DNA from: Caldisericia bacterium
GTDB lineage: Bacteria > Caldisericota > Caldisericia > JAAYUI01
Length of the DNA: 64,000 nucleotides
Direction: 5' to 3'
Assembly (NCBI GenBank): GCA_963674785.1
Contig: OY771555.1
Location: 943,847-1,007,846, forward strand
The notes under the pieces are model-generated. The model saw only the letters and a program-made list of their open reading frames with translations, did not search any database and was not told the DNA's origin. Of the stretch, positions 1-64,000 are shown in pieces (the stretch's first letter is position 1; each line of letters starts with the position of its first letter). The position numbers and the translations under genes were made by a program.

Positions 1-612
1 ATTCTCCTTGAAAAAATTGCCAATAACACGAAGAGTGAATCATCAGTTGCTGCGATGGAATTTCTGAAATTTATTGCTCCAATGAATGCCACTTTTAAGG
101 ATGTTTCAAATTCATTTTCACCTGAGGAATTAAGGCTTATAAGAGATAGATTGATCGATTACATAATCTGGCGAGATGGTGGAGAAAAGGTTGAAAACCC
201 ATGCGTAAGAAGGGACGTAATTTTCAAAATCGGTTCAAAGATATTTAGATCAAACGGCGTTGAATCCGAGATGACAGTTGAACCTGTGATCATTGATGGG
301 TCAACATTTATTCCTGCAAGATATTTGGTTGAACCACTTGGTGGAACTGCATCCTGGGAAGGTTCAACTCGAACTGTAATCCTTGAAGCACTTGGACACA
401 AAGTTGAATTAGTGATAGATAAGGCTGATGCAAAAAGTGATGGCGAAAATGTCACCTTGTCAAAGCCACCAACAATAGTAAATGGAAGAACGCTTATCCC
501 TTTCAGAGCAGCAAGCACATTACTTGGCGCAGAGGTTTCATGGAATGCACAAACAAGAGAGGCAATCTGTGATTTTGACCTCGGAAAAAGACTTTTGATG
601 GAGATTGAATGA
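1..612 (+). CDS. Secreted/cell-surface protein, 5'-partial, with two copper amine oxidase N-terminal-like (CAO-N) repeat domains
   Basis: The frame is open back to position 1. Two repeats match the CAO-N type (DGSTFIPARYLVEPLGGTASWEG and NGRTLIPFRAASTLLGAEVSWNA). The stop overlaps the next start as ATGA. Confidence 0.55.
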   Translation: MLLEKIANNTKSESSVAAMEFLKFIAPMNATFKDVSNSFSPEELRLIRDRLIDYIIWRDGGEKVENPCVRRDVIFKIGSKIFRSNGVESEMTVEPVIIDGSTFIPARYLVEPLGGTASWEGSTRTVILEALGHKVELVIDKADAKSDGENVTLSKPPTIVNGRTLIPFRAASTLLGAEVSWNAQTREAICDFDLGKRLLMEIE

Positions 613-3600
613 AGCAGTTGATAGATGCTGTTTCAGATATAGACACCAATTTATCCAGGTATAAATATTCCAAGAAATTAATCGAAAAACTTTCTGATTA
701 TTTGCATTTTCCTTCGGCAATGCTTATCGATTCAGAGGGTGATTCAAATATTGTTGCGGCACACAATATGACTGAGACTCAAAGCAAGGGAATCCTTGAC
801 TTGATTTCAAGATCAGGAATATCCTCTATGGTTGCGCACATCAATGAGACTCTTCCTCCACCATGGGGTGATATTTCTAAGTTTCATTTCAGATCTCTCA
901 TATCTATACCACTTAAATATAATAAGAATAGAGTTGGATATATTGTACTTCTCTCCCCAAAAAAACATGAGATATCAGAAGAAGATTTTGGTTATCTGAA
1001 TACAATCTCCAGGATTGTATCCAATGGATATTCTGTTAATAAACTAAACTCGTCAGGTTTTCGAGGGGAGTGTTTTGCAACTATTGATAAAACTTTCCTG
1101 GATCAACTGAAGAGTGGTTTTTTGTCATATGATGCTGGTGGGAATATTGAATATATCAATCCGACACTTGTGGCGATGCTCGGGTCTCCTAACCCCGAAG
1201 AATCCAAAAAAATAAATTTGTTTACATTCCAGGGTTTGGTGGATGCTGGTTTATCTGAATCTTTTAAACGAGCTGTGAAAACTGGAAATAAAGTTTTTTC
1301 AACGCATACATACGTTTCAAAGTGGGGCGTTGAGAGCTATTTTCATCTGAATATCAACCCTGTAAAGGATGAAAACGGTCAGATTGTAGGTGCTCATGCC
1401 TATGTACATGATATTACCGATAAGGTAAAAACAAATTCTCTATTGACGGCGATAAATCGGACAAAAAAAGACCTTTTTGGGAAAAGAAATCTGAGTCTTG
1501 CGGTAAAACAAGTTTCAAAAGAGATTTTTGAGTTCATGGATGTTGATGATATGTTGATCTGTGAATTTGTTTTAGGGATGGATTATGGTGTTTGCAAGAT
1601 AAAGTCTGAAATATCTAAAAAAGACCTGCCCAAACTAACAACAAAACAAACTATCGATACCCATGAGATTGGTATTGATGAGCAGAGACTTGAACAGCTT
1701 ATTGCAGGTGAATCGATAACAATTGATTTTTCAAAAGAATATGAAACAACATCAATCAGGTCAGATTTTACACAGCTTCATGTGACACCAATCGGTTCAC
1801 AAAATGAGCTTTTTGGGCTTATTGTGCTTTTCCAAAGAACTGGCAGAAGGATTTGGTCACAAGAGATTTCAATGCTAATGAGTGTTTATTCTAACTATCT
1901 ACTCGCTGCGATAACTCAGCAAAAAGATTTGCAGAAACTTGAAACAAAGGTGATTCAAAAAGCTGAGGCCACAGCTTTGGATAATTACCAGTTGCTTATT
2001 GAGACCTCACCCTTTTCGATTATTTTCTTTTCAGAGTCGGGAAAGATTAATGAGATAAATCACGTCGGACATGAGCTTATTTCTGATTTTATTGAATCTG
2101 ATAAAACGGGTATCGATTATCTTCCAAAAAAATTTCTGAAGATTTTTTCAAAATACTTTGATTCATGTGATGACATCTCAAAAATTGTCTCCAGAACTGA
2201 AACCATCACTTTAAGTGATGGTGAAATTAAATACATACGGTTCTACTTGAGGTTGTTGCCTGGACCAGGGCATAAAAAATATCTTTTGATCATCGAAGAT
2301 ACGACGATGGTTGAAGAGTCATCAAGCCTTTTATCAGATGAGATGAAAAGGGTTGAGATTGCAAATAGGTCAAAAAGTGAATTTCTGGCAAACATGTCTC
2401 ATGAGATAAGAACACCATTGAATGCTCTACTTGGGTTCTCAGAGTTAATGCGAAATGAGAAGCTGAGCGGAAAAGCATCTGAGTATCTGGAGGCAATATA
2501 TACTGCAGGTGAAACACTTGACTATCTGACGTCTGATTTGTTAGACATTACAAGAATCGAAGCAGGTAAGTTGTCAGTTTATCCGGATGCAAATGATCTG
2601 AAATTGACAATAGATCAAGTTATTCAAATGCTTCGCTCGAAGATTGAGGAAAAGAACCTTGAGATTGTAAAGGTTTATCCTGACACTCCAAAAACCTTAC
2701 ACCTCTTTGATAAATCTAGAATCAAACAGGTTTTGATAAATCTGTTGGGTAATGCGATAAAGTTTACTGATAACGGTAGTATTGTCATAGGGTATAGTAT
2801 TAGGTTCTCAGATGATTTTGATGATGAGATAATAGTTTTTGTTGATGACTCTGGAATCGGAATCCCATCTGAGATGAGGGAATCTATTTTCTCTGTATTT
2901 ACTCAAATCAACAGTTCTGATACAAAAAGACATGCTGGGGCTGGACTTGGTCTTTCGATTGTCAAAGGAATTGTCGCCTCAATTGACGGGAAAATTCGTA
3001 TTGTTGAAAAGAACTCTCCAGGAACCAGGTTTGAAATTGACCTCACTCTTGAAAGAGTAAATGAAAATGATAATGGTGAGCTTATTGCAACAACCGAGGA
3101 TATATACGATAGAATCAGAAAACCTCTGGAAAATGCTTCATATAGGGTGAGGGTTGGAGGACTACAATCAGCAACAATTATTGTTATTGAGAGTGGAATC
3201 GATGAGATAACAAGGATGCTTACAATCAATCCATCTCTAAAAGTGGTTTCAATTGGAACAGAGGGCAAAGGTAATGGGTGGATTGGAATCAAAGAAAATT
3301 TCTCTTCCACAGAGCTGATTGATGCAATCAAAGAAGTTGCAAGCCAAGAGAAGAACGAACAAGGTGATGTTGGTATTCTCAATGGATTAAAAATCCTGGT
3401 TGTTGAGGATAATCCCTTGAATATCAAATTGATAACAGAAATTCTCAATAATTATGGTAGTGAGGTAACAGTCTCCAAAACAGGTGTTAGTGGTGTAAGC
3501 ACAGCATCAGAAGGAGCTTTCGATGTTTGTCTGATGGATATACAGATGCCTGACATCTCTGGACTCGATGCAACCATGCAGATTCGATACAACGAAGAAA

Positions 3601-4076
3601 AGTTCGGTAAAAGAAGATTGCCAATAATTGCCCTTACTGCATATGCGTCAGTCACAGATAGAGACAGATGCCTTACAGCAGGGATGGATGGGTATGTTTC
3701 AAAACCCATAAAAATCCCAGAGCTCATAAAAGCCGTTGAGGTTGCAATGGGTAAGAAAAAAACTTCAATCATTGAGAGACTATCTGAACAACTTCTGATT
3801 GCACCATTGAAACTGAAAGATATTCTTGAGGAATATGTCACAAAGAGTCTAGAGGGGATTATCGAGATAAAAGACTTTGTAGAGGCTGGCGAGTATAAGA
3901 AAGCCAGTGATGTTTGCCATAGACTCAAGGGAATGGCTTATTTTGAGCCACTTCTCTCAAAGATCATCAAACTCAGTGGGTCAATCAAGGCAAACAGCGA
4001 TGAAGATATTTCTGAGCAGTTGACTGACCTTGAATGTGAATTCAATCGAATCCAAGAAGAGCTTGAAAAAGTATAG
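609..4076 (+). CDS. Hybrid sensor histidine kinase/response regulator with PAS/GAF-like N-terminal region, HisKA, HATPase_c, receiver and C-terminal Hpt domain
   Basis: H-box SHEIRTPLNALLGFSELM; N/G boxes NAIKFTDNGSIVIGY, DSGIGIP and GAGLGLSIVKGIV; receiver ILVVEDNPLN...MDIQMPDISGLDA...ALTAYAS...YVSKP; Hpt motif HRLKGMAYF. Confidence 0.9.
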   Translation: MKQLIDAVSDIDTNLSRYKYSKKLIEKLSDYLHFPSAMLIDSEGDSNIVAAHNMTETQSKGILDLISRSGISSMVAHINETLPPPWGDISKFHFRSLISIPLKYNKNRVGYIVLLSPKKHEISEEDFGYLNTISRIVSNGYSVNKLNSSGFRGECFATIDKTFLDQLKSGFLSYDAGGNIEYINPTLVAMLGSPNPEESKKINLFTFQGLVDAGLSESFKRAVKTGNKVFSTHTYVSKWGVESYFHLNINPVKDENGQIVGAHAYVHDITDKVKTNSLLTAINRTKKDLFGKRNLSLAVKQVSKEIFEFMDVDDMLICEFVLGMDYGVCKIKSEISKKDLPKLTTKQTIDTHEIGIDEQRLEQLIAGESITIDFSKEYETTSIRSDFTQLHVTPIGSQNELFGLIVLFQRTGRRIWSQEISMLMSVYSNYLLAAITQQKDLQKLETKVIQKAEATALDNYQLLIETSPFSIIFFSESGKINEINHVGHELISDFIESDKTGIDYLPKKFLKIFSKYFDSCDDISKIVSRTETITLSDGEIKYIRFYLRLLPGPGHKKYLLIIEDTTMVEESSSLLSDEMKRVEIANRSKSEFLANMSHEIRTPLNALLGFSELMRNEKLSGKASEYLEAIYTAGETLDYLTSDLLDITRIEAGKLSVYPDANDLKLTIDQVIQMLRSKIEEKNLEIVKVYPDTPKTLHLFDKSRIKQVLINLLGNAIKFTDNGSIVIGYSIRFSDDFDDEIIVFVDDSGIGIPSEMRESIFSVFTQINSSDTKRHAGAGLGLSIVKGIVASIDGKIRIVEKNSPGTRFEIDLTLERVNENDNGELIATTEDIYDRIRKPLENASYRVRVGGLQSATIIVIESGIDEITRMLTINPSLKVVSIGTEGKGNGWIGIKENFSSTELIDAIKEVASQEKNEQGDVGILNGLKILVVEDNPLNIKLITEILNNYGSEVTVSKTGVSGVSTASEGAFDVCLMDIQMPDISGLDATMQIRYNEEKFGKRRLPIIALTAYASVTDRDRCLTAGMDGYVSKPIKIPELIKAVEVAMGKKKTSIIERLSEQLLIAPLKLKDILEEYVTKSLEGIIEIKDFVEAGEYKKASDVCHRLKGMAYFEPLLSKIIKLSGSIKANSDEDISEQLTDLECEFNRIQEELEKV

Positions 4077-4083
4077 TTTGCAG

Positions 4084-5448
4084 TTATCCTTCAATTACTG
4101 CATAATTCCTGTTTTCTATGAGCCCAACACGCTTTGAAATCTCAACATATTTTTTGAGTAGTTGTGCAATCTCAGATTTTGTTTTTATACAAAAAGGTTC
4201 TGAGATTGCACCTTTTTTCTCAAATGCTGTTGCTGCACATCCTCCTCCACATATAGGTACAATTGGACAATTTGAATCTATACATTTCTTCACTCGAATA
4301 AAACCACTTTCCAACCAATGTGTTTCACCATTATCTTTGTAAAAACCGTTTGAGTTCACATTTCCAACCGAATGACTTTCATTGCCAACAAAACTCCAGC
4401 ATCTACCTATGTTTCCATCAGGATCAATAACGTAGTTATGGAATGAATGAGAGCTACACGGGGAAGTTATAAAGGTTTGTAAATACCTTTTTTTGAGTTC
4501 AAAAATATCTTTTATGAAACCATATTTATCCAATTCTTCTAGCCATTTTGTCATAAAGCCATAGCGTTTTGGTTGTGGAATACAATTACATTCATATGAG
4601 GTGCTATCACCAGTCAATGACTGTATGAATGATGGGTGAATAGAAATTTTTTCATTTTCCAGAAGCCCGTGTTGCCTTAAATCTGAAATCACTTCAGGAA
4701 GTGAGTCAGCATTTTTTGTGTCGAGATTAATCCTCAGTGCAATATGAGTTTTAGGTATCGTTTCCAATGCAGCTTTGATCCCCTCTATTATCAAGTCATA
4801 TGAAGGTTTTCCACTTATGTATGTTCTTTGTTTGTCGTGGAATCTTCTCGAACCATGTAAAGTCACTTGAATGTTTTTTAGAGGAAGATGTTTAAAATAA
4901 TGTATATTACTTGTTAACAGTGATCCATTTGTAACCATCATCATATTTGTATTGGTGTTTGGATGATTTTTTGAGATGTATTCGAAAGTTTCTGTAAAAA
5001 AATGTGGTTGTAGTAAAGGTTCTCCACCATAACACCCAAGCAAAACCTCATAAATATCATATTTTGCTATTCGTGATGAAATAAACCGCTTTAGATTTTC
5101 AAATGTACCCGTTGTCATCACTTTAGAATTTCTATGTTCATAGCAATATGGACATGCAAAGTTGCAATTTAGTGTTGGAGCAAGAAGTATTCCCATTCTT
5201 TTTCCATCTTTTCCCCAGATATTTCTGAAGAAACCTAAAATCTTATCATCATTAGTGCTTTTATCATCAACCATAAAGCACGTTTTCAAAAGGTCTTTTG
5301 CAAGTGATGAGCTTTCTTCAATCAACTCAGGTTTTTCTATTATCCATGAGGGGAAGACTGCAATTGACCTTGTTATTGATGAAAGTGCGACATATTCATT
5401 CTCATTTATTTTTTCATAAAAAACATACTTAGAGAGGCGGAGACTCAT
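4084..5448 (-). CDS. Radical SAM enzyme with C-terminal SPASM/twitch domain (anSME/peptide-maturase family)
   Basis: CNFACPYCY is a CxxxCxxC radical SAM cluster motif. The C-terminal Cys-rich region CIDSNCPIVPICGGGC looks SPASM-like. It starts 14 nt after the last upstream small peptide gene and has an SD-like AAGGAAG. Confidence 0.85.
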   Translation of the reverse strand: MSLRLSKYVFYEKINENEYVALSSITRSIAVFPSWIIEKPELIEESSSLAKDLLKTCFMVDDKSTNDDKILGFFRNIWGKDGKRMGILLAPTLNCNFACPYCYEHRNSKVMTTGTFENLKRFISSRIAKYDIYEVLLGCYGGEPLLQPHFFTETFEYISKNHPNTNTNMMMVTNGSLLTSNIHYFKHLPLKNIQVTLHGSRRFHDKQRTYISGKPSYDLIIEGIKAALETIPKTHIALRINLDTKNADSLPEVISDLRQHGLLENEKISIHPSFIQSLTGDSTSYECNCIPQPKRYGFMTKWLEELDKYGFIKDIFELKKRYLQTFITSPCSSHSFHNYVIDPDGNIGRCWSFVGNESHSVGNVNSNGFYKDNGETHWLESGFIRVKKCIDSNCPIVPICGGGCAATAFEKKGAISEPFCIKTKSEIAQLLKKYVEISKRVGLIENRNYAVIEG

Positions 5449-5462
5449 TGATTCTTCCTTTT

Positions 5463-5666
5463 TTATTCAGGTTCAGAAATTGGACAGCAATATGTTGCCT
5501 GACAGTATATATCACATAGAGAAACGATGTTCATAATATTCGGATCAAATGTAACTTTATCTATCCAGCAGACTGATTTTGTTGGCACGATCTCCATTTT
5601 TGATAAATCAACTCTATTGCTGTCAATAACTATTTTTATTGAATTTTCATTATGTTGATAAGTCAT
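5463..5666 (-). CDS. Cys-rich small peptide (67 aa), paralog 1 of 4; candidate RiPP precursor
   Basis: Strong SD AGGAGAAAG lies 4 nt before the ATG. It shares a conserved N-terminal ~45 aa with its neighbours (ENSI..I.SN.V....M.E.PTK.VCWID...DPN.MNIV) and has a C-x3-C-x4-C tail (CDIYCQATYCC). Confidence 0.65.
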   Translation of the reverse strand: MTYQHNENSIKIVIDSNRVDLSKMEIVPTKSVCWIDKVTFDPNIMNIVSLCDIYCQATYCCPISEPE

Positions 5667-5677
5667 TAAACTTTCTC

Positions 5678-5881
5678 CTATGTTGCTTCATTGTAGCCTT
5701 CACAAAACGTTTGAGCACAAAGTGGCTGACAACATGTAACAATATTCATATATCTTGGATCGTAGTTATTTGTATCTATCCAACAGACTGTTTTTGTAGG
5801 TACTTCTTGCATAGTTTGTGGATTGACTAGATTTGAGTTAATTGTAATTGCCAAAGAATTCTCATCTTTTATATATCCCAT
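5678..5881 (-). CDS. Cys-rich small peptide (67 aa), paralog 2 of 4; candidate RiPP precursor
   Basis: SD AAGGAGG lies 4-5 nt before the ATG. Same conserved N-terminal region; tail CCQPLCAQTFC. Confidence 0.65.
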   Translation of the reverse strand: MGYIKDENSLAITINSNLVNPQTMQEVPTKTVCWIDTNNYDPRYMNIVTCCQPLCAQTFCEGYNEAT

Positions 5882-5890
5882 ATATCCTCC

Positions 5891-6100
5891 TTAACACATG
5901 TCATTGTAATTGCCAGAACAGTATGTTGAATGACAATATGTGGCAACGCAGGAAACAACCGGAAGATGCATATTCGCATCATAATTTGAGAAATCGAGCC
6001 AACATACTTTTAAAATCGGAATTTCTTCCATTGTGTTTGGGTTAAATTGGTTCGGATTGATTGTAACACGGATAGAATTTTCATTATGCTGATATGACAC
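5891..6100 (-). CDS. Cys-rich small peptide (69 aa), paralog 3 of 4; candidate RiPP precursor (GTG start)
   Basis: The start codon reads GTG (plus-strand CAC at 6098-6100) and is preceded by AGGAGGTG. An in-frame stop immediately upstream fixes the start. Tail CVATYCHSTYC. Confidence 0.6.
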   Translation of the reverse strand: MSYQHNENSIRVTINPNQFNPNTMEEIPILKVCWLDFSNYDANMHLPVVSCVATYCHSTYCSGNYNDMC

Positions 6101-6111
6101 TCATTCACCTC

Positions 6112-6318
6112 CTAACTGATGTTTCCCTTTGAGTCACAAAAACCAATGTTGCAGAAATTACTTTGACAGTATCCAACAACTTCCATAGTATTTTGATCAA
6201 AATTACTCTTATCTATCCAAACGACGATTTTATTGTTATCAATCTCCATGATTCCAGTATCAACTAATGTTGAGTTGATACCAATTCTTAAAGAGTCTTG
6301 ATCATGTATATACGGCAT
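6112..6318 (-). CDS. Cys-rich small peptide (68 aa), paralog 4 of 4; candidate RiPP precursor
   Basis: The six-frame ORF runs to 6387, but the internal Met (MPYIHDQDSL...) is preceded by GGAAGGAG at 7 nt spacing. Its length then matches the paralogs. Tail CQSNFCNIGFC. Confidence 0.6.
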   Translation of the reverse strand: MPYIHDQDSLRIGINSTLVDTGIMEIDNNKIVVWIDKSNFDQNTMEVVGYCQSNFCNIGFCDSKGNIS

Positions 6319-6575
6319 AAAGCACTCCTTCCATAAGTTTCCACCCCTCACTAATTCACAATATAGAGGGGCTGTGACAGTGTACAATTAAACTTCCTTA
6401 ACTGAAATAGCGACATTCTTAGCATTAATATTGCTAATATATCATTTCTTAATGTAAGTTTATATTATTTCCAGAATTATGAATGACTTCTGTTAGATAG
6501 GTATAAATTGATAAAATCCATGATTATGACAAAAACAAAGTTGACCAACCCCCATTTTTTTGATAAAAAATAAGC

Positions 6576-7646
6576 ATGAGAAAATTCTTAGTTCCAGTTT
6601 TACTTCTTGTTGTTTTTGTTGCTTGTTCATGTGGGAAACCAATGCCAAACCAAAAACATCTCGACTCGTTTTCGATGCTTCCTGATTTTGTTGTCACAAA
6701 GTCAAGTGAATCGGGAAACAGTGTGACACTGTATTCCTTTGATATGGAGGCAATCAGGGCAAACATCCAGATTGATAAAGAAAAACCACATACAGGTCAG
6801 GTCAATAATCTTGGAATAGCTGTAAGCAGAAACTATGAGAAAAATGCGGAACTTGGAATACTCGATCTTGAAAAAATGAAATATATAGCGACTTGCCCAT
6901 ATTGGAATGTCCAAGCATTTACACCTGCTGGTGGGCTTTTGGAAAAAATATCTGATGCCGGATTTATTGAAGAGATCATTGGTGATGGGTATCTTCTGAC
7001 GAAGGATTTTGAAGACAACATCACAGCCGAACTTGCGCCAGTTAACTGTTTTGTTGATGATACAATTGTTCAGGTCACAACAACAGCAAAACTTCAAAAA
7101 GAGGCAGTAACTTTGATGCTAATGGAGGAAGGCAACAGAGTTGATAAATTCCCCGCAATTTCTGAGATATTAAAATTGATGCCAGAATACCAAGCAGTTT
7201 GCCTTGTTTTCAGTTTTGATAGATACAGTGTGCTTGCTGAAGATGGTAGCATTCCTGGCTTCTTTGATGCTGCTGAGCAGTATGACATGATTCCGAGATT
7301 TGAAACATGGGGAAGACCTGATTCATACAGGATGGGTGCGGTCGGATCGTCCGTTGTTGATGGGGTAGAGCATTCAACAATTGTGCTTCTCTATGATTCT
7401 GAAAAGTCGGCGAAAGATGACAAACTGAATGTTGATAAAGCATTGCTTTCTGTTCCAAGCATGGTTGATGGAAATCCTTGGATGAAACACATGAACTTTG
7501 GGAAACCAATCGTCAAGGTTCAAAAAAATGCGATACTAATCGATTTTGATATTGAGAATCGAAAAAAAGAAGATGGACTCTTTTCAATGCAGATGTTGAA
7601 GTTTATGGATAAAACTGGAGATTGGGGGGTATTTTGGAGAAAATAA
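6576..7646 (+). CDS. Lipoprotein, function unknown
   Basis: Signal peptide ending in the lipobox FVACSCG. No recognisable catalytic motif. Confidence 0.6.
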   Translation: MRKFLVPVLLLVVFVACSCGKPMPNQKHLDSFSMLPDFVVTKSSESGNSVTLYSFDMEAIRANIQIDKEKPHTGQVNNLGIAVSRNYEKNAELGILDLEKMKYIATCPYWNVQAFTPAGGLLEKISDAGFIEEIIGDGYLLTKDFEDNITAELAPVNCFVDDTIVQVTTTAKLQKEAVTLMLMEEGNRVDKFPAISEILKLMPEYQAVCLVFSFDRYSVLAEDGSIPGFFDAAEQYDMIPRFETWGRPDSYRMGAVGSSVVDGVEHSTIVLLYDSEKSAKDDKLNVDKALLSVPSMVDGNPWMKHMNFGKPIVKVQKNAILIDFDIENRKKEDGLFSMQMLKFMDKTGDWGVFWRK

Positions 7647-8866
7647 CAAAGTCAATTCTTGCTCTTGTACTTGTTTGTTTGCTTAGTGTTTCCTGTGGCG
7701 GGGACGGAGTAGACGAAGTTGTCAAGATTTCTGAGCCAAATCCGACAAACCCAATACAGCAGGCTTTATCAAAAATGCCTGTTTCAATCATGAATCTTCC
7801 TGGAAGAGATCTCAAAATGAAAGCCTTTATCTTCAACAATATCGAATTAACCGTAAGGAGTAGAAACCTTGCAAATTATATGTTGGTGAATGAAAACGAG
7901 CAGATTTCATGGCTTTTTAAGATGGGTCATAATGTCACGTCGTCAATGAATTCAGTTATCGATTTTGGCAAATGGCATCATACAGATTTTATGAATCAAA
8001 CAACCTGGAAGATGAATATCTTTGACTACACAAGAGACCATGAGGTTGTTTTCTCAAAATCTGATAAAGAAGAATTCCTCACCTGGATGCTCAGACACAA
8101 TTTTGAAGTATACAAATCTGAGCCAGCATTGACCCTGAAACCAGGTAGTGTTTATCATAGGGATGCTTATGTTTTTGGTGCCGGTATTGTTCAGGGTGAA
8201 GATGGGGCAACATTCATTTGTCGTGAGCTTCCAACAGATGGTACAGTTGATGATGCGTTGGCAATTTATGAAGGTACGATGGGTTCCCTTCTTTCTGATC
8301 CAGAGATTTATGAAATTTCATCAAGGATTCCAGAGGGTGCTTTCTCTTCAATGATCTGTAAACTTGATACATCATATGCAAAACACAATCAGGTCACAAC
8401 TGCCGATACAACAGGTTTTTCTGGTGTTCCTTTAACTGATGAACAGACCGTTTGGGTTTCAGTTTATGGAAGACCAAAGGAATTGACTTGGTTTTCAGCT
8501 TCACACATCACAAAAGATGGTCATCACGGACTTCTTTGGGAGTTCCAGTATGAAACACCTGAGGCAGCAGAGGCTGACTTGACTCCACTTACTGATGCAA
8601 TTACTGAGGCAAAGGGCAGATTCACAGAAAAGAATTGGTGGGATGAAGACCTTCATCTTGAATCCCCTGAGATTTCTGTTGAGGACAATATCATATCAAT
8701 CTGGTCAGAGTGGATAATCCCCAGGGATGAAAAAAAGAAGATTGAATCTGGTATCATGACCGACGAAGAGAAGGAAACTCTCTGGTTTGAATATGTCCGA
8801 AGCATCTTTGATCTGTTTGACAAATTCGAACGCCAGGATTACGGTCCACTTTGGCAGGGGTATTGA
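7622..8866 (+). CDS. Lipoprotein, function unknown (TTG start as read from sequence)
   Basis: Hydrophobic signal ending in LLSVSCGG. The start codon at 7622 reads TTG. It overlaps the upstream gene by 25 nt. Confidence 0.5.
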   Translation: MGGILEKITKSILALVLVCLLSVSCGGDGVDEVVKISEPNPTNPIQQALSKMPVSIMNLPGRDLKMKAFIFNNIELTVRSRNLANYMLVNENEQISWLFKMGHNVTSSMNSVIDFGKWHHTDFMNQTTWKMNIFDYTRDHEVVFSKSDKEEFLTWMLRHNFEVYKSEPALTLKPGSVYHRDAYVFGAGIVQGEDGATFICRELPTDGTVDDALAIYEGTMGSLLSDPEIYEISSRIPEGAFSSMICKLDTSYAKHNQVTTADTTGFSGVPLTDEQTVWVSVYGRPKELTWFSASHITKDGHHGLLWEFQYETPEAAEADLTPLTDAITEAKGRFTEKNWWDEDLHLESPEISVEDNIISIWSEWIIPRDEKKKIESGIMTDEEKETLWFEYVRSIFDLFDKFERQDYGPLWQGY

Positions 8867-8867
8867 G

Positions 8868-9926
8868 TTAGATATTTTCAGGTTTCAATTCAAATTGAAT
8901 TTGATACGTCATTAACTTTATGTTTTGTGATGCCTTAAGAGCGTACTTGAGCTTTTCTGAATAGTCGCCTGCAATGATTAATCCCTCAACTTGGTTGTCT
9001 GATGATGCAAGATTCTCAGATACCCAGCCAATGTATCTTTGAATCTGACCAAGTGTTTCATCAGATGTTTTGTCTTTTTTAAGTTCGATGACCAACCACC
9101 TATCTTCGGTTTTATGGGATGCAAGAATGTCTATTCTACCTATATTTCCAGCAATATATTCAACTCCAACGGTTGCACCATCTTCCTTGTGAATCTCCCA
9201 TTGCCCAAATTCTTTCAGGTTATCCCAATTGCCGGCTAAGAAATCTTGTAGATGTTTTTCTAATTCAAAGTTGCCGTTGTTTGTGAGAGAACTGCTGGAA
9301 TAGCCAGAATTTGTAAAATCAACTTCATTTGATTTTTGTATTTCTTCTCGGTAGATAAATTCAAACAAGGCGTTGAGAGTCCATTTGTCAATTACCAGTT
9401 CTTCTGAAAGAGATCCAAGCATCAGGTTTACCAAAATATGTTTCAATAACACTGTATCTCCACCATCTGGCCATAAATCAAACTCTTTTATAACGTATTC
9501 AGCTGAAGCACTCCATATGCCATACTTATCTGGTTCCGTTATTTGTAGGATGGTGGTCAATACGTTTTTGTCTAGTCCCTTTATTTTTTGTTTTTCATTT
9601 GGGAATGCATATTCAAACCTATCGAACCGATTTTTTGATCTATCAAGAAACCCTTTGAATACTTGCCGAAGCTCATATATATCTTTTGTTATTTCCTTGG
9701 CTAGTTTGTCATAACTCTTCAATTGCTTGTTGTTTTCAAACTTCAAGAATTCACAAAAAACTTTTCTGTCAAGTTTTCTTATATTTTCATATTGGAATAT
9801 TGGTTGGTACTTTGCGATTACTTCATCTTTTGAGGAAACAACCATTTGAAACTCAGCATCTTTTTTTGCTCTATCTAGTGCTTCTTTGAGTGCAATAATT
9901 GCATCATCAAAAGCTTCTTTTGCCAT
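8868..9926 (-). CDS. PD-(D/E)xK nuclease superfamily protein (NucS/DUF91-like C-terminal domain)
   Basis: The C-terminal GRIDILASHKTEDRWLVIELKKDK resembles the NucS-type D...E-L-K nuclease core (RIDLLA...VVIELKR). The N-terminal ~270 aa are uncharacterised. Confidence 0.55.
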   Translation of the reverse strand: MAKEAFDDAIIALKEALDRAKKDAEFQMVVSSKDEVIAKYQPIFQYENIRKLDRKVFCEFLKFENNKQLKSYDKLAKEITKDIYELRQVFKGFLDRSKNRFDRFEYAFPNEKQKIKGLDKNVLTTILQITEPDKYGIWSASAEYVIKEFDLWPDGGDTVLLKHILVNLMLGSLSEELVIDKWTLNALFEFIYREEIQKSNEVDFTNSGYSSSSLTNNGNFELEKHLQDFLAGNWDNLKEFGQWEIHKEDGATVGVEYIAGNIGRIDILASHKTEDRWLVIELKKDKTSDETLGQIQRYIGWVSENLASSDNQVEGLIIAGDYSEKLKYALKASQNIKLMTYQIQFELKPENI

Positions 9927-11146
9927 TACTTCCCCCTAAGCTGTTTTACCGCTTCCCACAAAACTCTCATCAAAGTTTTTATCCTGACATCATCCCTTGT
10001 CCCGGTGAAGACTTCCCTGATTACAGATACACCATTCGGTGTGGAAATTCCCATATAGACAAGTCCAACTGGTTTTTCTGCTGTCCCACCTGTCGGACCT
10101 GCGATTCCAGTTGTCGATATCGTTACATCAGTTTTAAAGACCCTTTTTGCTCCCTGTGCCATCTCCTTTGCAACCTGTGATGAAACAGCTCCAAAACTAG
10201 AAAGTGATTCTTCAGATACACCGAGAATGTCCATTTTTGCTTGGTTTGAATACGTTACGGCCGAACCCATAAACACATCAGAAGCCCCGGAAATATCTGT
10301 CAGCGTTTTTGCAATCAGTCCACCTGTGCATGACTCTGCTGTTGCAATTGACCACCCTTTTTCTCTCAGGATTTTAAGTAAGGTTTCTGGTGCAGGATGG
10401 TCGAAAATATGATCCTTCAAAAGTCTTTTGATTTGACCGATAGAGTTACTCGATTTCTCATCAAACTCTTTTTCATCACTTGCTAATGTTGAAACTCTCA
10501 ATCTTATCTGCCCAAGCCCAGCGTATGGGGCAACTGAGATTGGATTTTCTGTATTGAGGATGTTCCCCAGAATGTCTGCCATTTTTGATTCAGGTAATCC
10601 AAGAACATAAAAATCTCTATGGAATTCTTTTGTATTGGTTTCAAGTGTTGGTAGAACGTGGTTATTCCACATCGGCTCAAGCTCTCTTGGTGGGCCAGGA
10701 AGAAGGATTATTATCTTTCTGTCTTTTTCGATCTTTATTCCTGGTGCTGTGCCAAAAGAGTTTTGAAGGATAATCGAGTTCTTTGGGATGTGTGCCTGAT
10801 TGAGATTTGATTTTGGCATCTCAATTCCTCTATTTTTAAAAAAATCTTTAATGGTGTGTTCAACCTTGTCCGAAAAAACCATCGGTAAGGAGAGGAATTC
10901 AGCGACCGCAGATTTGGTCAAATCATCAGGTGTTGGGCCAAGTCCACCCGTCAAAATAATCAGTTCAGATTCATCAAATAGAACCCTCAGGACTTTTTGA
11001 ATTTCTGCCTTTAGATCTGGAACAACAGCAGTCATTTTTGGAGAAAAGCCGATTGAGACCAGAGAATTTACTAACCACTTGGTAGTAGTATTGTTGATGC
11101 TACCAGACAAAACCTCGTTACCTACTGCGATAATCGAAAATCTCAT
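9926..11146 (-). CDS. cinA: CinA family protein (MoCF-binding N-terminal domain plus CinA C-terminal domain)
   Basis: N-terminal MRFSIIAVGNEVLSG...LTGGLGPT. The C-terminal domain carries the hallmark ATAESCTGGLIA motif. Confidence 0.85.
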   Translation of the reverse strand: MRFSIIAVGNEVLSGSINNTTTKWLVNSLVSIGFSPKMTAVVPDLKAEIQKVLRVLFDESELIILTGGLGPTPDDLTKSAVAEFLSLPMVFSDKVEHTIKDFFKNRGIEMPKSNLNQAHIPKNSIILQNSFGTAPGIKIEKDRKIIILLPGPPRELEPMWNNHVLPTLETNTKEFHRDFYVLGLPESKMADILGNILNTENPISVAPYAGLGQIRLRVSTLASDEKEFDEKSSNSIGQIKRLLKDHIFDHPAPETLLKILREKGWSIATAESCTGGLIAKTLTDISGASDVFMGSAVTYSNQAKMDILGVSEESLSSFGAVSSQVAKEMAQGAKRVFKTDVTISTTGIAGPTGGTAEKPVGLVYMGISTPNGVSVIREVFTGTRDDVRIKTLMRVLWEAVKQLRGK

Positions 11147-11180
11147 AGGTTTATTGTGGATTTGAAATCTAGTATGTCAA

Positions 11181-12005
11181 TTATTCTGATAACTGTTTTC
11201 TATGTTTCTCAATGTCAAAAGGTTCGAGATATGCAAAATCAGCTCTCCATTCGTTTTCTTCAAAAACGAAATCCGCTTTAACAATTGCTTTTTGTTCTGA
11301 TGTTTCTGGGTCACCGATTGCGATCGTAGCAAATACAAATCCCTTCATCGTTTTATCATCATCGATGTATTCTGGTTCTGTAGAAAATGCTGGTCCAATC
11401 ATGATTACATACTCTTCCTCACGGGGAGTTTTCCCGGAAACGGTTTTTATTGCAAGCTGTTTGTATTCAGCAATTGTATACTCTTCATGAATCCTTTTAC
11501 TCGATTTGTCCCAAAGTTTTTCGGTATTTGCATCAAGCATCCAGTCAAAGAAATCGAGCGACTCACCTCTGAGTTTGTCTGTTATATAGAAGCCCTTATA
11601 GTCCTCAGATTGTTGCTCAGCAACAACATTTGCAACCCACCACTGTTCATCATCAAGGATCATCGGCAATCTGAAGTCTTGTTCCTGGTCGTCAATTGTC
11701 AAAAGTCCGTAAACTGAGGCAGTCTCTCCATCTCGAAAAACTCTGCTATTGTAAACATCAAAATGGATTCCAGTATCTGAAATAGAAACATTTGTTTCAG
11801 GGTTGATCATATAATCATTGAAAACATCCATGTTCATGTTTTCTCGCATTGCAGGGGTAAGATAGCTATAGGCCGCTTCGAACTCTCCTTGTTCAATAAG
11901 ACTCAGATATTCCTTTGCCCTTTGTGACACAATATCTGTGCCACAAGAAACGAATAAAACCAATCCCAACAATAACGATACTATCCCTAAAACTCTTTTA
12001 CTCAT
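11181..12005 (-). CDS. Lipoprotein, function unknown
   Basis: Signal peptide with lipobox LFVSCGTD. Confidence 0.55.
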   Translation of the reverse strand: MSKRVLGIVSLLLGLVLFVSCGTDIVSQRAKEYLSLIEQGEFEAAYSYLTPAMRENMNMDVFNDYMINPETNVSISDTGIHFDVYNSRVFRDGETASVYGLLTIDDQEQDFRLPMILDDEQWWVANVVAEQQSEDYKGFYITDKLRGESLDFFDWMLDANTEKLWDKSSKRIHEEYTIAEYKQLAIKTVSGKTPREEEYVIMIGPAFSTEPEYIDDDKTMKGFVFATIAIGDPETSEQKAIVKADFVFEENEWRADFAYLEPFDIEKHRKQLSE

Positions 12006-12082
12006 GACATTAAGAATATTTTGAATTCCAAATGATTCAACTGCTATAATAGGTGTCAGAAATAAATGAAAAGAGGAAAATC

Positions 12083-13084
12083 ATGAAACTTGAAGAGCTA
12101 TATAAGTTAGCAGTTGAAGTTGGAATAAAAAATGACCCCAGAGGAACAGAGGAACCAAACAAGCTTCTTTCAAAGATGAAGAAGAAATTTGAAAAAATGG
12201 ATGAAAAGGACAAGCCATTCTTTGACCAAGACAAGCTTTGGAATCCATACGCGGACACTAGAATCCAAAATGGTCCAAACGATGCCGAGGTAAAGAAGAT
12301 ACTTGTTGGTGTAGACATAGACACCTCAGAGGTACTTCTTGCTGATCAGCTCAACGAAAGAGGAGCAAAAATTGATGCTGTTGTGTCCCATCATCCAGGT
12401 GGTCAGGGATCAATTGGTTTGTCACAGTTGATGCTTATCCAGACAGGGCTTTTACAAGCATCAGGAGTTTCAGTAAATGTCGCAGAAGACCTTGTTATCC
12501 CACGTGCTGCCGAGGTCGGAGACAGGATTTATTCTGGAAACCACTACAAAACAGCAAATGCTGCAAGACTTCTTAAAATGCCTTTGATGTCCGTCCATTC
12601 TCCTGCGGATAACTGTGTCCAGTCATATTTACAGAAAGAACTAGACAAGGAAAAACCAGAAACCCTGGGTGACCTTGTGGATTTTATCCATACAATCCCA
12701 GAATATCATCTTGCAAGGCTCAAACAGCTTCCTGCAAAGATTGAAAATGGAAACAGAGACAGACTCTGTGGAAAAATCAGAGTTTCAATGACCGGTGGAA
12801 CAACGGGAAACATCGGAATCTACAAGGAACTCAAAGAGCAGGGTGTGGGGACATGGGTTGTAATGCACATTCCACCAGATCATGTTACTGAGGCCAAAAA
12901 ACACCATATTAATGTTGTAAACGTAGGACATATGGCGTCAGATTCTGTTGGTATGAACTTTATCCTCGATGCGTTTGAAGCAGCAGGCGTCGAGATTGTT
13001 CCAGCATCCGGAATTATCAGGGTATCGGCAGAATACAGAAAAAACTTCAAAGCAGGAGAGACCCCTCCACCTGAGATGTACTAA
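12083..13084 (+). CDS. NIF3 family (YbgI/YqfO-like) dinuclear metal-centre protein
   Basis: GAKIDAVVSHHPGG and VGHMASDSVG correspond to the NIF3 metal-binding blocks GADAVIVHHG and AGHHATE. The start was taken at the internal Met with AGAGGA 6 nt upstream. Confidence 0.65.
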   Translation: MKLEELYKLAVEVGIKNDPRGTEEPNKLLSKMKKKFEKMDEKDKPFFDQDKLWNPYADTRIQNGPNDAEVKKILVGVDIDTSEVLLADQLNERGAKIDAVVSHHPGGQGSIGLSQLMLIQTGLLQASGVSVNVAEDLVIPRAAEVGDRIYSGNHYKTANAARLLKMPLMSVHSPADNCVQSYLQKELDKEKPETLGDLVDFIHTIPEYHLARLKQLPAKIENGNRDRLCGKIRVSMTGGTTGNIGIYKELKEQGVGTWVVMHIPPDHVTEAKKHHINVVNVGHMASDSVGMNFILDAFEAAGVEIVPASGIIRVSAEYRKNFKAGETPPPEMY

Positions 13085-13104
13085 AGGTATTTGTTAGAAT
13101 ACAT

Positions 13105-13140
13105 AAATCCCCACAATTTTGTGGGGATTTACTATTTTTC
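13105..13140 (+). terminator. Rho-independent terminator between convergent genes
   Basis: Inverted repeat aaatccccacaa/ttgtggggattt followed by a T-rich tract. Confidence 0.7.
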
Positions 13141-13254
13141 CGGATTATCAAGTCTTTGTCCGATCTTTTTGATTTGAAAGCTAAGTATTGTTATCACCAC
13201 ACACAAAATCCCTAAACTCATCGTTAAAACACCCATCGGCACATTGGAAATAGT

Positions 13255-13404
13255 CTATTTTCCTATAATCTCTGTTTCGTGAATCAATCTTTCTCGAAAC
13301 ACTCTATGTTCATCATCTGCTCTATGTTTTCTTTCAAAACCCGCCTGCAAAAAAGCTAACAACACAACAATTATACAACCAGTAAGTATAACTGAATACC
13401 ACAT
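13255..13404 (-). CDS. Unannotated 49-aa hydrophobic peptide (MWYSVILTGCIIVVLLAFLQAGFERKHRADDEHRVFRERLIHETEIIGK)
   Basis: ATG is preceded by GGAGGAAAG at good spacing. One predicted TM helix. It falls below the ORF-track length cutoff. Confidence 0.3.
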   Translation of the reverse strand: MWYSVILTGCIIVVLLAFLQAGFERKHRADDEHRVFRERLIHETEIIGK

Positions 13405-13481
13405 ACTTTCCTCCGTTATCAAACTATACTAACTATCAGAACGCTTCAGATAGTTGATAATGGATGCATCCATCAAATCTA

Positions 13482-16481
13482 TTATGGCTGGCTGATTGTG
13501 ATTGTTGCAGATCGGGTCAATGAATCCCAACCAACCTCTGCTCCCAGCGCCTCTGTTACGAATCGGAGTGGAACATATGTTCTTCCCTCTCGAATCATCG
13601 GACCTGCGTCAAGTTCAACCATCTTGCCATCGACGTCTGCAATCTTAGACCCAATTGTGAGAATTATGATTTTTCCACCCATGATGTATGAAACGGTTTC
13701 AACTCCACCATCCTCTCCAGTCGTGTATCCAACCTCGGCACCAATTGATTCACCCAGAAATCTGAAAGGAACCATTGAGCGACCAGCAGAGCTTACAAAT
13801 GGAGTTCCCTTGCAATCCATCTCGATTCCATTGACTTTTGCTGTTGCTTTACCGATTGTAAAGACTACAACTGTTTTTTCTGGTCTGAGGTCAGCTTTTA
13901 CTGTTAAACTCTTGCCTTTCTCACCATCACGTTCGGGATAGACCTCATATTTATTCAACCCATTTCGAACAAACTCGGAGTCGATATAATAGGTATCTTT
14001 TACTTTTGCAATCTCAACACCATTTCTCAAAATGATGTAATGTGTTCCTTCTTGTTTTCCTTGCCAATAGAGCATGATTGAGTTTTCGGCGACATCTGTT
14101 TTTAGTTCAGTTATTTCAACTATCGGTGGTGCAAGATTAACAACAATTTGGGTTGCTTCGCTTTCCACTCCTCCTATTTTTGCTGTGATACTGTATGCCA
14201 ATTTTTGTTTTGGGGCTGAGTTATCTTTGTAGTATTTTTCAGTCGTTTCCTCTAAAAATTCATCATTTCTGCTAATTTCATATGTAGCATTATCATCATG
14301 ATCCCAGATGAGCATCACAGAATCCCCAATCATCTCATATCTGAGATTGGTTACAGGGTTTACCTTGTCTGGTTTGTTTTCAAAGATCACAAACGCCTCA
14401 GGACCGATTTCATCACCATTAAGTGGAAATACCTTATAAATGAGTTGTGTCCTTGGTGGATTTTCGTGGGTATATGTTTTTTCAGATGTCTTGCCAGTTT
14501 CTTCCCCATTGCACTCAATCTTGAATTCAACATCCTGCTCAGATTCCCAAGTAAGAATTATGTCACCGTCTTTTTTCTCTGCCTTCAAGTTTGTAACAGC
14601 CTTGAGTTTGAGTGGGATTGTGATGCTTACAGGATCGCTCATATCCGAATAAAGTTGATCTTTTGCAATTGCGACAACTGCGTAGTTATATGTTTTCCCC
14701 GGTTCAACATCAGAGTCCTTCAGATTTGTTTCCTTTACCATTGATTTATTCATCTCGGTATTTGGGAGAGGGGTATCCTGACCAATGCTTTTAAAGACAT
14801 TGTAGCCAACAGTTTCAGCACCTTCTTCGGATTTTTTCCAGTTGAGTTCAACATGGTCATAAACCCAAACGGCAGTCAAATCTGTTGGTGGATTTGGTGG
14901 TTCAGGCTGAGGTTCTTCTGGTTCCTCCTCTGTCACGGTTATGTTTGCAGTTACAAACCCAAGTGTTCTGTGTCCGTATTCTCCGTCCATGATAAAGATT
15001 TCCAGTTGACCTGAGTAATTTCCTGGTCTGTTGTTTCCTGCTTTTATTTTCACTCTGATTGTTGTTTCTTCCCCTGCAGGGAGAGGCAACACTTCAACTG
15101 TTGGTTCCATAAGGGATCCGCCGTCAAAGAGAAGCTCAAGGTCAACCTTACCTTCATTGCTTAGTCTGACCTGTCTTGTGGTTTCACCTCTCCATGGGAT
15201 GCTCACGTTGAAACTTTTGTCTTTGATGAGAAGCTTTGGTTCCTGATCTTTCGGCCTTGGTTGTTTTCCATAACAAAAAACCGTTCTGGTTCGATATTTT
15301 TCGTTGCTTCCAAACTCGACAAACATTCGTTTCCAAGCAACTACCGGTTGATATACATACTCAGCCTCTTCACCAAAAAGAACCTTGTCGATTATCTCAC
15401 CAGTATCGGGTGAAACGATGTATACACCAGCAATTTCAGCATCTGAACTGGCAACTGGAACAAGCAATTTATCATCCATCACAGTTAAGGCATCAGTGAC
15501 CTTTCCAGGCATATCTACATCCCAGATGATGTCACCATTTATCTTGAATCTGACAAGGCGCCCTCTGTCATTTCCAATCACAAGGCTGTCCCCATAAACA
15601 GATGGCCCGTGGAAACACCATGAACCTACATCAATTATCTCTTCAGAGCTTGCACCAGCTGGTTTTGGTAATGCGATAATCTCACCACCTGCAGCTGTAT
15701 AGATCATGTATTTATCAAAAGCAACGGTCGGTGCCCAGAATTGAGTTGAGATTTCATATGATTCTTTGATTCCACCATATCCTTCTGCAAGAAGTTTCAG
15801 ATCATAGTGACCAGCCATCCCGACCGTGCTTGCAACATCATTTACACCGGGGGCTGCAACTACTGCTCTTTCATGTCCGATTCTCCAGCCTGATTTTGGG
15901 GTGTCGAGTCTTACTCTATGTACCGCACCTGTTTGTGAGTAGGAGGAAAAATATCCGTAGATTTCTTCGTTTTTTAGGAGTGCTGCAACAGAAGACATGT
16001 GGCTGTCCCCGCTTGATGCGTACCATACAATCTCACCTGTTGCCATGGATAGAGCAAGATATCTTGATTGAAGGGGTACTATGACAGTATCGCCAAGGAT
16101 CGTGCAAGATTCTGTGCAAGCCTCAGAAAGTTCAAGACTCCACATCTGACTTCCAGAGATAACATCGATACATCTGACATAATATGTATCACCGATGACC
16201 ATCATTCCGTTTCCGATGACAGGATTTCTGTTCCATCCCCTGTTGGTTTTCAGTTTCAGCTCCCAGGCGACATCATGATAGGTTTCGTAGTCCCAGGTAT
16301 CAAAGGAATTTGAGGTGTGAGCGGCATTGCAGGCGTACTGTGGCCATGGTTTGGGGATATTCTCTTCACCAAATATTATCTCATCATCGGCAGAAACTGG
16401 GTTTAAAAACCCGCCTATGGCAAGGAACAGAACAAGAGCAATTCTAACTAAAGATTTCATTAGCTCCTCCTTTATCATCAA
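13482..16481 (-). CDS. Large secreted cell-surface protein: beta-propeller-like region, Fn3-like repeats, and two C-terminal CAO-N-like domains
   Basis: N-terminal signal peptide. Fn3-like W..P...Y segments. C-terminal MVPFRFLGESIGAEVGY and TYVPLRFVTEALGAEVGWD are CAO-N type. Confidence 0.75.
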   Translation of the reverse strand: MMIKEELMKSLVRIALVLFLAIGGFLNPVSADDEIIFGEENIPKPWPQYACNAAHTSNSFDTWDYETYHDVAWELKLKTNRGWNRNPVIGNGMMVIGDTYYVRCIDVISGSQMWSLELSEACTESCTILGDTVIVPLQSRYLALSMATGEIVWYASSGDSHMSSVAALLKNEEIYGYFSSYSQTGAVHRVRLDTPKSGWRIGHERAVVAAPGVNDVASTVGMAGHYDLKLLAEGYGGIKESYEISTQFWAPTVAFDKYMIYTAAGGEIIALPKPAGASSEEIIDVGSWCFHGPSVYGDSLVIGNDRGRLVRFKINGDIIWDVDMPGKVTDALTVMDDKLLVPVASSDAEIAGVYIVSPDTGEIIDKVLFGEEAEYVYQPVVAWKRMFVEFGSNEKYRTRTVFCYGKQPRPKDQEPKLLIKDKSFNVSIPWRGETTRQVRLSNEGKVDLELLFDGGSLMEPTVEVLPLPAGEETTIRVKIKAGNNRPGNYSGQLEIFIMDGEYGHRTLGFVTANITVTEEEPEEPQPEPPNPPTDLTAVWVYDHVELNWKKSEEGAETVGYNVFKSIGQDTPLPNTEMNKSMVKETNLKDSDVEPGKTYNYAVVAIAKDQLYSDMSDPVSITIPLKLKAVTNLKAEKKDGDIILTWESEQDVEFKIECNGEETGKTSEKTYTHENPPRTQLIYKVFPLNGDEIGPEAFVIFENKPDKVNPVTNLRYEMIGDSVMLIWDHDDNATYEISRNDEFLEETTEKYYKDNSAPKQKLAYSITAKIGGVESEATQIVVNLAPPIVEITELKTDVAENSIMLYWQGKQEGTHYIILRNGVEIAKVKDTYYIDSEFVRNGLNKYEVYPERDGEKGKSLTVKADLRPEKTVVVFTIGKATAKVNGIEMDCKGTPFVSSAGRSMVPFRFLGESIGAEVGYTTGEDGGVETVSYIMGGKIIILTIGSKIADVDGKMVELDAGPMIREGRTYVPLRFVTEALGAEVGWDSLTRSATITISQP

Positions 16482-16653
16482 ATAAAGTATAACGGCAAAT
16501 GATGTTCAAGTGAAGCGGACGCCTTTTTGCGGTTATGTGTTAATAGAATGATGAAGTAAGAATCGATATGATTGATGTGTTAAACTTTGAATAATGACAA
16601 CGAGTGCTGTAATGGAATCAAGAATGCTTATGTTTGGTGGAGGAAAGTAATAA

Positions 16654-17886
16654 ATGAAGAACTTATTAAAATATTGGATAGGTATTATAGTGATAGGGGT
16701 TGTGATCATTTTGATCTCTACCATTTTTTTGTTGAAGCAGAGTAGAACCGAACATTTTTTGGAGTATACCAAATTAGATACTCTGACAATTGAAGGTGAT
16801 ATGATCAATACAAAGAGTTACCAATCAACTGGTCCATATTTGTATAGCTTATCAAAAAACAATCTATATCGTTATTTTGCTGATTTGGATACTCATGAAA
16901 TCTCAAAGATTGAGCTCCAATTTGATGCAGAATCTTCATATATTGAACATCAAGTTATTTCAGGAGTTAATACTGTTACTGATGTCGTATTCCTAATCGG
17001 AGAATCTGAAGGTAAAAGGTATCTTACCATTGTGCGTAGAGAAGATGACGAATCCCATGATTTCAAGATAATCAATACTTTCCCTGTGAGTGTTTCAAAG
17101 CTGGTGCATGTTTCAAGAAATATTGGTGGACACATAATCGGTGTTGAAGATGATAACCAAACGATTGTGAAATATTCAGAAGATGGAAACGGGTTATTGA
17201 GAAAAAAACTTCCTACCCAATATATTTTCCCTGAGTATATCAGTCAATATTGTTTGTATGCATGTGGCACAAAAGATCTCATTTTTATCGACCCAGAAAC
17301 TCTAGAGATAATGGACAAGTATCCACTTAAAAAAGAAGTAGAATTAAATAAGATTATCCCCCCAAAATCTTTTATAGAAGATTTCATTGTTGATAATGAA
17401 ATCTACGAAATAGTGCTTGAATGTCTCGAAAGAGAAACCAAAATTAGAAATGTTGAAAAACTATCATATTCCCCAAAAGCTTCAATATGGGGGCATAAAA
17501 TCAAAAGTGAGAATTCAATTGATTATGGAGATGGCACGATAATTACTCTTGATGAAGGGTTTAAATATCTGAGATCACTGAACATCTTTGATGCACCTAG
17601 AGATGGGTTTAGGACATCTGATGTTTTCATAAAACAAAATAAACTGGATGTTCGTACAGAGATTGTTCTTATTTGTAGATTTAAAGGAATAAAAAATAAG
17701 TCGAGTTTTGTGAACTACCATATTGTAAAAGTTGAGCCATTTAACGATATAATCAACGATGTTTTCGAAGATAGATACAAAGCAGACAACATATATTTCA
17801 TAGGCGAAAACAGCACTTACAAATCAATTCATCCGAAGCACTGGAAGTACATAAACAAAGTGGAGACTGTTAAGTCAAAAAACTAA
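16654..17886 (+). CDS. Membrane-anchored hypothetical protein
   Basis: SD GGAGGAAAG. A single N-terminal TM helix. No recognisable motif. Confidence 0.55.
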   Translation: MKNLLKYWIGIIVIGVVIILISTIFLLKQSRTEHFLEYTKLDTLTIEGDMINTKSYQSTGPYLYSLSKNNLYRYFADLDTHEISKIELQFDAESSYIEHQVISGVNTVTDVVFLIGESEGKRYLTIVRREDDESHDFKIINTFPVSVSKLVHVSRNIGGHIIGVEDDNQTIVKYSEDGNGLLRKKLPTQYIFPEYISQYCLYACGTKDLIFIDPETLEIMDKYPLKKEVELNKIIPPKSFIEDFIVDNEIYEIVLECLERETKIRNVEKLSYSPKASIWGHKIKSENSIDYGDGTIITLDEGFKYLRSLNIFDAPRDGFRTSDVFIKQNKLDVRTEIVLICRFKGIKNKSSFVNYHIVKVEPFNDIINDVFEDRYKADNIYFIGENSTYKSIHPKHWKYINKVETVKSKN

Positions 17887-17959
17887 TAGATAATAGGTGC
17901 GTATCTAATTCGAATTATTATACCAGAGTAGCTTGGAGCTACTCTGGATTACTTACCCA

Positions 17960-18472
17960 CTATCCCTGGCTCATCATTCCCCAAAGCTCTAATCTAATGC
18001 CATTTGGGGTTTTAAATATTCCACGAAGCATGGGTGAACCTTCCATGTCTGGTGCTGGTTTTCTTTCAAACTCAATCTCTCTTTTTTCGAGTGCTTCAGT
18101 TACTTCCTCAATGTTTTCAACCATCAGACAGAGCTTGATAGCATTTCCCGGAGTTGCAATTTTTTCCTTGCCGTCTGCTTTATAGAAACTGAAATAGAAA
18201 AACTTGTCAGGATTTGTGACAGAACAATACCCCATGTTTCCATCAGCAACAAAGGTATCAAAGCCTAAGATGTCAGTCATAAACCCAACTTCGGCTTCGA
18301 AGTCATCAACATAATACTCGATCATGTGAGTCCAACATGGGCCAAGTTTGTAGATGAATTCATTTTCATTTGCTGGCCACTTTGTTTGCCAATCTTCGGG
18401 TGTTTTCAGACTTGCTGCGATCTCAATTCTCTTTTTTCCAAACTCTCTACATTTTTCAATTAGTTCACTCAT
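17960..18472 (-). CDS. VOC (glyoxalase/bleomycin-resistance fold) family protein, paralog A
   Basis: VDDFEAEVGFMTDILGF ... NGIRLELWG is a VOC beta-alpha-beta-beta-beta module. It is one of three ~170-aa tandem paralogs. Confidence 0.6.
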   Translation of the reverse strand: MSELIEKCREFGKKRIEIAASLKTPEDWQTKWPANENEFIYKLGPCWTHMIEYYVDDFEAEVGFMTDILGFDTFVADGNMGYCSVTNPDKFFYFSFYKADGKEKIATPGNAIKLCLMVENIEEVTEALEKREIEFERKPAPDMEGSPMLRGIFKTPNGIRLELWGMMSQG

Positions 18473-18482
18473 TATTACACTC

Positions 18483-18983
18483 CTATTCTTTCATTCCCCA
18501 CAATTCAATTGGTATTTTGTTTGGTGTTTCAAGTTTGCAGACCAAAAGGGGATCATTATTTTTTGGATAACCTTTTGGTTTATGGAAAAACTGCACTCCT
18601 CTTTCTTCAAGCTCTCTGTACTTTTTTTCAATTTCATCAATCAGGAATCCAATTGTGATCGACTCAGGTTGAGTTTGCCTCTTTATTTCTGAATCTTTCC
18701 AAAACCCAAAAAAGAAATCATTTTTTGGGTTTGATAAAACCGCATAATTCTCACTTATTGCATTTGGGATCAAACCAAGAATATCCACAAAAAATCCAAG
18801 CTCTGCTTCAAAACTCTTTACAACATACTCAATCCAGAACGGTCTTGCGGGGTTCAGGGAAAAAGGATATTCATTTTCTGATTTCCACCAATCGATTCTA
18901 TCATCGGGATTAAGCCTGTTATGAATGACAGTTTCAATTCGCTTTTTCCCGAAATTCTCGCAGAGTTTGTTGAAATCTGACAT
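18483..18983 (-). CDS. VOC family protein, paralog B
   Basis: Paralog of 17960..18472 (CENFGKKRIE..., ...IPIELWG). Gap to the neighbour is 10 nt. Confidence 0.6.
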   Translation of the reverse strand: MSDFNKLCENFGKKRIETVIHNRLNPDDRIDWWKSENEYPFSLNPARPFWIEYVVKSFEAELGFFVDILGLIPNAISENYAVLSNPKNDFFFGFWKDSEIKRQTQPESITIGFLIDEIEKKYRELEERGVQFFHKPKGYPKNNDPLLVCKLETPNKIPIELWGMKE

Positions 18984-18988
18984 ATGTT

Positions 18989-19498
18989 CTAATCCATTGT
19001 GGTGTCGCCCCAGATTTGGATCACGACTCCATTTGGACTGATTATTTTTCCTTGGTGGAATGTTGCTCCATCTTGAACTGGTTTGATTTCATCGATAAAC
19101 TCAATACCTCGTTCAGTTAGAGTTTTTGCAACCTCTACAGGGTTTTTTACCCAAAACATCATTCTGAGTGCACCCTTTGGGGTCGCTGGAACCTTGTCAT
19201 CCGATGCCCAGAAACCGAAAAAGAATTCATCCCCGGGTGACTTGAACATGATATACTCTTCATCAAATCCTTTAATTTGAAGCCCCATCATATCTGTAAA
19301 AAATCCAACCTCAGAAAGGAAATCCTCAACATAATACTCGAAATTTACATCCCAACATCTTGAAAGGTCATTGCAAAACTCAATTGGAAACTTTGGAGTA
19401 CTTGTAGCAAATTTCTGAAAATCCTCACTTGACTCGATCTTTTCAGCCTCTGCCCATCTTTTTTCTCCGAGTTCCCTGCATTTTTCTTTGAAGTCCAT
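18989..19498 (-). CDS. VOC family protein, paralog C
   Basis: Paralog of the two upstream genes (VEDFLSEVGFFTDMMGL ... NGVVIQIWG). Confidence 0.6.
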   Translation of the reverse strand: MDFKEKCRELGEKRWAEAEKIESSEDFQKFATSTPKFPIEFCNDLSRCWDVNFEYYVEDFLSEVGFFTDMMGLQIKGFDEEYIMFKSPGDEFFFGFWASDDKVPATPKGALRMMFWVKNPVEVAKTLTERGIEFIDEIKPVQDGATFHQGKIISPNGVVIQIWGDTTMD

Positions 19499-19509
19499 TT
19501 TGTTTTCTC

Positions 19510-20307
19510 CTATAGTTTTTCAATATTGAATTCATAAACTGGTTCATCTGGAACTGTATCGAAAAAGATAATGTTCCCATCAGGGTCTTCCATTGTGGCA
19601 CAATCGCCACCATTTTTGCCAGCCCTGAAATCTTTTTGGAATTCGTATCCTGCAGCCTTCATGTCGTCAACATTTTGTTTGACATCAGAACCTCTGAAAT
19701 TAAGAACCCATTTCTTTTGCATGTTGATGTCACCATGTCTGAAGAGTGCAATGATTCCGTTGTTGTGTTTGAGAATCGCCCAACCTTCTTCATCTGGGCT
19801 TCCGTCGATAAGGTCAAATCCCAGCCTAACATAGAAGTCAAGCGTTTCCTCGAAATCCATACAATCAAGGCACATTTCGAATCTACCAAGTTTGAATCGT
19901 TTGTTTTCAGGTAGCTTTTTTATCCCAAATTTGATTTCAGGTTCATCAGCGGCTGTATTGAAATATATGACGTTTCCCTCGGGGTCGATTATCTCCATTG
20001 AAGGACTTCCATCGCACTCCTCAATATGCGCTTTTGTGTTTGTGATTATATCGTTTTTTTCGAGTTCTTTCTCAATATGGAATGGGTCCTTCCCTCTGAA
20101 GTGAAGAAGGTTTTTGTCAATGTGCCCCTGGAAAAGTCCCATTATGCAATTGCTGTGTTTCAGGATTGACCATCCCTGCTCAGGGTCACCACCGATTCTG
20201 TCAAATCCAAGCTGGTTGTAAAAATCAATTGACTCTTTTAGATTAGCGACATTCAGACAGATTTCGAATCTTCCAAGATTCAAATCAACATTTCTTTTTG
20301 AGTCCAT
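19510..20307 (-). CDS. Tandem two-module VOC (glyoxalase-like) protein
   Basis: Two modules: RFEICLNVANLKESIDFYNQLGF and RFEMCLDCMDFEETLDFYVRLGF. The start was moved to an internal Met so it no longer overlaps the upstream paralog. Confidence 0.65.
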   Translation of the reverse strand: MDSKRNVDLNLGRFEICLNVANLKESIDFYNQLGFDRIGGDPEQGWSILKHSNCIMGLFQGHIDKNLLHFRGKDPFHIEKELEKNDIITNTKAHIEECDGSPSMEIIDPEGNVIYFNTAADEPEIKFGIKKLPENKRFKLGRFEMCLDCMDFEETLDFYVRLGFDLIDGSPDEEGWAILKHNNGIIALFRHGDINMQKKWVLNFRGSDVKQNVDDMKAAGYEFQKDFRAGKNGGDCATMEDPDGNIIFFDTVPDEPVYEFNIEKL

Positions 20308-20311
20308 TGCT

Positions 20312-20773
20312 TTATTCTTCCCAGATTCTATTTTCTGGTCTTTCTTTTGGAACTGCATAGACCTCAACAGTGTAACCCATTGGGTCACGGACAGGGAACG
20401 CCCAATATGAATCCTGACACCATATTGGATTCGGGAAAAGTAGTTGAGCTCCTTCTTCTTTTAGTTTTTTTACAACTTCAGGGAAGACATCTGTTGGAAG
20501 TTGAATCCCCCATGAAGCCTCTTCTACCTCTCCACCCTCAAAACCTGGCAGGTCTACCCATTTCTCCCTCTTTGGAAGATTTTCCTTCTCAGTTTTGAAC
20601 CACATCATGCTCATTTTGTCGGCCGTCATACCACAAAAAACATTGTCTGGCATACCAAAATCATGTTCGCCCATTCCAATGATTTCTTTGTAGAAATGCC
20701 TGATCTCATGAACATCATTACAATATAAATATAAAACGTTGATTGATGCCTTAATTTCATTTTTTTCTTCCAT
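20312..20773 (-). CDS. VOC-like protein, paralog D
   Basis: INVLYLYCNDVHEIRHFYKEIIGMG ... DPMGYTVEVYAV. Paralog of 20777..21232. Confidence 0.55.
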   Translation of the reverse strand: MEEKNEIKASINVLYLYCNDVHEIRHFYKEIIGMGEHDFGMPDNVFCGMTADKMSMMWFKTEKENLPKREKWVDLPGFEGGEVEEASWGIQLPTDVFPEVVKKLKEEGAQLLFPNPIWCQDSYWAFPVRDPMGYTVEVYAVPKERPENRIWEE

Positions 20774-20776
20774 GTG

Positions 20777-21232
20777 TTACTCCCATTCCTTTCTTTCAGG
20801 TGTTTTTTCAGGGACACAAAACACCTCAACTGTGTAACCCATTGGGTCGGAAACTGGGTAAGACCAGTATGAATCAGATATAAATCTTGGTTTCTCAAAA
20901 ACTGCTGGTGTTTTTTCAGCCATCAGTTTTCTTACGGTTTCTCGGAATAAATCCTCTGGATATTGAATTCCCCATGAAGCCTCTTCGATGCTACCAAAAT
21001 CAGTTCCTGGAATATCTGCCCAGGGTTTTCTGAGGGGGAGTGAGACATATTCTGATTTGGCCCACATCATTGTTATCCCGTCTGATGTCTGACCGCAATA
21101 TAATTTTTCTGGGTCTCCAATTTTCTCATCACCGAGACCAATTATGTCTTTGTAGAAATGCCTTATAGAGTGAATATCGTTGCAATGAAGATAAAGCACG
21201 TTGATCGTGATTTTTGGTTTTTTTTCATCCAC
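20777..21232 (-). CDS. VOC-like protein, paralog E
   Basis: INVLYLHCNDIHSIRHFYKDIIGLG ... DPMGYTVEVFCV. Confidence 0.55.
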   Translation of the reverse strand: MDEKKPKITINVLYLHCNDIHSIRHFYKDIIGLGDEKIGDPEKLYCGQTSDGITMMWAKSEYVSLPLRKPWADIPGTDFGSIEEASWGIQYPEDLFRETVRKLMAEKTPAVFEKPRFISDSYWSYPVSDPMGYTVEVFCVPEKTPERKEWE

Positions 21233-21322
21233 TTGTCACCCCTTTCAGACAATTTCCAATTCTACGGAAAAAATTTGAAGTGACAATATGTGTATATATA
21301 CTTATGCTAACTATTATTATCG

Positions 21323-21955
21323 TTACTTTGATTGGTAATCACAAAATTCAACAATCTTGCAAATATCACAATTTGGTCTTATAGGTTTACATACTTCTTG
21401 ACCAAGTCTGACAAGCAGTTCATTAGAAATAATCCAGAGGTCTTTAGGGAGAAGCTCCATCAAAGCCTTCTCTGTCTGATCGGGTGTTTTTGTGTTTACC
21501 CATCCAACTCGATTTGAAATTCTATGGACGTGTGAGTCAACAGTGATTCCTGGGATTCCGTACCCAAGGGTCAAGACCAGATTGGCTATCTTCCTGCCAA
21601 TCCCTTTGAGACTTGTTAAGTCCTTCATATTATCCGGTGTTTTGCCGTTGAATCTGCTACAAATTTCTGATGCAAGGTTTACGAGTGTTTCACCTTTTGT
21701 TTTATAAAATCCTGCAGGATAAATGATTTTTGCAACATCTTCCGGGTCGGCTTCAGAAAGCTCAGAAGTGGATTTCCACTTTTCAAAAAGCCTTATTGTT
21801 GCGGGATATGTTACCTCGTCTTTTGTTCGGGCTGAAATCACTCCAGAAACCAGAATCCTGAATGGGTCATGCTTATTGAGCCTCTGAAAATCCATGCCGT
21901 CCCGATCTTTTGCAAGGGTTAGGATTGCCTTCTCGGCATTAGTTTTTTGAGACAT
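21323..21955 (-). CDS. nth: Endonuclease III (HhH-GPD DNA glycosylase with 4Fe-4S cluster)
   Basis: HhH-GPD block LKGIGRKIANLVL. C-terminal C-x6-C-x2-C-x5-C (CKPIRPNCDICKIVEFC). The alternative longer start is at 21994. Confidence 0.85.
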   Translation of the reverse strand: MSQKTNAEKAILTLAKDRDGMDFQRLNKHDPFRILVSGVISARTKDEVTYPATIRLFEKWKSTSELSEADPEDVAKIIYPAGFYKTKGETLVNLASEICSRFNGKTPDNMKDLTSLKGIGRKIANLVLTLGYGIPGITVDSHVHRISNRVGWVNTKTPDQTEKALMELLPKDLWIISNELLVRLGQEVCKPIRPNCDICKIVEFCDYQSK

Positions 21956-23321
21956 ATAAAACAGCTTCTGCCAAATCTTCGTCTTGATGATCAAAAACTG
22001 TCCTCACGTCAAGAATTACTTTGTCATCAATGATGTGACCGATTACTGGAGTGTCTGCATTTCTTAATTTTGCAAGCATTGTTTGAGCAGAACCCTCAGG
22101 TGTGAGTTCTATTGCCCATGATTCAAAGTCGATATCTGGAAGTGAGCCTCCACCCATCTGTCCAGTGACTGGAATAACTTTTGGTGAGAACTTCTTAGTT
22201 TTAGATACTATCATTGAGTAAAGTTTATCAGCATGTAGTTTTAGTTCATCTGTTTCAATTGTTATCATTCTCATGACAGGATTTCTTTTTATGACTTCTG
22301 AGTCAGGAAGTAACCATAGTCTGAGAGTTTCTTCAATCATGCAGATGTGTGCTTTTGATAATCTATATGATCTCATGAGCGGATGTTTACCAATCCTGCT
22401 GAGATATTCCTCTCGACCGATAATGAATCCAGCTTGAGTTCCGCCAAGAAGTTTGTCCCCAGAAAAAAGCACAATGTCTGCACCTTTTTCAAGTGACTCT
22501 CTGCAGTTCGGCTCTTCTCTGAAATATTTGTGAGAGAGTGGTTTAAGAAGCCCTGAGCCAATATCATGTGCAAAAGGAGTACTATGTCTTTTTGCAAGTT
22601 CTGCTAATTCATCTTCTGCTGGGACTGATGAAAAACCCCGGATTGCATAGTTTGAGGGATGAATTTTGAGGATTAACGCGGTGTTTTCATTTATTGCTTC
22701 CTCGTAGTCTCTCAGGTGAGTTCTATTTGTTGTTCCAACCTCACGAAGGATTGCACCTGATTGTCTCATGATATCGGGGATTCTAAATGATCCACCCAGT
22801 TCGATGAGTTCTCCTCTTGAAACAATTACTTCACGACCTTCAGCGAGAACTTTCAACATTAGAAGGACTCCTGCAGCATTGTTGTTTACAAGAACGCCAG
22901 CCTCTGCACCTGTTACGAGTTTGATTAGCTCCTTAACGTGTGAACCACGTTTGCCACGTTTTCCTGTTTCAAGGTCAAATTCGAGATTGCTGTAGTTGCA
23001 GGAGATTTGCTGGAGTCTGAGATTTTCTGCCATTGGAGCTCTTCCAAGGTTTGTGTGAAGAACAATTCCGGTTGCATTTATGATTGGTTTAAGTGAACTT
23101 TTCTTTAGGATTCCGAGATTTTTATCGAGAGCATTCAAGATTGCTTTTGGGATATTTTCTTTTATCTTGCCAGAACCAATCTCTTTTCTGACCTCATCAA
23201 TTGATTTTTTGACAAGTCTTGAAACAATTTCTGGATTGAATCTCTCAAATTCTCTTTTGAAATCCGGATCGTCAATTATTGAAGAAATCTGTGGAATTTC
23301 TTTAAAAAGCTCGTTACTCAT
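21939..23321 (-). CDS. selA: L-seryl-tRNA(Sec) selenium transferase (selenocysteine synthase)
   Basis: Long colinear match to the SelA core (NLEFDLETGKRG...GAEA..VNNNAA.VLLML...SRGELIE.GG.FRIPD.MRQ.G..L.EVGTTNRTH). Start taken at MSNELF, with GGAGG 8 nt upstream. Confidence 0.9.
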   Translation of the reverse strand: MSNELFKEIPQISSIIDDPDFKREFERFNPEIVSRLVKKSIDEVRKEIGSGKIKENIPKAILNALDKNLGILKKSSLKPIINATGIVLHTNLGRAPMAENLRLQQISCNYSNLEFDLETGKRGKRGSHVKELIKLVTGAEAGVLVNNNAAGVLLMLKVLAEGREVIVSRGELIELGGSFRIPDIMRQSGAILREVGTTNRTHLRDYEEAINENTALILKIHPSNYAIRGFSSVPAEDELAELAKRHSTPFAHDIGSGLLKPLSHKYFREEPNCRESLEKGADIVLFSGDKLLGGTQAGFIIGREEYLSRIGKHPLMRSYRLSKAHICMIEETLRLWLLPDSEVIKRNPVMRMITIETDELKLHADKLYSMIVSKTKKFSPKVIPVTGQMGGGSLPDIDFESWAIELTPEGSAQTMLAKLRNADTPVIGHIIDDKVILDVRTVFDHQDEDLAEAVLYVSKN

Positions 23322-23452
23322 AAACCCAACCTCCAATCACCTATGATATTAAAAGGATAATCATGAAATGACAAGATTTGCATTTTTAGATGACTTTTTT
23401 CTACCAACTCTCGTATAAGTTGAAAAGGAAAAACTGGAAAGGAGAAGTTGCC

Positions 23453-24745
23453 ATGAATAAGAGCCAGTCTAATGTTTTAATTTTTGTGATTGTTGGTGTA
23501 CTTTTGGTTTCACTCATACCGATAGGTTTTGCAGAATCACATTCTTTTATGGTTTTGGTTGGAGAAGGTTACAATATTGTTGATACAAATCAGGTAAATT
23601 GTTATGACAACAGTGGGATAATGAATAATCCCTCAAAAAGTTCCAATTTTTATGGTCAGGATGCTCAGCATGATGGGAATCAGCCAAGATATGAGTTAAT
23701 TGATGATGATATTGTGCTTGACCTTGTAACAGGTCTTATGTGGCAGCGTGATCCTGATGAAAAGATGAGTTTTGATGATGCTGTTTCTGATGCTGATGAT
23801 TTTGAGCTTGGTGGTTTTGATGACTGGAGACTTCCATCTATCAAAGAATTGTACTCACTGATTGATTTTTCGGGCTATTGTGGACGTTCTGCGTCGGAAT
23901 CAAAACCTTTTATTGATACAGATTATTTTGTGTTTGAGTTTGGTGATGAGAGCAAAGGTGAAAGACACATTGATTCACAGTATTGGTCATCAACTGAATA
24001 TCTTTCTACCACAATGGGAGGGAACAAAACAACATTCGGCGTTAATTTTGCTGATGGTCGAATAAAGGGATATCCGCAATCAGCACCGCAAGGAGCACCA
24101 GGAGGGGGTCAACCAGGTGGAGGTGGAGCTAGACCTAATTCGACTTCTGCCACAAAGAAACTCAATTTTGTAATGTATGTCCGAGGCAATATAGATTATG
24201 GAATCAATGATTTCAGAGATAATGATGACAGTACTATCACTGATAGAGCAACAGGTCTCATGTGGACAAAGGATGATAGCGGAAAAGGAATGATTTGGAA
24301 AGACGCACTTGCCTGGGTTCAGAAGAAAAACAAAGAGAACTATTTAGGCCATGATGACTGGAGGCTTCCAAATATCAAGGAGCTTCAAAGCATTGTTGAC
24401 TATTCAAGATGTCCTGCTGTAACAGACAGTGCGGCTATCGACCCAGTGTTTGACATCACAAAAGTCGGAGATAACTACCCTTATTTCTGGTCAAGCACAA
24501 CACATCTTGATGGCCCAAAAGATAAGCAAGGGTCAACTGCTTGTTACATTGCTTTTGGCGAGGCAAGAGGATATATGGGGCCGCCAAATGGCGGAGACAA
24601 AAAGCTGATGGATGTTCATGGCGCAGGTGCTCAAAGGAGTGACCCAAAGACCGGTGATCCCGATGATTATCCAGAAGGACATGGCCCTCAGGGTGATGTC
24701 ATTAATATCTATAATTTTGTAAGACTCGTAAGGGATGTTGACTGA
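23453..24745 (+). CDS. Secreted protein with two DUF1566 (Lcl C-terminal-like) domains and a Gly/Pro-rich linker
   Basis: The repeated DDWRLPSIKELYSL / DDWRLPNIKELQSI motif is DUF1566-type. Start taken at MNKSQS, with AAAGGAGAAG upstream. Confidence 0.7.
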   Translation: MNKSQSNVLIFVIVGVLLVSLIPIGFAESHSFMVLVGEGYNIVDTNQVNCYDNSGIMNNPSKSSNFYGQDAQHDGNQPRYELIDDDIVLDLVTGLMWQRDPDEKMSFDDAVSDADDFELGGFDDWRLPSIKELYSLIDFSGYCGRSASESKPFIDTDYFVFEFGDESKGERHIDSQYWSSTEYLSTTMGGNKTTFGVNFADGRIKGYPQSAPQGAPGGGQPGGGGARPNSTSATKKLNFVMYVRGNIDYGINDFRDNDDSTITDRATGLMWTKDDSGKGMIWKDALAWVQKKNKENYLGHDDWRLPNIKELQSIVDYSRCPAVTDSAAIDPVFDITKVGDNYPYFWSSTTHLDGPKDKQGSTACYIAFGEARGYMGPPNGGDKKLMDVHGAGAQRSDPKTGDPDDYPEGHGPQGDVINIYNFVRLVRDVD

Positions 24746-24791
24746 CTAGACCTCCAAAGCTAGCAACGATCCCCCACTTCTTTATGTTAGG

Positions 24792-24830
24792 AGTCCCTGA
24801 CGCCCCCTAGTCGGGGACTTACCTTTTTTG
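24792..24830 (+). terminator. Rho-independent terminator
   Basis: Stem agtccctgac/gtcggggact (one G-U pair), 7-nt loop, then ttaccttttttg. Confidence 0.65.
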
Positions 24831-24893
24831 CTACTCTTCAAAGATCTTTTCAAAATCACTTCTATTCAATCCGCCCTATGTTGGACTTTTTGC
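24821..24893. repeat. Intergenic repeat element copy A (about 75 bp; 29-nt core identical to copy B; contains the palindrome AAAGATCTTT)
   Basis: The core actcttcaaagatcttttcaaaatcactt is identical at 26417..26445. Flanks are about 75% identical. Confidence 0.7.
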
Positions 24894-25002
24894 GCCTTTT
24901 GATCGATAGAGATTGACATAAGAGCCTCGAATCATAAAATATGTAGGTATTAGGTTGTCGGGTTTAAATGATTTTGTAGCTGGTTTATACAGGAGGAACA
25001 TT

Positions 25003-25275
25003 ATGGGTGTGAAGTACATTGTTTTTGATTTGTCAAATGCCACATCTGATGATTATAGATTGATCAAAAAGAGAATAGACAAATTTTATCCGGACAATAT
25101 TCATCCGTTAAATACAACTTATTATGTAGCAACTGACGATTCTTGCAGAGATGTTTTTTTCAATATCGAGGAAGCATTCATGGGTGCTGATTACAAATTA
25201 ATTGTTGGTGTACATGCAGGGAGTTATTCATCAGACAACTTAGATGTTGCTTCTTGGCTGAAAAAGCATAGGTAA
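25003..25275 (+). CDS. Hypothetical protein (90 aa)
   Basis: AGGAGG lies 7 nt before the internal ATG (MGVKYIVFDL...). No motif. Confidence 0.45.
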   Translation: MGVKYIVFDLSNATSDDYRLIKKRIDKFYPDNIHPLNTTYYVATDDSCRDVFFNIEEAFMGADYKLIVGVHAGSYSSDNLDVASWLKKHR

Positions 25276-25296
25276 GCGATTTCTTTTAATAAGTGT

Positions 25297-25989
25297 CTAT
25301 TTTGGGTCGATGTCTTTGACCATATCCAGCTGGACTTTTTGAATCTCCATTAACATTTGCCAGTTGTTTTTTATAAAGCTATCGAGTTTTTCATGTAACA
25401 TTCTTATCTCAAGTTCAGCTTTCAGGTTTATTTTGTAATCGTTTACAGATCTGATTCTATCCCTTTTTTCTTGCCTGTTTTGACTCATCATGATTATTGG
25501 AGCTTGCAGGGCTGCAATACATGAGAGAGCGAGGTTTAACAGTATAAATGGGTATGGATCGAATCTTCCGAAAATCAAGAAAATAGAATTGCTGATAATC
25601 CACAGCAAGATGATGCTACAGAAAATTATTATGAATTTCCAGCTTCCTGCAAATGTTGCCAACTTATCTGAAACCATGTCGGCAAAAGTTCTATTTTCGT
25701 CTATATCCTCATCAATGTTTTCTGAAATGAGACCTTTTTCCTGTATGCTTTCTATTACATCTATGACATCTTTGTTATCACCATCGGTATGTTTTTCTAG
25801 AAGCCCCTTTATGTATTTTGCCCTATATTCATTTAGATCTTCTGCACAAATATAATCATAATCCTCGATGTTGGGGTAATCCTTTTTTATGACATCAAGA
25901 ATTTGAATGCTGACGAAAGATAGAGGGAAGAGCCTCTGCTTTGGTTTTCTTGGGTCACAATTGCATATTATATTCTTTTGTTTTTCCAT
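25297..25989 (-). CDS. DUF1003 family membrane protein
   Basis: FDPYPFILLNLALSCIAALQAPIIMMSQNRQEKRDR matches the DUF1003 signature block. Confidence 0.7.
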   Translation of the reverse strand: MEKQKNIICNCDPRKPKQRLFPLSFVSIQILDVIKKDYPNIEDYDYICAEDLNEYRAKYIKGLLEKHTDGDNKDVIDVIESIQEKGLISENIDEDIDENRTFADMVSDKLATFAGSWKFIIIFCSIILLWIISNSIFLIFGRFDPYPFILLNLALSCIAALQAPIIMMSQNRQEKRDRIRSVNDYKINLKAELEIRMLHEKLDSFIKNNWQMLMEIQKVQLDMVKDIDPK

Positions 25990-26052
25990 TTATACCTCCA
26001 TTTATGTGATCCCCTTATTGTAATTAAGAAACTAGTGCAGTAAAATTATAGT

Positions 26053-26367
26053 ATGAGTCAGTATGAAAGAGTTGTTGACATCGTAAAAGAGCTCAAAAAA
26101 GGTCTCAAGTCAAATGATTTAGATGAAAATCAGTTGGGACATCGATTGAATGAAATTTTGCTCGAACTCGAATCGCAAGATGTGAAAGAAGATAGTCTGA
26201 TGGTTTTTGTCCAGAAAATATTGAAAAATCAGTCTGATATTATTGGAAGAATAGAAAAAATTGAGAGAAGTATCAAATCCAATCGAGACTTGATAGATGA
26301 AGTCAATGAAAGAGCTGATAAATATTCTGAACTACTTCTCTCCTTATTTAAAAAGCAGAACAAATAA
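26053..26367 (+). CDS. Hypothetical coiled-coil protein (104 aa)
   Basis: Charged, heptad-like sequence. No motif. Confidence 0.4.
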   Translation: MSQYERVVDIVKELKKGLKSNDLDENQLGHRLNEILLELESQDVKEDSLMVFVQKILKNQSDIIGRIEKIERSIKSNRDLIDEVNERADKYSELLLSLFKKQNK

Positions 26368-26884
26368 GATAGTGGGTTTTTGAAAGTCTCCCAAGTTTTT
26401 TCTGTTGGCTACTGTTACTCTTCAAAGATCTTTTCAAAATCACTTTAGTCAATCCTCCCCATGTAGGGCTTTTTTTGTCACCCTTCCATTTGGTGATAAG
26501 AGTTTTTCTGTATGCTTCAAATGTTGGTAGGTTTTTGTATGGTGTACAGTTGTGGAAATCATGTTCCTCAAGAACCCAATCCCCCGATTGAATTGATTTG
26601 AATCTTTCCTCTGTTTTGTGTAGTTTGCAGTTTGGGAAACGAGTTTTTCGTTCATCACACAAAGCCTTCAAATAATCAACTGTCCAGAAGTAGTGCATTC
26701 TGCTTTTGAGAAGCCACTTTACAAGTGGATGATTAACATGCGTTGGTTTATATGGTTTATCAATCAACTCAGGATACGCTGTAGACAGAAGCTGTGCAGA
26801 CTCAACAATGATTTTATTCAACCTCAAATCATCCAGGTGTTTTGCACAAATCTTTGGGTTTATGTTTGTTATAAAAAGCTGCAT
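26348..26884 (-). CDS. Hypothetical protein; weak resemblance to the T4 endonuclease V / pyrimidine-dimer glycosylase family
   Basis: The N-terminal MQLFITNINPKICAKHLDDLRLNK...YKPTHVNHP loosely resembles that family. The 3' end overlaps repeat copy B. Confidence 0.35.
   Translation of the reverse strand: MQLFITNINPKICAKHLDDLRLNKIIVESAQLLSTAYPELIDKPYKPTHVNHPLVKWLLKSRMHYFWTVDYLKALCDERKTRFPNCKLHKTEERFKSIQSGDWVLEEHDFHNCTPYKNLPTFEAYRKTLITKWKGDKKSPTWGGLTKVILKRSLKSNSSQQKKLGRLSKTHYLICSAF
26393..26477. repeat. Intergenic repeat element copy B
   Basis: See copy A. Identical 29-mer at 26417..26445; palindrome AAAGATCTTT at 26424..26433. Confidence 0.7.
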
Positions 26885-26939
26885 ATATTAAAAAAACACA
26901 CCTCTTTTTCAAAAGAGGTGTGTTTTTAGACAGTATTTT

Positions 26940-27167
26940 TTACTTGTCCGTAAACGGGATTATTACAGCAATGATACCTATTACGACCTTCGCAACTGCG
27001 TGCCACATTGGCTCAGAGCCTATAGCAAGCGAGGGAATAAGTGCCATTACACCCATAATAACCAAGATGATTCCAACAATGACCAGTGATACCTTAGATA
27101 AACTCACAGAATTACCCCCTTTGTCTCTTGATGTTGTAATTATAGCAAGAAAGCCTGTATGTGTCAA
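26940..27167 (-). CDS. Small two-TM membrane protein (75 aa), paralog 1
   Basis: Shares LVIVGIILVIMG...LIPSLA.G.EP.WHA.AK and ends in IIP.TDK. About 70% identical to 27236..27463. Confidence 0.55.
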   Translation of the reverse strand: MTHTGFLAIITTSRDKGGNSVSLSKVSLVIVGIILVIMGVMALIPSLAIGSEPMWHAVAKVVIGIIAVIIPFTDK

Positions 27168-27235
27168 ACATTGTTGTGTTTGTTACGCTTGATTTAACGC
27201 TGCTTAGCTTACAGAAAACTCTTAGATATGGACAA

Positions 27236-27463
27236 TCATTTATCGGTAAGTGGGATTATGATCACAACAAAACCGATCATGATCTTTGCGATGGCATGCC
27301 ACACTGGTTCAAAACCCAGTGCAAGTGAAGGAATTAGACCCATTATGCCCATTATTACTAAAATGATTCCAACGATAACAAGCGTTACTTTAGGTAAACT
27401 CATAGAATTGCCTTCTTTATTTTTTAGTAGCTTGATTATAGGTTGAAATGCGGGATTTGTCAA
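27236..27463 (-). CDS. Small two-TM membrane protein (75 aa), paralog 2
   Basis: Tandem duplicate of 26940..27167. Confidence 0.55.
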   Translation of the reverse strand: MTNPAFQPIIKLLKNKEGNSMSLPKVTLVIVGIILVIMGIMGLIPSLALGFEPVWHAIAKIMIGFVVIIIPLTDK

Positions 27464-27506
27464 AAATTTATCAGTTAGTTATAATCGATACAAAGGGGTA
27501 ACATCT

Positions 27507-28481
27507 ATGATAAAAAATATGTGGTACGCTGTTTTGGACTCAAAAGAAGTGCCAAAAGGGAAAATAGTTGGTGTCAAAAGATTGGGTCAAAAACTGGCGT
27601 TTTGGAGAAAAAATAACGGGCAGATCGCCTGTATTATTGATAAGTGCTGTCACAGAGGTGCATCGATTAGTAAAGGAAAGATTGTCTCTGAACGTGCTCA
27701 GTGCCCATTTCATGGATTTGAATATGATTCAGATGGAAGGGTGAAGGTGATCCCGGCAAATGGAAGAACAGCTCAAGTTCCAGAAAGATTTAGAGTTGAT
27801 GCCTATCCTGTAAAAGAAAAATATGGATTCATCTGGGTATTTTGGGGAATACCATCCGGTGAACTGCAGGAGATCCCATTCTTTGATGATCTGAAAGAAG
27901 GGTTTTATTATTCTCAGCTAAAAGATAAGTGGAGTGTCGATTACACAAGGTGCATCGAAAACCAGATGGATGTAGTCCATGTTCCCTTTGTCCACTACAA
28001 CACCATTGGCAAATCTGGTAAAACTGTTGTTTATGGCCCAAGGACAAAATGGGACGATAACAAACTGACATGGTATGTCAAGAATGTTGTTGATGATTGC
28101 AAGGTTAAAGCAAAACCAGCAGATGAGATGGGGGATGAAAAAGACCTCTTTTCTTTGGAATTTGTTATGCCAAATATATGGCACAACATAATTGCTGATA
28201 AAGTCAGAGTCTTTGCTGCATTTGCTCCGATTGATGATGAAAACACAATGATCTATCTGCGTTTCTATCAGTCATTCATGCCTATATGGGGTTTAAGGCA
28301 CATAGTAGGATTTTTCGGAAGGATTTCCAGCAAAATCATCCTCAGACAAGACAAAAGAGTTGTTGTCACTCAACTACCAAAAAAAAGCTTTATGAAAATG
28401 GACGAAAAGCTCATTCCAGGTGACAGACCCATTGCCGAGTTCAGAAGAAAAAGGGATGAGATGATAAAAGAGAATGAATAG
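27507..28481 (+). CDS. Rieske [2Fe-2S] non-heme iron oxygenase-like protein
   Basis: Rieske CCHRGASISKGKIVSERAQCPFHG (CxH-x17-CxxH). A downstream DVVHVPFVH could supply mononuclear-iron His ligands. Confidence 0.8.
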   Translation: MIKNMWYAVLDSKEVPKGKIVGVKRLGQKLAFWRKNNGQIACIIDKCCHRGASISKGKIVSERAQCPFHGFEYDSDGRVKVIPANGRTAQVPERFRVDAYPVKEKYGFIWVFWGIPSGELQEIPFFDDLKEGFYYSQLKDKWSVDYTRCIENQMDVVHVPFVHYNTIGKSGKTVVYGPRTKWDDNKLTWYVKNVVDDCKVKAKPADEMGDEKDLFSLEFVMPNIWHNIIADKVRVFAAFAPIDDENTMIYLRFYQSFMPIWGLRHIVGFFGRISSKIILRQDKRVVVTQLPKKSFMKMDEKLIPGDRPIAEFRRKRDEMIKENE

Positions 28482-28603
28482 ATAATTCAAATCCTTAAAA
28501 AGGTGACAGTTAATGATATTGTGGAGGGATTGTAAATCTAGTTTGAGCAAAACTTTGTAATATTTGACTCCCAGATACTTTCTCCAGGTTCAGCGAATAT
28601 TTA

Positions 28604-29536
28604 TTAGTTATTTTTTATTTTCGATATTAACTTGTCTACAAGCAATGGATCATCTGACATTAAGGCTACAATATTTGATAAGCTCAGACAAAATTCTTTG
28701 ACCTGATTCTTATTGACATTATGCCATATTGGAAGAATAAGATTTTCATCACTATCAATATTTTTTGCGAAAATTGATTCGAATTCTGCTTCTCCCCAGC
28801 CTTTGTTGTTGAGGAAATTTGGTGAAAGAACCAAAATACAATACTTGGTTTCTCTTAAGCCTTTTTCAATGCTTTTCCTTAGATTATCTCCAACTCCAAG
28901 CGAGAAGTCATCGTACCATACTGGGCAAAACCTCTGGGTTAGTTTTAATGCTAAATCGCTTACCAAGACCTCTTTGTCACGAGAGTCGTGAGATATAAAA
29001 GCAAGCGGACTTCGATCTTTTGTTGTTGCATCCAAGTAGTTTTTGTCTCTGATAACTGGGTATAAACCTGCCTTTTGGCCTAATTCTAAAAGAAAGTCTC
29101 TTTTGTTTTTTTCAATATATTTCTCAACATAGATGAACACTCTTTTGTTAAATTGGGTATCAGATAGTTTTTGATGATCACCAAATCCTTGATGGCCAGA
29201 AAGTACATCAAAACCACCATCGGGAGAGTTTAATTCCAGAGGCTTTTCTAGTCCAATCCCCTCTACTCTAATCTTTTTTCTTCTAGAAATATCATCTTTT
29301 CCCAAATCACATTTTTGCACATAATCTGTTTTGTATATTAGGTCGATGTACTCAGCATAGTGTGGGGTTTCGGGTATATATGACTTAACTAGTCTTGTAT
29401 TATTATTTATATCGAAACACACTTTTAAAATTGCTGAGGGCAAAGGATTTTTGTTGTTGTCATTGAAGTTGAGTATTAATCCTTGGGTAAAAAAATTGCT
29501 TAAATCTCTTTCAAACAAATCTTTAACAGTATTCAT
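28604..29536 (-). CDS. TIR-domain protein (unknown N-terminal domain plus C-terminal TIR)
   Basis: FISHDSRDKEV...VWYDDFSLGVGDNL...ILVLSPNFLNNKGWGEAEFE is a canonical bacterial TIR pattern. Confidence 0.75.
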   Translation of the reverse strand: MNTVKDLFERDLSNFFTQGLILNFNDNNKNPLPSAILKVCFDINNNTRLVKSYIPETPHYAEYIDLIYKTDYVQKCDLGKDDISRRKKIRVEGIGLEKPLELNSPDGGFDVLSGHQGFGDHQKLSDTQFNKRVFIYVEKYIEKNKRDFLLELGQKAGLYPVIRDKNYLDATTKDRSPLAFISHDSRDKEVLVSDLALKLTQRFCPVWYDDFSLGVGDNLRKSIEKGLRETKYCILVLSPNFLNNKGWGEAEFESIFAKNIDSDENLILPIWHNVNKNQVKEFCLSLSNIVALMSDDPLLVDKLISKIKNN

Positions 29537-29559
29537 GCTCCTCCAATATCAATCAAGTA

Positions 29560-30897
29560 TTACTCCCTAATCTTCCCCAGAAGTTTTGGAATATCTTGAT
29601 ATTCTTCCACCCACAAAACATTCAAACCCAGCTCATTAAAGTCCTGGGTTTCGAGGTTTTTGGAAATCTCAAAGACCTCTCCTGAAATGTCCGCGGAGTT
29701 TTTGTCTTTCATGATGAGATAATGTTTCTTTTCGTGGTTGATGTTTTTCCTGTTTGAAACATCAAGAAGTCTTCTGAGGTTTGGGTCTGTCAGACTGAGA
29801 CCAAGGAAAAGACAGGTGTTTTGGCTGTATTTGATGAGCTGAATGATGTTTGACCAGCTATAAACATCCATTGTTTTGTTGTGATATGAGTCCTCGGAAA
29901 AAACAAGTTCTGTATCTTCTGGAATCTCACCTGTTCGAGGAAGGTACCCGTGAACATGATAGATAGGGAGTTCATTCGGGTTGAAACGTACTCCATCATT
30001 GTAGATTGGTTTGAAATCAACCCTCAATTTTTGAAGCTCCTCCTCAATTAAGCCATCAAAATTGAAAGTGATTATTGAATCAAGTGAACAACCGTTTCTC
30101 CTGCTTGGTTTTGAGAGCATCGCAATCTCTCTGATGAGGTCACATGTGCCGTTACCACCCTTATATAGTGCAGCTCGAAGCTCCTCATTGAAAAAACTAC
30201 CGAAATGGTTTTTAAGACTTTTGCCAAGGATGATTGGGGATTGGTTGTAATAGCTCAGGAAATCAGAGGCTTTTATTGGATTTTCTATGTTTAGGGCAAG
30301 TTGAGAGATCATCCGGTCGAGAAGGTCTTCTATCAGGTTGTTCCAGGTGGGAATTCCTGCGCTAACAGAAACCCCAGCTCCACATACAAGCGACAAAGCA
30401 CCATCATGGAAGGCATCTTGAAGATTTTCAATATATAGGTCATTGATGTTGTCTGGTCTTTTGATGAGTATTTCAGGTGGTGGACTTGCTTGTTCTCCAC
30501 TTTCGAGTTTGCTTGCAAATTTGGCGAATGTTTCAAGCTGTTTATCAAAGTTTTCAGATAGGTCGATATAGACATTTGAAAACATCATCGGTGGAATCTC
30601 TGACATATCGATTTTATCAAACGTCAGAACATAAAGCTTCCTTGAATCAAATGTTCCGCCGAAATAATTGAGATATGTCAACCATACCTCTTTTGTGTTC
30701 ATGTGCATTGTCTCGGCACTCAGAACAAGAAGCACCATCTCTGCTTTTTCATAAACATCAAGAATCTCAGATGGTGTTTCCTCGTCTGGGTTTACATCAG
30801 AGACCTTAAAAACAGTATGCCCAAAGGCCTGGAGTTTTTCGGCTACTTGGTCAACCCTGGCTTCGTCCTTGTGACCGTATTCAATGAATATATTCAT
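29560..30897 (-). CDS. TIR-like N-terminal domain fused to a SIR2-like (SIR2_2 type) domain
   Basis: N-terminus IFIEYGHKDEARV...MVLLVLSAET is TIR-like. SIR2_2 blocks are LVCGAGVSVSAGIPTWNNL, ITFNFDGLIEE and HVHGY. Confidence 0.7.
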   Translation of the reverse strand: MNIFIEYGHKDEARVDQVAEKLQAFGHTVFKVSDVNPDEETPSEILDVYEKAEMVLLVLSAETMHMNTKEVWLTYLNYFGGTFDSRKLYVLTFDKIDMSEIPPMMFSNVYIDLSENFDKQLETFAKFASKLESGEQASPPPEILIKRPDNINDLYIENLQDAFHDGALSLVCGAGVSVSAGIPTWNNLIEDLLDRMISQLALNIENPIKASDFLSYYNQSPIILGKSLKNHFGSFFNEELRAALYKGGNGTCDLIREIAMLSKPSRRNGCSLDSIITFNFDGLIEEELQKLRVDFKPIYNDGVRFNPNELPIYHVHGYLPRTGEIPEDTELVFSEDSYHNKTMDVYSWSNIIQLIKYSQNTCLFLGLSLTDPNLRRLLDVSNRKNINHEKKHYLIMKDKNSADISGEVFEISKNLETQDFNELGLNVLWVEEYQDIPKLLGKIRE

Positions 30898-30910
30898 GTA
30901 TTCATTTTAG

Positions 30911-31762
30911 TCACTTGAACATACAATCGCAAATGTCAGCGATTGGTTTATATCCAATTTTTTGGTAGATGCTATTTGATGTGGGGTTTGCAAGGTCTGT
31001 AAAGAGTGTACAGAATTTTTTCCCACTTTTTAAGATTTCTTTTGATAGTTCTGAGACAACCGCTGTTGCGTAACCTTTTCCTCTTTCATCAGGCGGAGTA
31101 TAAACTGATGCGACACATTCGCTGTTTGGTGTTGGTCTTGTCCTTGCTGCCATTGAGACCGGTTTATCCTTTTCCCAGAGATAAAAGAAACCTGACTTTA
31201 TCTTGTCTTCAAGGTGATTTGAATCATCGGGAGTATTGTTACTATTTTCTCCAAAGCAATCGATCATGAATTTCTTTGTCCAATCAAGACACAGGTCAAA
31301 GTCATCCATGGTTGCGACACGAAAATTCCCTTCTGGATAATCACGTTTTGCAACCTCTGTGAGTTTGAATATTCTCATACTCATGACAATTTTTAATTTT
31401 CTGCCAGTTTTTTCACAGTAGTTTTTTGCAAAAGTTTCTGCAATATTTTTTTCTGCAATCACTCCTGGGACATACCAGTTTGAGTTTCCGATATTTTTTG
31501 TGAGTGTTTCAACTGCTTCTAATGAATTATTTCCACATGCAATGATCTGGATTTTAAATGGTGGAGTCATCATAACAACAAGCTCAATTCCTGAACTTGA
31601 AGATACTGTTGCCAGTAAAGGTTTTGTTCCGTAGTAGTTGGGATCAGCTTTAAGAAGTTCTGCAATTCCAAGCATCAAGCCGTTTTCCGCTTCACTTGCA
31701 AGAAGGATTTCTCTAGTAGTATCTAAAAAATTATTTATATTATTGTATTCTTTATACTCCAT
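30911..31762 (-). CDS. GNAT family N-acetyltransferase with an N-terminal extension
   Basis: Acetyl-CoA motif ERGKGYATAVV plus the C-terminal TLFTDLANPTSNSIYQKIGY. Confidence 0.65.
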   Translation of the reverse strand: MEYKEYNNINNFLDTTREILLASEAENGLMLGIAELLKADPNYYGTKPLLATVSSSSGIELVVMMTPPFKIQIIACGNNSLEAVETLTKNIGNSNWYVPGVIAEKNIAETFAKNYCEKTGRKLKIVMSMRIFKLTEVAKRDYPEGNFRVATMDDFDLCLDWTKKFMIDCFGENSNNTPDDSNHLEDKIKSGFFYLWEKDKPVSMAARTRPTPNSECVASVYTPPDERGKGYATAVVSELSKEILKSGKKFCTLFTDLANPTSNSIYQKIGYKPIADICDCMFK

Positions 31763-31765
31763 GTT

Positions 31766-32719
31766 TTATTCCACCTTTTCTACATTGTCTGCCGGGAATA
31801 AGTCTGGGGTAGACAGATATCTCTCACCTGTATCATACATGAAACAAACTATTGTTTTTCCAACAAATTCTGGTCTTTCTGAAATCTGTCCCGCAACCCA
31901 AACAGATGCTCCTGATGTTGGCCCAACAAGAATACCCTCTTTTCTTGCAATTAATCTTGCTGTTTCAAAGGCGACATCATTTTCTACAAGGATGATTTCA
32001 TCAAGATTTTGTCTTGATCTTTTGAAGTTGTCTGTAATAAATCCTGGGCCAATACCGATAAGTTTGTGAGGAGCTTGAGCTCCACCTGAATAGACTGGAC
32101 TTGCTGCAGGCTCAAAACCAATGATTTTTATGTTTGGGTTTTTGCTTTTGAGAAATCTTGATAGACCATCAAATGTCCCGCTTGTTCCAAGACCAATTAT
32201 TGCAACATCGATGTTGCCGTTAGTTTGTTCCCAAATCTCTGGTCCTGTTGTTGTTTCGTGTGCTTTTCCGTTGTTTTGGTTTCCGTGTTGATTGAGGAAA
32301 AATGTCGTATTTGGATTTTTATCACAATACTTTATAGCTCTTTCTCTTGCACCTTTTGTGTGTTCAGCAGCGGGGGTAAGCATTACTTTTGCGCCATATG
32401 CACAAAGGATTTGCTGCCTCTCGACACTGCAAAGCTCACTCATGAAGATACGAGTTTTATAATCTAGCATCGCTCCCAAGCTTGCAATCGCAATTGCAGT
32501 ATTACCACTGCTTGCCTCAACAACCTCTGTTTCTGAGGTTATTTTGCCCTCAGCCATCACTGTTTTTATCATTGATCTGACAGCTCTATCCTTTACTGAT
32601 GTTGGATTGCAGCGTTCCATTTTAGCAAGGATTCTTGCTTTAGGATCAACAAAAACTTTTGTCAGTTCAAAAAGTGGAGTATTTCCAATCAAGTCACATG
32701 CATCAGTAATGATATTCAT
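31766..32719 (-). CDS. cysK: Cysteine synthase / O-acetylserine sulfhydrylase (PLP-dependent)
   Basis: PLP-lysine block PTSVKDRA, SSGNTAIA, and G-rich GTSGT loop. Full-length colinear architecture. Confidence 0.8.
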   Translation of the reverse strand: MNIITDACDLIGNTPLFELTKVFVDPKARILAKMERCNPTSVKDRAVRSMIKTVMAEGKITSETEVVEASSGNTAIAIASLGAMLDYKTRIFMSELCSVERQQILCAYGAKVMLTPAAEHTKGARERAIKYCDKNPNTTFFLNQHGNQNNGKAHETTTGPEIWEQTNGNIDVAIIGLGTSGTFDGLSRFLKSKNPNIKIIGFEPAASPVYSGGAQAPHKLIGIGPGFITDNFKRSRQNLDEIILVENDVAFETARLIARKEGILVGPTSGASVWVAGQISERPEFVGKTIVCFMYDTGERYLSTPDLFPADNVEKVE

Positions 32720-32833
32720 AAAGCTCTCCTTATTTTTTTGTAATTGGGAGAAGAGTCTAATGATAAAATGTCAAAATGCAAGCGGAATGGGCTGGTTTAC
32801 AAATTCATATATTTTTATATACTTCTTCCTGGT

Positions 32834-33455
32834 ATGGAATCCTCTGACAATTTGATAAAACTAGCTTTTTCAATGCAATCAAACAAGGGCGTTTATGCTC
32901 TCCTTCTTGGTTCTGGGATTTCAATTTCGGCAGGTATCCCAACAGGTTGGGGAGTTGTTTGCGACCTTATAAATAAACTCGCAAGACTGCATGGTGAAAA
33001 CCCTGGCGAGAAGTGTTGGGAATGGTACGAAAAAAAGTTTGATAAACCAGCAGACTATTCAGATCTCCTTGATTTCCTGGCAGATACTCCCACCCAAAGG
33101 GCGAAACTTCTAACATCATATTTTGAGCCAAATGATGAAGAAAAAAAGTCAGGTAAAAAACTTCCAACACCTGCACATAAGGCGATTGCAAAGCTAATTG
33201 AACAGAAGTTTGTGAAGGTCATTATTACAACAAATTTCGATAGACTTCTTGAAAAAGCACTTTCTGATTTGAATATCAATCCAAGAGTTGTTTCGTCTTC
33301 AGATGATATTGAAGGTCTACCATCTCTTGTTCATATGGAAAGACCACTAATAATCAAAGTAAACGGTGATTATCTTGATTCAAGAATAAAAAATACTCCA
33401 GAGGAGCTTGAAAACTATACTTCTGAAATGAACCAACTTTTGACTGAGATTTTTT
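32834..33455 (+). repeat. Duplicated segment (copy 1): 5' ~620 nt of the SIR2-STAND gene plus ~40 nt upstream
   Basis: Compared with 36329..36950, all differences after codon 7 are synonymous. The last ~130 nt are 100% identical. Confidence 0.8.
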
Positions 33456-36274
33456 CAGAGTATGGATTGATAATATCTGGTTGGTCAGCAAGATATGATT
33501 CAGCCTTAATTGAGTGTTATGAGCAGGCTAAAAACACTGATTTTATAACGTGTTGGATAGATCCATTTGATTTATCAGAGCCAGCTTTGAAGCTTTTGTC
33601 ATTGAGAAATGGAAGATTTATCAAAGAAAAAGCAGATATCTTTTTCCCAGAACTTGCAAAAAAGTTACGCTGCATTTATGAAAGATCAGATAAACTAGAT
33701 GTTCCGAACAACCTTCCTGAGGGTCTTTCATCTTTTATTGGAAGAGAAAAAGAGATTTCTGAAATCCTTGAGCTTGAAAAAAAACATAGGATGATAACTC
33801 TTGTTGGACCTGCAGGGGTTGGTAAAACAAGATTGGCAATTGAGATCGCAAAAAGACTTTCAAGCTCAAGCTATTCTAAAATATGGTTTATCAATCTTTC
33901 ACTCGTTTCTGAAAAAATCCAAGTATATCAAATAATCTTTGAGGCATTGGGTATTCGATTAGATTATACTGAGTCTTCTATTGATGCTATCATCAATGCA
34001 ATAAAAAACACAAAGTGTTTGATAATTTTCGATAACTGTGAACAGGTAATAAACATTGTCTCACAGATTGCAAAAAAGCTTTTAAATGAAACAAAACAGC
34101 TAAAGATAATTGCAACAAGCAGGGAGACTCTAAACATTGAGATCGAAGCTAGGTGGTACACTCCTGTTATGGAATTCCCAGAACGATCTGATGAGGAATT
34201 CTCAAAAATTCTTGAATACTCAAGTATAAAGCTATTTTATGAACGAGCAAAAACTGTATCATCAGATTTTGTCTTAGATGAAAACAATATCCGAAGTGTT
34301 GTCAATATTTGTATCAAACTTGATGGCTTACCGCTTGCAATCGAACTTGCATCAGCAAGAACAAAAGTTCTTTCTGTAAAACAAATTGAGAAAAAACTTG
34401 CAAGAAGATTCAAGCTATTAACAAAAAGTTTTAGTAGAGTCCCGGATAGACAAAAAACTCTTAAAGGTGCAATCGATTGGAGTTTTGATTTGTTATCTGA
34501 TGATGAAAAAAAACTTCTTACTAGAGTATCTGTTTTTACTGGAGGATTTTCTCTGGAATCATCAGTTGCTGTTTTTACGGGAAGAATTTATAAGGGTGAT
34601 ACTGGGACAGATAAATATTTTGAATTTGATGAATTTGAAGTACTTGATCTGATACAGCAATTAGTATCAAAATCTTTGATCATTTCAAAAAAATCAGTTG
34701 ATGGGAATATCAGGTATAGCCTTCTCGAATCAATAAAGAAATATGGAATGGAAAAGCTAGAAACCTTTGGTGAAATGGTCTTGATCCATGACAGGCATTC
34801 CCGATGGTTTGATTTTTGGATAAACTCACACACAGAGAAACTCAGAACCAGTGAACAATTCCTTTGGCAAAAGAAGATTGAATTTGAAAATGAAAACATC
34901 TTAGCGGCTCTGGATTACTTGTATGAGACAAAACGATTGACTAGATGTGCAAGGATAATAAGTGGAGTTTCAATTTTCTGGGATTTGGTGTATTACAATG
35001 AACTTGGATACACTTGGACAAAAAAGGTTATTGAAACAGATCTTATTGATGATGATGGACTTCTTGGTTTGATGTATAATTGTAATGGGGCTTTTTTGTT
35101 CAACTTAGGAAGGGACAATGAGGCAATTAGTTCTCATGAAAAAGCATTAAAGCTATTTGAAAAAACAGGAAATAAGGAAAGAATTTCGATGGTTTCACAA
35201 AATCTTGCACTTTCCTATAAAAAAGTTGGAAAGATTTCAAAATGCGTTCCTTTGTTAGAAAAAGCAATAAAGGCAAGTATTGATGCAGAAAATGATTATT
35301 TCTTAGCTGTAAACAGAATGAATCTTGGCGATGTATATTTTTTCCAAGGTGACTTTGAGAAATCAATGGAACAATTTGAAAAGTCTATATCGATTTTTAG
35401 GAAGCTTTCAGATCAAAGAATGATTTTAATGGTTCAGAATAATTTTGCATCTGCATACTATAACCTTCTAAATCTACCGAAGATGAAAGAAGTTCTTGAT
35501 GAGATGTACCCGCTTGCTAAGTCAATCAGTTATACTGAATATGTTGATGTTTTGAGGCTGTTGTGTGATTATTATCTCATATTGGGAGAGTATGATAAAG
35601 CAACGAATCAATATAAACTGATGGAAAAGCTGAGAAAAGAAAATCCAACACAATACATTATCGAGCCGATCGAATATTCTTACTCTGCAATAATGATGGA
35701 AAAGGGTAATTTCGATGATGCATATGAAATATATGTAAATGCTGGACTTTTTGATATGACAAAAGATTTCAGTATCAAAGAACTAATGCTGATGCTCTAT
35801 TATTCAATTTCTATGAAGGATAAAAAGTTAATAGGTGAAATTATTGAAAAAATATCAACCGATAAGAAAATAATCCCATCAAAACTAGATTTAATAAGGT
35901 TTGTTGGTTACAAAGCGACCTTTAATTATCTAGATGGAAAACTGTCTGAAGCGCTAGTTACCCTAAAAAAAGTAATCTTTGACTTTTATAAAATTGAGGC
36001 ATATTTTGATCTTATCAAAATACTCGAGATGACGTCAATTGTTTTTTGTGAATTGGGTGATTTTTCGGTTTCTGCAATGATTCTTGGAAAAATGAAACAA
36101 TTAAGATCTTTTTTCGGAACCCCACTTTCTCCAGCGAGGAAACCAGATATTGAAAAGTTAAAAGCTGATTTGAACCATGAAATCGGAGATGATTTTGAAA
36201 AAATGATGGTCAAAGGTTCAAAGCTTACGACTGAGGAAATAATTAAAGTTGTAGGTTGTGATTTAGTGAACTGA
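32834..36274 (+). CDS. SIR2-like (SIR2_2) + NB-ARC-type STAND ATPase + TPR repeats; NLR/Avs-like defence protein, paralog 1
   Basis: SIR2_2 blocks LLGSGISISAGIPTGWG and VIITTNFDRLLE. Walker A GPAGVGKT, Walker B LIIFDNCE, NB-ARC GLPLAIELA, then a long TPR-like C-terminus. Start is at the Met that matches paralog 2. Confidence 0.8.
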   Translation: MESSDNLIKLAFSMQSNKGVYALLLGSGISISAGIPTGWGVVCDLINKLARLHGENPGEKCWEWYEKKFDKPADYSDLLDFLADTPTQRAKLLTSYFEPNDEEKKSGKKLPTPAHKAIAKLIEQKFVKVIITTNFDRLLEKALSDLNINPRVVSSSDDIEGLPSLVHMERPLIIKVNGDYLDSRIKNTPEELENYTSEMNQLLTEIFSEYGLIISGWSARYDSALIECYEQAKNTDFITCWIDPFDLSEPALKLLSLRNGRFIKEKADIFFPELAKKLRCIYERSDKLDVPNNLPEGLSSFIGREKEISEILELEKKHRMITLVGPAGVGKTRLAIEIAKRLSSSSYSKIWFINLSLVSEKIQVYQIIFEALGIRLDYTESSIDAIINAIKNTKCLIIFDNCEQVINIVSQIAKKLLNETKQLKIIATSRETLNIEIEARWYTPVMEFPERSDEEFSKILEYSSIKLFYERAKTVSSDFVLDENNIRSVVNICIKLDGLPLAIELASARTKVLSVKQIEKKLARRFKLLTKSFSRVPDRQKTLKGAIDWSFDLLSDDEKKLLTRVSVFTGGFSLESSVAVFTGRIYKGDTGTDKYFEFDEFEVLDLIQQLVSKSLIISKKSVDGNIRYSLLESIKKYGMEKLETFGEMVLIHDRHSRWFDFWINSHTEKLRTSEQFLWQKKIEFENENILAALDYLYETKRLTRCARIISGVSIFWDLVYYNELGYTWTKKVIETDLIDDDGLLGLMYNCNGAFLFNLGRDNEAISSHEKALKLFEKTGNKERISMVSQNLALSYKKVGKISKCVPLLEKAIKASIDAENDYFLAVNRMNLGDVYFFQGDFEKSMEQFEKSISIFRKLSDQRMILMVQNNFASAYYNLLNLPKMKEVLDEMYPLAKSISYTEYVDVLRLLCDYYLILGEYDKATNQYKLMEKLRKENPTQYIIEPIEYSYSAIMMEKGNFDDAYEIYVNAGLFDMTKDFSIKELMLMLYYSISMKDKKLIGEIIEKISTDKKIIPSKLDLIRFVGYKATFNYLDGKLSEALVTLKKVIFDFYKIEAYFDLIKILEMTSIVFCELGDFSVSAMILGKMKQLRSFFGTPLSPARKPDIEKLKADLNHEIGDDFEKMMVKGSKLTTEEIIKVVGCDLVN

Positions 36275-36328
36275 TAAAAAACCAAGTCAGTTTACTTTTT
36301 TCTACATTTTCATATACTCTCACCTAGT

Positions 36329-36950
36329 ATGGAAGTCTCTGATAATACTATAAAACTAGCATTTTCTATGCAATCGAATAAGGGTGTGTATGCTCTTCTG
36401 CTTGGTTCAGGAATATCAATATCAGCAGGCATCCCAACAGGTTGGGGAGTTGTTTGTGACCTTATAAATAAACTCGCAAGGCTGCATGGTGAAAACCCTG
36501 GCGAGAAATGCTGGGAATGGTACGAAAAAAAGTTTGACAAACCCGCAGACTATTCAGACCTCCTTGATTTCTTGGCAGATACTCCCACCCAAAGAGCAAA
36601 ACTACTGACTTCATACTTTGAGCCAAATGATGAAGAAAAAAAGTCAGGCAAAAAACTTCCAACACCTGCACACAAGGCGATTGCAAAACTTATTGAGCAG
36701 AAGTTTGTGAAGGTCATTATTACAACAAATTTCGATAGGCTTCTTGAAAAAGCACTTTCTGATTTAAATATCAATCCAAGAGTTGTTTCGTCTTCAGATG
36801 ATATTGAAGGTCTGCCATCTCTTGTTCATATGGAAAGACCACTAATAATCAAAGTAAACGGTGATTATCTTGATTCAAGAATAAAAAATACTCCAGAGGA
36901 GCTTGAAAACTATACTTCTGAAATGAACCAACTTTTGACTGAGATTTTTT
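36329..36950 (+). repeat. Duplicated segment (copy 2)
   Basis: See 32834..33455. Confidence 0.8.
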
Positions 36951-39820
36951 TAAAGTATGGGTTGATACTCTCTGGATGGTCAGGCAAATATGATACTGCA
37001 CTCATTGAGTGTTATAAAAATGGTATCAATAAAGAGTTTTCAACCTATTGGGTTGACCCTGGTGGATTATCAGACTCTGCAAGTGAACTTTTGTCTTTGA
37101 GGGATGGAAAGTTTGTAAAAGCAACATCAGATGAGTTTTTCTCTGATCTTGAACATAAGCTCATGAATAATGAGGTTCAAGAGACAAAAGAGACCTATGA
37201 GGTTCGAAATAATCTACCTGAAGACCTTTCATCATTCATTGGACGAAAAAAAGAGATTGATGAGATTAAATCTATTCTTGAAGATAAAAGACTGATCACA
37301 ATCCTTGGTATCGGTGGTTCTGGAAAAACAAGACTTGTAATTGAGGCCGCAAAAAGAAACACTGATAAATTCACAGATGGTATCTGTTTTGTTAGTCTTT
37401 CTGATATTTCTGAAAAAATCCAGTTGGTTCAATCTATTTCTACATTTTTGAATGTTCAAGGTGACTCCGAAAAATCTCCGACTGAATTGATAATTGATCA
37501 TATTTCAGATAAAAAAATGCTTTTAATCCTTGATAGTTGTGAGCTTGTTTCATCTTCGCTTGCAAAGATTTCAGAAAGGTTTTTGGAGAATTGCCCAAAC
37601 TTGAGAATTATTGCTACAACAACTGAATCACTCGAGATCAAAGGTGAAGAGGTTTGGAGAATTCCATCACTTGTAGTTCCACAATCGAATTCAATTAAAC
37701 TTGATGATTTTGAAAAATTTTCAGCAGTAAAATTATTTGTTGAAAGAGCAAGATCTGTTGCAACTGATTTTACCCTTTCAGAAGAAAATTCGGACGCAGT
37801 TTGTGATATTGTGAGAAGACTCGATGGTTTACCGCTAGCAATTGAACTTGCTGCTGCAAGGGTGAAGGTTCTTTCACCAGACCAGATAAACCAAAAATTG
37901 AATAAAAGATTTAAGCTTTTGACAAAGGGTTCAAGAGATGCAACCGATAGACAGAAAACCCTTCGGAAAACAATTGATTGGAGTTATGATCTCCTCTCTT
38001 CTGATGAGAGAACATTGCTCAATAGGATGTCAGTTTTTTCTGAAGGATTCACATTAGAGTCTTCAACCGCTATTGCCACAGGTGACTTTGAGTTCAAGTT
38101 AGATGACAAAGTACTCGCTGATTCAATTTCTGAAGATGCTGAAACTTTTGATGATGATTTTTGTGAATTTGATGAGTTTGAAATCCTTGACCTTATTGAT
38201 GGGCTTCACTCAAAATCACTTATTGTTACAAATAAAACTGCTAAAGGTGAAACAAGATATTATCTCCTAAACACGATAAGAGAATATGCAAAAGAAAAGC
38301 TTGTTGAGTCAGGCGAGTATGAATTTATAAGAAAAAGATACCTTAGGTGGTTCGCCACATGGGTAAACACCAATAGAAATAATCTGAGAGGTAAAGACCA
38401 AGCACTTTGGTTAGCAAGGTTTGAGTCAGAAAATAAAAATGTTCTTTCTGCAATTGATTTTGCCTTCGAGTCAAATCAAGATGGATACTTGATAATCCTG
38501 ACTTCCTCGATGTGCATTTTTTGGAATGTTATGGGTTATCATAGATTGGGTTTGGAAAAGACAAAGCAGGCGATTGAAAGAATCAATATCAAATCAAAAA
38601 CAGCGGGTTCGCTTTGTTTGAATTCAGGTGTGTTTGCACATTGGCTTGGCGATTTTGATGAGGCTATCAGGGTTACAAATAAATCAATTGGAATACTTGA
38701 AGAAATTGATGCTCAGGATTCATTACTTTTTTCCTATCAGAATTTGGCAATCTATTATCAGGGGAATGGAAATATAGATAAGAGCTTTGAGTTATATGAA
38801 AAAACAATAAAGCTCAGCACAGAATTGAAACAATACCATATGCTTGCGACAAGTCAGATGAATCTTGGTTTGAGTTATTTTGATGTTGGAAGATATGATG
38901 ATGCCTTGAGAGAATTGAAGACCTCTCTTGCTTCATTTGAAAAGATCTCCGACTATAGGATGATTTGTTGGACAAATAGATTAATATCATCGATCCATAT
39001 TGACAGATTGAATCTCAAAGAAGCTGAAAGGTTTATTTCCGAGGCTATGAAATATGGTGGAAAGTCTGGGGTTAACCTCGAGATAATTCTAACTTTGAGG
39101 AAAAAGGCTCAGTTTAATGTTCTGATTGGGAAATATGATGAAGCGATTGAATGCAATAATAAAATAAAACAGCTTTCAAAAAAACAGCTTCAAGATCTTG
39201 GAATGGATTATTATTATGATAGCTCAATCGAGATTTACATGTCGATGAATGATATGGAAAAAACAAAGTATTATTTAGAAAAACTTGGTCATCTGAAAGA
39301 AGATGAAAAGTTTGGTTACAGAGAAAATGATATTAGCATATTGCTTACACTTGCCAAATATTACATTTTCAATCGAGAGCTAAATAACGCAAAACTTATT
39401 TTCGATAAAATTGATGAAAGAAAAAAAGTTCTTACAAAATCGTCTTTCATAAATAGATATATGTTATATAAGGGGATGTATCTCCATTTGAAAAATGATT
39501 TTATGGAATCGACAGAATGCCTGCTAGGTGTTTTAAAAAACCATATGGAGTCGAAATCCATGTTACAGGTAATTGTTTCGCTGGAATTTCTATCCATGAG
39601 CTTTGGAAATATGAAGAAATATAAGGAAGCATCGCTTATTATCGGCAAAGCAATTCAATTGAGAAATAAGTTTGGTGTCCCAAATGACCCCCTTATTAAA
39701 CCTTACATTGATGAAATTATTGCCAACTTAAGCGAGTTTTCCGGAGCAACTTTTGAAAAATATGGAGATCGCGGAGCAAACATGTCCCTTGATGAGATTA
39801 TCGAGTTTATATCTCAATAA
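36329..39820 (+). CDS. SIR2-like + NB-ARC-type STAND ATPase + TPR repeats; paralog 2
   Basis: Same architecture. Walker A GIGGSGKT, Walker B LLILDSCE, GLPLAIELA. N-terminal residues 8-206 are identical in amino acids to paralog 1. Confidence 0.8.
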   Translation: MEVSDNTIKLAFSMQSNKGVYALLLGSGISISAGIPTGWGVVCDLINKLARLHGENPGEKCWEWYEKKFDKPADYSDLLDFLADTPTQRAKLLTSYFEPNDEEKKSGKKLPTPAHKAIAKLIEQKFVKVIITTNFDRLLEKALSDLNINPRVVSSSDDIEGLPSLVHMERPLIIKVNGDYLDSRIKNTPEELENYTSEMNQLLTEIFLKYGLILSGWSGKYDTALIECYKNGINKEFSTYWVDPGGLSDSASELLSLRDGKFVKATSDEFFSDLEHKLMNNEVQETKETYEVRNNLPEDLSSFIGRKKEIDEIKSILEDKRLITILGIGGSGKTRLVIEAAKRNTDKFTDGICFVSLSDISEKIQLVQSISTFLNVQGDSEKSPTELIIDHISDKKMLLILDSCELVSSSLAKISERFLENCPNLRIIATTTESLEIKGEEVWRIPSLVVPQSNSIKLDDFEKFSAVKLFVERARSVATDFTLSEENSDAVCDIVRRLDGLPLAIELAAARVKVLSPDQINQKLNKRFKLLTKGSRDATDRQKTLRKTIDWSYDLLSSDERTLLNRMSVFSEGFTLESSTAIATGDFEFKLDDKVLADSISEDAETFDDDFCEFDEFEILDLIDGLHSKSLIVTNKTAKGETRYYLLNTIREYAKEKLVESGEYEFIRKRYLRWFATWVNTNRNNLRGKDQALWLARFESENKNVLSAIDFAFESNQDGYLIILTSSMCIFWNVMGYHRLGLEKTKQAIERINIKSKTAGSLCLNSGVFAHWLGDFDEAIRVTNKSIGILEEIDAQDSLLFSYQNLAIYYQGNGNIDKSFELYEKTIKLSTELKQYHMLATSQMNLGLSYFDVGRYDDALRELKTSLASFEKISDYRMICWTNRLISSIHIDRLNLKEAERFISEAMKYGGKSGVNLEIILTLRKKAQFNVLIGKYDEAIECNNKIKQLSKKQLQDLGMDYYYDSSIEIYMSMNDMEKTKYYLEKLGHLKEDEKFGYRENDISILLTLAKYYIFNRELNNAKLIFDKIDERKKVLTKSSFINRYMLYKGMYLHLKNDFMESTECLLGVLKNHMESKSMLQVIVSLEFLSMSFGNMKKYKEASLIIGKAIQLRNKFGVPNDPLIKPYIDEIIANLSEFSGATFEKYGDRGANMSLDEIIEFISQ

Positions 39821-40710
39821 TTGATTCTGGAAATCTTTTTAAATCTGACCTGTGATATTACAACTCCTGAAAGAACAACAACAATTCCAACCATATTAAA
39901 AATTGTCAGTTTTTCACCAAGCACTATGAATGCCGCAATTGCAGTAAAAATCGGGATTGTATTTGTGAAAAGGTTTGCGGTTGACATCCCAAGTTCCTGG
40001 ATTGCAGAAATGAAGAAGATATAGGCAAGTGATGAGCCGAGAACCGCCAGTAGAAGAAATGGCATGATGGTACCTGAAACAAATCCAATTTTAAGAATAT
40101 GTCTCAGATCAGTTACCAGGAATAGTGGAATGAACATTATTGAACCGATAAGATTCTGCCAGAAGAGGATTGAAAAAACATTGTATCGATCCTTGAGTTT
40201 ATATATGAGTACGGTGTAGATAATTGCTGAAAGAATAGCCAAGAATAAAAGAAAAACACCAAATGGGTGTGCTGAAAATGAAAGATCATTCTTCATGACT
40301 ACCATCAAAACCCCGAAAAATGAGATTATCATTCCCAAAACAAAAAATCTTGTGAGTTTTTCTTTGAAGAAAATATGTCCCGCAATTGGCGTAAAAAGCG
40401 GAATCATTGCGATGATTACTGCTGTGACAGTTGTGGAGACATACATCAATCCGTAGTTTTCGCAGATGAAATATAAAAATGGTTGGAAGAGTGACAAAAG
40501 CACGAACTGCCAAAAATCTTCTTTTCGAATCTTTTGCAGTTGTTTTAGAAACAGATTGAATATAAACATGAAAAAAACTGAAATGATGAGTCTTACAGTT
40601 ATGATTGTGATCGGATTGTAGAACTCAAGAATCTGTTTTGTCCAAATAAAGGTGAGTCCCCAGAAAACCATTGCCAGAGAAAGATTTATGTATACAAGAG
40701 CTTTTTTCAT
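39814..40710 (-). CDS. DMT superfamily (EamA-like) transporter, ~10 TM
   Basis: Two EamA-like hydrophobic halves. Its 3' end overlaps the STAND gene stop by 7 nt, convergently. Confidence 0.65.
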   Translation of the reverse strand: MKKALVYINLSLAMVFWGLTFIWTKQILEFYNPITIITVRLIISVFFMFIFNLFLKQLQKIRKEDFWQFVLLSLFQPFLYFICENYGLMYVSTTVTAVIIAMIPLFTPIAGHIFFKEKLTRFFVLGMIISFFGVLMVVMKNDLSFSAHPFGVFLLFLAILSAIIYTVLIYKLKDRYNVFSILFWQNLIGSIMFIPLFLVTDLRHILKIGFVSGTIMPFLLLAVLGSSLAYIFFISAIQELGMSTANLFTNTIPIFTAIAAFIVLGEKLTIFNMVGIVVVLSGVVISQVRFKKISRINY

Positions 40711-40726
40711 GTTTTATTACTTGTGA

Positions 40727-41104
40727 CTATTGTTTTGTCTTGAGGTTCTCGATTACCTTTAGGGCTTCCTCTTTTGATGAAACTACATGAACTATCTCTT
40801 TTCGAAATGTTCCAACGAGTTTCATACCTGATTTTTGAAGCAGACTTTTTACAATTGAAATTGACGCAAGCCATGAGCCATGAAGTGAACTTGAGAGTTT
40901 GCTGTATTTTATTGCAGGACCCGATTTTGGAAAAAGCTCGGTTACGTCAGAGATAAACCAGCATTTCTTCCCAATACTGGAAACATTGACCCTGATCTTC
41001 TCAAAAACTTCAACAGCGTCTTTATCGGTGTCCATATTCCCGACAAGTTTTGCAAGCAGGATGTTCTCCTGCTCATCGTATTCAAAATTTACGTCTACTG
41101 GCAT
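40727..41104 (-). CDS. Hypothetical small protein, possible STAS-like fold; paralog of 41150..41551
   Basis: Shared pattern: ...V...G.....D.....F.KI......KK.W.ISD...F.......EA... Confidence 0.4.
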   Translation of the reverse strand: MPVDVNFEYDEQENILLAKLVGNMDTDKDAVEVFEKIRVNVSSIGKKCWFISDVTELFPKSGPAIKYSKLSSSLHGSWLASISIVKSLLQKSGMKLVGTFRKEIVHVVSSKEEALKVIENLKTKQ

Positions 41105-41149
41105 ATAACCTCCGCCATCATTCTAAATTGCGATAGTAGTATGTCAAAC

Positions 41150-41551
41150 CTATGAATTGCCTTTTTCAGAATGTTTCTTTACGATTTCCATTGCTGACTC
41201 TAGGTCGAATGCAGTGTAGAAATTGACTCTTCTGTAATATCTCAAAAGGTTTATTCCAGTCTTTCTGATAACATCCTGAAGAATAAAGACTGTCCCGTGT
41301 CTTTTTGCGTCCAAACCCATCATCCCTTTTGCAAAATACTGAACCAAAGTAATGCTTTCTATCATAAAATCTGAAATATCAGAAATTATCCAGAACTTTT
41401 TGTCAAACTCTGAATCGATTTTTTTGAATTCCGCAACAAGCTCATCTATCTGAACTCTCGTATTCAAATGCCCTATAGGCTTAACAAAAACTGTATTAAT
41501 ATCGGGGAAGTATCTTTTTTCCATTGTTAACACCATAACTATGCGGAGCAA
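41150..41551 (-). CDS. Hypothetical small protein, possible STAS-like fold
   Basis: Paralog of 40727..41104. Confidence 0.4.
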   Translation of the reverse strand: MLRIVMVLTMEKRYFPDINTVFVKPIGHLNTRVQIDELVAEFKKIDSEFDKKFWIISDISDFMIESITLVQYFAKGMMGLDAKRHGTVFILQDVIRKTGINLLRYYRRVNFYTAFDLESAMEIVKKHSEKGNS

Positions 41552-41635
41552 GATGTTATAGCATTTGCGTACACTGACAATACCAGTAATTGTTAAGAAA
41601 TCTTCTGTTTAATTATGTTTGTTATCAGTTTTTGC

Positions 41636-42460
41636 CTAAAGTCCACTTTCATCAGCAAGGGTTAGATCGACTGCACCGATTGCAGTTATCAAGAAACTGA
41701 AGACGAAGAGGATGTGTATTACCCCAAATTCACCCATGTTTCCAAACAATCTTGCCCAGACAATGTAATTGAATAGGAACATCGTCAGGCTTCCGATAGC
41801 GATCAGAAGGAACGGTCTTCCAATTCTTCCACCAGCAAAAACCATCGTGCATCTGAGAGCAGATGCAAACACAAAAAGCGTCAAAGTCGGATATATTATT
41901 TGGATTATTAGATTCAAGGTTGTGAGATTCTCAGACTTATTTACAAAGAAGATTATAATTGTGATTATAAGAACAGCCAAAAGCGAAAGAAGAAACCACT
42001 TTCTTTGTGAGTTTCGGAGTGTAATATCAAGGCTCTTTGGAAATGCGAAAAGTGCCCACGCAACAAGGATTCCACCGATAAGATAGAGAACCGATGCCTG
42101 AATCAAAGAGCTAGCAAGCTCATGATGAAGGACAAAAACGCGAACGAAGAATTCATATCCATATCCAAATGCGATTGCCCATATACCAAAACCAATCATT
42201 ATGACGTAGCTTTTTACGGTCTGAAGGATTCTGCCAAAAAAACCTTGATAAAGAAGTATTCCGCCAGCAACAAAGGCAGACAAAAACTTGAGAACGCCAA
42301 TCCAATGTAACCCAAGTAGCTTGAAAACACCCATTGATGGTGTGGTAACAGGGGTTCCACCTTTGTGAGTAAGAAGCAATATAGATACTAGTATTGAAAG
42401 AAAAACTGCGGAAATAACACTGATTTTTGTCTTGTCCATTTCCATCTTTCCTTTTATCAC
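41636..42460 (-). CDS. Polytopic membrane protein, paralog 1
   Basis: Multiple TM helices. Shares ALRCTMVFAGGRIGRPFLLIAIG with its neighbour. Confidence 0.55.
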   Translation of the reverse strand: MIKGKMEMDKTKISVISAVFLSILVSILLLTHKGGTPVTTPSMGVFKLLGLHWIGVLKFLSAFVAGGILLYQGFFGRILQTVKSYVIMIGFGIWAIAFGYGYEFFVRVFVLHHELASSLIQASVLYLIGGILVAWALFAFPKSLDITLRNSQRKWFLLSLLAVLIITIIIFFVNKSENLTTLNLIIQIIYPTLTLFVFASALRCTMVFAGGRIGRPFLLIAIGSLTMFLFNYIVWARLFGNMGEFGVIHILFVFSFLITAIGAVDLTLADESGL

Positions 42461-43257
42461 CCGTTTATCGAGTCTGAGAGTGTCATATCAAATGCTCCAA
42501 GAGCGGTGATAAGAAAACAGAATACCCATAGTGTATGAATTGGATGGAATGCATTGATTCTTGGTGTAAACGGAAGCCATGTGTAATAGACATTGGTAAA
42601 GATTGCCAAACCACCGATGGCGATGAATAAAAATGGTCTACCGATTCGACCTTCTGCAAAAACCATTGTGCATCTTAGAGCGCCAATGAATATCGAAAGA
42701 GTCAAGACAGCGTACAATATTTGAGATATAATACTAAGAGGGTCTGGAGATTTGATCGATAATCTGATCATAAAAGCAATAGTCAGAATTGTCGTTACAC
42801 CTACTGCAGTAAAAAACCATGGTCTCTGAGTTGCTTTCAATCGAGCTTCAAGTCTTGCTGGGAAGTCAAACAGTGCCCAAACTACAAGAACAGCTCCAAC
42901 AACAAAAAATGCAGTGTATGCCCCAAATGCAACCGTATCTAGCTTCAGAAATGCTCTCTGATACACCTCGAATGCAAAACCGATTGCGATACTCAATACT
43001 CCAAAACCGATAACCTTTACGGTTGGTCTTACAGTTGAAAGGATGTTACCGACAAATCCTTGATAAAGCAGTATGAGTCCTGCAAAAAGTGGAGTAATGA
43101 CCTTTGCAAGCTCAACCCAGAGTGCCCAGGAAACCTGACCATCAGCTACTCTGTTTTCCCAAACAATTTTCACAGCGCCAACTTCGAATATCGATAATAT
43201 CAAAAATATAAGACAGATAGCAACGATAACCAACAAACTGATTCGAATCTTATCCAT
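42457..43257 (-). CDS. Polytopic membrane protein, paralog 2
   Basis: ALRCTMVFAEGRIGRPFLFIAIG. The stop overlaps the next start by 4 nt. Confidence 0.55.
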   Translation of the reverse strand: MDKIRISLLVIVAICLIFLILSIFEVGAVKIVWENRVADGQVSWALWVELAKVITPLFAGLILLYQGFVGNILSTVRPTVKVIGFGVLSIAIGFAFEVYQRAFLKLDTVAFGAYTAFFVVGAVLVVWALFDFPARLEARLKATQRPWFFTAVGVTTILTIAFMIRLSIKSPDPLSIISQILYAVLTLSIFIGALRCTMVFAEGRIGRPFLFIAIGGLAIFTNVYYTWLPFTPRINAFHPIHTLWVFCFLITALGAFDMTLSDSING

Positions 43258-43438
43258 GATGGATACTCCTAACTGATATTTTGTTTGAAAAAATCAAGCT
43301 TTTTTCTCGTCAATCACTGGTAAAAATAATACAAAAAAATAATCAAAAAAGCAAGTGATTTTTTTTATTTTCAGATATTGTTTTTTAAAAGAGGGTGACA
43401 ATCAGAAAAACTTGCTGATTGTATGTTTTGCTTGTAAA

Positions 43439-46402
43439 ATGCATCTGATGAAGAAAGTAATGGTTTTAGCATTGTCAGTTATGTTGTTGTTTTTAGGATC
43501 AGGAGTAAGTGGATTCGAATATGCGAATTTTGTTTCAAAACCCACAAGATTCCGTGTAAAAGTGAATTCTTCTTTAGCTGTAGGAAGAATCTCTTTTGAT
43601 GCATGGAATAATCCTGAGATGCCACAGCTTCAAAGGATGCCAAGGATCAAAGTTGGTTTTGCACCGATTGTTAATGGAACTGAGGTATGGGGAACCAATC
43701 TTTCGAGACTTCTTACGAATGATGGTTTTTCTGAATACATCGCAAGAAACTATCCAAACTTGAAAACGATAGAATTTGGGGAACAGTACGAACAGTTTAT
43801 GGGTGGGGAGCTTATCACCACTTCAAAGATGTATAATGCTATTACAAATACCGGTATGTCGAAATCTACTGCAGAACAGCTTGCATTTGAAGCGATTGAA
43901 AATGAAGTTGATTGGACGATCCCTGGTACAGAGGATAATTTTGAAAAGATTGATGTTTATCCTGGTTACGAAAACAGGGTAAACCTTGGTGATATTTTTG
44001 GTTCTGAGCTCGACAGAAAGAATGGTCGAGCTCTGACTGCAATTTCCCAGGGATTTATTCCAGATTATGGTGTCGCTGAGGAACCTTTGGATTTTACAAT
44101 ATGCAATCCGTATACTTCAATCCCTGTGGTGTACGCTGAAGATCAGTACATGGATTTCTTTTTTAGACCGATTGGAACAATTTTTGAACAAGATGGTGGA
44201 ACTGTTGTAACAAAACCAAGTACTGAAACAGCTTGTTTTGTAAAGTTCAAGTATCACGATACAACAGTTAGAAATATCCCATACACAAAATCAGATGATG
44301 GAATTGATGAGGCAGAGATTGATTTGAATGTCAGATATACTGGTGAATACAGGTTTGATTTTGCAATTGACCCTCCTCAGATTGGTGGTCAGGCAAATCT
44401 TCCACTAATTACTACAGGTATTGGTGAGGCTTCAATGTTTGATGGAGAAGGTACGCAACACCTTGTGCAAAGCTTTCCATCACTTCGAAAGTTCTACGGT
44501 TGGCTTCCCCATACAGACCCCGGATATATCAACCAGAGGCTGTTGATTACTCCTGCGGTAAGAAAAAAATGTTTCTATGAATCGCGTCTTTGGGAGCTTT
44601 CCCATTTCAGGATTTTTTATCCTGTAGCAAGATTTGAGGATGACCTTCAAATTGTAACCGAAGAATCTGTGGATGTCTCTCCGATGTTTTTTGAAGAGAT
44701 ATCAATGGGCGAAATTGGATATTTCAAATTTACGAATCTTCCTTGGCTTGAGGGTGATGAAAATACTCACTATATCTACTCAGTTGATAGACCAATGAGG
44801 ATTGTTGCCGTATATGAGCCGGGTGATCTTACGCCACGTGGAAAAGATGTGAGGGTTGAGTCGACCAGAATCACTCTTAACTGGGCTGTCACAACTGAAA
44901 TGAAAAAGCTTGCAGAAATCAAAAAGAGGGAATGGGGAGAGAATTGGTGGGAGAAATATTTCCCGACCTTTTACACCATTAAGGTGGTTGGAGAAAATGG
45001 CTACAACAAGACATTCAAAAAAATCAACCCACTCACAGATACTTTAGTTATCGAAGAACTTGAACCAGGTAGTGAGTATTCATGGGAACTAGAAACTTGG
45101 GTTTCTGATGATAATGGATCATCTTCCCTGATGAATACTTGGACTTCTGAAAAAATCAGAACAATTCCTCTTCCTAAACTTGTTGGTCATTGTGCAAAGG
45201 CTGATGCGATAAAACTTGAAACAGAGGTTAATGATGAAGGTTTTGAGGTTTGGAAGATAACCACCCCAATGAAGTATAAGCTTGGCTCAGCAGAACTTCA
45301 GCCGATGAGTTTTGAAGCTCGTCCAAGCGCAAGAATGTCACCTGTGAGATTGAATCAACTTGATATGGTTGATGTCAGTTCTGAGGTCTCAGGTTCTACA
45401 AACTTGATTGCTAGAGTAAAGATTATCGATTTCACAGATAGTTTTGAAAAAAATGACGAGGGTGAAAACATCATCCATGTTTTCTTCAGACCGCTTCGTG
45501 TGCAGGTGAAAGGGGTTGCGGTAGACGAGGTCTTCAAGCCTATTGGTGCTGAGGTAGGTGGTCAACTTAACCAATGGTGGCCTGCTGCAGATGGTTTGCT
45601 TACTGAATCTCCTAACAGGATGGTGACAGCTCCATTGATGTTTAAGGGAAAAAAGATGTGGAGCTTTAAAGAGTGGAAATGGAATGGGAAGATTCATGCC
45701 ACAAAAGCCCCTTTTAAAGATCATATTAATGGAACAAGCGTCATTATGGTCAAAGGTTTCGGTTGTCAGGATGACCCTGAAAATCCTGTTGAGCTTACGA
45801 TGTATGCTGTCTATGAAGAAGTTGAAGTTGATTGCTTCAACATTTCTGTTGATTTTTCTGTAAGATGGAATCTTGTTGATGTGAACTACAAAATTCCGAT
45901 TTCTCCAAAGGGAGATTGCCCTGGAGACGAAAAAAAATTCATGACCGGCACCAAAGTTTCGATTGGACCGGTTCCAAATGTGATTGAAGTTGATGATCTT
46001 GAGTATAAATTTGTCGGATGGATCGTTGGTGACCAGACCTATACCGGTTTATCAACGCTATCGCTTACAATGGATTCAGATAAAAGAGTGCTTGCAAACT
46101 ACCAACCTTCAGACAGTAGATTTGAACTGAAATTCTATGCGATACTCGGAAGCAGAAATGTTAAACTCGATACGAAGATATTCCCTGATCCTGATCGTGA
46201 AGGCTACTATAAGGCAGGTGAGACTGTAGAGATTGGACCAGTTCCGATGTCTTTAAACAATGGTGAATACGTGTTTTCAGGTTGGTCTGTTGACGGAGCA
46301 GTTCAGGCTCCATCTGAAAAGCATAACATGTACAGCATCGTGATGGATGGAAATCATAGAGTAGCGGCAGTGTACGAGTTGGCCCAGAAGAACCGGCGTT
46401 AA
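43439..46402 (+). CDS. Large secreted protein with an Fn3-like segment and two C-terminal Listeria-Bacteroides-type (Y.F.GW) repeats
   Basis: Signal peptide follows the internal start MHLMKKVMVLAL. The two repeats are EYKFVGWIVGD and EYVFSGWSVDG. Confidence 0.6.
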   Translation: MHLMKKVMVLALSVMLLFLGSGVSGFEYANFVSKPTRFRVKVNSSLAVGRISFDAWNNPEMPQLQRMPRIKVGFAPIVNGTEVWGTNLSRLLTNDGFSEYIARNYPNLKTIEFGEQYEQFMGGELITTSKMYNAITNTGMSKSTAEQLAFEAIENEVDWTIPGTEDNFEKIDVYPGYENRVNLGDIFGSELDRKNGRALTAISQGFIPDYGVAEEPLDFTICNPYTSIPVVYAEDQYMDFFFRPIGTIFEQDGGTVVTKPSTETACFVKFKYHDTTVRNIPYTKSDDGIDEAEIDLNVRYTGEYRFDFAIDPPQIGGQANLPLITTGIGEASMFDGEGTQHLVQSFPSLRKFYGWLPHTDPGYINQRLLITPAVRKKCFYESRLWELSHFRIFYPVARFEDDLQIVTEESVDVSPMFFEEISMGEIGYFKFTNLPWLEGDENTHYIYSVDRPMRIVAVYEPGDLTPRGKDVRVESTRITLNWAVTTEMKKLAEIKKREWGENWWEKYFPTFYTIKVVGENGYNKTFKKINPLTDTLVIEELEPGSEYSWELETWVSDDNGSSSLMNTWTSEKIRTIPLPKLVGHCAKADAIKLETEVNDEGFEVWKITTPMKYKLGSAELQPMSFEARPSARMSPVRLNQLDMVDVSSEVSGSTNLIARVKIIDFTDSFEKNDEGENIIHVFFRPLRVQVKGVAVDEVFKPIGAEVGGQLNQWWPAADGLLTESPNRMVTAPLMFKGKKMWSFKEWKWNGKIHATKAPFKDHINGTSVIMVKGFGCQDDPENPVELTMYAVYEEVEVDCFNISVDFSVRWNLVDVNYKIPISPKGDCPGDEKKFMTGTKVSIGPVPNVIEVDDLEYKFVGWIVGDQTYTGLSTLSLTMDSDKRVLANYQPSDSRFELKFYAILGSRNVKLDTKIFPDPDREGYYKAGETVEIGPVPMSLNNGEYVFSGWSVDGAVQAPSEKHNMYSIVMDGNHRVAAVYELAQKNRR

Positions 46403-48414
46403 TTGATCTGAGTTGATTTTAAGTCGTATCTTGTGTTTTCGACAAATCTAGGCTTGAGATCACTTTTTTCTCCACCTTTGTCGTGCATAAACTCTGAATA
46501 TGACTTTTTGTTTTTTACACTTGGGATGAGTTCATCTGGCCTGTAGAACTGTTGCATGTAGGCTTCAAGTAGGTCAATTGTTACCTTGGGGCTATTGAAG
46601 AAAATCCAACTTGGCTCAGAAAGATTTTTGCTTATGAATTCCTTCTCCCAGACTGGGATTGCAGGATCAAGGTATATGAGGTATTTTTCAAAATATCCAA
46701 GAAGATCATCCATCAAAGTGTTGATCTCAATGAATGTGTAGTTTCTCACTTTCCAAGGGATGAGTGGGATTGGGTTGTATCTGAGAAACTGAAGTAGACA
46801 GACATAACTTGTGAAAAACGATAACCCCTTGTGTTCGGAGCTGCCAATGTGATATTTGATCATGAATCTTGCTTGATACTCGAGTTTCTTCCATATCCCA
46901 TGAACATATTGTTGTGCTGTTGAAAGTTTTGAGTATCTGAAATGTGAGAAGCAGGCAACAAGGAAAAATAGGGCAACAGATATTTTTTGATGGAATTGGT
47001 GTTCAGATGTCGAGAGGGAATGGATCTGCTCGATAAGGATATCAATGAGGCTGTGGCATCTCTTAACGATTGGTTCATCTTCTCCAGTGTCTTGCAAGTA
47101 AAATTGGAGTTTATCAATCCTTCCAATACAGATTCTTATTATTGATGAGTAGGCGATCAACTTAAGATTTATATTTTTGTCTTCATTCAGATTGATTTTG
47201 AGGAAATGAAGCGATTTGTCCATTCTGTCCTGAATCCACTCAATTATTGAAATGTCATTCAGAACATTCCCGATAAATAGTGTATTGTTTATGTTTTCAT
47301 GGTTTCTTAAAAGGGTTGTGTAAATCATTCTGAAGGATGAGGAGATAAAGTCATAATCAATTGTCGCAATTGATTTGATGAGAAGTACCTCAAGAACTCT
47401 GTATCCATGTAGAACTTCCCACTCATGCTCTCTGTTGTCTGCGACAATATCCCAGTTGTCTGATTGTTTCAGAAGATTGTTGCAGGAATGGATCAAATCG
47501 TGTAGAAGTTGTCTTATTATCTCGATGTTCTTGTCGTTTTTTTCAAGGGTAGTGGGATGATAAACAGCTATCTTGCATGCAGCCTCGATTGCTTTAATCA
47601 TACCGGTTCTGTCGGTCACATTGAGGTCTCTTAGATAGTGGTTCATATCTTGTGAAAAAAATATTATTCTGTCATTTGTTTGTCTGAATTCCTTGAGAAG
47701 TTTCTCAGAAAGAAGAGTTTTTTCTCTCTTTGTTTTTGGTGCAACTATCTCATCATCTATGTTTGTCCAAATATTGCAGATTGATTTTCTAAGAACTGGA
47801 TAATGGGTTGGGTACTTCAAAAGATTGTCAAAAGTTGCATCTCGCAATTTGCTTGAGAGTTTTTCGCCCTCAAGAAGAAGAATTCCTTGTTTGTAGATGT
47901 AGAAAATCATGATCAGTGAAACGGCAAATAAAGTAGCAGAAAAAACTCCTGAGATTTGTAGCGAGTTAATAATTAACTTCATCCCAAGTGTGATAAGACC
48001 AATTAAACCAAGTGAGATTACATGTGCCACAAACGTTGCCGATGTTTTTATGAAAGACACAAATACTTTTGAATTTCCTGAGATCACAAGACTTGTAGAA
48101 ATCCCAACAATGAAAGTGATTATAAAAAAAGTACTTGGTATTGTTGGATTGATTCTATCAATTATCCCGAGCATTGATTGGCTGTGGAGGAGAGTGGTTA
48201 TCATAGAAAGCGAAAAAACAATTGTCAAAAAGAATAGGAAATGGTGAAGGATAATGCTGCTTGAATTTGTTTGAGGATCCCAAAGTCTCTTTTTGTAAAG
48301 GGCAATAGCTAGTCCAACAGCGATTATCGCTAGAAAAACTGTAATAAAGATTGCCCAAGGGTTCATGTGTATAAGTGTACCAATTTGTAAAGGAATTGCA
48401 AGCAATTGGAACAA
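46399..48414 (-). CDS. Membrane protein with ~6 N-terminal TM helices and a ~470-aa cytoplasmic domain of unknown function
   Basis: Hydrophobicity pattern only. No motif recognised. Confidence 0.5.
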   Translation of the reverse strand: MFQLLAIPLQIGTLIHMNPWAIFITVFLAIIAVGLAIALYKKRLWDPQTNSSSIILHHFLFFLTIVFSLSMITTLLHSQSMLGIIDRINPTIPSTFFIITFIVGISTSLVISGNSKVFVSFIKTSATFVAHVISLGLIGLITLGMKLIINSLQISGVFSATLFAVSLIMIFYIYKQGILLLEGEKLSSKLRDATFDNLLKYPTHYPVLRKSICNIWTNIDDEIVAPKTKREKTLLSEKLLKEFRQTNDRIIFFSQDMNHYLRDLNVTDRTGMIKAIEAACKIAVYHPTTLEKNDKNIEIIRQLLHDLIHSCNNLLKQSDNWDIVADNREHEWEVLHGYRVLEVLLIKSIATIDYDFISSSFRMIYTTLLRNHENINNTLFIGNVLNDISIIEWIQDRMDKSLHFLKINLNEDKNINLKLIAYSSIIRICIGRIDKLQFYLQDTGEDEPIVKRCHSLIDILIEQIHSLSTSEHQFHQKISVALFFLVACFSHFRYSKLSTAQQYVHGIWKKLEYQARFMIKYHIGSSEHKGLSFFTSYVCLLQFLRYNPIPLIPWKVRNYTFIEINTLMDDLLGYFEKYLIYLDPAIPVWEKEFISKNLSEPSWIFFNSPKVTIDLLEAYMQQFYRPDELIPSVKNKKSYSEFMHDKGGEKSDLKPRFVENTRYDLKSTQIN

Positions 48415-48445
48415 ATAAATATCTCCAATTTATGAAGGTTTTACT

Positions 48446-49087
48446 ATGTTGAATATAGGGATTTCTGGTGCTAGAATCGAGGTGATGAATAATGTGAAAA
48501 AAAGTGTTTTTTTGTGGGTAATTGCTCTTCTTCTGATAATAAGTTCCTATATGACAACAGCGTTTTTTATTGGCACTTGGCCTTTTGAAAAACAAGTGGA
48601 AACAAATATCACAGATGAGACTATTGAATTTCTCGATGGGTTGGGCGAAGAGAACTACAAAATTTCAAATGGTGGAAGGCTTATTTTTGAGGATTTTTCC
48701 ATTGTTTATCCAGAAGGATGGATAATGATGGACGTTGGCGTGGAAGGCTCAGTGGTAGGGGTTGACTCACTAGATCCGAACACAAGTGTTTCTGTTTCAA
48801 AAATTGATTTTGGTGAATCAAATATTGATGACATCGCGTATCTTCTTGGTGAAAGAATTGATACTTGGTACAAAACTGCTGAGAGTAAAGATGTTCTCTT
48901 TTTAGAGAAAAATTGTACTCTTTTTTCGGGAATAATTGAAAAGATTGATAAGAGTGAGGGTATGTTGGTGCTGGCAGTTCCATCAGGTGATGTGTATTTT
49001 CTTTTGACGGGAGTATTTGAGATGGAGAAAAAAAGTCAAGAAAAGATAGAAAGTATCTTTGAAACATTCCGTTTAAGTGACTCGTAA
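48446..49087 (+). CDS. Membrane-anchored hypothetical protein
   Basis: N-terminal TM (VFLWVIALLLIISSYM). The stop overlaps the WYL gene start (TAATG). Confidence 0.5.
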   Translation: MLNIGISGARIEVMNNVKKSVFLWVIALLLIISSYMTTAFFIGTWPFEKQVETNITDETIEFLDGLGEENYKISNGGRLIFEDFSIVYPEGWIMMDVGVEGSVVGVDSLDPNTSVSVSKIDFGESNIDDIAYLLGERIDTWYKTAESKDVLFLEKNCTLFSGIIEKIDKSEGMLVLAVPSGDVYFLLTGVFEMEKKSQEKIESIFETFRLSDS

Positions 49088-50025
49088 TGCTTCAGATAAT
49101 CAGGCTACTTCAACTAATAAATGAGTTAAACAAGAATGATTTTGTCTCGTCAAAAGACTTAGCCTCAAAACTTGAGACATCAAGAAGAACAGTTATGAGA
49201 GACATCCAGGTTTTAAAAGATGCAGGATGCAGTATCAAATCTGATCGAAACGGATATTTTCTGGAGAGCAAGGAAAAGTCTCAATTTTCGCTTTCTCTTT
49301 CTGGAGAAGAGAAGTTTACAATAATTGCCGGTTTACAAATGCTTTATGACACAAAGGACCCTTCACTCCAGATAATCTCAGCAAGACTTGTTGAAAAGCT
49401 TTTTGGTGGGGATTTTATGAGTGATTTTTTAAAGACCCCCAGTCTATTGAAAGAAAGCACAATTGAGCCAAATACATCGAAGATTGTTAGAAGGATAAGA
49501 GCAGCAGTTGATAACAGAAAGGTTATAAAATTTAGGTATTTAAAACCAGGGGAGATATCAAAACCAAAACTACGCAAGGCCAATCCTTTAGCGGTTTTCT
49601 TTCGGAGACATGCGTATTATATGATTGCGTTTTGTCATAAAAGAAATCAGATTCGAATGTTTAGGGTAAGCAGGATTTGTGACCTTATAATGACAAGAGA
49701 AACATTCAAATCGACAGACTTCAACCTCAATGATTTTTTAGAGCCAGCATTTGAACTAAACCCAAGCGGTCAGATTTCAGAAGTTGAGCTTAGATTCACG
49801 CCAAAGGTCGCACCTTTTATTGGTGAACTTATTTGGCATCCAAGCCAGAGAATATCGAAAAACTCTGATGGCTCAGTAACCCTTATGATGAAGGTTGCGA
49901 TAAATGAGGAACTAGCGAGGTGGGTGCTTAGTTATGGTTCTGAATGTACAATTGTTAGTCCAGTTTTATTGATAGATATAGTGAAGAATCATTTATACTC
50001 TCTAAAACAGTATTATAATATATAA
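49087..50025 (+). CDS. WYL-domain transcriptional regulator (N-terminal HTH, central WYL, C-terminal WCX-like)
   Basis: HTH SSKDLASKLETSRRTVMRDIQVLKDAG. WYL block VIKFRYLKPGE...AYYMIAFCHKRNQIRMFRVSRI. Confidence 0.75.
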   Translation: MLQIIRLLQLINELNKNDFVSSKDLASKLETSRRTVMRDIQVLKDAGCSIKSDRNGYFLESKEKSQFSLSLSGEEKFTIIAGLQMLYDTKDPSLQIISARLVEKLFGGDFMSDFLKTPSLLKESTIEPNTSKIVRRIRAAVDNRKVIKFRYLKPGEISKPKLRKANPLAVFFRRHAYYMIAFCHKRNQIRMFRVSRICDLIMTRETFKSTDFNLNDFLEPAFELNPSGQISEVELRFTPKVAPFIGELIWHPSQRISKNSDGSVTLMMKVAINEELARWVLSYGSECTIVSPVLLIDIVKNHLYSLKQYYNI

Positions 50026-50493
50026 GTAGATATATAAATCTAGTTATAGACATTATACAATATACTTGGACTGATTAATATCTGAATATTTACATATAGA
50101 TAGTATACAAATAAATAATTGATATAAGACTATTTATAGAGTCTATTAATTATAAAAATATACTTAGCAGTATAATATAATAGAAAAAATAATATATCAT
50201 ATCTATAGAATATTTTTATGATATATAATATATAAATATATATTATTACATATTTTTATCAACATAATAGACTGAAAAGAAATGATAAATAATGAAGAGA
50301 TATCTATAAATAGATTATCTATATAAATATATTCCAAAATATAACTAGCTTGACAAAATAAGCTTTTCATGGTATTTACTTCTGATGTGTATTTAAATTT
50401 GGTATAGTGCTGGGATTTCTATGAGATTCAGTTTTGCGCTGAACCATTTGGATTTAAAAAACGTATAGTTAAATAGTAATGAGGAGGCATGAG

Positions 50494-52965
50494 ATGAAAA
50501 AAATTGCAGTCCTTTTGTTAGTTTTAGTATTGATAATACCAACTGTCCTTATTAATGCTTCATCGCCAATCTGTGAAACACCAGATTTTGAAAAGTTTGA
50601 AGGAAATCCAATTCTTCAACCAACAAAACCAGGTGTTGATGGGAAAAAATACTTTGATGCATCAGCGGTCACTGACCCATGCGTTGTGTATGCCGATGGC
50701 CAGTATCACATGTTCTATACTGGGTGGTATACCTGGCTAAATGGCGAGGGAAGCCAGGGATATATCGGATACGCAATCTCAGCAGATGGTAAAAACTTCC
50801 AGAAAATTGAGGGCAGTGCCGGTGGAGTAGAGGCACCTGGTGCAGTTCTTGGCCCAGGAGATAACACTGAGTTTGATGGAAAATCTGTGTTTGCCCCATC
50901 CGTTGTTTACCAAAATGGAATCTTTTGGATGTTCTATGTTGGTGAAGACATGGATGGCAATACATCAATCGGTCTTGCAAGAGCCAGTGGAAACAGCAAT
51001 CCGGTGTATTGGCAAAAGCTTGGTCAAACAATGAAACCAACGTTGGAAAGCTCTTTTGATGGCTACCAGATCGGTTCATGTACTGTAATCTATGATGAAA
51101 AATGGAAGATGTGGTATGCGGGTCAGTCAAAAACTGATTCAAGATGGAGAATAGGATATGCCTATACACCAGAGGCGGTACCAACAACCTGGACAAAATC
51201 AAACGGTAACAAGACCCAGGGTGCAGTTCTTGACATAGGTTCAAAAGTAACAGATTTCGATAGCCTCTGTGTAAGAAACCCATCGGTTGTCAAGCAGGGA
51301 AACTGTTACTACATGGCATATGATACCTCGATGAGGAATGAAAAATCTTCCCAGATTGGTTTAGCGGTTTCTGAAAATGGAATCGATTGGGAAAAAAGAG
51401 GGATTGTGCTTGACATGGGTACAGTTGGAGAGTTTGATGCCCTTATCGTTGCAACCCCATGTTTGATTAAGACAGGGTTGGTTTTCAAACTCTATTATTG
51501 CAACTTCTCCGATATGAACTCTGGAATAGGACTTGCGACGACTGGCGATATGCCAACAAACATCGGCTCAGGAATCTTCAAAGCTGATTGCAAACTTGGT
51601 GATGGTTTTGATTTCTCAAGAGGAAACAAAACAACAGATCCAACTCAAGCTGACCTGATCTTTGATTGTGGATATGGAACACCGAGGATGTGTGGAAGAT
51701 TCATAAAAATGGATACAGACTTTGCCGATGCAGAGTGTGTTCCACATGAAGGATACCCAGCGATAAGCTCTATTAAAGAGAATTGCACAGAAATCAAAGC
51801 TGGCGAAACATACGCATTTAAGACAATAAATGATGAAAACTATGCGATTGCAAAAATCACCAACCTTTGGCAAGACCCACTTGACCCAACACATTGGGAA
51901 ATTACGATCAAATGGAAATATCAGGCAAACGGCTCAAACTGCTTTATCGCTGGATCAAATGATCCTCCAAGCAGACCATATAATGTGTACTGTCAAGCGG
52001 GAGATATGAACGTAAAGATCACCTGGACGTGTGCATTTGCAGCACCAGATAAAGAGATTAGATACTATGTCTATAGAGCCGATGAAGAGGGCGAGGCAAA
52101 AAATGCCACAATGCCAATTCATGACTTCCCAGTCTCTGAGTGCCAGTTTTCTGACTATGGTCTCGAAAATGGAAAAACATACTATTACATCGTAAGAACT
52201 GTTGACCAGTATGGAAACCTTTCAGAGGCTTCTGGCGAATGCTTCTGTACACCACAGGCAGTTCACCCTCCATCATTCCCAATGCCGCCATCACCTGGAA
52301 TTGAAGGTGCTGGAACAGCGGACAATCCATTTATTGTTGAAGAGAACCCATACACATTTGACTGGTGTGGATTCCCACCACAGTCGATGGTCATCATTCA
52401 GGGAGTGCAGTATATTGCAGACGGTTCAGGTTGTATTCATGTTAGTCTTGAACTGAAAGACGGACTCAATGCAATTGATTACACTGTTATCACACCAACA
52501 GGTGAGGTCTTTAATGATACTGTTTACTTTGAGATTAAGGATACCTCTATTCATGTTGAGATGCGAATAGGATCAAAGGTTATCAAGAAGAATGATGAAG
52601 AAATTCTCGTTGATGCAGCTCCATATCTAGATGATAAAGTTTGGAGAACAATGGTTCCAATTAGGCATATCACTGAGGTTCTTGGTGCCCATGTCGAGTG
52701 GGATGGAACACAGAGAAAAGTAACTGTGACCACATATTGTGGAACAGAGATACTCAATAAAATGGAAATGTGGATTGATAAAAAGACGTATCTTATTAAT
52801 GGTCAGCCAGGAGTCATGGACGTTGCGCCGATTATTCATCCGACTCTTAATAGGACATATGTGCCATTTAGGTTTGTTGCCGAGGTTATGGGGGCATCAG
52901 TTGACTGGATACAGGATACTCAGACTGTTGTTTATGACTACACCCCGCCATCCAACTGCCCATAA
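50494..52965 (+). CDS. Secreted 5-bladed beta-propeller glycoside-hydrolase-like protein (GH43/GH130-type blades) with Fn3-like region and two C-terminal CAO-N-like domains
   Basis: Blades DPCVVYADGQYHMFYTG, APSVVYQNGIFWMFYVG, CTVIYDEKWKMWYAG, NPSVVKQGNCYYMAYD. C-terminal RTMVPIRHITEVLGAHVEWDG and RTYVPFRFVAEVMGASVDW. GGAGG lies 6 nt before the ATG at 50494. Confidence 0.7.
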   Translation: MKKIAVLLLVLVLIIPTVLINASSPICETPDFEKFEGNPILQPTKPGVDGKKYFDASAVTDPCVVYADGQYHMFYTGWYTWLNGEGSQGYIGYAISADGKNFQKIEGSAGGVEAPGAVLGPGDNTEFDGKSVFAPSVVYQNGIFWMFYVGEDMDGNTSIGLARASGNSNPVYWQKLGQTMKPTLESSFDGYQIGSCTVIYDEKWKMWYAGQSKTDSRWRIGYAYTPEAVPTTWTKSNGNKTQGAVLDIGSKVTDFDSLCVRNPSVVKQGNCYYMAYDTSMRNEKSSQIGLAVSENGIDWEKRGIVLDMGTVGEFDALIVATPCLIKTGLVFKLYYCNFSDMNSGIGLATTGDMPTNIGSGIFKADCKLGDGFDFSRGNKTTDPTQADLIFDCGYGTPRMCGRFIKMDTDFADAECVPHEGYPAISSIKENCTEIKAGETYAFKTINDENYAIAKITNLWQDPLDPTHWEITIKWKYQANGSNCFIAGSNDPPSRPYNVYCQAGDMNVKITWTCAFAAPDKEIRYYVYRADEEGEAKNATMPIHDFPVSECQFSDYGLENGKTYYYIVRTVDQYGNLSEASGECFCTPQAVHPPSFPMPPSPGIEGAGTADNPFIVEENPYTFDWCGFPPQSMVIIQGVQYIADGSGCIHVSLELKDGLNAIDYTVITPTGEVFNDTVYFEIKDTSIHVEMRIGSKVIKKNDEEILVDAAPYLDDKVWRTMVPIRHITEVLGAHVEWDGTQRKVTVTTYCGTEILNKMEMWIDKKTYLINGQPGVMDVAPIIHPTLNRTYVPFRFVAEVMGASVDWIQDTQTVVYDYTPPSNCP

Positions 52966-52991
52966 TTTTGATTAAATAAAATGAGAGATGG

Positions 52992-53029
52992 ATAGCCCCC
53001 AGATTTTACCGGGGGCTATTTTTATTTGG
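52992..53029 (+). terminator. Rho-independent terminator
   Basis: Stem tagccccc/gggggcta followed by tttttatttgg. Confidence 0.65.
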
Positions 53030-53301
53030 TGGGTAATGATTTTGTTATTGTTTTACTGATTTGTAACCCGTTTACATATAAGGTGTCAAAACATTACAGG
53101 TAAAGATGATGGGTGAAAATATATATCATGAATTAAAATCTGTTTTGAAGCTACACAAACCACCGGTTGACCTGAAGCGTAGCCTTATTTCCAAATGGAA
53201 AAAAAAGGATCTTGAGCAGAGGGTTGCAAAGGTTTTGGCGGGTGGAGTCGCTTGGTTTGTGTGTGCATCAACCCTTGCGTCTTTGCTCTTAAGGAGATCC
53301 A

Positions 53302-53739
53302 ATGGAGCTTGATTCAGTAGCTATAAAGAAGATATTGCCGCATAGGTATCCATTCCAGATGATCGACAAGATTCTTTCTGTGGAACCTGGAGTGAGTGCT
53401 GTGGGTATAAAAGCTGTGACAAGTACAGAGCCACATTTCCAAGGGCACTTTCCAGATTTGCCCGTGATGCCAGGAGTTTTGATTGTTGAGGCTATGGCTC
53501 AAACAGGAGCAATCTGTGGTTTGCTAATGCCAGAGTATAAGGGTGCAATTACCTTCTTTGGTGGAATCGAAAACATGAAGTTTAAGCATCCTGTTGTACC
53601 AGGCGATGTCATGAGAATTGAGATGAACGTTCTTAAGATGAAGATGGGTATCTTTAAGTTCAGCGCAACAGCAACAGTTGATGGAAAAGAAGTGGCATCA
53701 GGTGTTATGAATGCCGCACTTAGAAAGGTTGAAAAGTAA
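53302..53739 (+). CDS. fabZ: 3-hydroxyacyl-ACP dehydratase
   Basis: HRYPFQMIDKI...GHFPDLPVMPGVLIVEAMAQ. AAGGAG 6 nt upstream. Confidence 0.9.
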   Translation: MELDSVAIKKILPHRYPFQMIDKILSVEPGVSAVGIKAVTSTEPHFQGHFPDLPVMPGVLIVEAMAQTGAICGLLMPEYKGAITFFGGIENMKFKHPVVPGDVMRIEMNVLKMKMGIFKFSATATVDGKEVASGVMNAALRKVEK

Positions 53740-54726
53740 ATGCCAAGAGCAGGAATTTTGAGTCTTTCAAGTTATACCCCTGAGAAAGTTTTGACAAACC
53801 ATGATCTTGAAAAGATGGTTGATACCACCGATGAATGGATCGTAACAAGAACTGGAATCAAACAGAGACATATTGTTGCAGATGGTCAGGCAACATCTGA
53901 TATCTCAGTGCTTGCTGCAAAAAAAGCACTCGACAAAATCGGACTTACACCTGAGGATATTGATTGTTATATCCTTGCAACAGCAACTCCGGATATGCTC
54001 TTTCCATCCACTGCCTGTCTTGTGACCGCCAAACTCGGAATCGATAAGATTGACGGTCCTCCTGCAATGGATATTGCTGCTGGATGCACAGGTTTTGTAT
54101 ATGGATTGCAGATTGCAAAATCGTTTGTTGAATCAGGTACGTACAAAAAAGTCATGGTCATCGGTGCAGAGGCACTCTCTCGAATTCTTGACTGGCAGGA
54201 TAGAAATACCTGTGTTCTGTTTGGTGATGGGGCTGGATGTGCTGTTGTCGGAGAGGTTGAGTCTGGTGGAATCCTTGACACATATCTTGGGTCATGGGGA
54301 GCCGGTGGACTTCACCTTACACTTCCTGCTGGCGGGTCACTTAATCCTGCATCGGCAGAGACTGTTGAAAAAAGAATGCACTATGTTCATATGGATGGCT
54401 CAGATGTATTCAAGTTTGCTGTTCGAGCAATGGGAATCGGATGCAAAAAAGTCTTGGAAAGAACAGGACTAACTTCTGATGATATTGATTGGTTTGTTCC
54501 ACATCAGGCAAACATCAGAATCATCGAATCTGCCTCAAAGAGACTTGGTATTCCAATGGAAAGAGTATTGATTAGTCTTGATAAGATTGGAAATACATCA
54601 GCAGCGTCCGTTCCAATGACGATTGATTACGCAATGGCTGAAAACAAAATCAAGAAGGGAGATAGGCTCTTGATGGTGGCATTTGGTGCAGGACTTACTT
54701 GGGGAGCCTCAGTAGTAGAATGGTAG
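53740..54726 (+). CDS. fabH: 3-oxoacyl-ACP synthase III
   Basis: Active-site AAGCTGFVYGL, HQANIRII, GNTSAASVP. Confidence 0.9.
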   Translation: MPRAGILSLSSYTPEKVLTNHDLEKMVDTTDEWIVTRTGIKQRHIVADGQATSDISVLAAKKALDKIGLTPEDIDCYILATATPDMLFPSTACLVTAKLGIDKIDGPPAMDIAAGCTGFVYGLQIAKSFVESGTYKKVMVIGAEALSRILDWQDRNTCVLFGDGAGCAVVGEVESGGILDTYLGSWGAGGLHLTLPAGGSLNPASAETVEKRMHYVHMDGSDVFKFAVRAMGIGCKKVLERTGLTSDDIDWFVPHQANIRIIESASKRLGIPMERVLISLDKIGNTSAASVPMTIDYAMAENKIKKGDRLLMVAFGAGLTWGASVVEW

Positions 54727-55472
54727 ATAAACCACTTACCGGAAAAGTTGCTCTTGTAACAGGAGCATCGAGAGGAATTGGCAGAGATATTGCTCTTAAG
54801 CTTGCTGAGGATGGTGCGTCTGTCGTAGTCAACTATCCTTTCAGCGGAGAACTTGAGAACGCAAAAGAAACAAAAAAAATGATCGAAGAGGTAGGAGCAA
54901 AAGCAATCCTCGTTGAAGCTGATGTCTCTACTCTTGAGTCATGTGAGGAAATGGTCAACGAGGTTGTTGGACAGTTCGGGTCTCTTGATATCCTCGTTAA
55001 TAATGCTGGAATCACAATTGATAAACTCATCCTTAGAATGAAAGAAGACGACTGGAAAAAAGTTATCGACGTAAATCTTTCCGGTTGTTTTAATTGCACA
55101 AAAGCCTCCCTTAAGGCTCTGATGAAGAGCAGAGGCAGAATTATTAATATTTCATCTGTTATTGGTATCATGGGTAATCCTGGGCAAGCAAACTATGCAG
55201 CATCAAAGGCCGGAATTATTGCACTTTCAAAATCCGTTGCCAAAGAGATGGGTAGCAGAGGAATCACCTGCAATGCAATTGCACCTGGATTTATTGAAAC
55301 TCCAATGACTGATACCTTGACAGAAGAGGTAAGAAATGATTATCTATCTAGGATTCCGCTTAAGCGTTTCGGAACTTCTAGTGATATAGCAAATGCCGTA
55401 GCTTTCCTTGCAGGGCCATCCGGAGGCTACATCAGTGGTTCAGTAATTACAATCGATGGCGGACTAACCTAA
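54720..55472 (+). CDS. fabG: 3-oxoacyl-ACP reductase (SDR family)
   Basis: TGASRGIG, NNAGI, YAASKAG. The start was moved to an internal ATG that overlaps the fabH stop by 7 nt. Confidence 0.85.
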   Translation: MVDKPLTGKVALVTGASRGIGRDIALKLAEDGASVVVNYPFSGELENAKETKKMIEEVGAKAILVEADVSTLESCEEMVNEVVGQFGSLDILVNNAGITIDKLILRMKEDDWKKVIDVNLSGCFNCTKASLKALMKSRGRIINISSVIGIMGNPGQANYAASKAGIIALSKSVAKEMGSRGITCNAIAPGFIETPMTDTLTEEVRNDYLSRIPLKRFGTSSDIANAVAFLAGPSGGYISGSVITIDGGLT

Positions 55473-55492
55473 TAATAAGGAGAATTGGTAAA

Positions 55493-55735
55493 ATGACAGA
55501 CAATGAAATTTTAGATCAGATGAAAGAAATTATCGCAGACAAACTTGGTGTTGATGCAGGAAAAGTCTCACCAGAGTCAAGATTCATGGAAGACCTTGGA
55601 GCAGATTCACTCGGTTTGGTTGATGTAACAATGGAGCTTGAAGACAAGTTTGATGTGACGATTCCAGATGAGGATCTTCCAAAAATCACAACAGTCCAGG
55701 CTGCAATTGACTACGTCAAAGAGAAAATCGCATAA
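55493..55735 (+). CDS. acpP: Acyl carrier protein
   Basis: LGADSLGLVDVTMELEDKFD phosphopantetheine-attachment motif. Confidence 0.9.
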   Translation: MTDNEILDQMKEIIADKLGVDAGKVSPESRFMEDLGADSLGLVDVTMELEDKFDVTIPDEDLPKITTVQAAIDYVKEKIA

Positions 55736-55749
55736 GAGAAGATATCATC

Positions 55750-56982
55750 ATGAAAAGAATTGTCGTAACCGGGATTGGAGTGCTTTCTCCAATAGGAATC
55801 GGTAAGGACGAATTTTGGAATTCATTGACAACTGGCAAATCTGGCGTTGCTTTACTTGAGGGATTTGATACTGATGATCTTAAGGTGAAGATTGGTGCCC
55901 AGGTAAAAAACTTCGACCCGAAAGATTACATCGATTCGAAGGAAATCCCAAAGATTGACCCAGTAACTCAGTTTGCTCTTGCAGCCTCTGACTTGGCTGT
56001 TGCGGATGCAAATTTGAAATGGGATGAAATCGATAGGGATCGCGTTGGAACTCTGATTTCAACCGGAATTGGTGGCCTGCAGACCATCGAGAAAAATATT
56101 ATTGCAATGGATAAAAAGGGTGCGAGAAGGGTTTCCCCCTACTTTATCCCAATGATGATTGGTAATATGCCAAGTGCTCAGGTTGCAATAAGATATCATC
56201 TCAGAGGGCCATCCTCAAATGTCGTCACGGCTTGCGCAACATCCAATTATGCAATTGGTGAGGCTGCCGAGATCATCAGAAGAGGCGATGCCGATATGAT
56301 GTTTGCTGGTGGTGCCGAGGCTTCACTCATTCCGCTTGGAATTGCCGGATTTGCAAACATGAGAGCATTGTCAACAAGAAATGACGAACCTGAAAAAGCA
56401 TCGAGACCATTTGACAAAGACCGCGATGGTTTTGTGATGGGTGAAGGTGGAGTTGTTCTTGTTCTTGAAGATTATGAGCTTGCAAAAAAACGCGGCGCAA
56501 CTATCTATTGCGAGATCAAATCGGTTGGTTATTCAACCGATGCGTATCACATTACTGCACCTGACCCAGATGGGTGGGGAGCAAAAAAATGTATGAACAT
56601 TGCAATGGATAAAGCTGGCATCACAACTGCAGATGTCGATTACATCAATGCACACGGAACTTCCACTCCGCTTAATGATAAAGGTGAGGCGATCGCGATT
56701 TCTGATGTTTTTGCATCAAGGATTAATGATGTTGCTGTTAATTCCACCAAGTCAATGGTTGGACATCTTCTTGGGGCTGCTGGTGCTGTTGAGGCAGCAG
56801 CTGTTGCTCTACAGATCAAAAATGAGACTTTGCACCCATCGCTGAACTTTGTTGAGGGCGAAGAAGGCTTCAATCTTAATATTGTCACCAAAACCGAATC
56901 CAGAAAAATCAGAAATGCACTTTCTAATTCATTTGGATTTGGCGGACATAACTGTTGTTTGGCATTCGGAAAGGTTGACTGA
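55750..56982 (+). CDS. fabF: 3-oxoacyl-ACP synthase II
   Basis: KAS I/II architecture: active-site Cys in TACATSNYA, and the HGTST, GHLLGAAG and NSFGFGGHN blocks. Confidence 0.9.
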   Translation: MKRIVVTGIGVLSPIGIGKDEFWNSLTTGKSGVALLEGFDTDDLKVKIGAQVKNFDPKDYIDSKEIPKIDPVTQFALAASDLAVADANLKWDEIDRDRVGTLISTGIGGLQTIEKNIIAMDKKGARRVSPYFIPMMIGNMPSAQVAIRYHLRGPSSNVVTACATSNYAIGEAAEIIRRGDADMMFAGGAEASLIPLGIAGFANMRALSTRNDEPEKASRPFDKDRDGFVMGEGGVVLVLEDYELAKKRGATIYCEIKSVGYSTDAYHITAPDPDGWGAKKCMNIAMDKAGITTADVDYINAHGTSTPLNDKGEAIAISDVFASRINDVAVNSTKSMVGHLLGAAGAVEAAAVALQIKNETLHPSLNFVEGEEGFNLNIVTKTESRKIRNALSNSFGFGGHNCCLAFGKVD

Positions 56983-57806
56983 TGAGCTCAGAAAAAACTG
57001 CGGATAAACCTGAAATGGTAAAATGCAAGGCTTGTGGAAAACTTACTGATCCACAAACCTATAAAGAGAACCTTTATGTTTGTCCAAAGTGTGGCAACCA
57101 TGGCAGGATGCCTGTTCGTGAAAGAATCGACCTGATGACTGATGAAGGTGGATTCGAAGAACTTTGGGGTGATTTGGTTTCGAAAGACCTGATTGGTTTT
57201 TCCGATGCAATGCCTTACTCCGAAAGGATAGAAAAGTATCGTGCTAAGACTGGTGAAAACGATGCACTTGTTACAGGAAGAGCAAAGATTCATGGAATCG
57301 ATGTTGCTCTTGGAGTAATGAATTTCGATTTCATTGGCGGTTCGATGGGTGTTGTTGTTGGTGAAAAAGTTCTCAGACTTGCCGAATATGCAAAAGATGA
57401 GAAGGTTCCAATGATAATTCTTTCACAGTCGGGTGGAGCAAGAATGCAGGAATCAGTATTTGCCCTGATGCAGCTTGCTCGACTTTCAGGAGCTATCAAG
57501 AGATTCCAGGACGATGGTGGTCTCTTCATCTCTGCAATTGCCCATCCATGTACAGGTGGTGTTTCTGCCTCGTTTGCAATGCAGGGTGATTTAATTGTTT
57601 CTGAGAGTGGTGCATTGATAGGTTTTGCGGGACCTCGTGTAATTGAGCAGACGATTAAACAAAAACTCCCAAAAAATTTCCAAAAAGCTGAATTCCTTCT
57701 GGAAAAGGGCTTCGTTGACAAGGTTGTGGATAGAAAAAATCTGAAGTGGATGCTTGGGAAGCTTCTTTCCTTGTATAAGGGTATTCCCCTCAAGGAGGAA
57801 AACTGA
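56982..57806 (+). CDS. accD: Acetyl-CoA carboxylase carboxyltransferase beta subunit
   Basis: N-terminal zinc ribbon CKACGK...CPKCGNH. Carboxyltransferase G-rich motifs. ATGA overlap with fabF. Confidence 0.85.
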   Translation: MSSEKTADKPEMVKCKACGKLTDPQTYKENLYVCPKCGNHGRMPVRERIDLMTDEGGFEELWGDLVSKDLIGFSDAMPYSERIEKYRAKTGENDALVTGRAKIHGIDVALGVMNFDFIGGSMGVVVGEKVLRLAEYAKDEKVPMIILSQSGGARMQESVFALMQLARLSGAIKRFQDDGGLFISAIAHPCTGGVSASFAMQGDLIVSESGALIGFAGPRVIEQTIKQKLPKNFQKAEFLLEKGFVDKVVDRKNLKWMLGKLLSLYKGIPLKEEN

Positions 57807-58753
57807 TGATCTACTTAGACTTTGAGAAACCAATCGTTGAGCTTGAAGCAAAGCTAGAGGATTTTAGAAAACAAGCCATAAGCCGTTCAATGGACTTAAG
57901 CAGTTCCATAGCGACAGTTAGGGAAGAGATCGAATCAAAGCTTAAGGATATTTACAGTAAACTTACCCCATATCAGATAGTTCAGGTCGCAAGACATGTT
58001 TCCAGACCAAAGCTCATTGACCATGTCAGATTCCTTACCCCGGATTACATTACTATTCATGGTGATAGAAGATTTGGTGATGATAAAGCAATGTGGACAT
58101 CAGTTGGTTCACTTGATGGTCAAACAGTATTTATTATTGGTCAGAGCCGTGGCAGAAATGCCAAGGAAAACCTCGAAAATAATTTCGGTATGGCATCCCC
58201 TGAAGGTTACAGGAAAGCTATGCGTGTGATGGAGCTTGCAGATAAATATAATGCTCCAATCATAACTATGCTTGATACTCCAGGCGCCTATCCTGGAATT
58301 GGTGCCGAGGAACGTGGACAAGCCGAGGCAATTGCAGTAAATATTCGAGATATGTTCGGTATCAATGTCCCAATAGTAACTGTTGTAATTGGTGAAGGTG
58401 GCTCTGGTGGAGCACTCGGAATTGGTGTTGGAGACAAGGTTCTCATGATGCAGAATTCCATGTATTCTGTCATTTCACCAGAAGGTTGTGCATCAATTCT
58501 CTTCAGAGATGGAATGAGATTTAGAGAAACATCTGAAATGTTGAAGCTTACTGCAAAAGACCTCATTGGTCTTGGTCTCATTGATGAGATTATTGAAGAG
58601 CCAATAGGTGGTGCTCATAGGTCACCTGTTGCCGCGATGCAGTTTGTGAAAAATGCAATAACAAAAAGCTTTAAAGAGCTTTCAGAGATTTCTGAACCGA
58701 TTGCGGAATATAGATATAATAAGTACAAAAACCTTCCACCAAAACTAGATTAG
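57806..58753 (+). CDS. accA: Acetyl-CoA carboxylase carboxyltransferase alpha subunit
   Basis: DTPGAYPGIGAEERGQAEAIA and GEGGSGGALG. TGATG overlap with accD. Confidence 0.85.
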   Translation: MIYLDFEKPIVELEAKLEDFRKQAISRSMDLSSSIATVREEIESKLKDIYSKLTPYQIVQVARHVSRPKLIDHVRFLTPDYITIHGDRRFGDDKAMWTSVGSLDGQTVFIIGQSRGRNAKENLENNFGMASPEGYRKAMRVMELADKYNAPIITMLDTPGAYPGIGAEERGQAEAIAVNIRDMFGINVPIVTVVIGEGGSGGALGIGVGDKVLMMQNSMYSVISPEGCASILFRDGMRFRETSEMLKLTAKDLIGLGLIDEIIEEPIGGAHRSPVAAMQFVKNAITKSFKELSEISEPIAEYRYNKYKNLPPKLD

Positions 58754-58776
58754 TATTTTGTTGATTCAGACTTCAA

Positions 58777-58810
58777 CCGGCAAACCTTTTGGTTTGCCGG
58801 TTTTTTTATT
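58777..58810 (+). terminator. Rho-independent terminator of the fab/acc operon
   Basis: ccggcaaacc tttt ggtttgccgg followed by T8. Confidence 0.8.
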
Positions 58811-59323
58811 ATCTTTTATTAGGGTAATATTTGTGTATAGATTAGATATTACGGTGTATTATTTTAGAATGAACGATAATGAATTAAACTCTTTATCCAT
58901 CAAATTATAATATTTTATTACTAAACATCCTATTAATGACTGTTTGTAGTATTACTGTAAGAAATACACTATAAATGGGCTTTTATTTGCAATCAAATAA
59001 ATGACAGTTATAAACTCAATCCTAATCAAAACAAATGTATAGTATTATTAGGAGTATTATTATCACAATTAGTAAGATATACTTCAGTAAACATTTTAAT
59101 TATATATAAAGTATAGAATCTATACAGTGTGAAATGTGGACACGCTATGTGTGTTCGCCTATGTATGCCCTTATAATTCTGAATATTTTTGTGTCAAGAT
59201 TTAAGAGATTCCCTTTAGATGGGAACTAGTTTCACAACAAAGAAATATTGATTAACACGATATTTCTTGCAAAATGTGAATTTTAGACATGAGCTGATTC
59301 TACACAAATTTTTGGAAAAGGGC

Positions 59324-59352
59324 TTGACAATTATGTTAATGCTTGTTAGAAT
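59324..59352 (+). promoter_or_regulatory. Sigma-70-type promoter (TTGACA-17-TAGAAT) for the NtrC-like regulator gene
   Basis: -35 TTGACA at 59324-59329, 17-nt spacer, -10 TAGAAT at 59347-59352, 44 nt upstream of the ATG. Confidence 0.5.
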
Positions 59353-59395
59353 TCGGTCGATATGGACTATAAAAAACCTAACCTGGTAGGGGTGC

Positions 59396-60799
59396 ATGGT
59401 AGCAAAGAAGCGAACAGTACTTATAGCAGATGACGAAGAGGGAATAAGAGACCTTCTCGGCGAGATCTGTGAGGATGAAGGCTGGCGCGTTATTCTTGCC
59501 TCCGATGGTAAGGAAGCGTTGGCAACGGCCAAAAAGGAACATCCCGATGCCGTTGTAATGGATGTCAGGATGCCTGAAATGGACGGCATTACAACATTTG
59601 CGAAAATGAAGGCAGCGGGGATAGATGTTCCTGTTATCTTAATGACAGCATATGGCTCGTCCGATGTTGCAATTGAGGCAATGAAGCAGGGTGCATACGA
59701 CTATATCACCAAGCCTTTTGATATAGAGGAGATGAGGCTCCAGATCAGAAAAGCCCTCAAGCTTCGAGAGCTTACAACAGAAGTCTTTACTCTTAAAACA
59801 GGACTTACCGCAAGCTACAGACTTGAAGAGCTAATTGGAAGTTCATCTGCGATGCAGCAGGTATACAAATCAATAGGAAGGATCGCTGCATCTGATGCAA
59901 CAGTTCTGATTCGAGGTGAATCGGGAACTGGTAAAGAAGTTGTTGCAAGAGCGATCTTTATGAATTCCGATAGACGTGATAAGCCGTTTGTTGCTATCAA
60001 CTGTGCCGCAATCCCAGAGGGTCTTCTTGAATCAGAGCTTTTTGGTCATGAAAAGGGAGCATTCACAGATGCTGTTTCTCAACACAAAGGAAAGTTTGAG
60101 CAAGCCGCTGATGGCACAATTTTCCTTGATGAAATTGGAGATATGGCTCTTTCTCTTCAATCAAAGGTGTTAAGGGTGCTGCAGGATAAATCCTTTGAGC
60201 GCGTTGGTGGCAAACAGATGTTAACATCTGAGGCAAGGGTGCTTGCTGCAACCAACCAAGACCTCGAGATGCTTGTCAAAAATAAACAATTCAGGGAAGA
60301 CCTTTATTATAGATTAAACGTAATGACTATTACTCTTCCACCGCTTCGTGAGCGTAAGGATGACCTTGAGGATTTGATTGACCATTTCGTCAAAAAATAT
60401 TGTAAAAAATACGATAAGGTTATTGCGGGTATTTCACCACAGGCGATTAAAATGCTCAAGAGTTACGACTGGCCAGGAAATGTCAGGGAACTTGAAAACG
60501 CTGTTGCAAGGGCTGTTATTATTGCAAACTCTCCGCTTATACTTCCCGAATATTTACCTCATACAATCGTTAGCTATAAAGCAAGAGACCCGATGTTTGA
60601 AAGAAAAGGGGAACTCCCAAAGCTTCATGATGCAGTTGGAGAACTTGAGGCGGGACTCATAAGAAGAGCTTTAAAAGAGACAAAAGGAAATAGAACAAAG
60701 GCCGCGCAAATGCTTGGTATTCCAAGGCGTTCTTTGTATACGAAGATACAAGAATATAGCATTGATTTGAAGGAGCTTGAACCAGGACATGAGATTTAA
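59396..60799 (+). CDS. Sigma-54-dependent Fis-family response regulator (REC + AAA+ sigma-54 activator + Fis HTH), NtrC-like
   Basis: REC LIADDEEGIRDLL...DVRMPEMDG. Walker A GESGTGKE, the GAFTGA-type motif (reads GAFTDA), C-terminal HTH TKAAQMLGIPRRSLYTKIQEY. Confidence 0.85.
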   Translation: MVAKKRTVLIADDEEGIRDLLGEICEDEGWRVILASDGKEALATAKKEHPDAVVMDVRMPEMDGITTFAKMKAAGIDVPVILMTAYGSSDVAIEAMKQGAYDYITKPFDIEEMRLQIRKALKLRELTTEVFTLKTGLTASYRLEELIGSSSAMQQVYKSIGRIAASDATVLIRGESGTGKEVVARAIFMNSDRRDKPFVAINCAAIPEGLLESELFGHEKGAFTDAVSQHKGKFEQAADGTIFLDEIGDMALSLQSKVLRVLQDKSFERVGGKQMLTSEARVLAATNQDLEMLVKNKQFREDLYYRLNVMTITLPPLRERKDDLEDLIDHFVKKYCKKYDKVIAGISPQAIKMLKSYDWPGNVRELENAVARAVIIANSPLILPEYLPHTIVSYKARDPMFERKGELPKLHDAVGELEAGLIRRALKETKGNRTKAAQMLGIPRRSLYTKIQEYSIDLKELEPGHEI

Positions 60800-60836
60800 T
60801 GTAGTTTCAAGCGATAATAAAGAGCAATTAAGATTT

Positions 60837-60853
60837 GCGACACGGGGTGTCGC
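60837..60853. promoter_or_regulatory. Perfect 7-bp GC-rich inverted repeat GCGACAC-ggg-GTGTCGC between the regulator and the giant surface protein gene
   Basis: Seen in sequence. No T-tract follows it, so it is either an operator or a weak terminator stem. Confidence 0.35.
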
Positions 60854-60875
60854 TATTATGAAAGGAGCAAGTAAC

Positions 60876-63800
60876 ATGAAACGCTTACTTGTAATCGTTC
60901 TTGTTTTTTGTTTGATAGTGCCAATGGTTATGGTGCAGAATACAAATGCTGATGTAAAGAGCATTAAAGTTATTCCATACCCAAAAAAAGCAGGTAAAAT
61001 GGCCTCCTATCATATCTCGTTTAATGTCAACAGAGAGCTTGAGGCTAACAAAGACAGTATAACGGTAACTCTTCCACAGGAAACATTGGTTCCAGAATTT
61101 GTTTCCTCATCGGTTATCTCTGTTAATCCTCAAAAACTCATTGGTGCTGACTACAAACTCACCTATGAAACAGGAGATATTGACTTTACCGATCCACTTC
61201 GCGAAGGAGATATGATTCGTGCATCATACACATACGAGGCAAGTCCAGACTATACGATGATGCCAATTCAGTCAAATGTTAAGTTTTTTGATAGAACATT
61301 TGATTACCTCAGGCTAAGCACTGACCCAAGCGACCCCAGAAGCAATAATGGACAGTTTGATCCAGGTGAATGGGTGTATGAAGACAGAGACAGTGATGGT
61401 CGTATCTCACCAGGTGATAGAAGATTGATGGTCATCCACGGTGTTTTGGGTGGAGACTCAACTGTTGATCCTTTCACTCTTGGAAGTGATGCAAAACAGA
61501 ATTCAATCGTTGCACCAGGTGACCTCGACTGCAACAATTGTACAGGTGGCGGTGTTGGTGTTCCGACTCCTTTGAATCCACTTGTGCCTCTTTCACTCGT
61601 AAGACTCGTCATGCTCGATGTTAATCATGATGGAATCTACAATGAAGGTGACTATCTTCTTGATGACAGAGACATGTCAGATACTGTCACTCAGAACGAC
61701 CTCATGATTACAGGTATCGTACATTATCCACCAAACTCAATTGTTTCATTCAATGATCCAGACTATAGAGACAGAATGGAGAATCTTGAGGGTGGTATGG
61801 TGACTGTACCTCCACTTCAGATTTATTCATTTGACCAGACAACAAATACTACACCAGCTTATGTGTGGAGACATGCAGATGACGGTCCAACCATTGGAAA
61901 ATATGATCCAGGCGAGGCAATCTATCGTGACGGTTATGATGCTACACTCCCATTCCCACCAGGACCAGATCCAACAGGTGGTCCATCAACATATAGTGTT
62001 GATGCTGGTGATACTCGTGCAACATCAATCACAGTGATTCAAAGTGGAATCACTTTCTTCTATCCCGCAGGTTCTGTTGTTGATCAGACTGATAAAGATG
62101 TTGGCACAAGGCTTATCAGTTTCCAGACAGCAACTGGTGAAGAAGAGGGATTCCTTGATGTAAACCAGAGCCAGGGAGTTGGATACTTTGACCCAGGCGA
62201 ACCAATCTACAGAAATAACAATGGTAGAGCTGGATTCCTGTACGATGTTGCAACCGGTGGTGTACAGATAAATGCTATGCCACAGCCAGGCGATGTCAGA
62301 CTTTCTGCATATGCAATCTCTGCTTATGCTCAGGGTTCTGTTGTGCAAACCACACATGCTGACAATGGCAATCAGCTTGTTGACTTCAATAAAGCTCCAA
62401 CACAGACACCAGAGCTTATGGTTGTCGATATTGAAGGACAAACAGATTTCTTCCCGGTTCCTCAGAGATTCCCAATGGAAATGACAAGCAATACCCTTTT
62501 CGCTGGATATGCAGGTGGACAGTTTACACCAGCATACGACGGCTCCTCAAATGCAACATCTCCAAACCCAACCCAGATCACGAATAAGTATTACTATAAC
62601 AGATCAAGAGGCTCTTCAACCTCGGATGATAATTATGTTTTTGGTTCATGGCTCTATAGAGACAATGACCAGTCGGGTTCAGTTACAGTAAATGACACAA
62701 GACTCACCGAGGTAAATATTGCAGTTGGTCAGCAGCATGTCATTTACTCAGCAGGATCAACTGTAAAAGATGGTGAGCTCGATGTAAGATCGATTAGCAC
62801 TCCTCAGGGACCACTTATGCTTGCAGAACCTGCCCTTTGTAATACTGGAACAGGTATTGATGGTATGGCAGTTGACGCTTCAAATAACCCTGCACCAGTT
62901 TTTGCAGAACAATATTTTGAAATCAAACACACTGAAAATATTGCAGTAAACAATAAATTTGATCCAGGCGAATTCCTCTATCTTGATTTGACTCCAGCAA
63001 GTGGTGGTGTGATTGGCGATGGTGTTGTCGATGGTTCAATAAATGGTCCTGGAGCATCTGGTCCAGTTCTAGATCAGTCAGACTGTAGACTTGTACCTGT
63101 TGGTGTTACTTCATTTGGTAACAAACCAATCAGCACAAACTTCCCACTTATCGGTTCAACTCTTACAAAAGGTTGGGCAAGGATTGAAAATAAGGTTATC
63201 GTTCCATACGCAACAGCAGGAACAACTACCGCAAAACTTGATAAAACGGATGTAAAAATCCTCCCAACACTTGAGCCTCCAATGCCACCATCATATTTGA
63301 GTGCAAGTACCCTTACAATCCCAGGTGGAAATACTCCACTTTCAGGTTCAGGTGAATGGTGGATAAAAGTTACAGCAATCAATGAATATGGCGAAGGTGA
63401 GTTCTCAGAATCAATCAAGATCAACTTTGTATCTGGACAAGCTCAAAATGCTGTGAAGATTGACTGGACTCCAGTCCCATATGCAAAATCATACAAAATC
63501 TACAAATCCAGAAATGAAACATACTTCCCACATTCAGCACTTCTTGCTGAGGTGAAAGCTCCGATAACAGAGTACATTGATAGAGGAACAACAATTACCG
63601 AGGGAACACTTCCATACCCATACAAAGCGTCATTTGTGACACTATGGAGATCAAGAAGTGGTGTTGAAAGTGAACTTGTTGAATTCAAGTGTGCTGATTA
63701 TGAAATCAATCTTGATACTGGTATGATCTCATTTAGAAGAGATCTTAAACCATATGAGATCGTGCTTGCCAACTACAAATATGCTGAAGACAAGTCTCAG

Positions 63801-64000
63801 ACAAGTGTAAGTGGTGATCCATGTGATACTGTTGGACATCAGGATGAAAATGTTTATATCGATGTTCAGCATGGAACAGGAAAACTCCTCCATGCACCAG
63901 CAGTTGACCCAACAATCGATCCACTTCATTATTGCTTCAGATTATGGAGAGCACCAACCATTGATCCAAATAACCCATATCTCCTAAGACCAGGCGTCGA
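60876..64000 (+). CDS. Very large secreted surface protein (more than 1040 aa, 3' end outside window) with repeated [FY]DPGE-x-[IVL]Y motif and Fn3-like domain
   Basis: AAAGGAG lies 7 nt before the ATG. Signal peptide MKRLLVIVLVFCLIVPMVMV. The frame is open to the window end. Repeats are FDPGEWVYED, YDPGEAIYRD, FDPGEPIYRN, FDPGEFLYLD. Fn3-like DWTPVPYAKSYKIYKS. Confidence 0.75.
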   Translation, partial: MKRLLVIVLVFCLIVPMVMVQNTNADVKSIKVIPYPKKAGKMASYHISFNVNRELEANKDSITVTLPQETLVPEFVSSSVISVNPQKLIGADYKLTYETGDIDFTDPLREGDMIRASYTYEASPDYTMMPIQSNVKFFDRTFDYLRLSTDPSDPRSNNGQFDPGEWVYEDRDSDGRISPGDRRLMVIHGVLGGDSTVDPFTLGSDAKQNSIVAPGDLDCNNCTGGGVGVPTPLNPLVPLSLVRLVMLDVNHDGIYNEGDYLLDDRDMSDTVTQNDLMITGIVHYPPNSIVSFNDPDYRDRMENLEGGMVTVPPLQIYSFDQTTNTTPAYVWRHADDGPTIGKYDPGEAIYRDGYDATLPFPPGPDPTGGPSTYSVDAGDTRATSITVIQSGITFFYPAGSVVDQTDKDVGTRLISFQTATGEEEGFLDVNQSQGVGYFDPGEPIYRNNNGRAGFLYDVATGGVQINAMPQPGDVRLSAYAISAYAQGSVVQTTHADNGNQLVDFNKAPTQTPELMVVDIEGQTDFFPVPQRFPMEMTSNTLFAGYAGGQFTPAYDGSSNATSPNPTQITNKYYYNRSRGSSTSDDNYVFGSWLYRDNDQSGSVTVNDTRLTEVNIAVGQQHVIYSAGSTVKDGELDVRSISTPQGPLMLAEPALCNTGTGIDGMAVDASNNPAPVFAEQYFEIKHTENIAVNNKFDPGEFLYLDLTPASGGVIGDGVVDGSINGPGASGPVLDQSDCRLVPVGVTSFGNKPISTNFPLIGSTLTKGWARIENKVIVPYATAGTTTAKLDKTDVKILPTLEPPMPPSYLSASTLTIPGGNTPLSGSGEWWIKVTAINEYGEGEFSESIKINFVSGQAQNAVKIDWTPVPYAKSYKIYKSRNETYFPHSALLAEVKAPITEYIDRGTTITEGTLPYPYKASFVTLWRSRSGVESELVEFKCADYEINLDTGMISFRRDLKPYEIVLANYKYAEDKSQTSVSGDPCDTVGHQDENVYIDVQHGTGKLLHAPAVDPTIDPLHYCFRLWRAPTIDPNNPYLLRPGV

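Follow-up and report, generated by a model that had tools for sequence, protein, structure and literature searches.

Within a window of 64,000 nucleotides from a Caldisericia bacterium (the whole stretch of DNA analysed, GCA_963674785.1 OY771555.1:943847-1007846), four small ORFs stand in tandem on the minus strand directly ahead of a radical SAM (rSAM) enzyme, raising the question of whether these genes form a precursor-maturase system and what chemistry the enzyme might perform. The best explanation, favoured with modest confidence, is a self-contained RiPP-type cassette in which four diverged precursors and one dedicated radical SAM/SPASM maturase share one operon; by analogy with characterised relatives, thioether cross-linking is most likely the chemistry of the cores. 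The initial annotation had proposed leader/core precursors matured by the adjacent SPASM enzyme, a candidate RiPP cluster, and HMM, fold and co-occurrence evidence supports it. The operon and its surroundings comprise the following features.

609-4076, hybrid histidine kinase, neighbouring ORF convergent to the operon
4084-5448, minus strand, predicted radical SAM/SPASM peptide maturase of 454 aa, translationally close-coupled, SD AAGGAAG, 14 nt past pepD
5463-5666, minus strand, pepD, precursor peptide 4, 67 aa, SD GGAGAAAG, core LCDIYCQATYCCPISEPE
5678-5881, minus strand, pepC, precursor peptide 3, 67 aa, SD AGGAGGA, core TCCQPLCAQTFCEGYNEAT
5891-6100, minus strand, pepB, precursor peptide 2, 69 aa, GTG start, SD GGAGGTG, core SCVATYCHSTYCSGNYNDMC
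6112-6318, minus strand, pepA, precursor peptide 1, 68 aa, ATG start, SD GGAAGGAG, sequence MPYIHDQDSLRIGINSTLVDTGIMEIDNNKIVVWIDKSNFDQNTMEVVG followed by YCQSNFCNIGFCDSKGNIS
6319-6575, no strand assigned, AT-rich divergent intergenic region, presumed operon promoter site from its position only
6576-7646 and 7622-8866, two neighbouring ORFs with lipobox-like N-termini, divergent from the operon

The gene structure agrees with the initial annotation, with four minus-strand ORFs of 67-69 aa, each with a Shine-Dalgarno sequence (SD), separated by 9-11 nt and followed after 14 nt by the 454-aa enzyme (11, 9, 11 and 14 nt in the order pepA, pepB, pepC, pepD, rSAM in the ORF listing). The mechanical pepA ORF extends to a TTG at 6387, the end coordinate given earlier; a start at 6318 is favoured instead by the SD, by the homologues and by P0003, the public 68-aa protein to which pepA is identical. 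PepA scores 100.9 bits against the peptide-family HMM, the public protein collection has no call for the exact pepB protein, and an exact look-up of the window rSAM found no record. The convergent hybrid kinase and the two divergent lipoprotein-like ORFs lie where they had been described; regulation by the kinase, or a role of the lipoproteins in the system, was rejected because no other locus places them beside the pair. The ORFs scanned from position 55 to position 16481 include no protease, exporter or sulfatase gene, matching the reported lack of an adjacent protease or exporter. A sigma-70 consensus scan of 6319-6575 gave no minus-strand site, the promoter/terminator scan gave nothing tied to the operon, and Rfam over the whole window returned nothing tied to the operon and nothing in 6319-6575.

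The four peptides share 29-46% pairwise identity at the protein level and 56-65% at the DNA level, which identifies them as old paralogues, neither chance ORFs nor recent copies. An orthologous array lies on the metagenome contig L006, with orthologues of pepB at 38-247 (74% amino acid identity, pN 0.17, pS 0.81), pepC at 260-463 and pepD at 478-681. Across this comparison pS is saturated (0.65-0.83) and pN is low (0.16-0.20), so the array is under purifying selection. Nonsynonymous divergence is higher in the core than in the leader (pN 0.25 versus 0.15), and the core cysteines are retained nonetheless.

Each precursor begins with the motif M-x-Y-x-H-[DN] (also written M-x-Y-[IQ]-[HK]-[DN]), followed by two tandem modules of ~17 residues with the pattern h-x-h-x-h-[DN]-x3-h-[DN]-P-x-T-M-E-h-h, and together these elements make up the ~50-residue leader. 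This leader is an internal duplication of the ~17-residue module (hhalign of repeat 1 against repeat 2: probability 95%, E 2.4e-8). The AF2 model of the precursor alone, used for beta propensity and not as a fold given its pLDDT of 59, displays beta-prone leader segments and a disordered core. The module also heads the bactofilin-like proteins P0130 and P0133, and it is present in proteins with no rSAM nearby, so the "leader" may act beyond enzyme recognition. The earlier description of the leader as unusually long and conserved holds in part: length by itself is not unusual, and the unusual properties are the internal duplication and the recurrence in larger non-RiPP proteins. Haft et al. in 2010 are said to have described NHLP and Nif11 leaders as long, conserved and homologous to a domain in non-RiPP proteins. 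The present leader resembles these in that its module recurs outside RiPPs, at the N-terminus of P0130 and P0133, and differs in having no sequence relationship to them and no NCBIfam or Pfam match; the window peptides also lack the Gly-Gly cleavage motif, C39 peptidase and ABC exporter of those systems.

The tail of each peptide carries the pattern C-x3/4-C-x4-C, with Tyr or Phe preceding the second and third Cys except for a Leu in pepC, confirming the pattern and preceding aromatics first described from the sequence. The core is built of C-x3-[Tyr/Phe] pentad repeats, in which Tyr/Phe (Trp in short cores) is as conserved as the adjoining Cys. A short-core subtype, C-x-C-P-N-Y-R-C-W, occurs in L003 and L007; these cores do not fit a rule pairing Cys(i) with the aromatic at i+4, and count against it. 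A sulfatase-type C/S-x-P-x-R motif is absent from the cores. The peptides gave no match to Pfam, NCBIfam or PDB (a profile of 15 peptides returned noise only), and none of the 15 fits a Pfam or NCBIfam precursor model, placing them outside known RiPP precursor families as had been suggested.

Peptide and enzyme are strictly linked. The rSAM clade comprises P0007-P0011, L007, L019 and L087, with P0008-P0011 scoring 280-351 bits and the next homologue 164. Each clade rSAM has one to four family peptides directly upstream, every peptide copy with downstream DNA on hand is followed by a clade rSAM, and a complete peptide was never found without one in the loci recovered. The family HMM, run on six-frame translations of the window and 104 loci, matched only beside clade rSAMs, bar one larger protein. 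This co-occurrence, and the pairing of every complete peptide, are what the initial annotation had made its reading depend on. No other neighbour is conserved around the clade pairs, and every other neighbour changes between lineages. An alternative, in which the enzyme does not act on the products of the small ORFs and these are independent Cys-rich metal- or Fe-S-binding proteins sharing the operon, could draw on the potential of C-x4-C-x4-C to bind metal and on the leader-like module in proteins without an rSAM partner; it is very improbable, given that adjacency is strict in all lineages while all other neighbours change, that the enzyme has a predicted RRE-like peptide-binding domain and that Cys-rich peptides accompany every sister clade.

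The pair is rare overall and stable in Caldisericia. An exhaustive search of 1.84 billion (1.84e9) protein representatives with the peptide profile returned only six clusters at E<1e-10. Ten further Caldisericia contigs carry the same peptide-rSAM pair, which in Caldisericia is a stable, widespread chromosomal feature found on many contigs and in many samples, and no carrier other than Caldisericota MAGs has been named. A genome-collection scan with the rSAM alignment (generic patterns) included two Caldisericota loci, and not the window's own genome, among the matches listed; a JGI metagenome scan with the peptide sub-alignment gave 563 pattern matches, of which 0 were confirmed. SelA, used as a taxonomic marker, gave the window no placement: its closest homologues share 55-73% identity, and those from named organisms, at 44-47%, are spread over many phyla. 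In none of the lineages is the cassette accompanied by a conserved gene for a protease, an exporter or immunity. This last observation, together with the stability and spread of the pair in Caldisericia chromosomes, would suit a modified peptide serving as the precursor of an intracellular redox cofactor, metal-binding or signalling factor, like PQQ or mycofactocin, and not a secreted product. Such a role is improbable: the typical accessory genes (PqqB/C/D, MftD/E/F) are absent, and four diverged cores per genome, evolving faster than the leader, better fit diversified products.

The enzyme itself contains the following elements.

4189-4458, minus strand, SPASM domain, residues 331-420, with a seven-Cys motif (TIGR04085)
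4582-4584, minus strand, linker Cys289 upstream of the SPASM domain, conserved in 56 of 64 aligned homologues
4855-4857, minus strand, codon of His198 in the motif Q-[IV]-T-L-(D>H)-G after a beta strand, clade-specific
5143-5166, minus strand, C95-x3-C99-x2-C102, Cys ligands for the [4Fe-4S] cluster that binds SAM, unchanged in 64 of 64 aligned homologues
5209-5448, minus strand, RRE-like (winged-helix, PqqD-like) candidate leader-binding domain, residues ~1-80, from structure only

The enzyme is a member of the radical SAM/SPASM superfamily, scoring 57.9 bits against PF04055 (Radical_SAM; cutoff 29.5) and 52.8 bits against TIGR04085 (SPASM; cutoff 27). With both models above cutoff, C95/C99/C102 present and the SPASM set complete, the CxxxCxxC motif and C-terminal Cys cluster of the initial annotation are borne out. 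The SPASM pattern reads C331-x13-G345-x4-C350 ... C389-x4-C394-x5-C400-x3-C404 ... C420, with x4 in place of the usual x2 between the first two Cys of the Cys cluster. C350, C389, C394, C400, C404 and C420 are invariant in all 64 aligned homologues and C331 in 63 of 64, giving eight conserved C-terminal Cys with linker C289 included, which would be enough for full ligation of the two auxiliary clusters, the state known from anSME and SuiB. This full set of eight counts against the thioether reading, since CteB has an Aux I site that is open and AlbA has seven C-terminal Cys only (PMC6231123). Position 198 is Asp in 59 of 59 outgroup sequences and His in 5 of 5 clade sequences, with the His198 equivalent also in the rSAMs of L007 and L087; D198H is a clade-specific swap of an otherwise invariant Asp, and N223G is a second clade-specific change.

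The AF2 model of the enzyme (pLDDT 91.2) comprises RRE-like, rSAM barrel and SPASM domains. Residues 1-80 form strands 3-5, 9-15, 18-23 and 28-33, then helices 34-38, 48-55 and 67-80, and full-length Foldseek alignments to the RRE-containing CteB, TigE and SuiB span residues ~1-80. Pfam PqqD does not match the enzyme, so the RRE-like assignment derives from structure. The best Foldseek matches are to CteB (5why/5wgg, E 1e-19 to 4e-18), and the closest solved relatives are CteB (thioether), TigE, anSME, ChlB and SuiB; EpeE-type enzymes are more distant (E about 1e-8).

Against named families, the enzyme scores best with CefB (NF038107; 176.7 bits, cutoff 600), TIGR04463 (165.9, cutoff 525), the Clo7bot maturase TIGR04334 (151.8, cutoff 600), the geopeptide maturase TIGR04280 (149.5, cutoff 400) and PapB NF047865 (114.3, cutoff 340). 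These are all maturases of Cys-rich peptides and thereby support the RiPP-maturase reading. The SCIFF maturase TIGR03974 (88.5, cutoff 425) and the sactisynthase RumMC NF035951 (46.2, cutoff 720) fall lower, and AlbA, ThnB and Trn families are absent from the best 25 of 71 matching NCBIfam families. Every score lies far below its family cutoff, so the enzyme belongs to no named family, in accord with the initial annotation. The rest of the clade shows the same picture, with CefB scores of 170-190 bits in other members, also below cutoff; a special affinity to the CefB "Cys-every-fifth" family was rejected because CefB ranks first for some clade members and TIGR04463 for others, with similarly low scores. 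A PADLOC assignment to the antiphage viperin pVip was likewise rejected, as it matches the generic rSAM core only (residues 93-198, 42.9 bits).

Because anSME and EpeE occur among the structural matches, anSME TIGR03942 scores 83.1 bits and two clade-specific changes, D198H and N223G, hint that the active site is altered, a modification other than cross-linking was weighed, namely formylglycine formation (anSME-like), epimerisation (EpeE/YydG-like) or another outcome of hydrogen abstraction. It is distinctly unlikely: anSME falls far short of its cutoff (349) and is outscored by the peptide maturases, and the EpeE-type matches are more distant. An anSME or sulfatase-maturase identity was rejected, with PRK13745 also below cutoff (48 versus 484), no sulfatase among the scanned ORFs and cores lacking the C/S-x-P-x-R motif, consistent with the earlier expectation that the enzyme would not cluster with anSME.

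An array of tandem Cys-rich precursors before one SPASM maturase is an already known layout, that of Clo7bot (TIGR04333/TIGR04334), in which tandem paralogous Cys-rich precursors likewise stand directly before a single maturase. True Clo7bot members with this layout are L031 (five peptides) and L085 (four), whose maturases served as positive controls at 701 and 719 bits, with 44.2 for the L031 peptide; TIGR04333 (cutoff 31 bits) did not match the window peptides at E<=1. Homology between the maturases extends along their whole length and takes in the N-terminal domain, and Clo7bot precursors begin M-x-[YF]-[IL]..., resembling the start of the window peptides. The cores differ, however, and Clo7bot leaders have about 10-15 residues, versus about 50 with a duplicated module here. 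CefB and TIGR04463 provide the best-scoring HMMs, and the CefB name denotes Cys at every fifth position, the spacing of C-x4-C-x4-C; no NCBIfam precursor model matches the window peptides, CefA being compared by name only.

PapB is the closest characterised family by HMM and CteB the closest solved structure. The searchable literature describes no product for the nearest named families, CefB, TIGR04463, Clo7bot, geopeptide and FlmE/OhkG, and the thioether inference therefore draws on the more distant PapB, CteB and QhpD; the OhkA/FlmA paper treats peptide arginases, not rSAM enzymes (PMC12703449). In CteB the leader extends the RRE beta-sheet and Aux I binds a substrate Cys (PMC6231123). The RRE-like N-terminal domain here would similarly bind the leader, probably by beta-strand addition, after which the C95/C99/C102 cluster would cleave SAM to a 5'-deoxyadenosyl radical that abstracts a hydrogen from a core residue. 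The two SPASM clusters would help join each core Cys sulfur to a nearby carbon, with two or three small consecutive thioether rings as the likely outcome. Sactipeptides are defined by a link from Cys sulfur to C-alpha of the acceptor residue, ranthipeptides by one to C-beta or C-gamma. Freyrasin contains six Cys-to-Asp C-beta thioethers and, like the pentads here, consists of tandem short repeats with one Cys joined four positions away (PMC8326336); a ring from Cys(i) to the aromatic at i+4 is possible, by comparison with its C-x3-D rings. Ranthipeptides differ in that their acceptor Asp/Thr is absent from the window cores, which have Tyr/Phe at i+4 instead, in that the window leader is much longer and duplicated, and in that the window enzyme has a conserved eighth Cys (C289) and the clade D198H.

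The same conservation of Tyr/Phe (Trp in short cores) beside Cys would fit an enzyme that cross-links the aromatics by C-C or C-O bonds, like the cyclophane-type enzymes of triceptide, streptide and darobactin, leaving Cys for disulfides, metal binding or substrate guiding; with eight conserved Cys, full ligation of both auxiliary clusters would be possible in the manner of SuiB (PMC6231123), itself among the fold matches. We consider this rather unlikely, as cyclophane and C-C families score much lower (DynA 85, YhhB 63, FxsB 49.5 versus 150-177 bits), the sister families all pair with Cys-rich peptides lacking conserved aromatics, and pepC has Leu before one Cys. Slightly less credible is a new RiPP class in which the His-altered SPASM enzyme joins Cys to the pentad Tyr/Phe, the leader is a duplicated independent module instead of a throwaway recognition tag and, as no protease or exporter is linked, the modified peptide would stay in the cell with its leader; a literature search for Cys-Tyr or Cys-Phe links made by rSAM enzymes in RiPPs found none.

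Under the preferred thioether reading, the lack of any linked gene for proteolysis, export or immunity would leave two fates for the product: processing and export by machinery encoded elsewhere, or retention in the cell still joined to its leader, a fate also discussed for SCIFF peptides. SCIFF systems likewise consist of a peptide-maturase pair with no dedicated protease or exporter; these cassettes are widespread in their clade, which is taken as an argument against an antibiotic role, and a non-antibiotic role has been proposed (PMC8326336).

As judged from sequence, the cassette appears to be a previously unnamed, very rare RiPP family of a well-known general kind. Leader duplication, the C-x3-aromatic pentad core and the clade D198H are new here. 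The pair is a compact two-component family missing from Pfam and NCBIfam, with its six clusters in 1.84 billion representatives confined to poorly studied, uncultured anaerobes. In genome annotation, genes as small as these four can readily be overlooked or given the wrong start; pepB, with its GTG start, is the one uncalled publicly as an exact sequence. For experiments, the family provides one enzyme with four natural variants of its substrate, a core whose motif is periodic, a leader whose duplication lets its recognition be dissected, and an enzyme position that is invariant except for the change within this clade. Pairs of a radical SAM/SPASM enzyme and a small peptide have been a repeated source of sactionine, ranthionine, cyclophane and cyclopropylglycine chemistry. 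Should the product be a thioether peptide, the cassette would contribute a further family together with a small and perhaps promiscuous maturase for stapling peptides; chemistry at the aromatic residues would be new.

The cassette lies on the minus strand of the window at 4084-6318, where, as the initial annotation proposed and the ORF and sequence listing bears out, four small genes for Cys-rich precursor peptides (pepA-pepD) and a radical SAM/SPASM maturase gene (rSAM) are tightly packed.

Genes of the cassette
6112-6318, minus strand: pepA, 68 aa, ATG start, SD GGAAGGAG, 11 nt to the next gene
5891-6100, minus strand: pepB, 69 aa, GTG start, SD GGAGGTG, 9 nt to the next gene
5678-5881, minus strand: pepC, 67 aa, ATG start, SD AGGAGGA, 11 nt to the next gene
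5463-5666, minus strand: pepD, 67 aa, ATG start, SD GGAGAAAG, 14 nt to the next gene
4084-5448, minus strand: rSAM, 454 aa, ATG start, SD AAGGAAG

The upper limit of 6387 originally given for the array marks only a TTG opening the pepA frame; the SD site, all homologues and the public 68-aa call (P0003) place the start at the ATG at 6318. The exact pepA, pepC and pepD proteins were found in the public protein collection and that of pepB was not, pepB having probably been overlooked or called with another start in public annotation. A promoter and terminator scan identified neither element for the operon. The G+C content shows a mild dip to 33-34% over the cassette (window 4001-6500) against 36-41% on both flanks, compatible with foreign acquisition or with small-gene composition.

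The peptides constitute a new and very small family, strictly tied to the rSAM of a single clade that comprises the window enzyme and its close relatives (P0007-P0011, L007, L019 and L087, with P denoting public protein entries and L fetched homologous loci). Fifteen distinct family peptides gave no match in Pfam, NCBIfam or the PDB. A profile of seven sequences, run exhaustively with HMMER against 1.84 billion cluster representatives, returned six peptide clusters at E<1e-10, along with two larger proteins (P0130, P0133). Family peptides stand immediately upstream of every clade rSAM.

Family peptides upstream of the rSAM
Window: four
L006: three complete, and a fourth of which the contig edge leaves only the tail
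L087: three
L001/L002: one
L004/L005: one
L103: one
L003: one
L007/L019: one

The peptide-rSAM pair also occurs on ten more contigs carrying the Caldisericia peptide, which is recorded in 124 blocks of the collection. Against six-frame translations of the window and all 104 loci, the family HMM recovered only the cassette peptides and a larger protein in L092, with no match in about 80 rSAM loci of the outgroup, the more distant SPASM maturases. Occurrence of the peptides mostly apart from an rSAM, which the initial annotation named as evidence against a RiPP cluster, was not observed, the pair being present in every clade locus examined. That the peptides are no substrates of the rSAM is thus very improbable, being contradicted by this strict linkage. 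The neighbours of the pair vary, encompassing asparaginase/SMC genes, a glycosyltransferase with an HMA protein, an esterase, a dCMP deaminase with a Fer4 protein and, in the window, a histidine kinase and lipoproteins. No recurrent protease, exporter or immunity gene was found beside the pair among the lineages examined; with neighbours changing and none recurrent, the functional unit therefore consists of the peptide or peptides and the enzyme only. L003 and the Caldisericia loci have Cu_amine_oxidN1 (copper amine oxidase N-terminal 'stalk') domains beside the pair, and several window proteins (55-612, 13482-16481, 50479-52965) end in this domain, which is probably a lineage-typical cell-surface domain unconnected to the cassette.

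The pairwise identities of pepA-pepD (29-46% in protein, 56-65% in DNA) mark them as old paralogues. L006, a 1-kb metagenome contig, carries orthologues of pepB, pepC and pepD with the start of the rSAM and, at its extreme edge, the end of the orthologous pepA (...CGDKGNLT*); an array of four genes therefore existed before the window and L006 lineages split. The peptide ORFs are real genes under purifying selection: between the window and L006, pS was 0.65-0.83 (saturated) and pN 0.16-0.20, with a lower pN in the leader (0.15) than in the core (0.25) and with the core Cys residues retained. Copy number shifts fast inside one lineage, since L001/L002 carry only the first (L001 5683-5883) of the three peptide genes present in L087 (66, 69 and 69 aa; 504-1380), the rSAMs of these loci being near-identical.

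Alignment of all family members divides the precursor into three parts. The N-terminus reads M-x-Y-x-H-[DN], similar to the start of the short leaders of outgroup maturases, M-x-[YWF]-[ILV]-[IVK]-[DKE]-P (MKYIIKP, MIYLIDP, MEWIIKP); this apparent likeness is too short a match for statistics and serves as a lead only. The second part comprises two tandem modules of about 17 residues, h-x-h-x-h-[DN]-x3-h-[DN]-P-x-T-M-E-h-h, at roughly residues 9-27 (repeat 1) and 31-48 (repeat 2), exemplified in L004 by IKVALDQSLINPNTMEL and RVVWIDAVNFDPNTMEF. Profile-profile comparison of repeat 1 with repeat 2 gave a probability of 95% and an E-value of 2.4e-8; judged from its sequence, the leader is an internal duplication, a feature new relative to the initial annotation. 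The third part, the core, starts after a small residue. Its long form, C-x3-[YF]-C-x2-T-[YF]-C, mostly followed by x-G-x-[YF], amounts to three C-x3-aromatic pentads, with an aromatic also 3-4 residues after the third Cys, and its short form, C-x-C-P-N-Y-R-C-W, is that of L003 and the Caldisericia loci; across all members only a C-x4-C pair, spaced x4 or x3, is shared. An AlphaFold2 model of one precursor has a low pLDDT of 59; strands are predicted at 9-14, 25-27, 32-36 and 47-52, the core being disordered. The predicted strands would fit an extended, strand-donating leader, as a model and not as proof.

The leader module also occurs in larger proteins. P0130 (228 aa; L092 6001-6687) and P0133 (400 aa; L104 2375-3577) open with the full family leader, M-x-Y-x-H-N and two modules included, then carry another module pair and G-D-x-Y-G beta-helix repeats, and both lack a Cys-rich tail and an rSAM neighbour. 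P0133 shows a weak, below-cutoff bactofilin match (E 7e-4) and shares one sample with L004; an overlapping ribbon-helix-helix gene precedes P0130. NHLP and Nif11 leaders are likewise related to free-standing protein modules, and by analogy the family leader may derive from, or be functionally akin to, such a module.

The maturase scores above cutoff for both PF04055 (Radical_SAM) and TIGR04085 (SPASM). Across 64 homologues, C95-x3-C99-x2-C102 and the SPASM residues C331, C350, C389, C394, C400, C404 and C420 are invariant or nearly so, and an eighth C-terminal Cys, C289 in the linker, is kept in 56 of the 64. The AlphaFold2 model built from this alignment (pLDDT 91.2) places a beta-sheet and three helices in residues 1-80, followed by a partial TIM barrel and the SPASM domain. 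Among solved structures, Foldseek ranks CteB first, a SCIFF maturase that forms thioethers (E 1e-19 to 4e-18, full-length alignment), above TigE, anSME, ChlB and SuiB, and CteB is also the top PDB match by sequence (E 1.6e-17). With residues 1-80 as an RRE-like domain, the model resembles the RRE/rSAM/SPASM layout known for RiPP maturases, in which the leader adds a strand to the beta-sheet of the RRE, a leader-binding domain (PMC6231123).

The NCBIfam families scoring highest against the rSAM, all maturases of Cys-rich peptides, are CefB (177 bits), TIGR04463 (166), Clo7bot (152), geopeptide (150), FlmE/OhkG (125) and PapB (114), well under cutoffs of 340-600. Other clade rSAMs give similarly low scores, with the best family switching between CefB and TIGR04463, and the clade is therefore a separate branch, about equidistant within the radiation; owing to this alternation, a special tie to the CefB 'Cys-every-fifth' label carries no weight. 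A search of the accessible literature on the four nearest HMM families found no paper. An anaerobic sulfatase maturase with a sulfatase nearby, raised beforehand as a contrary identity, was looked for and is absent (83 bits against a cutoff of 349; no sulfatase among the ORFs scanned between 55 and 16481), and the PADLOC match of the rSAM is limited to the generic core.

In a collection of 5.8 billion proteins, four are close to the rSAM (34-41% identity, 280-351 bits), and the match after them falls to 164 bits. At least two further clade members, among the matches listed, come from Caldisericota MAGs (L007, L019; 36% identity), and another lies on a Logan contig (L087). The clade differs from the outgroup by three fixed substitutions: His198 (codon 4855-4857, motif Q-V-T-L-H-G), where all 59 outgroup sequences have Asp; G223, where 90% of these have Asn; and S282, where 58% have Cys. 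We take the Asp of the x-S/T-x-D-G strand, at the site of His198, to contact the SAM ribose in MoaA-type enzymes.

Four precursor genes under selection and a single RRE-like/rSAM/SPASM enzyme gene thus make up the cassette, a tightly coupled operon that is passed on as one unit. The strict linkage, the enzyme architecture and the Cys-rich-peptide maturase family scores support the originally proposed RiPP precursor/maturase pair, which is very probably the correct reading. By analogy with CteB, PapB and AlbA, the leader would be bound by the N-terminal domain of the rSAM (PMC6231123, PMC8326336), a 5'-deoxyadenosyl radical would take a core hydrogen, and each Cys sulfur would be bonded to a close carbon, yielding two or three small rings in a row. 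Thioether chemistry in the window cassette, taken by itself and resting on this analogy, has close to an even chance, and the combined reading of a RiPP pair with thioether chemistry is mildly favoured. Freyrasin, the PapB product, has a tandem repeat with six Cys each linked to an Asp (PMC8326336), of which the pentad periodicity of the window cores is reminiscent. A candidate ring pattern would run from Cys(i) to the aromatic at i+4, a poor fit for the short cores. As neither a protease nor an exporter is linked to the pair, the RiPP product may use unlinked machinery or remain in the cell. SCIFF peptides offer a parallel; their wide distribution is held to speak against an antibiotic role, and a quorum-sensing role has been reported for them (PMC8326336).

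Cross-linking of aromatics by C-C or C-O bonds would accord with the conserved Tyr/Phe of the cores and the eight candidate Cys ligands of the enzyme, but is unlikely, given low DynA, YhhB and FxsB scores and given that every sister clade has substrates that are Cys-rich and non-aromatic. Modification by the rSAM without any cross-link is decidedly improbable. That the peptides are precursors of an intracellular cofactor or factor has a similarly slight probability.

Elsewhere, the window contains what looks like an anti-phage defence island at 28604-39820.

Proteins of the island
32744-36274 and 36329-39820: two tandem proteins of about 1170 aa, SIR2 + NB-ARC/STAND + TPR; best PADLOC match candidate PDC-S65, 409-411 bits
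29560-30897: TIR + SIR2 protein, ThsA-like
28604-29536: TIR-like protein, ThsB-like, matching PDC-S66

A SelA (selenocysteine synthase) gene lies at 21939-23336. The homologues nearest to it, at 55-73% identity, are without exception metagenome proteins, and its named ones (only 44-47%) come from many phyla, so the window lineage is poorly sampled and selenocysteine-using.

Many outgroup maturases among the matches listed (25-31% identity to the window rSAM) lie 3' of one to three short Cys-rich peptides, as in L010, L014, L015, L020, L021, L025, L042, L058, L060, L062, L065, L068, L071 and L072, the peptides starting with MIYLIDP, MEWIxxP, MKWxK or MDYLVDP motifs. L031 and L085 are confirmed true Clo7bot members, serving as positive controls, and eight non-Clo7bot representatives reached no NCBIfam cutoff. 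The outgroup looks like a large, mostly unnamed cassette radiation extending over Zixibacteria, Ignavibacteria, Acidobacteria, Saccharibacteria and Lachnospiraceae. Clo7bot is the named system nearest in layout to the window cassette, with tandem Cys-rich precursors followed by one SPASM maturase, while the ranthipeptide enzymes PapB and CteB are nearest in characterised chemistry. The search of rSAM and peptides against family models suggested in the initial annotation gave no named-family membership, the test failing for every such family. A Cys-rich peptide with an rSAM/SPASM maturase is known as a general kind, with many orphan families of such pairs and a compendium of about 15,000 RiPP rSAMs (PMC10288494); new here are the undescribed precursor family, its unusual leader architecture and the clade-specific enzyme changes. 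The cassette is unsurprising to a specialist, and it provides a compact target for finding enzyme chemistry.

Follow-up and report, generated by a model that had tools for sequence, protein, structure and literature searches.

RESULTS

Two tandem SIR2-STAND genes in a variable defence island

Two tandem genes, 3.5 kb apart, lie within the window (the whole 64 000 nt stretch of DNA analysed): gene A (P0121; 32834..36274, + strand; 1146 aa) and gene B (P0124; 36329..39820, + strand; 1163 aa), each with a SIR2 – NB-ARC (STAND) – TPR architecture according to its open reading frame, translation and Pfam matches. The N-terminal domain matches Pfam SIR2_2, residues 23–263 align to the Sir2 structures 8in8/8jkz, and the NAD-pocket motifs GSGISISAGIPTGW, TTNFD and KVNGDY can be read in the sequence. 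The central STAND NTPase is matched by NB-ARC at 1.7e-10 and 3.1e-10 in Pfam, and the translations of the pair contain Walker A (GPAGVGKTR / GIGGSGKTR) and Walker B (LIIFDNCE / LLILDSCE) motifs, while the C-terminal repeat sensor gives Pfam matches to TPR_12, TPR_2 and TPR_MalT. Among PADLOC profiles only PDC-S65, pAgo-associated SIR2 and generic SIR2 matched, and no curated Avs/AVAST profile did so at E<=1e-3; the SIR2 domains are nearest to the PDC-S65 and pAgo-associated SIR2 lineages. The pair belongs to a variable defence island whose gene content differs in each relative, with TIR and TIR-SIR2 genes as neighbours. This context is only suggestive of NAD+ depletion and protection against phage, and the NADase or antiphage activity of A and B is a prediction.

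Homology between the two genes begins 37–39 nt 5' of each ATG, at a sigma-70-like site. That of gene A (32796..32823, + strand) consists of TTTACA, a 16-nt spacer and TATACT, 10 nt from the ATG; that of gene B (36291..36318, + strand), which sits in the 54-nt spacer between the genes, has the same geometry with TTTACT as the first hexamer. Both are putative promoters on the strength of the consensus match. The hexamers are kept between A and B, and the spacer between them is about 62% identical, with indels. No terminator was found in the 54-nt intergenic spacer and no Shine–Dalgarno sequence ahead of gene A. A sequence-only reading of this DNA had described the 40 nt or so upstream as similar, as they are, but had taken them for a duplicated translation-initiation region; they hold a promoter-like site and no ribosome-binding site.

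Near-identity of the first 207 codons

Positions 32834..33455 (A) and 36329..36950 (B) align without gaps. Within the first 621 nt there are 42 nucleotide differences, spread over 39 codons, of which 37 are synonymous and two nonsynonymous (S3V and L7T, together accounting for 5 nt), so that codons 1–207 are 93% identical in nucleotides and 99% in amino acids. The sequence-only reading had put the differences at about 50, with 14 of the first 27 codons affected (we count 12), but its central observation holds: after the two N-terminal substitutions, residues 8–207 are identical and every remaining difference is silent. Counted formally by the Nei–Gojobori method, codons 8–207 give Sd=36 of S=134.5 and Nd=0 of N=465.5, with dS=0.33; were there no selection, the chance of all 36 changes being synonymous would be about 0.224^36, or roughly 4e-24.

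The silent differences thin out towards the 3' end, as had been noted from the letters alone. In the 5' to 3' direction pS is 0.65 (codons 8–34), 0.33 (35–100), 0.19 (101–162) and 0 (163–207), and a logistic gradient fits better than a constant rate (2*deltaLogL=22.6). A model of two steps, changing after codon 123 (pS 0.42 before, 0.05 after), fits about as well as the gradient. Codons 35–123 (A 32936..33202, B 36431..36697, + strand) carry 19 synonymous and no nonsynonymous changes (dS 0.43), and codons 124–207 (A 33203..33455, B 36698..36950, + strand) carry three synonymous changes (dS 0.06); over codons 35–207 together dS is 0.23 and pS 0.19, and outside them synonymous sites are saturated. 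The identical run at the 3' end, previously estimated at about 130 nt, is a perfect 136 nt (gene nt 487–622; window 33320–33455 / 36815–36950), the longest in the block; further perfect runs measure 47, 41 and 32 nt.

The 3' edge is sharp: the first mismatch falls at gene nt 623 and is followed by 9 mismatches in 37 nt. Past the block nucleotide identity is about 51%, and amino acid identity is 51% over codons 208–285 (approximately A 33456..33691, + strand), which make up the rest of the SIR2 fold and lie outside the presumed tract, 47% over 286–560 and 32% from 561 to the end, lower than the 65% and then 50% first suggested. The edge does not delimit a SIR2 sub-domain, as had been proposed, but lies at residue 207 inside the SIR2 Rossmann fold, and the match to the PDC-S65 profile continues to about residue 284; homogenization extends over only some 18% of the gene. 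No RNA family or long antisense ORF was found under either block.

That strain mixture or a wrongly resolved collapsed repeat in the assembly assigned variants to two copies is scarcely credible. Nothing speaks for it directly beyond the source being an assembled 2.23-Mb contig, and against it the differences obey codon structure perfectly, reach indels in the promoter spacer and, at the 5' end, attain a pS of 0.65, far above strain-level variation; moreover, the two ORFs are full-length and intact, and their 3' parts are distinct.

The NAD-binding motif

Codons 8–34 (A 32855..32935, B 36350..36430, + strand) encode the Gly-rich NAD-binding motif LAFSMQSNKGVYALLLGSGISISAGIPTGW. Synonymous sites here are saturated between A and B (the pS of 0.65 given above), with no amino acid change at all. 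All family members carry the motif in near-invariant form, and two unrelated members from different genomes (L008 and L014) likewise differ at Sd 16 and Nd 0 in the motif segment. In this segment pS is 0.71 between A and B, no lower than the 0.53 between B and an ortholog. The dense silent differences of codons 8–34 thus need not involve conversion, the motif being invariant family-wide at saturated dS. The shared promoter and the first seven codons (ME.SDN.) are specific to A and B and absent from the ortholog O21 (see below), which suggests one exchange of the 5' end as well; if so, the saturated pS of codons 8–34, beside 0.33 next door, is incompletely explained.

The same segment bears on the proposal that silent changes were selected in themselves, because they would reduce RecA-mediated deletion between the direct repeats, which would remove the sensor of gene A. 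RecA-dependent deletion between direct repeats is established and would be mechanistically plausible between 621-nt repeats 3.5 kb apart; the differences are indeed all silent and most concentrated towards one end of the repeat. However, homologous recombination usually needs a few tens of base pairs, which the persisting perfect runs of 136, 47, 41 and 32 nt exceed. The densest differences lie in the family-invariant motif, and the same dense silent pattern occurs there between unrelated members, where such selection cannot act. Each silent site would, in addition, have only a tiny selection coefficient, and we regard this proposal as very unlikely.

Orthologs and phylogeny

Three loci in related genomes (L019, L020 and L021) each hold a single SIR2-STAND gene adjoining EamA. 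L019 and L020 are syntenic, and their housekeeping neighbours are 70–73% identical in amino acids. The single-copy genes of L019 and L021 (hereafter O19 and O21) are syntenic orthologs of gene B. Gene A is absent from all three syntenic loci and, among the relatives sampled, occurs in this genome only.

Over codons 35–207, in which A and B encode 100% identical protein, either gene is 74–75% identical in amino acids to O19 or O21, with pS 0.81–0.84. A rooted quartet of this segment joins A with B in 1000 of 1000 bootstraps (AB|OX). Past the block the topology changes to BO|AX, with bootstrap values of 962/1000 for codons 208–285, 905/1000 for 561–760 and 793/1000 for 290–760; the NOD region (290–560) gives no resolved topology when taken alone. 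The sensor halves of A and B are as distant from one another as from homologs in other genomes. Gene conversion between A and B is strongly supported by this phylogenetic incongruence. Outgroup states at the 42 differing sites are B-like at 15 and A-like at 9, which is not a significant difference, and synonymous sites are saturated against the orthologs.

Selection on the SIR2 core

The orthologs O19 and O21 differ from one another over codons 35–207 by 51 synonymous and 16 nonsynonymous changes (omega 0.062). The SIR2 core is thus not unusually constrained, and the suggestion that extreme constraint or obligate co-assembly had kept the two proteins identical is not supported, given this ordinary single-copy dN/dS, which the sequence-only reading had itself named as counter-evidence, and the 25% by which the proteins of A and B depart from those orthologs.

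Between A and B the corresponding counts are 22 synonymous and 0 nonsynonymous (34:0 with codons 14–34 added), where the ortholog rate leads one to expect about 5.8 nonsynonymous changes (Poisson P=0.003). The 22:0 ratio differs from the 51:16 of O19/O21 (Fisher p=0.006) and from pooled family pairs (p=0.001), and ordinary purifying selection fits the block only if omega is below about 0.04. This nonsynonymous deficit is modest, and somewhat stronger constraint than in the orthologs is therefore possible.

DISCUSSION

Probable gene conversion followed by purifying selection

We consider it likely that the near-identity of codons 1–207 arose by gene conversion between old paralogs, followed by ordinary purifying selection: one gene would have received these codons as a copy from its neighbour, and only synonymous differences would be left because purifying selection then cleared the amino-acid-changing mutations. 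Our working model is that A and B are anciently diverged paralogs in tandem, between which non-reciprocal homologous recombination copied the 5' part, roughly codons 35–207. Conversion probably took place at least twice, an older event accounting for the dS of about 0.4 in codons 35–123 and a recent one, the youngest, leaving codons 124–207 almost identical, the 136-nt perfect run included; we infer the number and order of these events, and the outgroup comparison favours neither direction of transfer significantly. The 3' limit would be a recombination endpoint within the Rossmann fold and not a domain boundary, and to its right a nucleotide identity of about 51% may represent too high a divergence for later events to extend the tract. 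Point mutations would have accrued after conversion, those changing amino acids being purged by selection on the predicted NADase core, while the promoter-like hexamers may have been held by function as their spacer drifted. The result, we presume, is a pair of NLR-like proteins that have effector core and promoter geometry in common and differ in their NOD/TPR sensors.

Of the explanations offered with the sequence-only reading, the import of one copy followed by a recent conversion tract came closest, and its conversion part is borne out by the incongruence. We give the import part a small though real chance, in the form of an allelic replacement in which one block was exchanged by recombination with a diverged strain and later conversion equalized the last 136–250 nt or so; the silent differences would then represent between-strain divergence and not post-conversion mutation. 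A step-like profile, which fits as well as the gradient, agrees with such a replacement, the island is variable, and intragenic between-strain mosaics are found in this SIR2 family: L002 and L011, in which the 5' 690 nt or so are 96–100% identical, the rest 83–92% identical and the flanks unrelated, are an independent mosaic. But an earlier homogenization of A and B is still needed, since the block is specific to the pair and 25% different from the orthologs, so that conversion has to be assumed even with import. Neither a candidate donor nor a second genome with both genes, nor any strain-level relative, was found among about 5.8 billion proteins, GTDB representatives and metagenomes, and the dN of zero is explained no better.

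The nonsynonymous deficit raises the further question of whether, besides conversion, there was added selection that kept the two SIR2 cores identical as proteins. Mixed oligomers or filaments, a shared regulator or common phage inhibitor, or a dual-context constraint, whereby a substitution soon copied to the other gene must work with both NOD/TPR contexts, would each push omega below that of single-copy orthologs, and the 22:0 against 51:16 comparison (p=0.006) does show a nonsynonymous deficit. In EfAvs5, neither filaments nor NADase activity are obtained without SIR2–SIR2 contacts within and between dimers (PMC11897194), which makes SIR2 surfaces assembly interfaces in this class of proteins. 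Yet the upper bound on omega in A and B, about 0.04, lies near the ortholog value of 0.062, itself derived from just 16 events. EfAvs5 assembly also requires NBD–WHD contacts (PMC11897194), in a region where A and B share only about 47% identity, so that mixed assemblies do not follow. On balance we think added selection of this kind doubtful. It is a still bolder and somewhat less likely proposition that A and B are a working pair whose SIR2 identity is actively selected, whether for mixed assemblies or as one effector module that answers to two sensors and faces a common regulator or phage inhibitor; conversion would then serve to keep the shared module in step. If true, such a pairing would make A and B the prokaryotic equivalent of paired or co-evolving NLRs and of TLR1/TLR6.

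Comparison with known systems

With conversion and ordinary purifying selection as the preferred reading, A and B, as a pair of bacterial NLR-like defence genes, are a clean, well-bounded and ordinary case of partial concerted evolution, opening no long-standing question and holding little surprise for the specialist. The lesson is that an identical protein with many silent differences can come from two ordinary causes side by side, a recent conversion tract and an adjoining motif invariant throughout the family.

The mammalian TLR1/TLR6 pair is a described case of partial gene conversion between tandem paralogs of innate immunity; it recurred there in nine species independently, and the tract is C-terminal (Kruithof et al., 2007; PMC2077338). 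As there, the genes studied here are tandem immune-receptor paralogs whose converted region is closer between paralogs than between orthologs, and it is the signalling or effector end that is converted while the ligand-sensing part diverges. Unlike TLR1/TLR6, A and B are prokaryotic, are known from one genome only and have an N-terminal, promoter-proximal tract. Concerted evolution of duplicated bacterial genes is exemplified by tufA/tufB in enterobacteria. In cases of that type, as in A and B, RecA-type conversion leaves paralogs of the same genome near-identical, with few and mostly synonymous differences, but usually whole core-pathway genes are involved, whereas only the 5' 18% or so is homogenized here and the rest is 32–51% identical in amino acids. 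Long-lasting concerted evolution of bacterial duplicates has been catalogued (PMC6053082).

In architecture the pair resembles the Avs5-type protein EfAvs5 (PMC11897194), in that a NOD/STAND NTPase lies between an N-terminal SIR2 domain and a C-terminal sensor; a TN(F/Y) pocket motif occurs in both, and N180 of EfAvs5 and the KVNGDY motif of A and B place Asn where most SIR2s carry His. In contrast to EfAvs5, A and B match no PADLOC Avs/AVAST profile at E<=1e-3 and have an NB-ARC NTPase and a TPR sensor. The SIR2 domains match the PADLOC profile of PDC-S65 at 408–411 bits, and the invariant N-terminal motif is common to both. PDC-S65, however, is a candidate system of single SIR2 proteins of about 580 aa (true members, 579–607 aa); only positions 15–296 of the 592 in its profile align, to residues 3–284 of A and B, in which NB-ARC and TPR replace the C-terminal half.

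Clustered plant NLR (R) genes swap segments through unequal crossing-over or gene conversion, from which mosaic paralogs result, and such exchange often diversifies the LRR sensors. A and B are likewise tandem NLR-type immune genes exchanging segments, but their exchange homogenizes the effector core and leaves the sensors untouched. On this reading the pair illustrates how ordinary homologous recombination can provide a defence island with two sensors for a single effector design, as a parallel to TLR1/TLR6 and to plant NLR clusters.

Gene architecture and genomic context

The tandem genes A (32834..36274, + strand; 1146 aa) and B (36329..39820, + strand; 1163 aa) each encode a protein with SIR2_2, NB-ARC (STAND NTPase) and TPR parts. 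The SIR2 domain of both (residues ~3–284) scores >400 bits against the PADLOC candidate family PDC-S65, and neither protein matched an Avs profile in the PADLOC profile search. The mechanical ORF of gene A begins at a TTG 30 codons 5' of the ATG at 32834 (32744–32833) and crosses a promoter-like site; homology with gene B and the N-terminus of the family support the ATG as the real start.

The window is bacterial in content (sigma-54 regulators, SelA, FabF; ~38% GC), and synteny with MAG GCA_023145025.1 points to a source that is probably a Caldisericia-type bacterium. The neighbourhood of the two genes is defence-island-like, with TIR, TIR-SIR2, GNAT and PLP enzyme genes upstream and EamA downstream. 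A variable defence island lies between SelA/Lcl_C and EamA (23390–40710 in the window, 4862–14501 in L019 and 1–5221 in L021, two loci of related genomes). In the window it contains a 230-aa ORF, a Rieske oxygenase, TIR, TIR-SIR2, GNAT, the PLP enzyme and genes A and B; in L019, a 1188-aa protein kinase-STAND-TPR gene, Lcl_C and one SIR2-STAND gene; and in L021, GNAT lies directly 5' of a lone SIR2-STAND gene. The TIR-domain (310 aa) and TIR+SIR2_2 (445 aa) genes of the window are adjacent (28604–30897, − strand), 2–4 kb upstream of gene A; their SIR2 shares only 25–28% identity with that of A and B and lies outside the converted block discussed below.

Related loci

As the sequence-only reading had proposed, orthologous loci were searched for singletons, and L019, L021 and a third locus, L020, each carry a single SIR2-STAND gene next to EamA. 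Synteny between L019 and the window extends over both flanks, with HhH-GPD, SelA and Lcl_C upstream and EamA plus four small and two large genes downstream; the L019 neighbour proteins are 57–73% aa identical to those of the window, and its SIR2-STAND gene adjoins EamA as gene B does. L020 has the same single gene and the downstream side in common with the window, as well as part of the upstream Lcl_C-like gene; the order in L021 is GNAT, SIR2-STAND, EamA. Compared with these three loci, the window alone has gene A, the PLP enzyme and further genes of the island. The called start of the L019 gene (MQSN…; 9911–10000) is probably too far downstream: the reading frame continues 5' of it through …IIKLAFS, the N-terminus conserved in the family, and before that come an N/Q/T-rich stretch and an in-frame GTG.

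When the 207-aa block was scanned against GTDB representatives, metagenomes and viral contigs, no second copy or near-identical block was found, and the relatives had ≤63% identity. A protein search with residues 1–300 gave none above 55% identity among the matches listed, a search that was not exhaustive owing to its word filter and missed A and B themselves as well as their nearest relatives, P0122 and P0123. Exact-sequence look-up of genes A and B and of the flanking PALP and EamA proteins gave no match. A query with the STAND/TPR half recovered the entries for A and B (P0121 and P0124, on a 2.23-Mb contig) and only two further members of the SIR2-NB-ARC-TPR lineage, P0122, from a MAG labelled Caldisericia bacterium, and P0123.

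Evidence for gene conversion

The first 621 nt of A and B form an ungapped alignment with 42 mismatches, representing 37 synonymous codon differences together with S3V and L7T. The sequence-only reading had overcounted slightly (~50 differences, and 14 rather than 12 of the first 27 codons), but its description otherwise holds: by Nei–Gojobori counting, codons 8–207 have Sd=36 over 134.5 synonymous sites (dS=0.33) and Nd=0 over 465.5 nonsynonymous sites, and pS falls towards the 3' end, from 0.65 (codons 8–34) through 0.33 (35–100) and 0.19 (101–162) to 0 (163–207). The identical final stretch contains the longest perfect run, 136 nt (gene nt 487–622), and the next 37 nt have nine mismatches; past codon 207 the proteins drop to 51, then 47 and then 32% identity from one region to the next, with dS saturated. 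The silent divergence is described about equally well by a logistic gradient and by two steps with a break after codon 123 (pS 0.42, then 0.05); a constant rate fits far worse than either.

The two genes are 100% aa identical over codons 35–207, where they are only 74–75% identical to O19 and O21, the orthologues of gene B in L019 and L021. In the NOD and sensor regions (codons 286–1146), aa identity is 32–47% between A and B, 33–50% between A and the orthologues and 42–54% between B and the orthologues, the sensor half of A being as far from B as from the genes of other genomes. Recent tandem duplication as the whole story is thereby ruled out, since beyond the block A resembles those genes at least as closely as it resembles B. 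Rooted quartets grouped A with B in 1000 of 1000 bootstrap replicates for codons 35–207, whereas B grouped with the orthologues for codons 208–285 (962/1000) and 561–760 (905/1000); no grouping was favoured for codons 290–560 (NOD). This shift is the classic mark of a tract of interlocus gene conversion. The divergence profile suggests at least two conversion events, an older one that would have covered approximately codons 35–123 and a recent one over approximately codons 124–207; of the readings offered earlier, the recent short conversion tract comes closest. Import of one block from another strain, the other part of that proposal, would still need an earlier homogenization of A and B.

The block had also been called a SIR2 sub-domain. 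Alignment with the closest solved structure, the Sir2 superfamily protein 8in8/8jkz, is continuous over residues 23–263, and the 3' end is accordingly placed by this alignment inside the Rossmann fold, just before the conserved strand GL(I/V)xSG(W/Y)S, so that the label does not fit. Two PDC-S65-type SIR2 genes on different metagenome/MAG contigs (L002 8714–10489 and L011 9974–11746) form a recombination mosaic, with 96–100% identity over the 5' ~690 nt, 83–92% over the remainder and a 99% patch at nt 960–1049; their flanks are unrelated, placing the gene in different contexts. Recombination breakpoints inside this domain are therefore not unique to A and B. An N/Q/T-rich low-complexity insertion (…NQLTNQNNTTNQNTNTT…) separates the NOD/winged-helix and TPR parts in L019 (~11800–11930) and, equivalently, L021 (residues ~590–640); it is unequal in length in O19 and O21, short in gene B (residues ~578–600) and absent from gene A.

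Why only silent differences

The NAD-binding loop, LAFSMQSNKGVYALLLGSG.S.SAGIPTGW, is specified by codons 8–34 and is near-invariant in every family member even at ~50% overall identity; the same pattern is seen between the unrelated members in L008 and L014 (Sd 16, Nd 0). At silent sites here the divergence of A from B (pS 0.71) is not below that of B from its orthologues (pS 0.53). Given the invariance of the motif and these silent sites, codons 8–34 need no special explanation, and conversion may never have happened there.

Codons 35–207 are variable in the family, and here A and B show 22 silent and no replacement changes. The most suitable yardstick is the orthologue pair O19 and O21, for which the same codons give Sd 51, Nd 16 and omega 0.062 (0.045–0.10 for other family pairs); scaled to the dS of A and B, this rate predicts ~5.8 replacements against none observed (Poisson P=0.003). 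The silent:replacement ratio differs from that of the orthologues (Fisher p=0.006) and of pooled family pairs (p=0.001), and the 95% upper bound on omega for A and B is ~0.04. Judged from these counts, the deficit of replacements is real but modest, and it could reflect purifying selection that is somewhat stronger, chance together with ascertainment, or the added demand that a shared module work in two contexts. The SIR2 core is clearly free of the extreme constraint suggested earlier; it and the orthologues have diverged by 25% since they separated.

The all-silent pattern had also prompted the idea of selection for nucleotide divergence that would suppress deletion between the repeats; this is disfavoured, as perfect runs of 136, 47, 41 and 32 nt survive. 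A diversity-generating retroelement or other base-specific mutator is ruled out, the differences mixing transitions and transversions at all four bases, and ORF and Rfam scans exclude an overlapping antisense gene or structured RNA (no antisense ORF ≥80 aa under either block; no Rfam match at E≤0.1). No repeats other than the A/B homology were found. Recombination within an aa-identical block can only delete or duplicate, yielding no new protein, which excludes a cassette or phase-variation switch. Co-assembly of A and B, also raised earlier, is possible but unsupported: EfAvs5 assembly requires NBD-WHD contacts besides SIR2 contacts (PMC11897194), and A and B are only ~47% identical in that region. 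We consider it improbable that selection maintains the identity of the shared SIR2 core as such on account of the two proteins acting together.

Upstream region

Homology between A and B begins 37–39 nt before each ATG, coinciding in both copies with a sigma-70-like site (+ strand): TTTACA, a 16-nt spacer and TATACT 10 nt from the ATG for gene A (32796–32823), and TTTACT with TATACT in the same geometry for gene B (36291–36318). Both hexamers are conserved, with just ~62% identity in the spacer between them. Neither gene has a Shine–Dalgarno sequence between TATACT and ATG (32824–32833, 36319–36328), while in O21 an AAGGTGA lies 6 nt 5' of the start codon; translation of A and B may begin on near-leaderless mRNAs. 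The similarity of ~40 nt noticed earlier is borne out in extent, but it is this promoter-like site rather than a ribosome-binding site. No terminator was found between A and B. Confinement of the predicted promoter and the ME.SDN. N-terminus to these two genes hints that their 5' ends may also have been exchanged at some earlier time; given such an exchange, the higher silent divergence of codons 8–34 than of codons 35–123 is not fully explained.

Comparison with known systems

The motif IKVNGD (gene A residues ~173–178, 33350–33367; gene B 36845–36862) has Asn where K-I-H-G-D of 8in8/8jkz has His, a feature common to A, B, O19, O21 and part of the PDC-S65 family, the remaining members having K(V/L)HGDY instead of KVNGDY. 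EfAvs5, which is active, resembles A and B in carrying Asn (N180) at the usual SIR2 His position (PMC11897194), so that KVNGDY is no evidence of inactivity and is ruled out as the mark of a dead enzyme.

We regard genes A and B, a bacterial pair of NLR-like genes, as a further example of a process already known; it is neat and well bounded, but not surprising. The tufA/tufB pair is an example of concerted evolution of bacterial duplicates. Such evolution is well documented (PMC6053082), and the closest analogue of the A/B case is TLR1/TLR6, tandem immune paralogues with partial gene conversion of the signalling half (PMC2077338).
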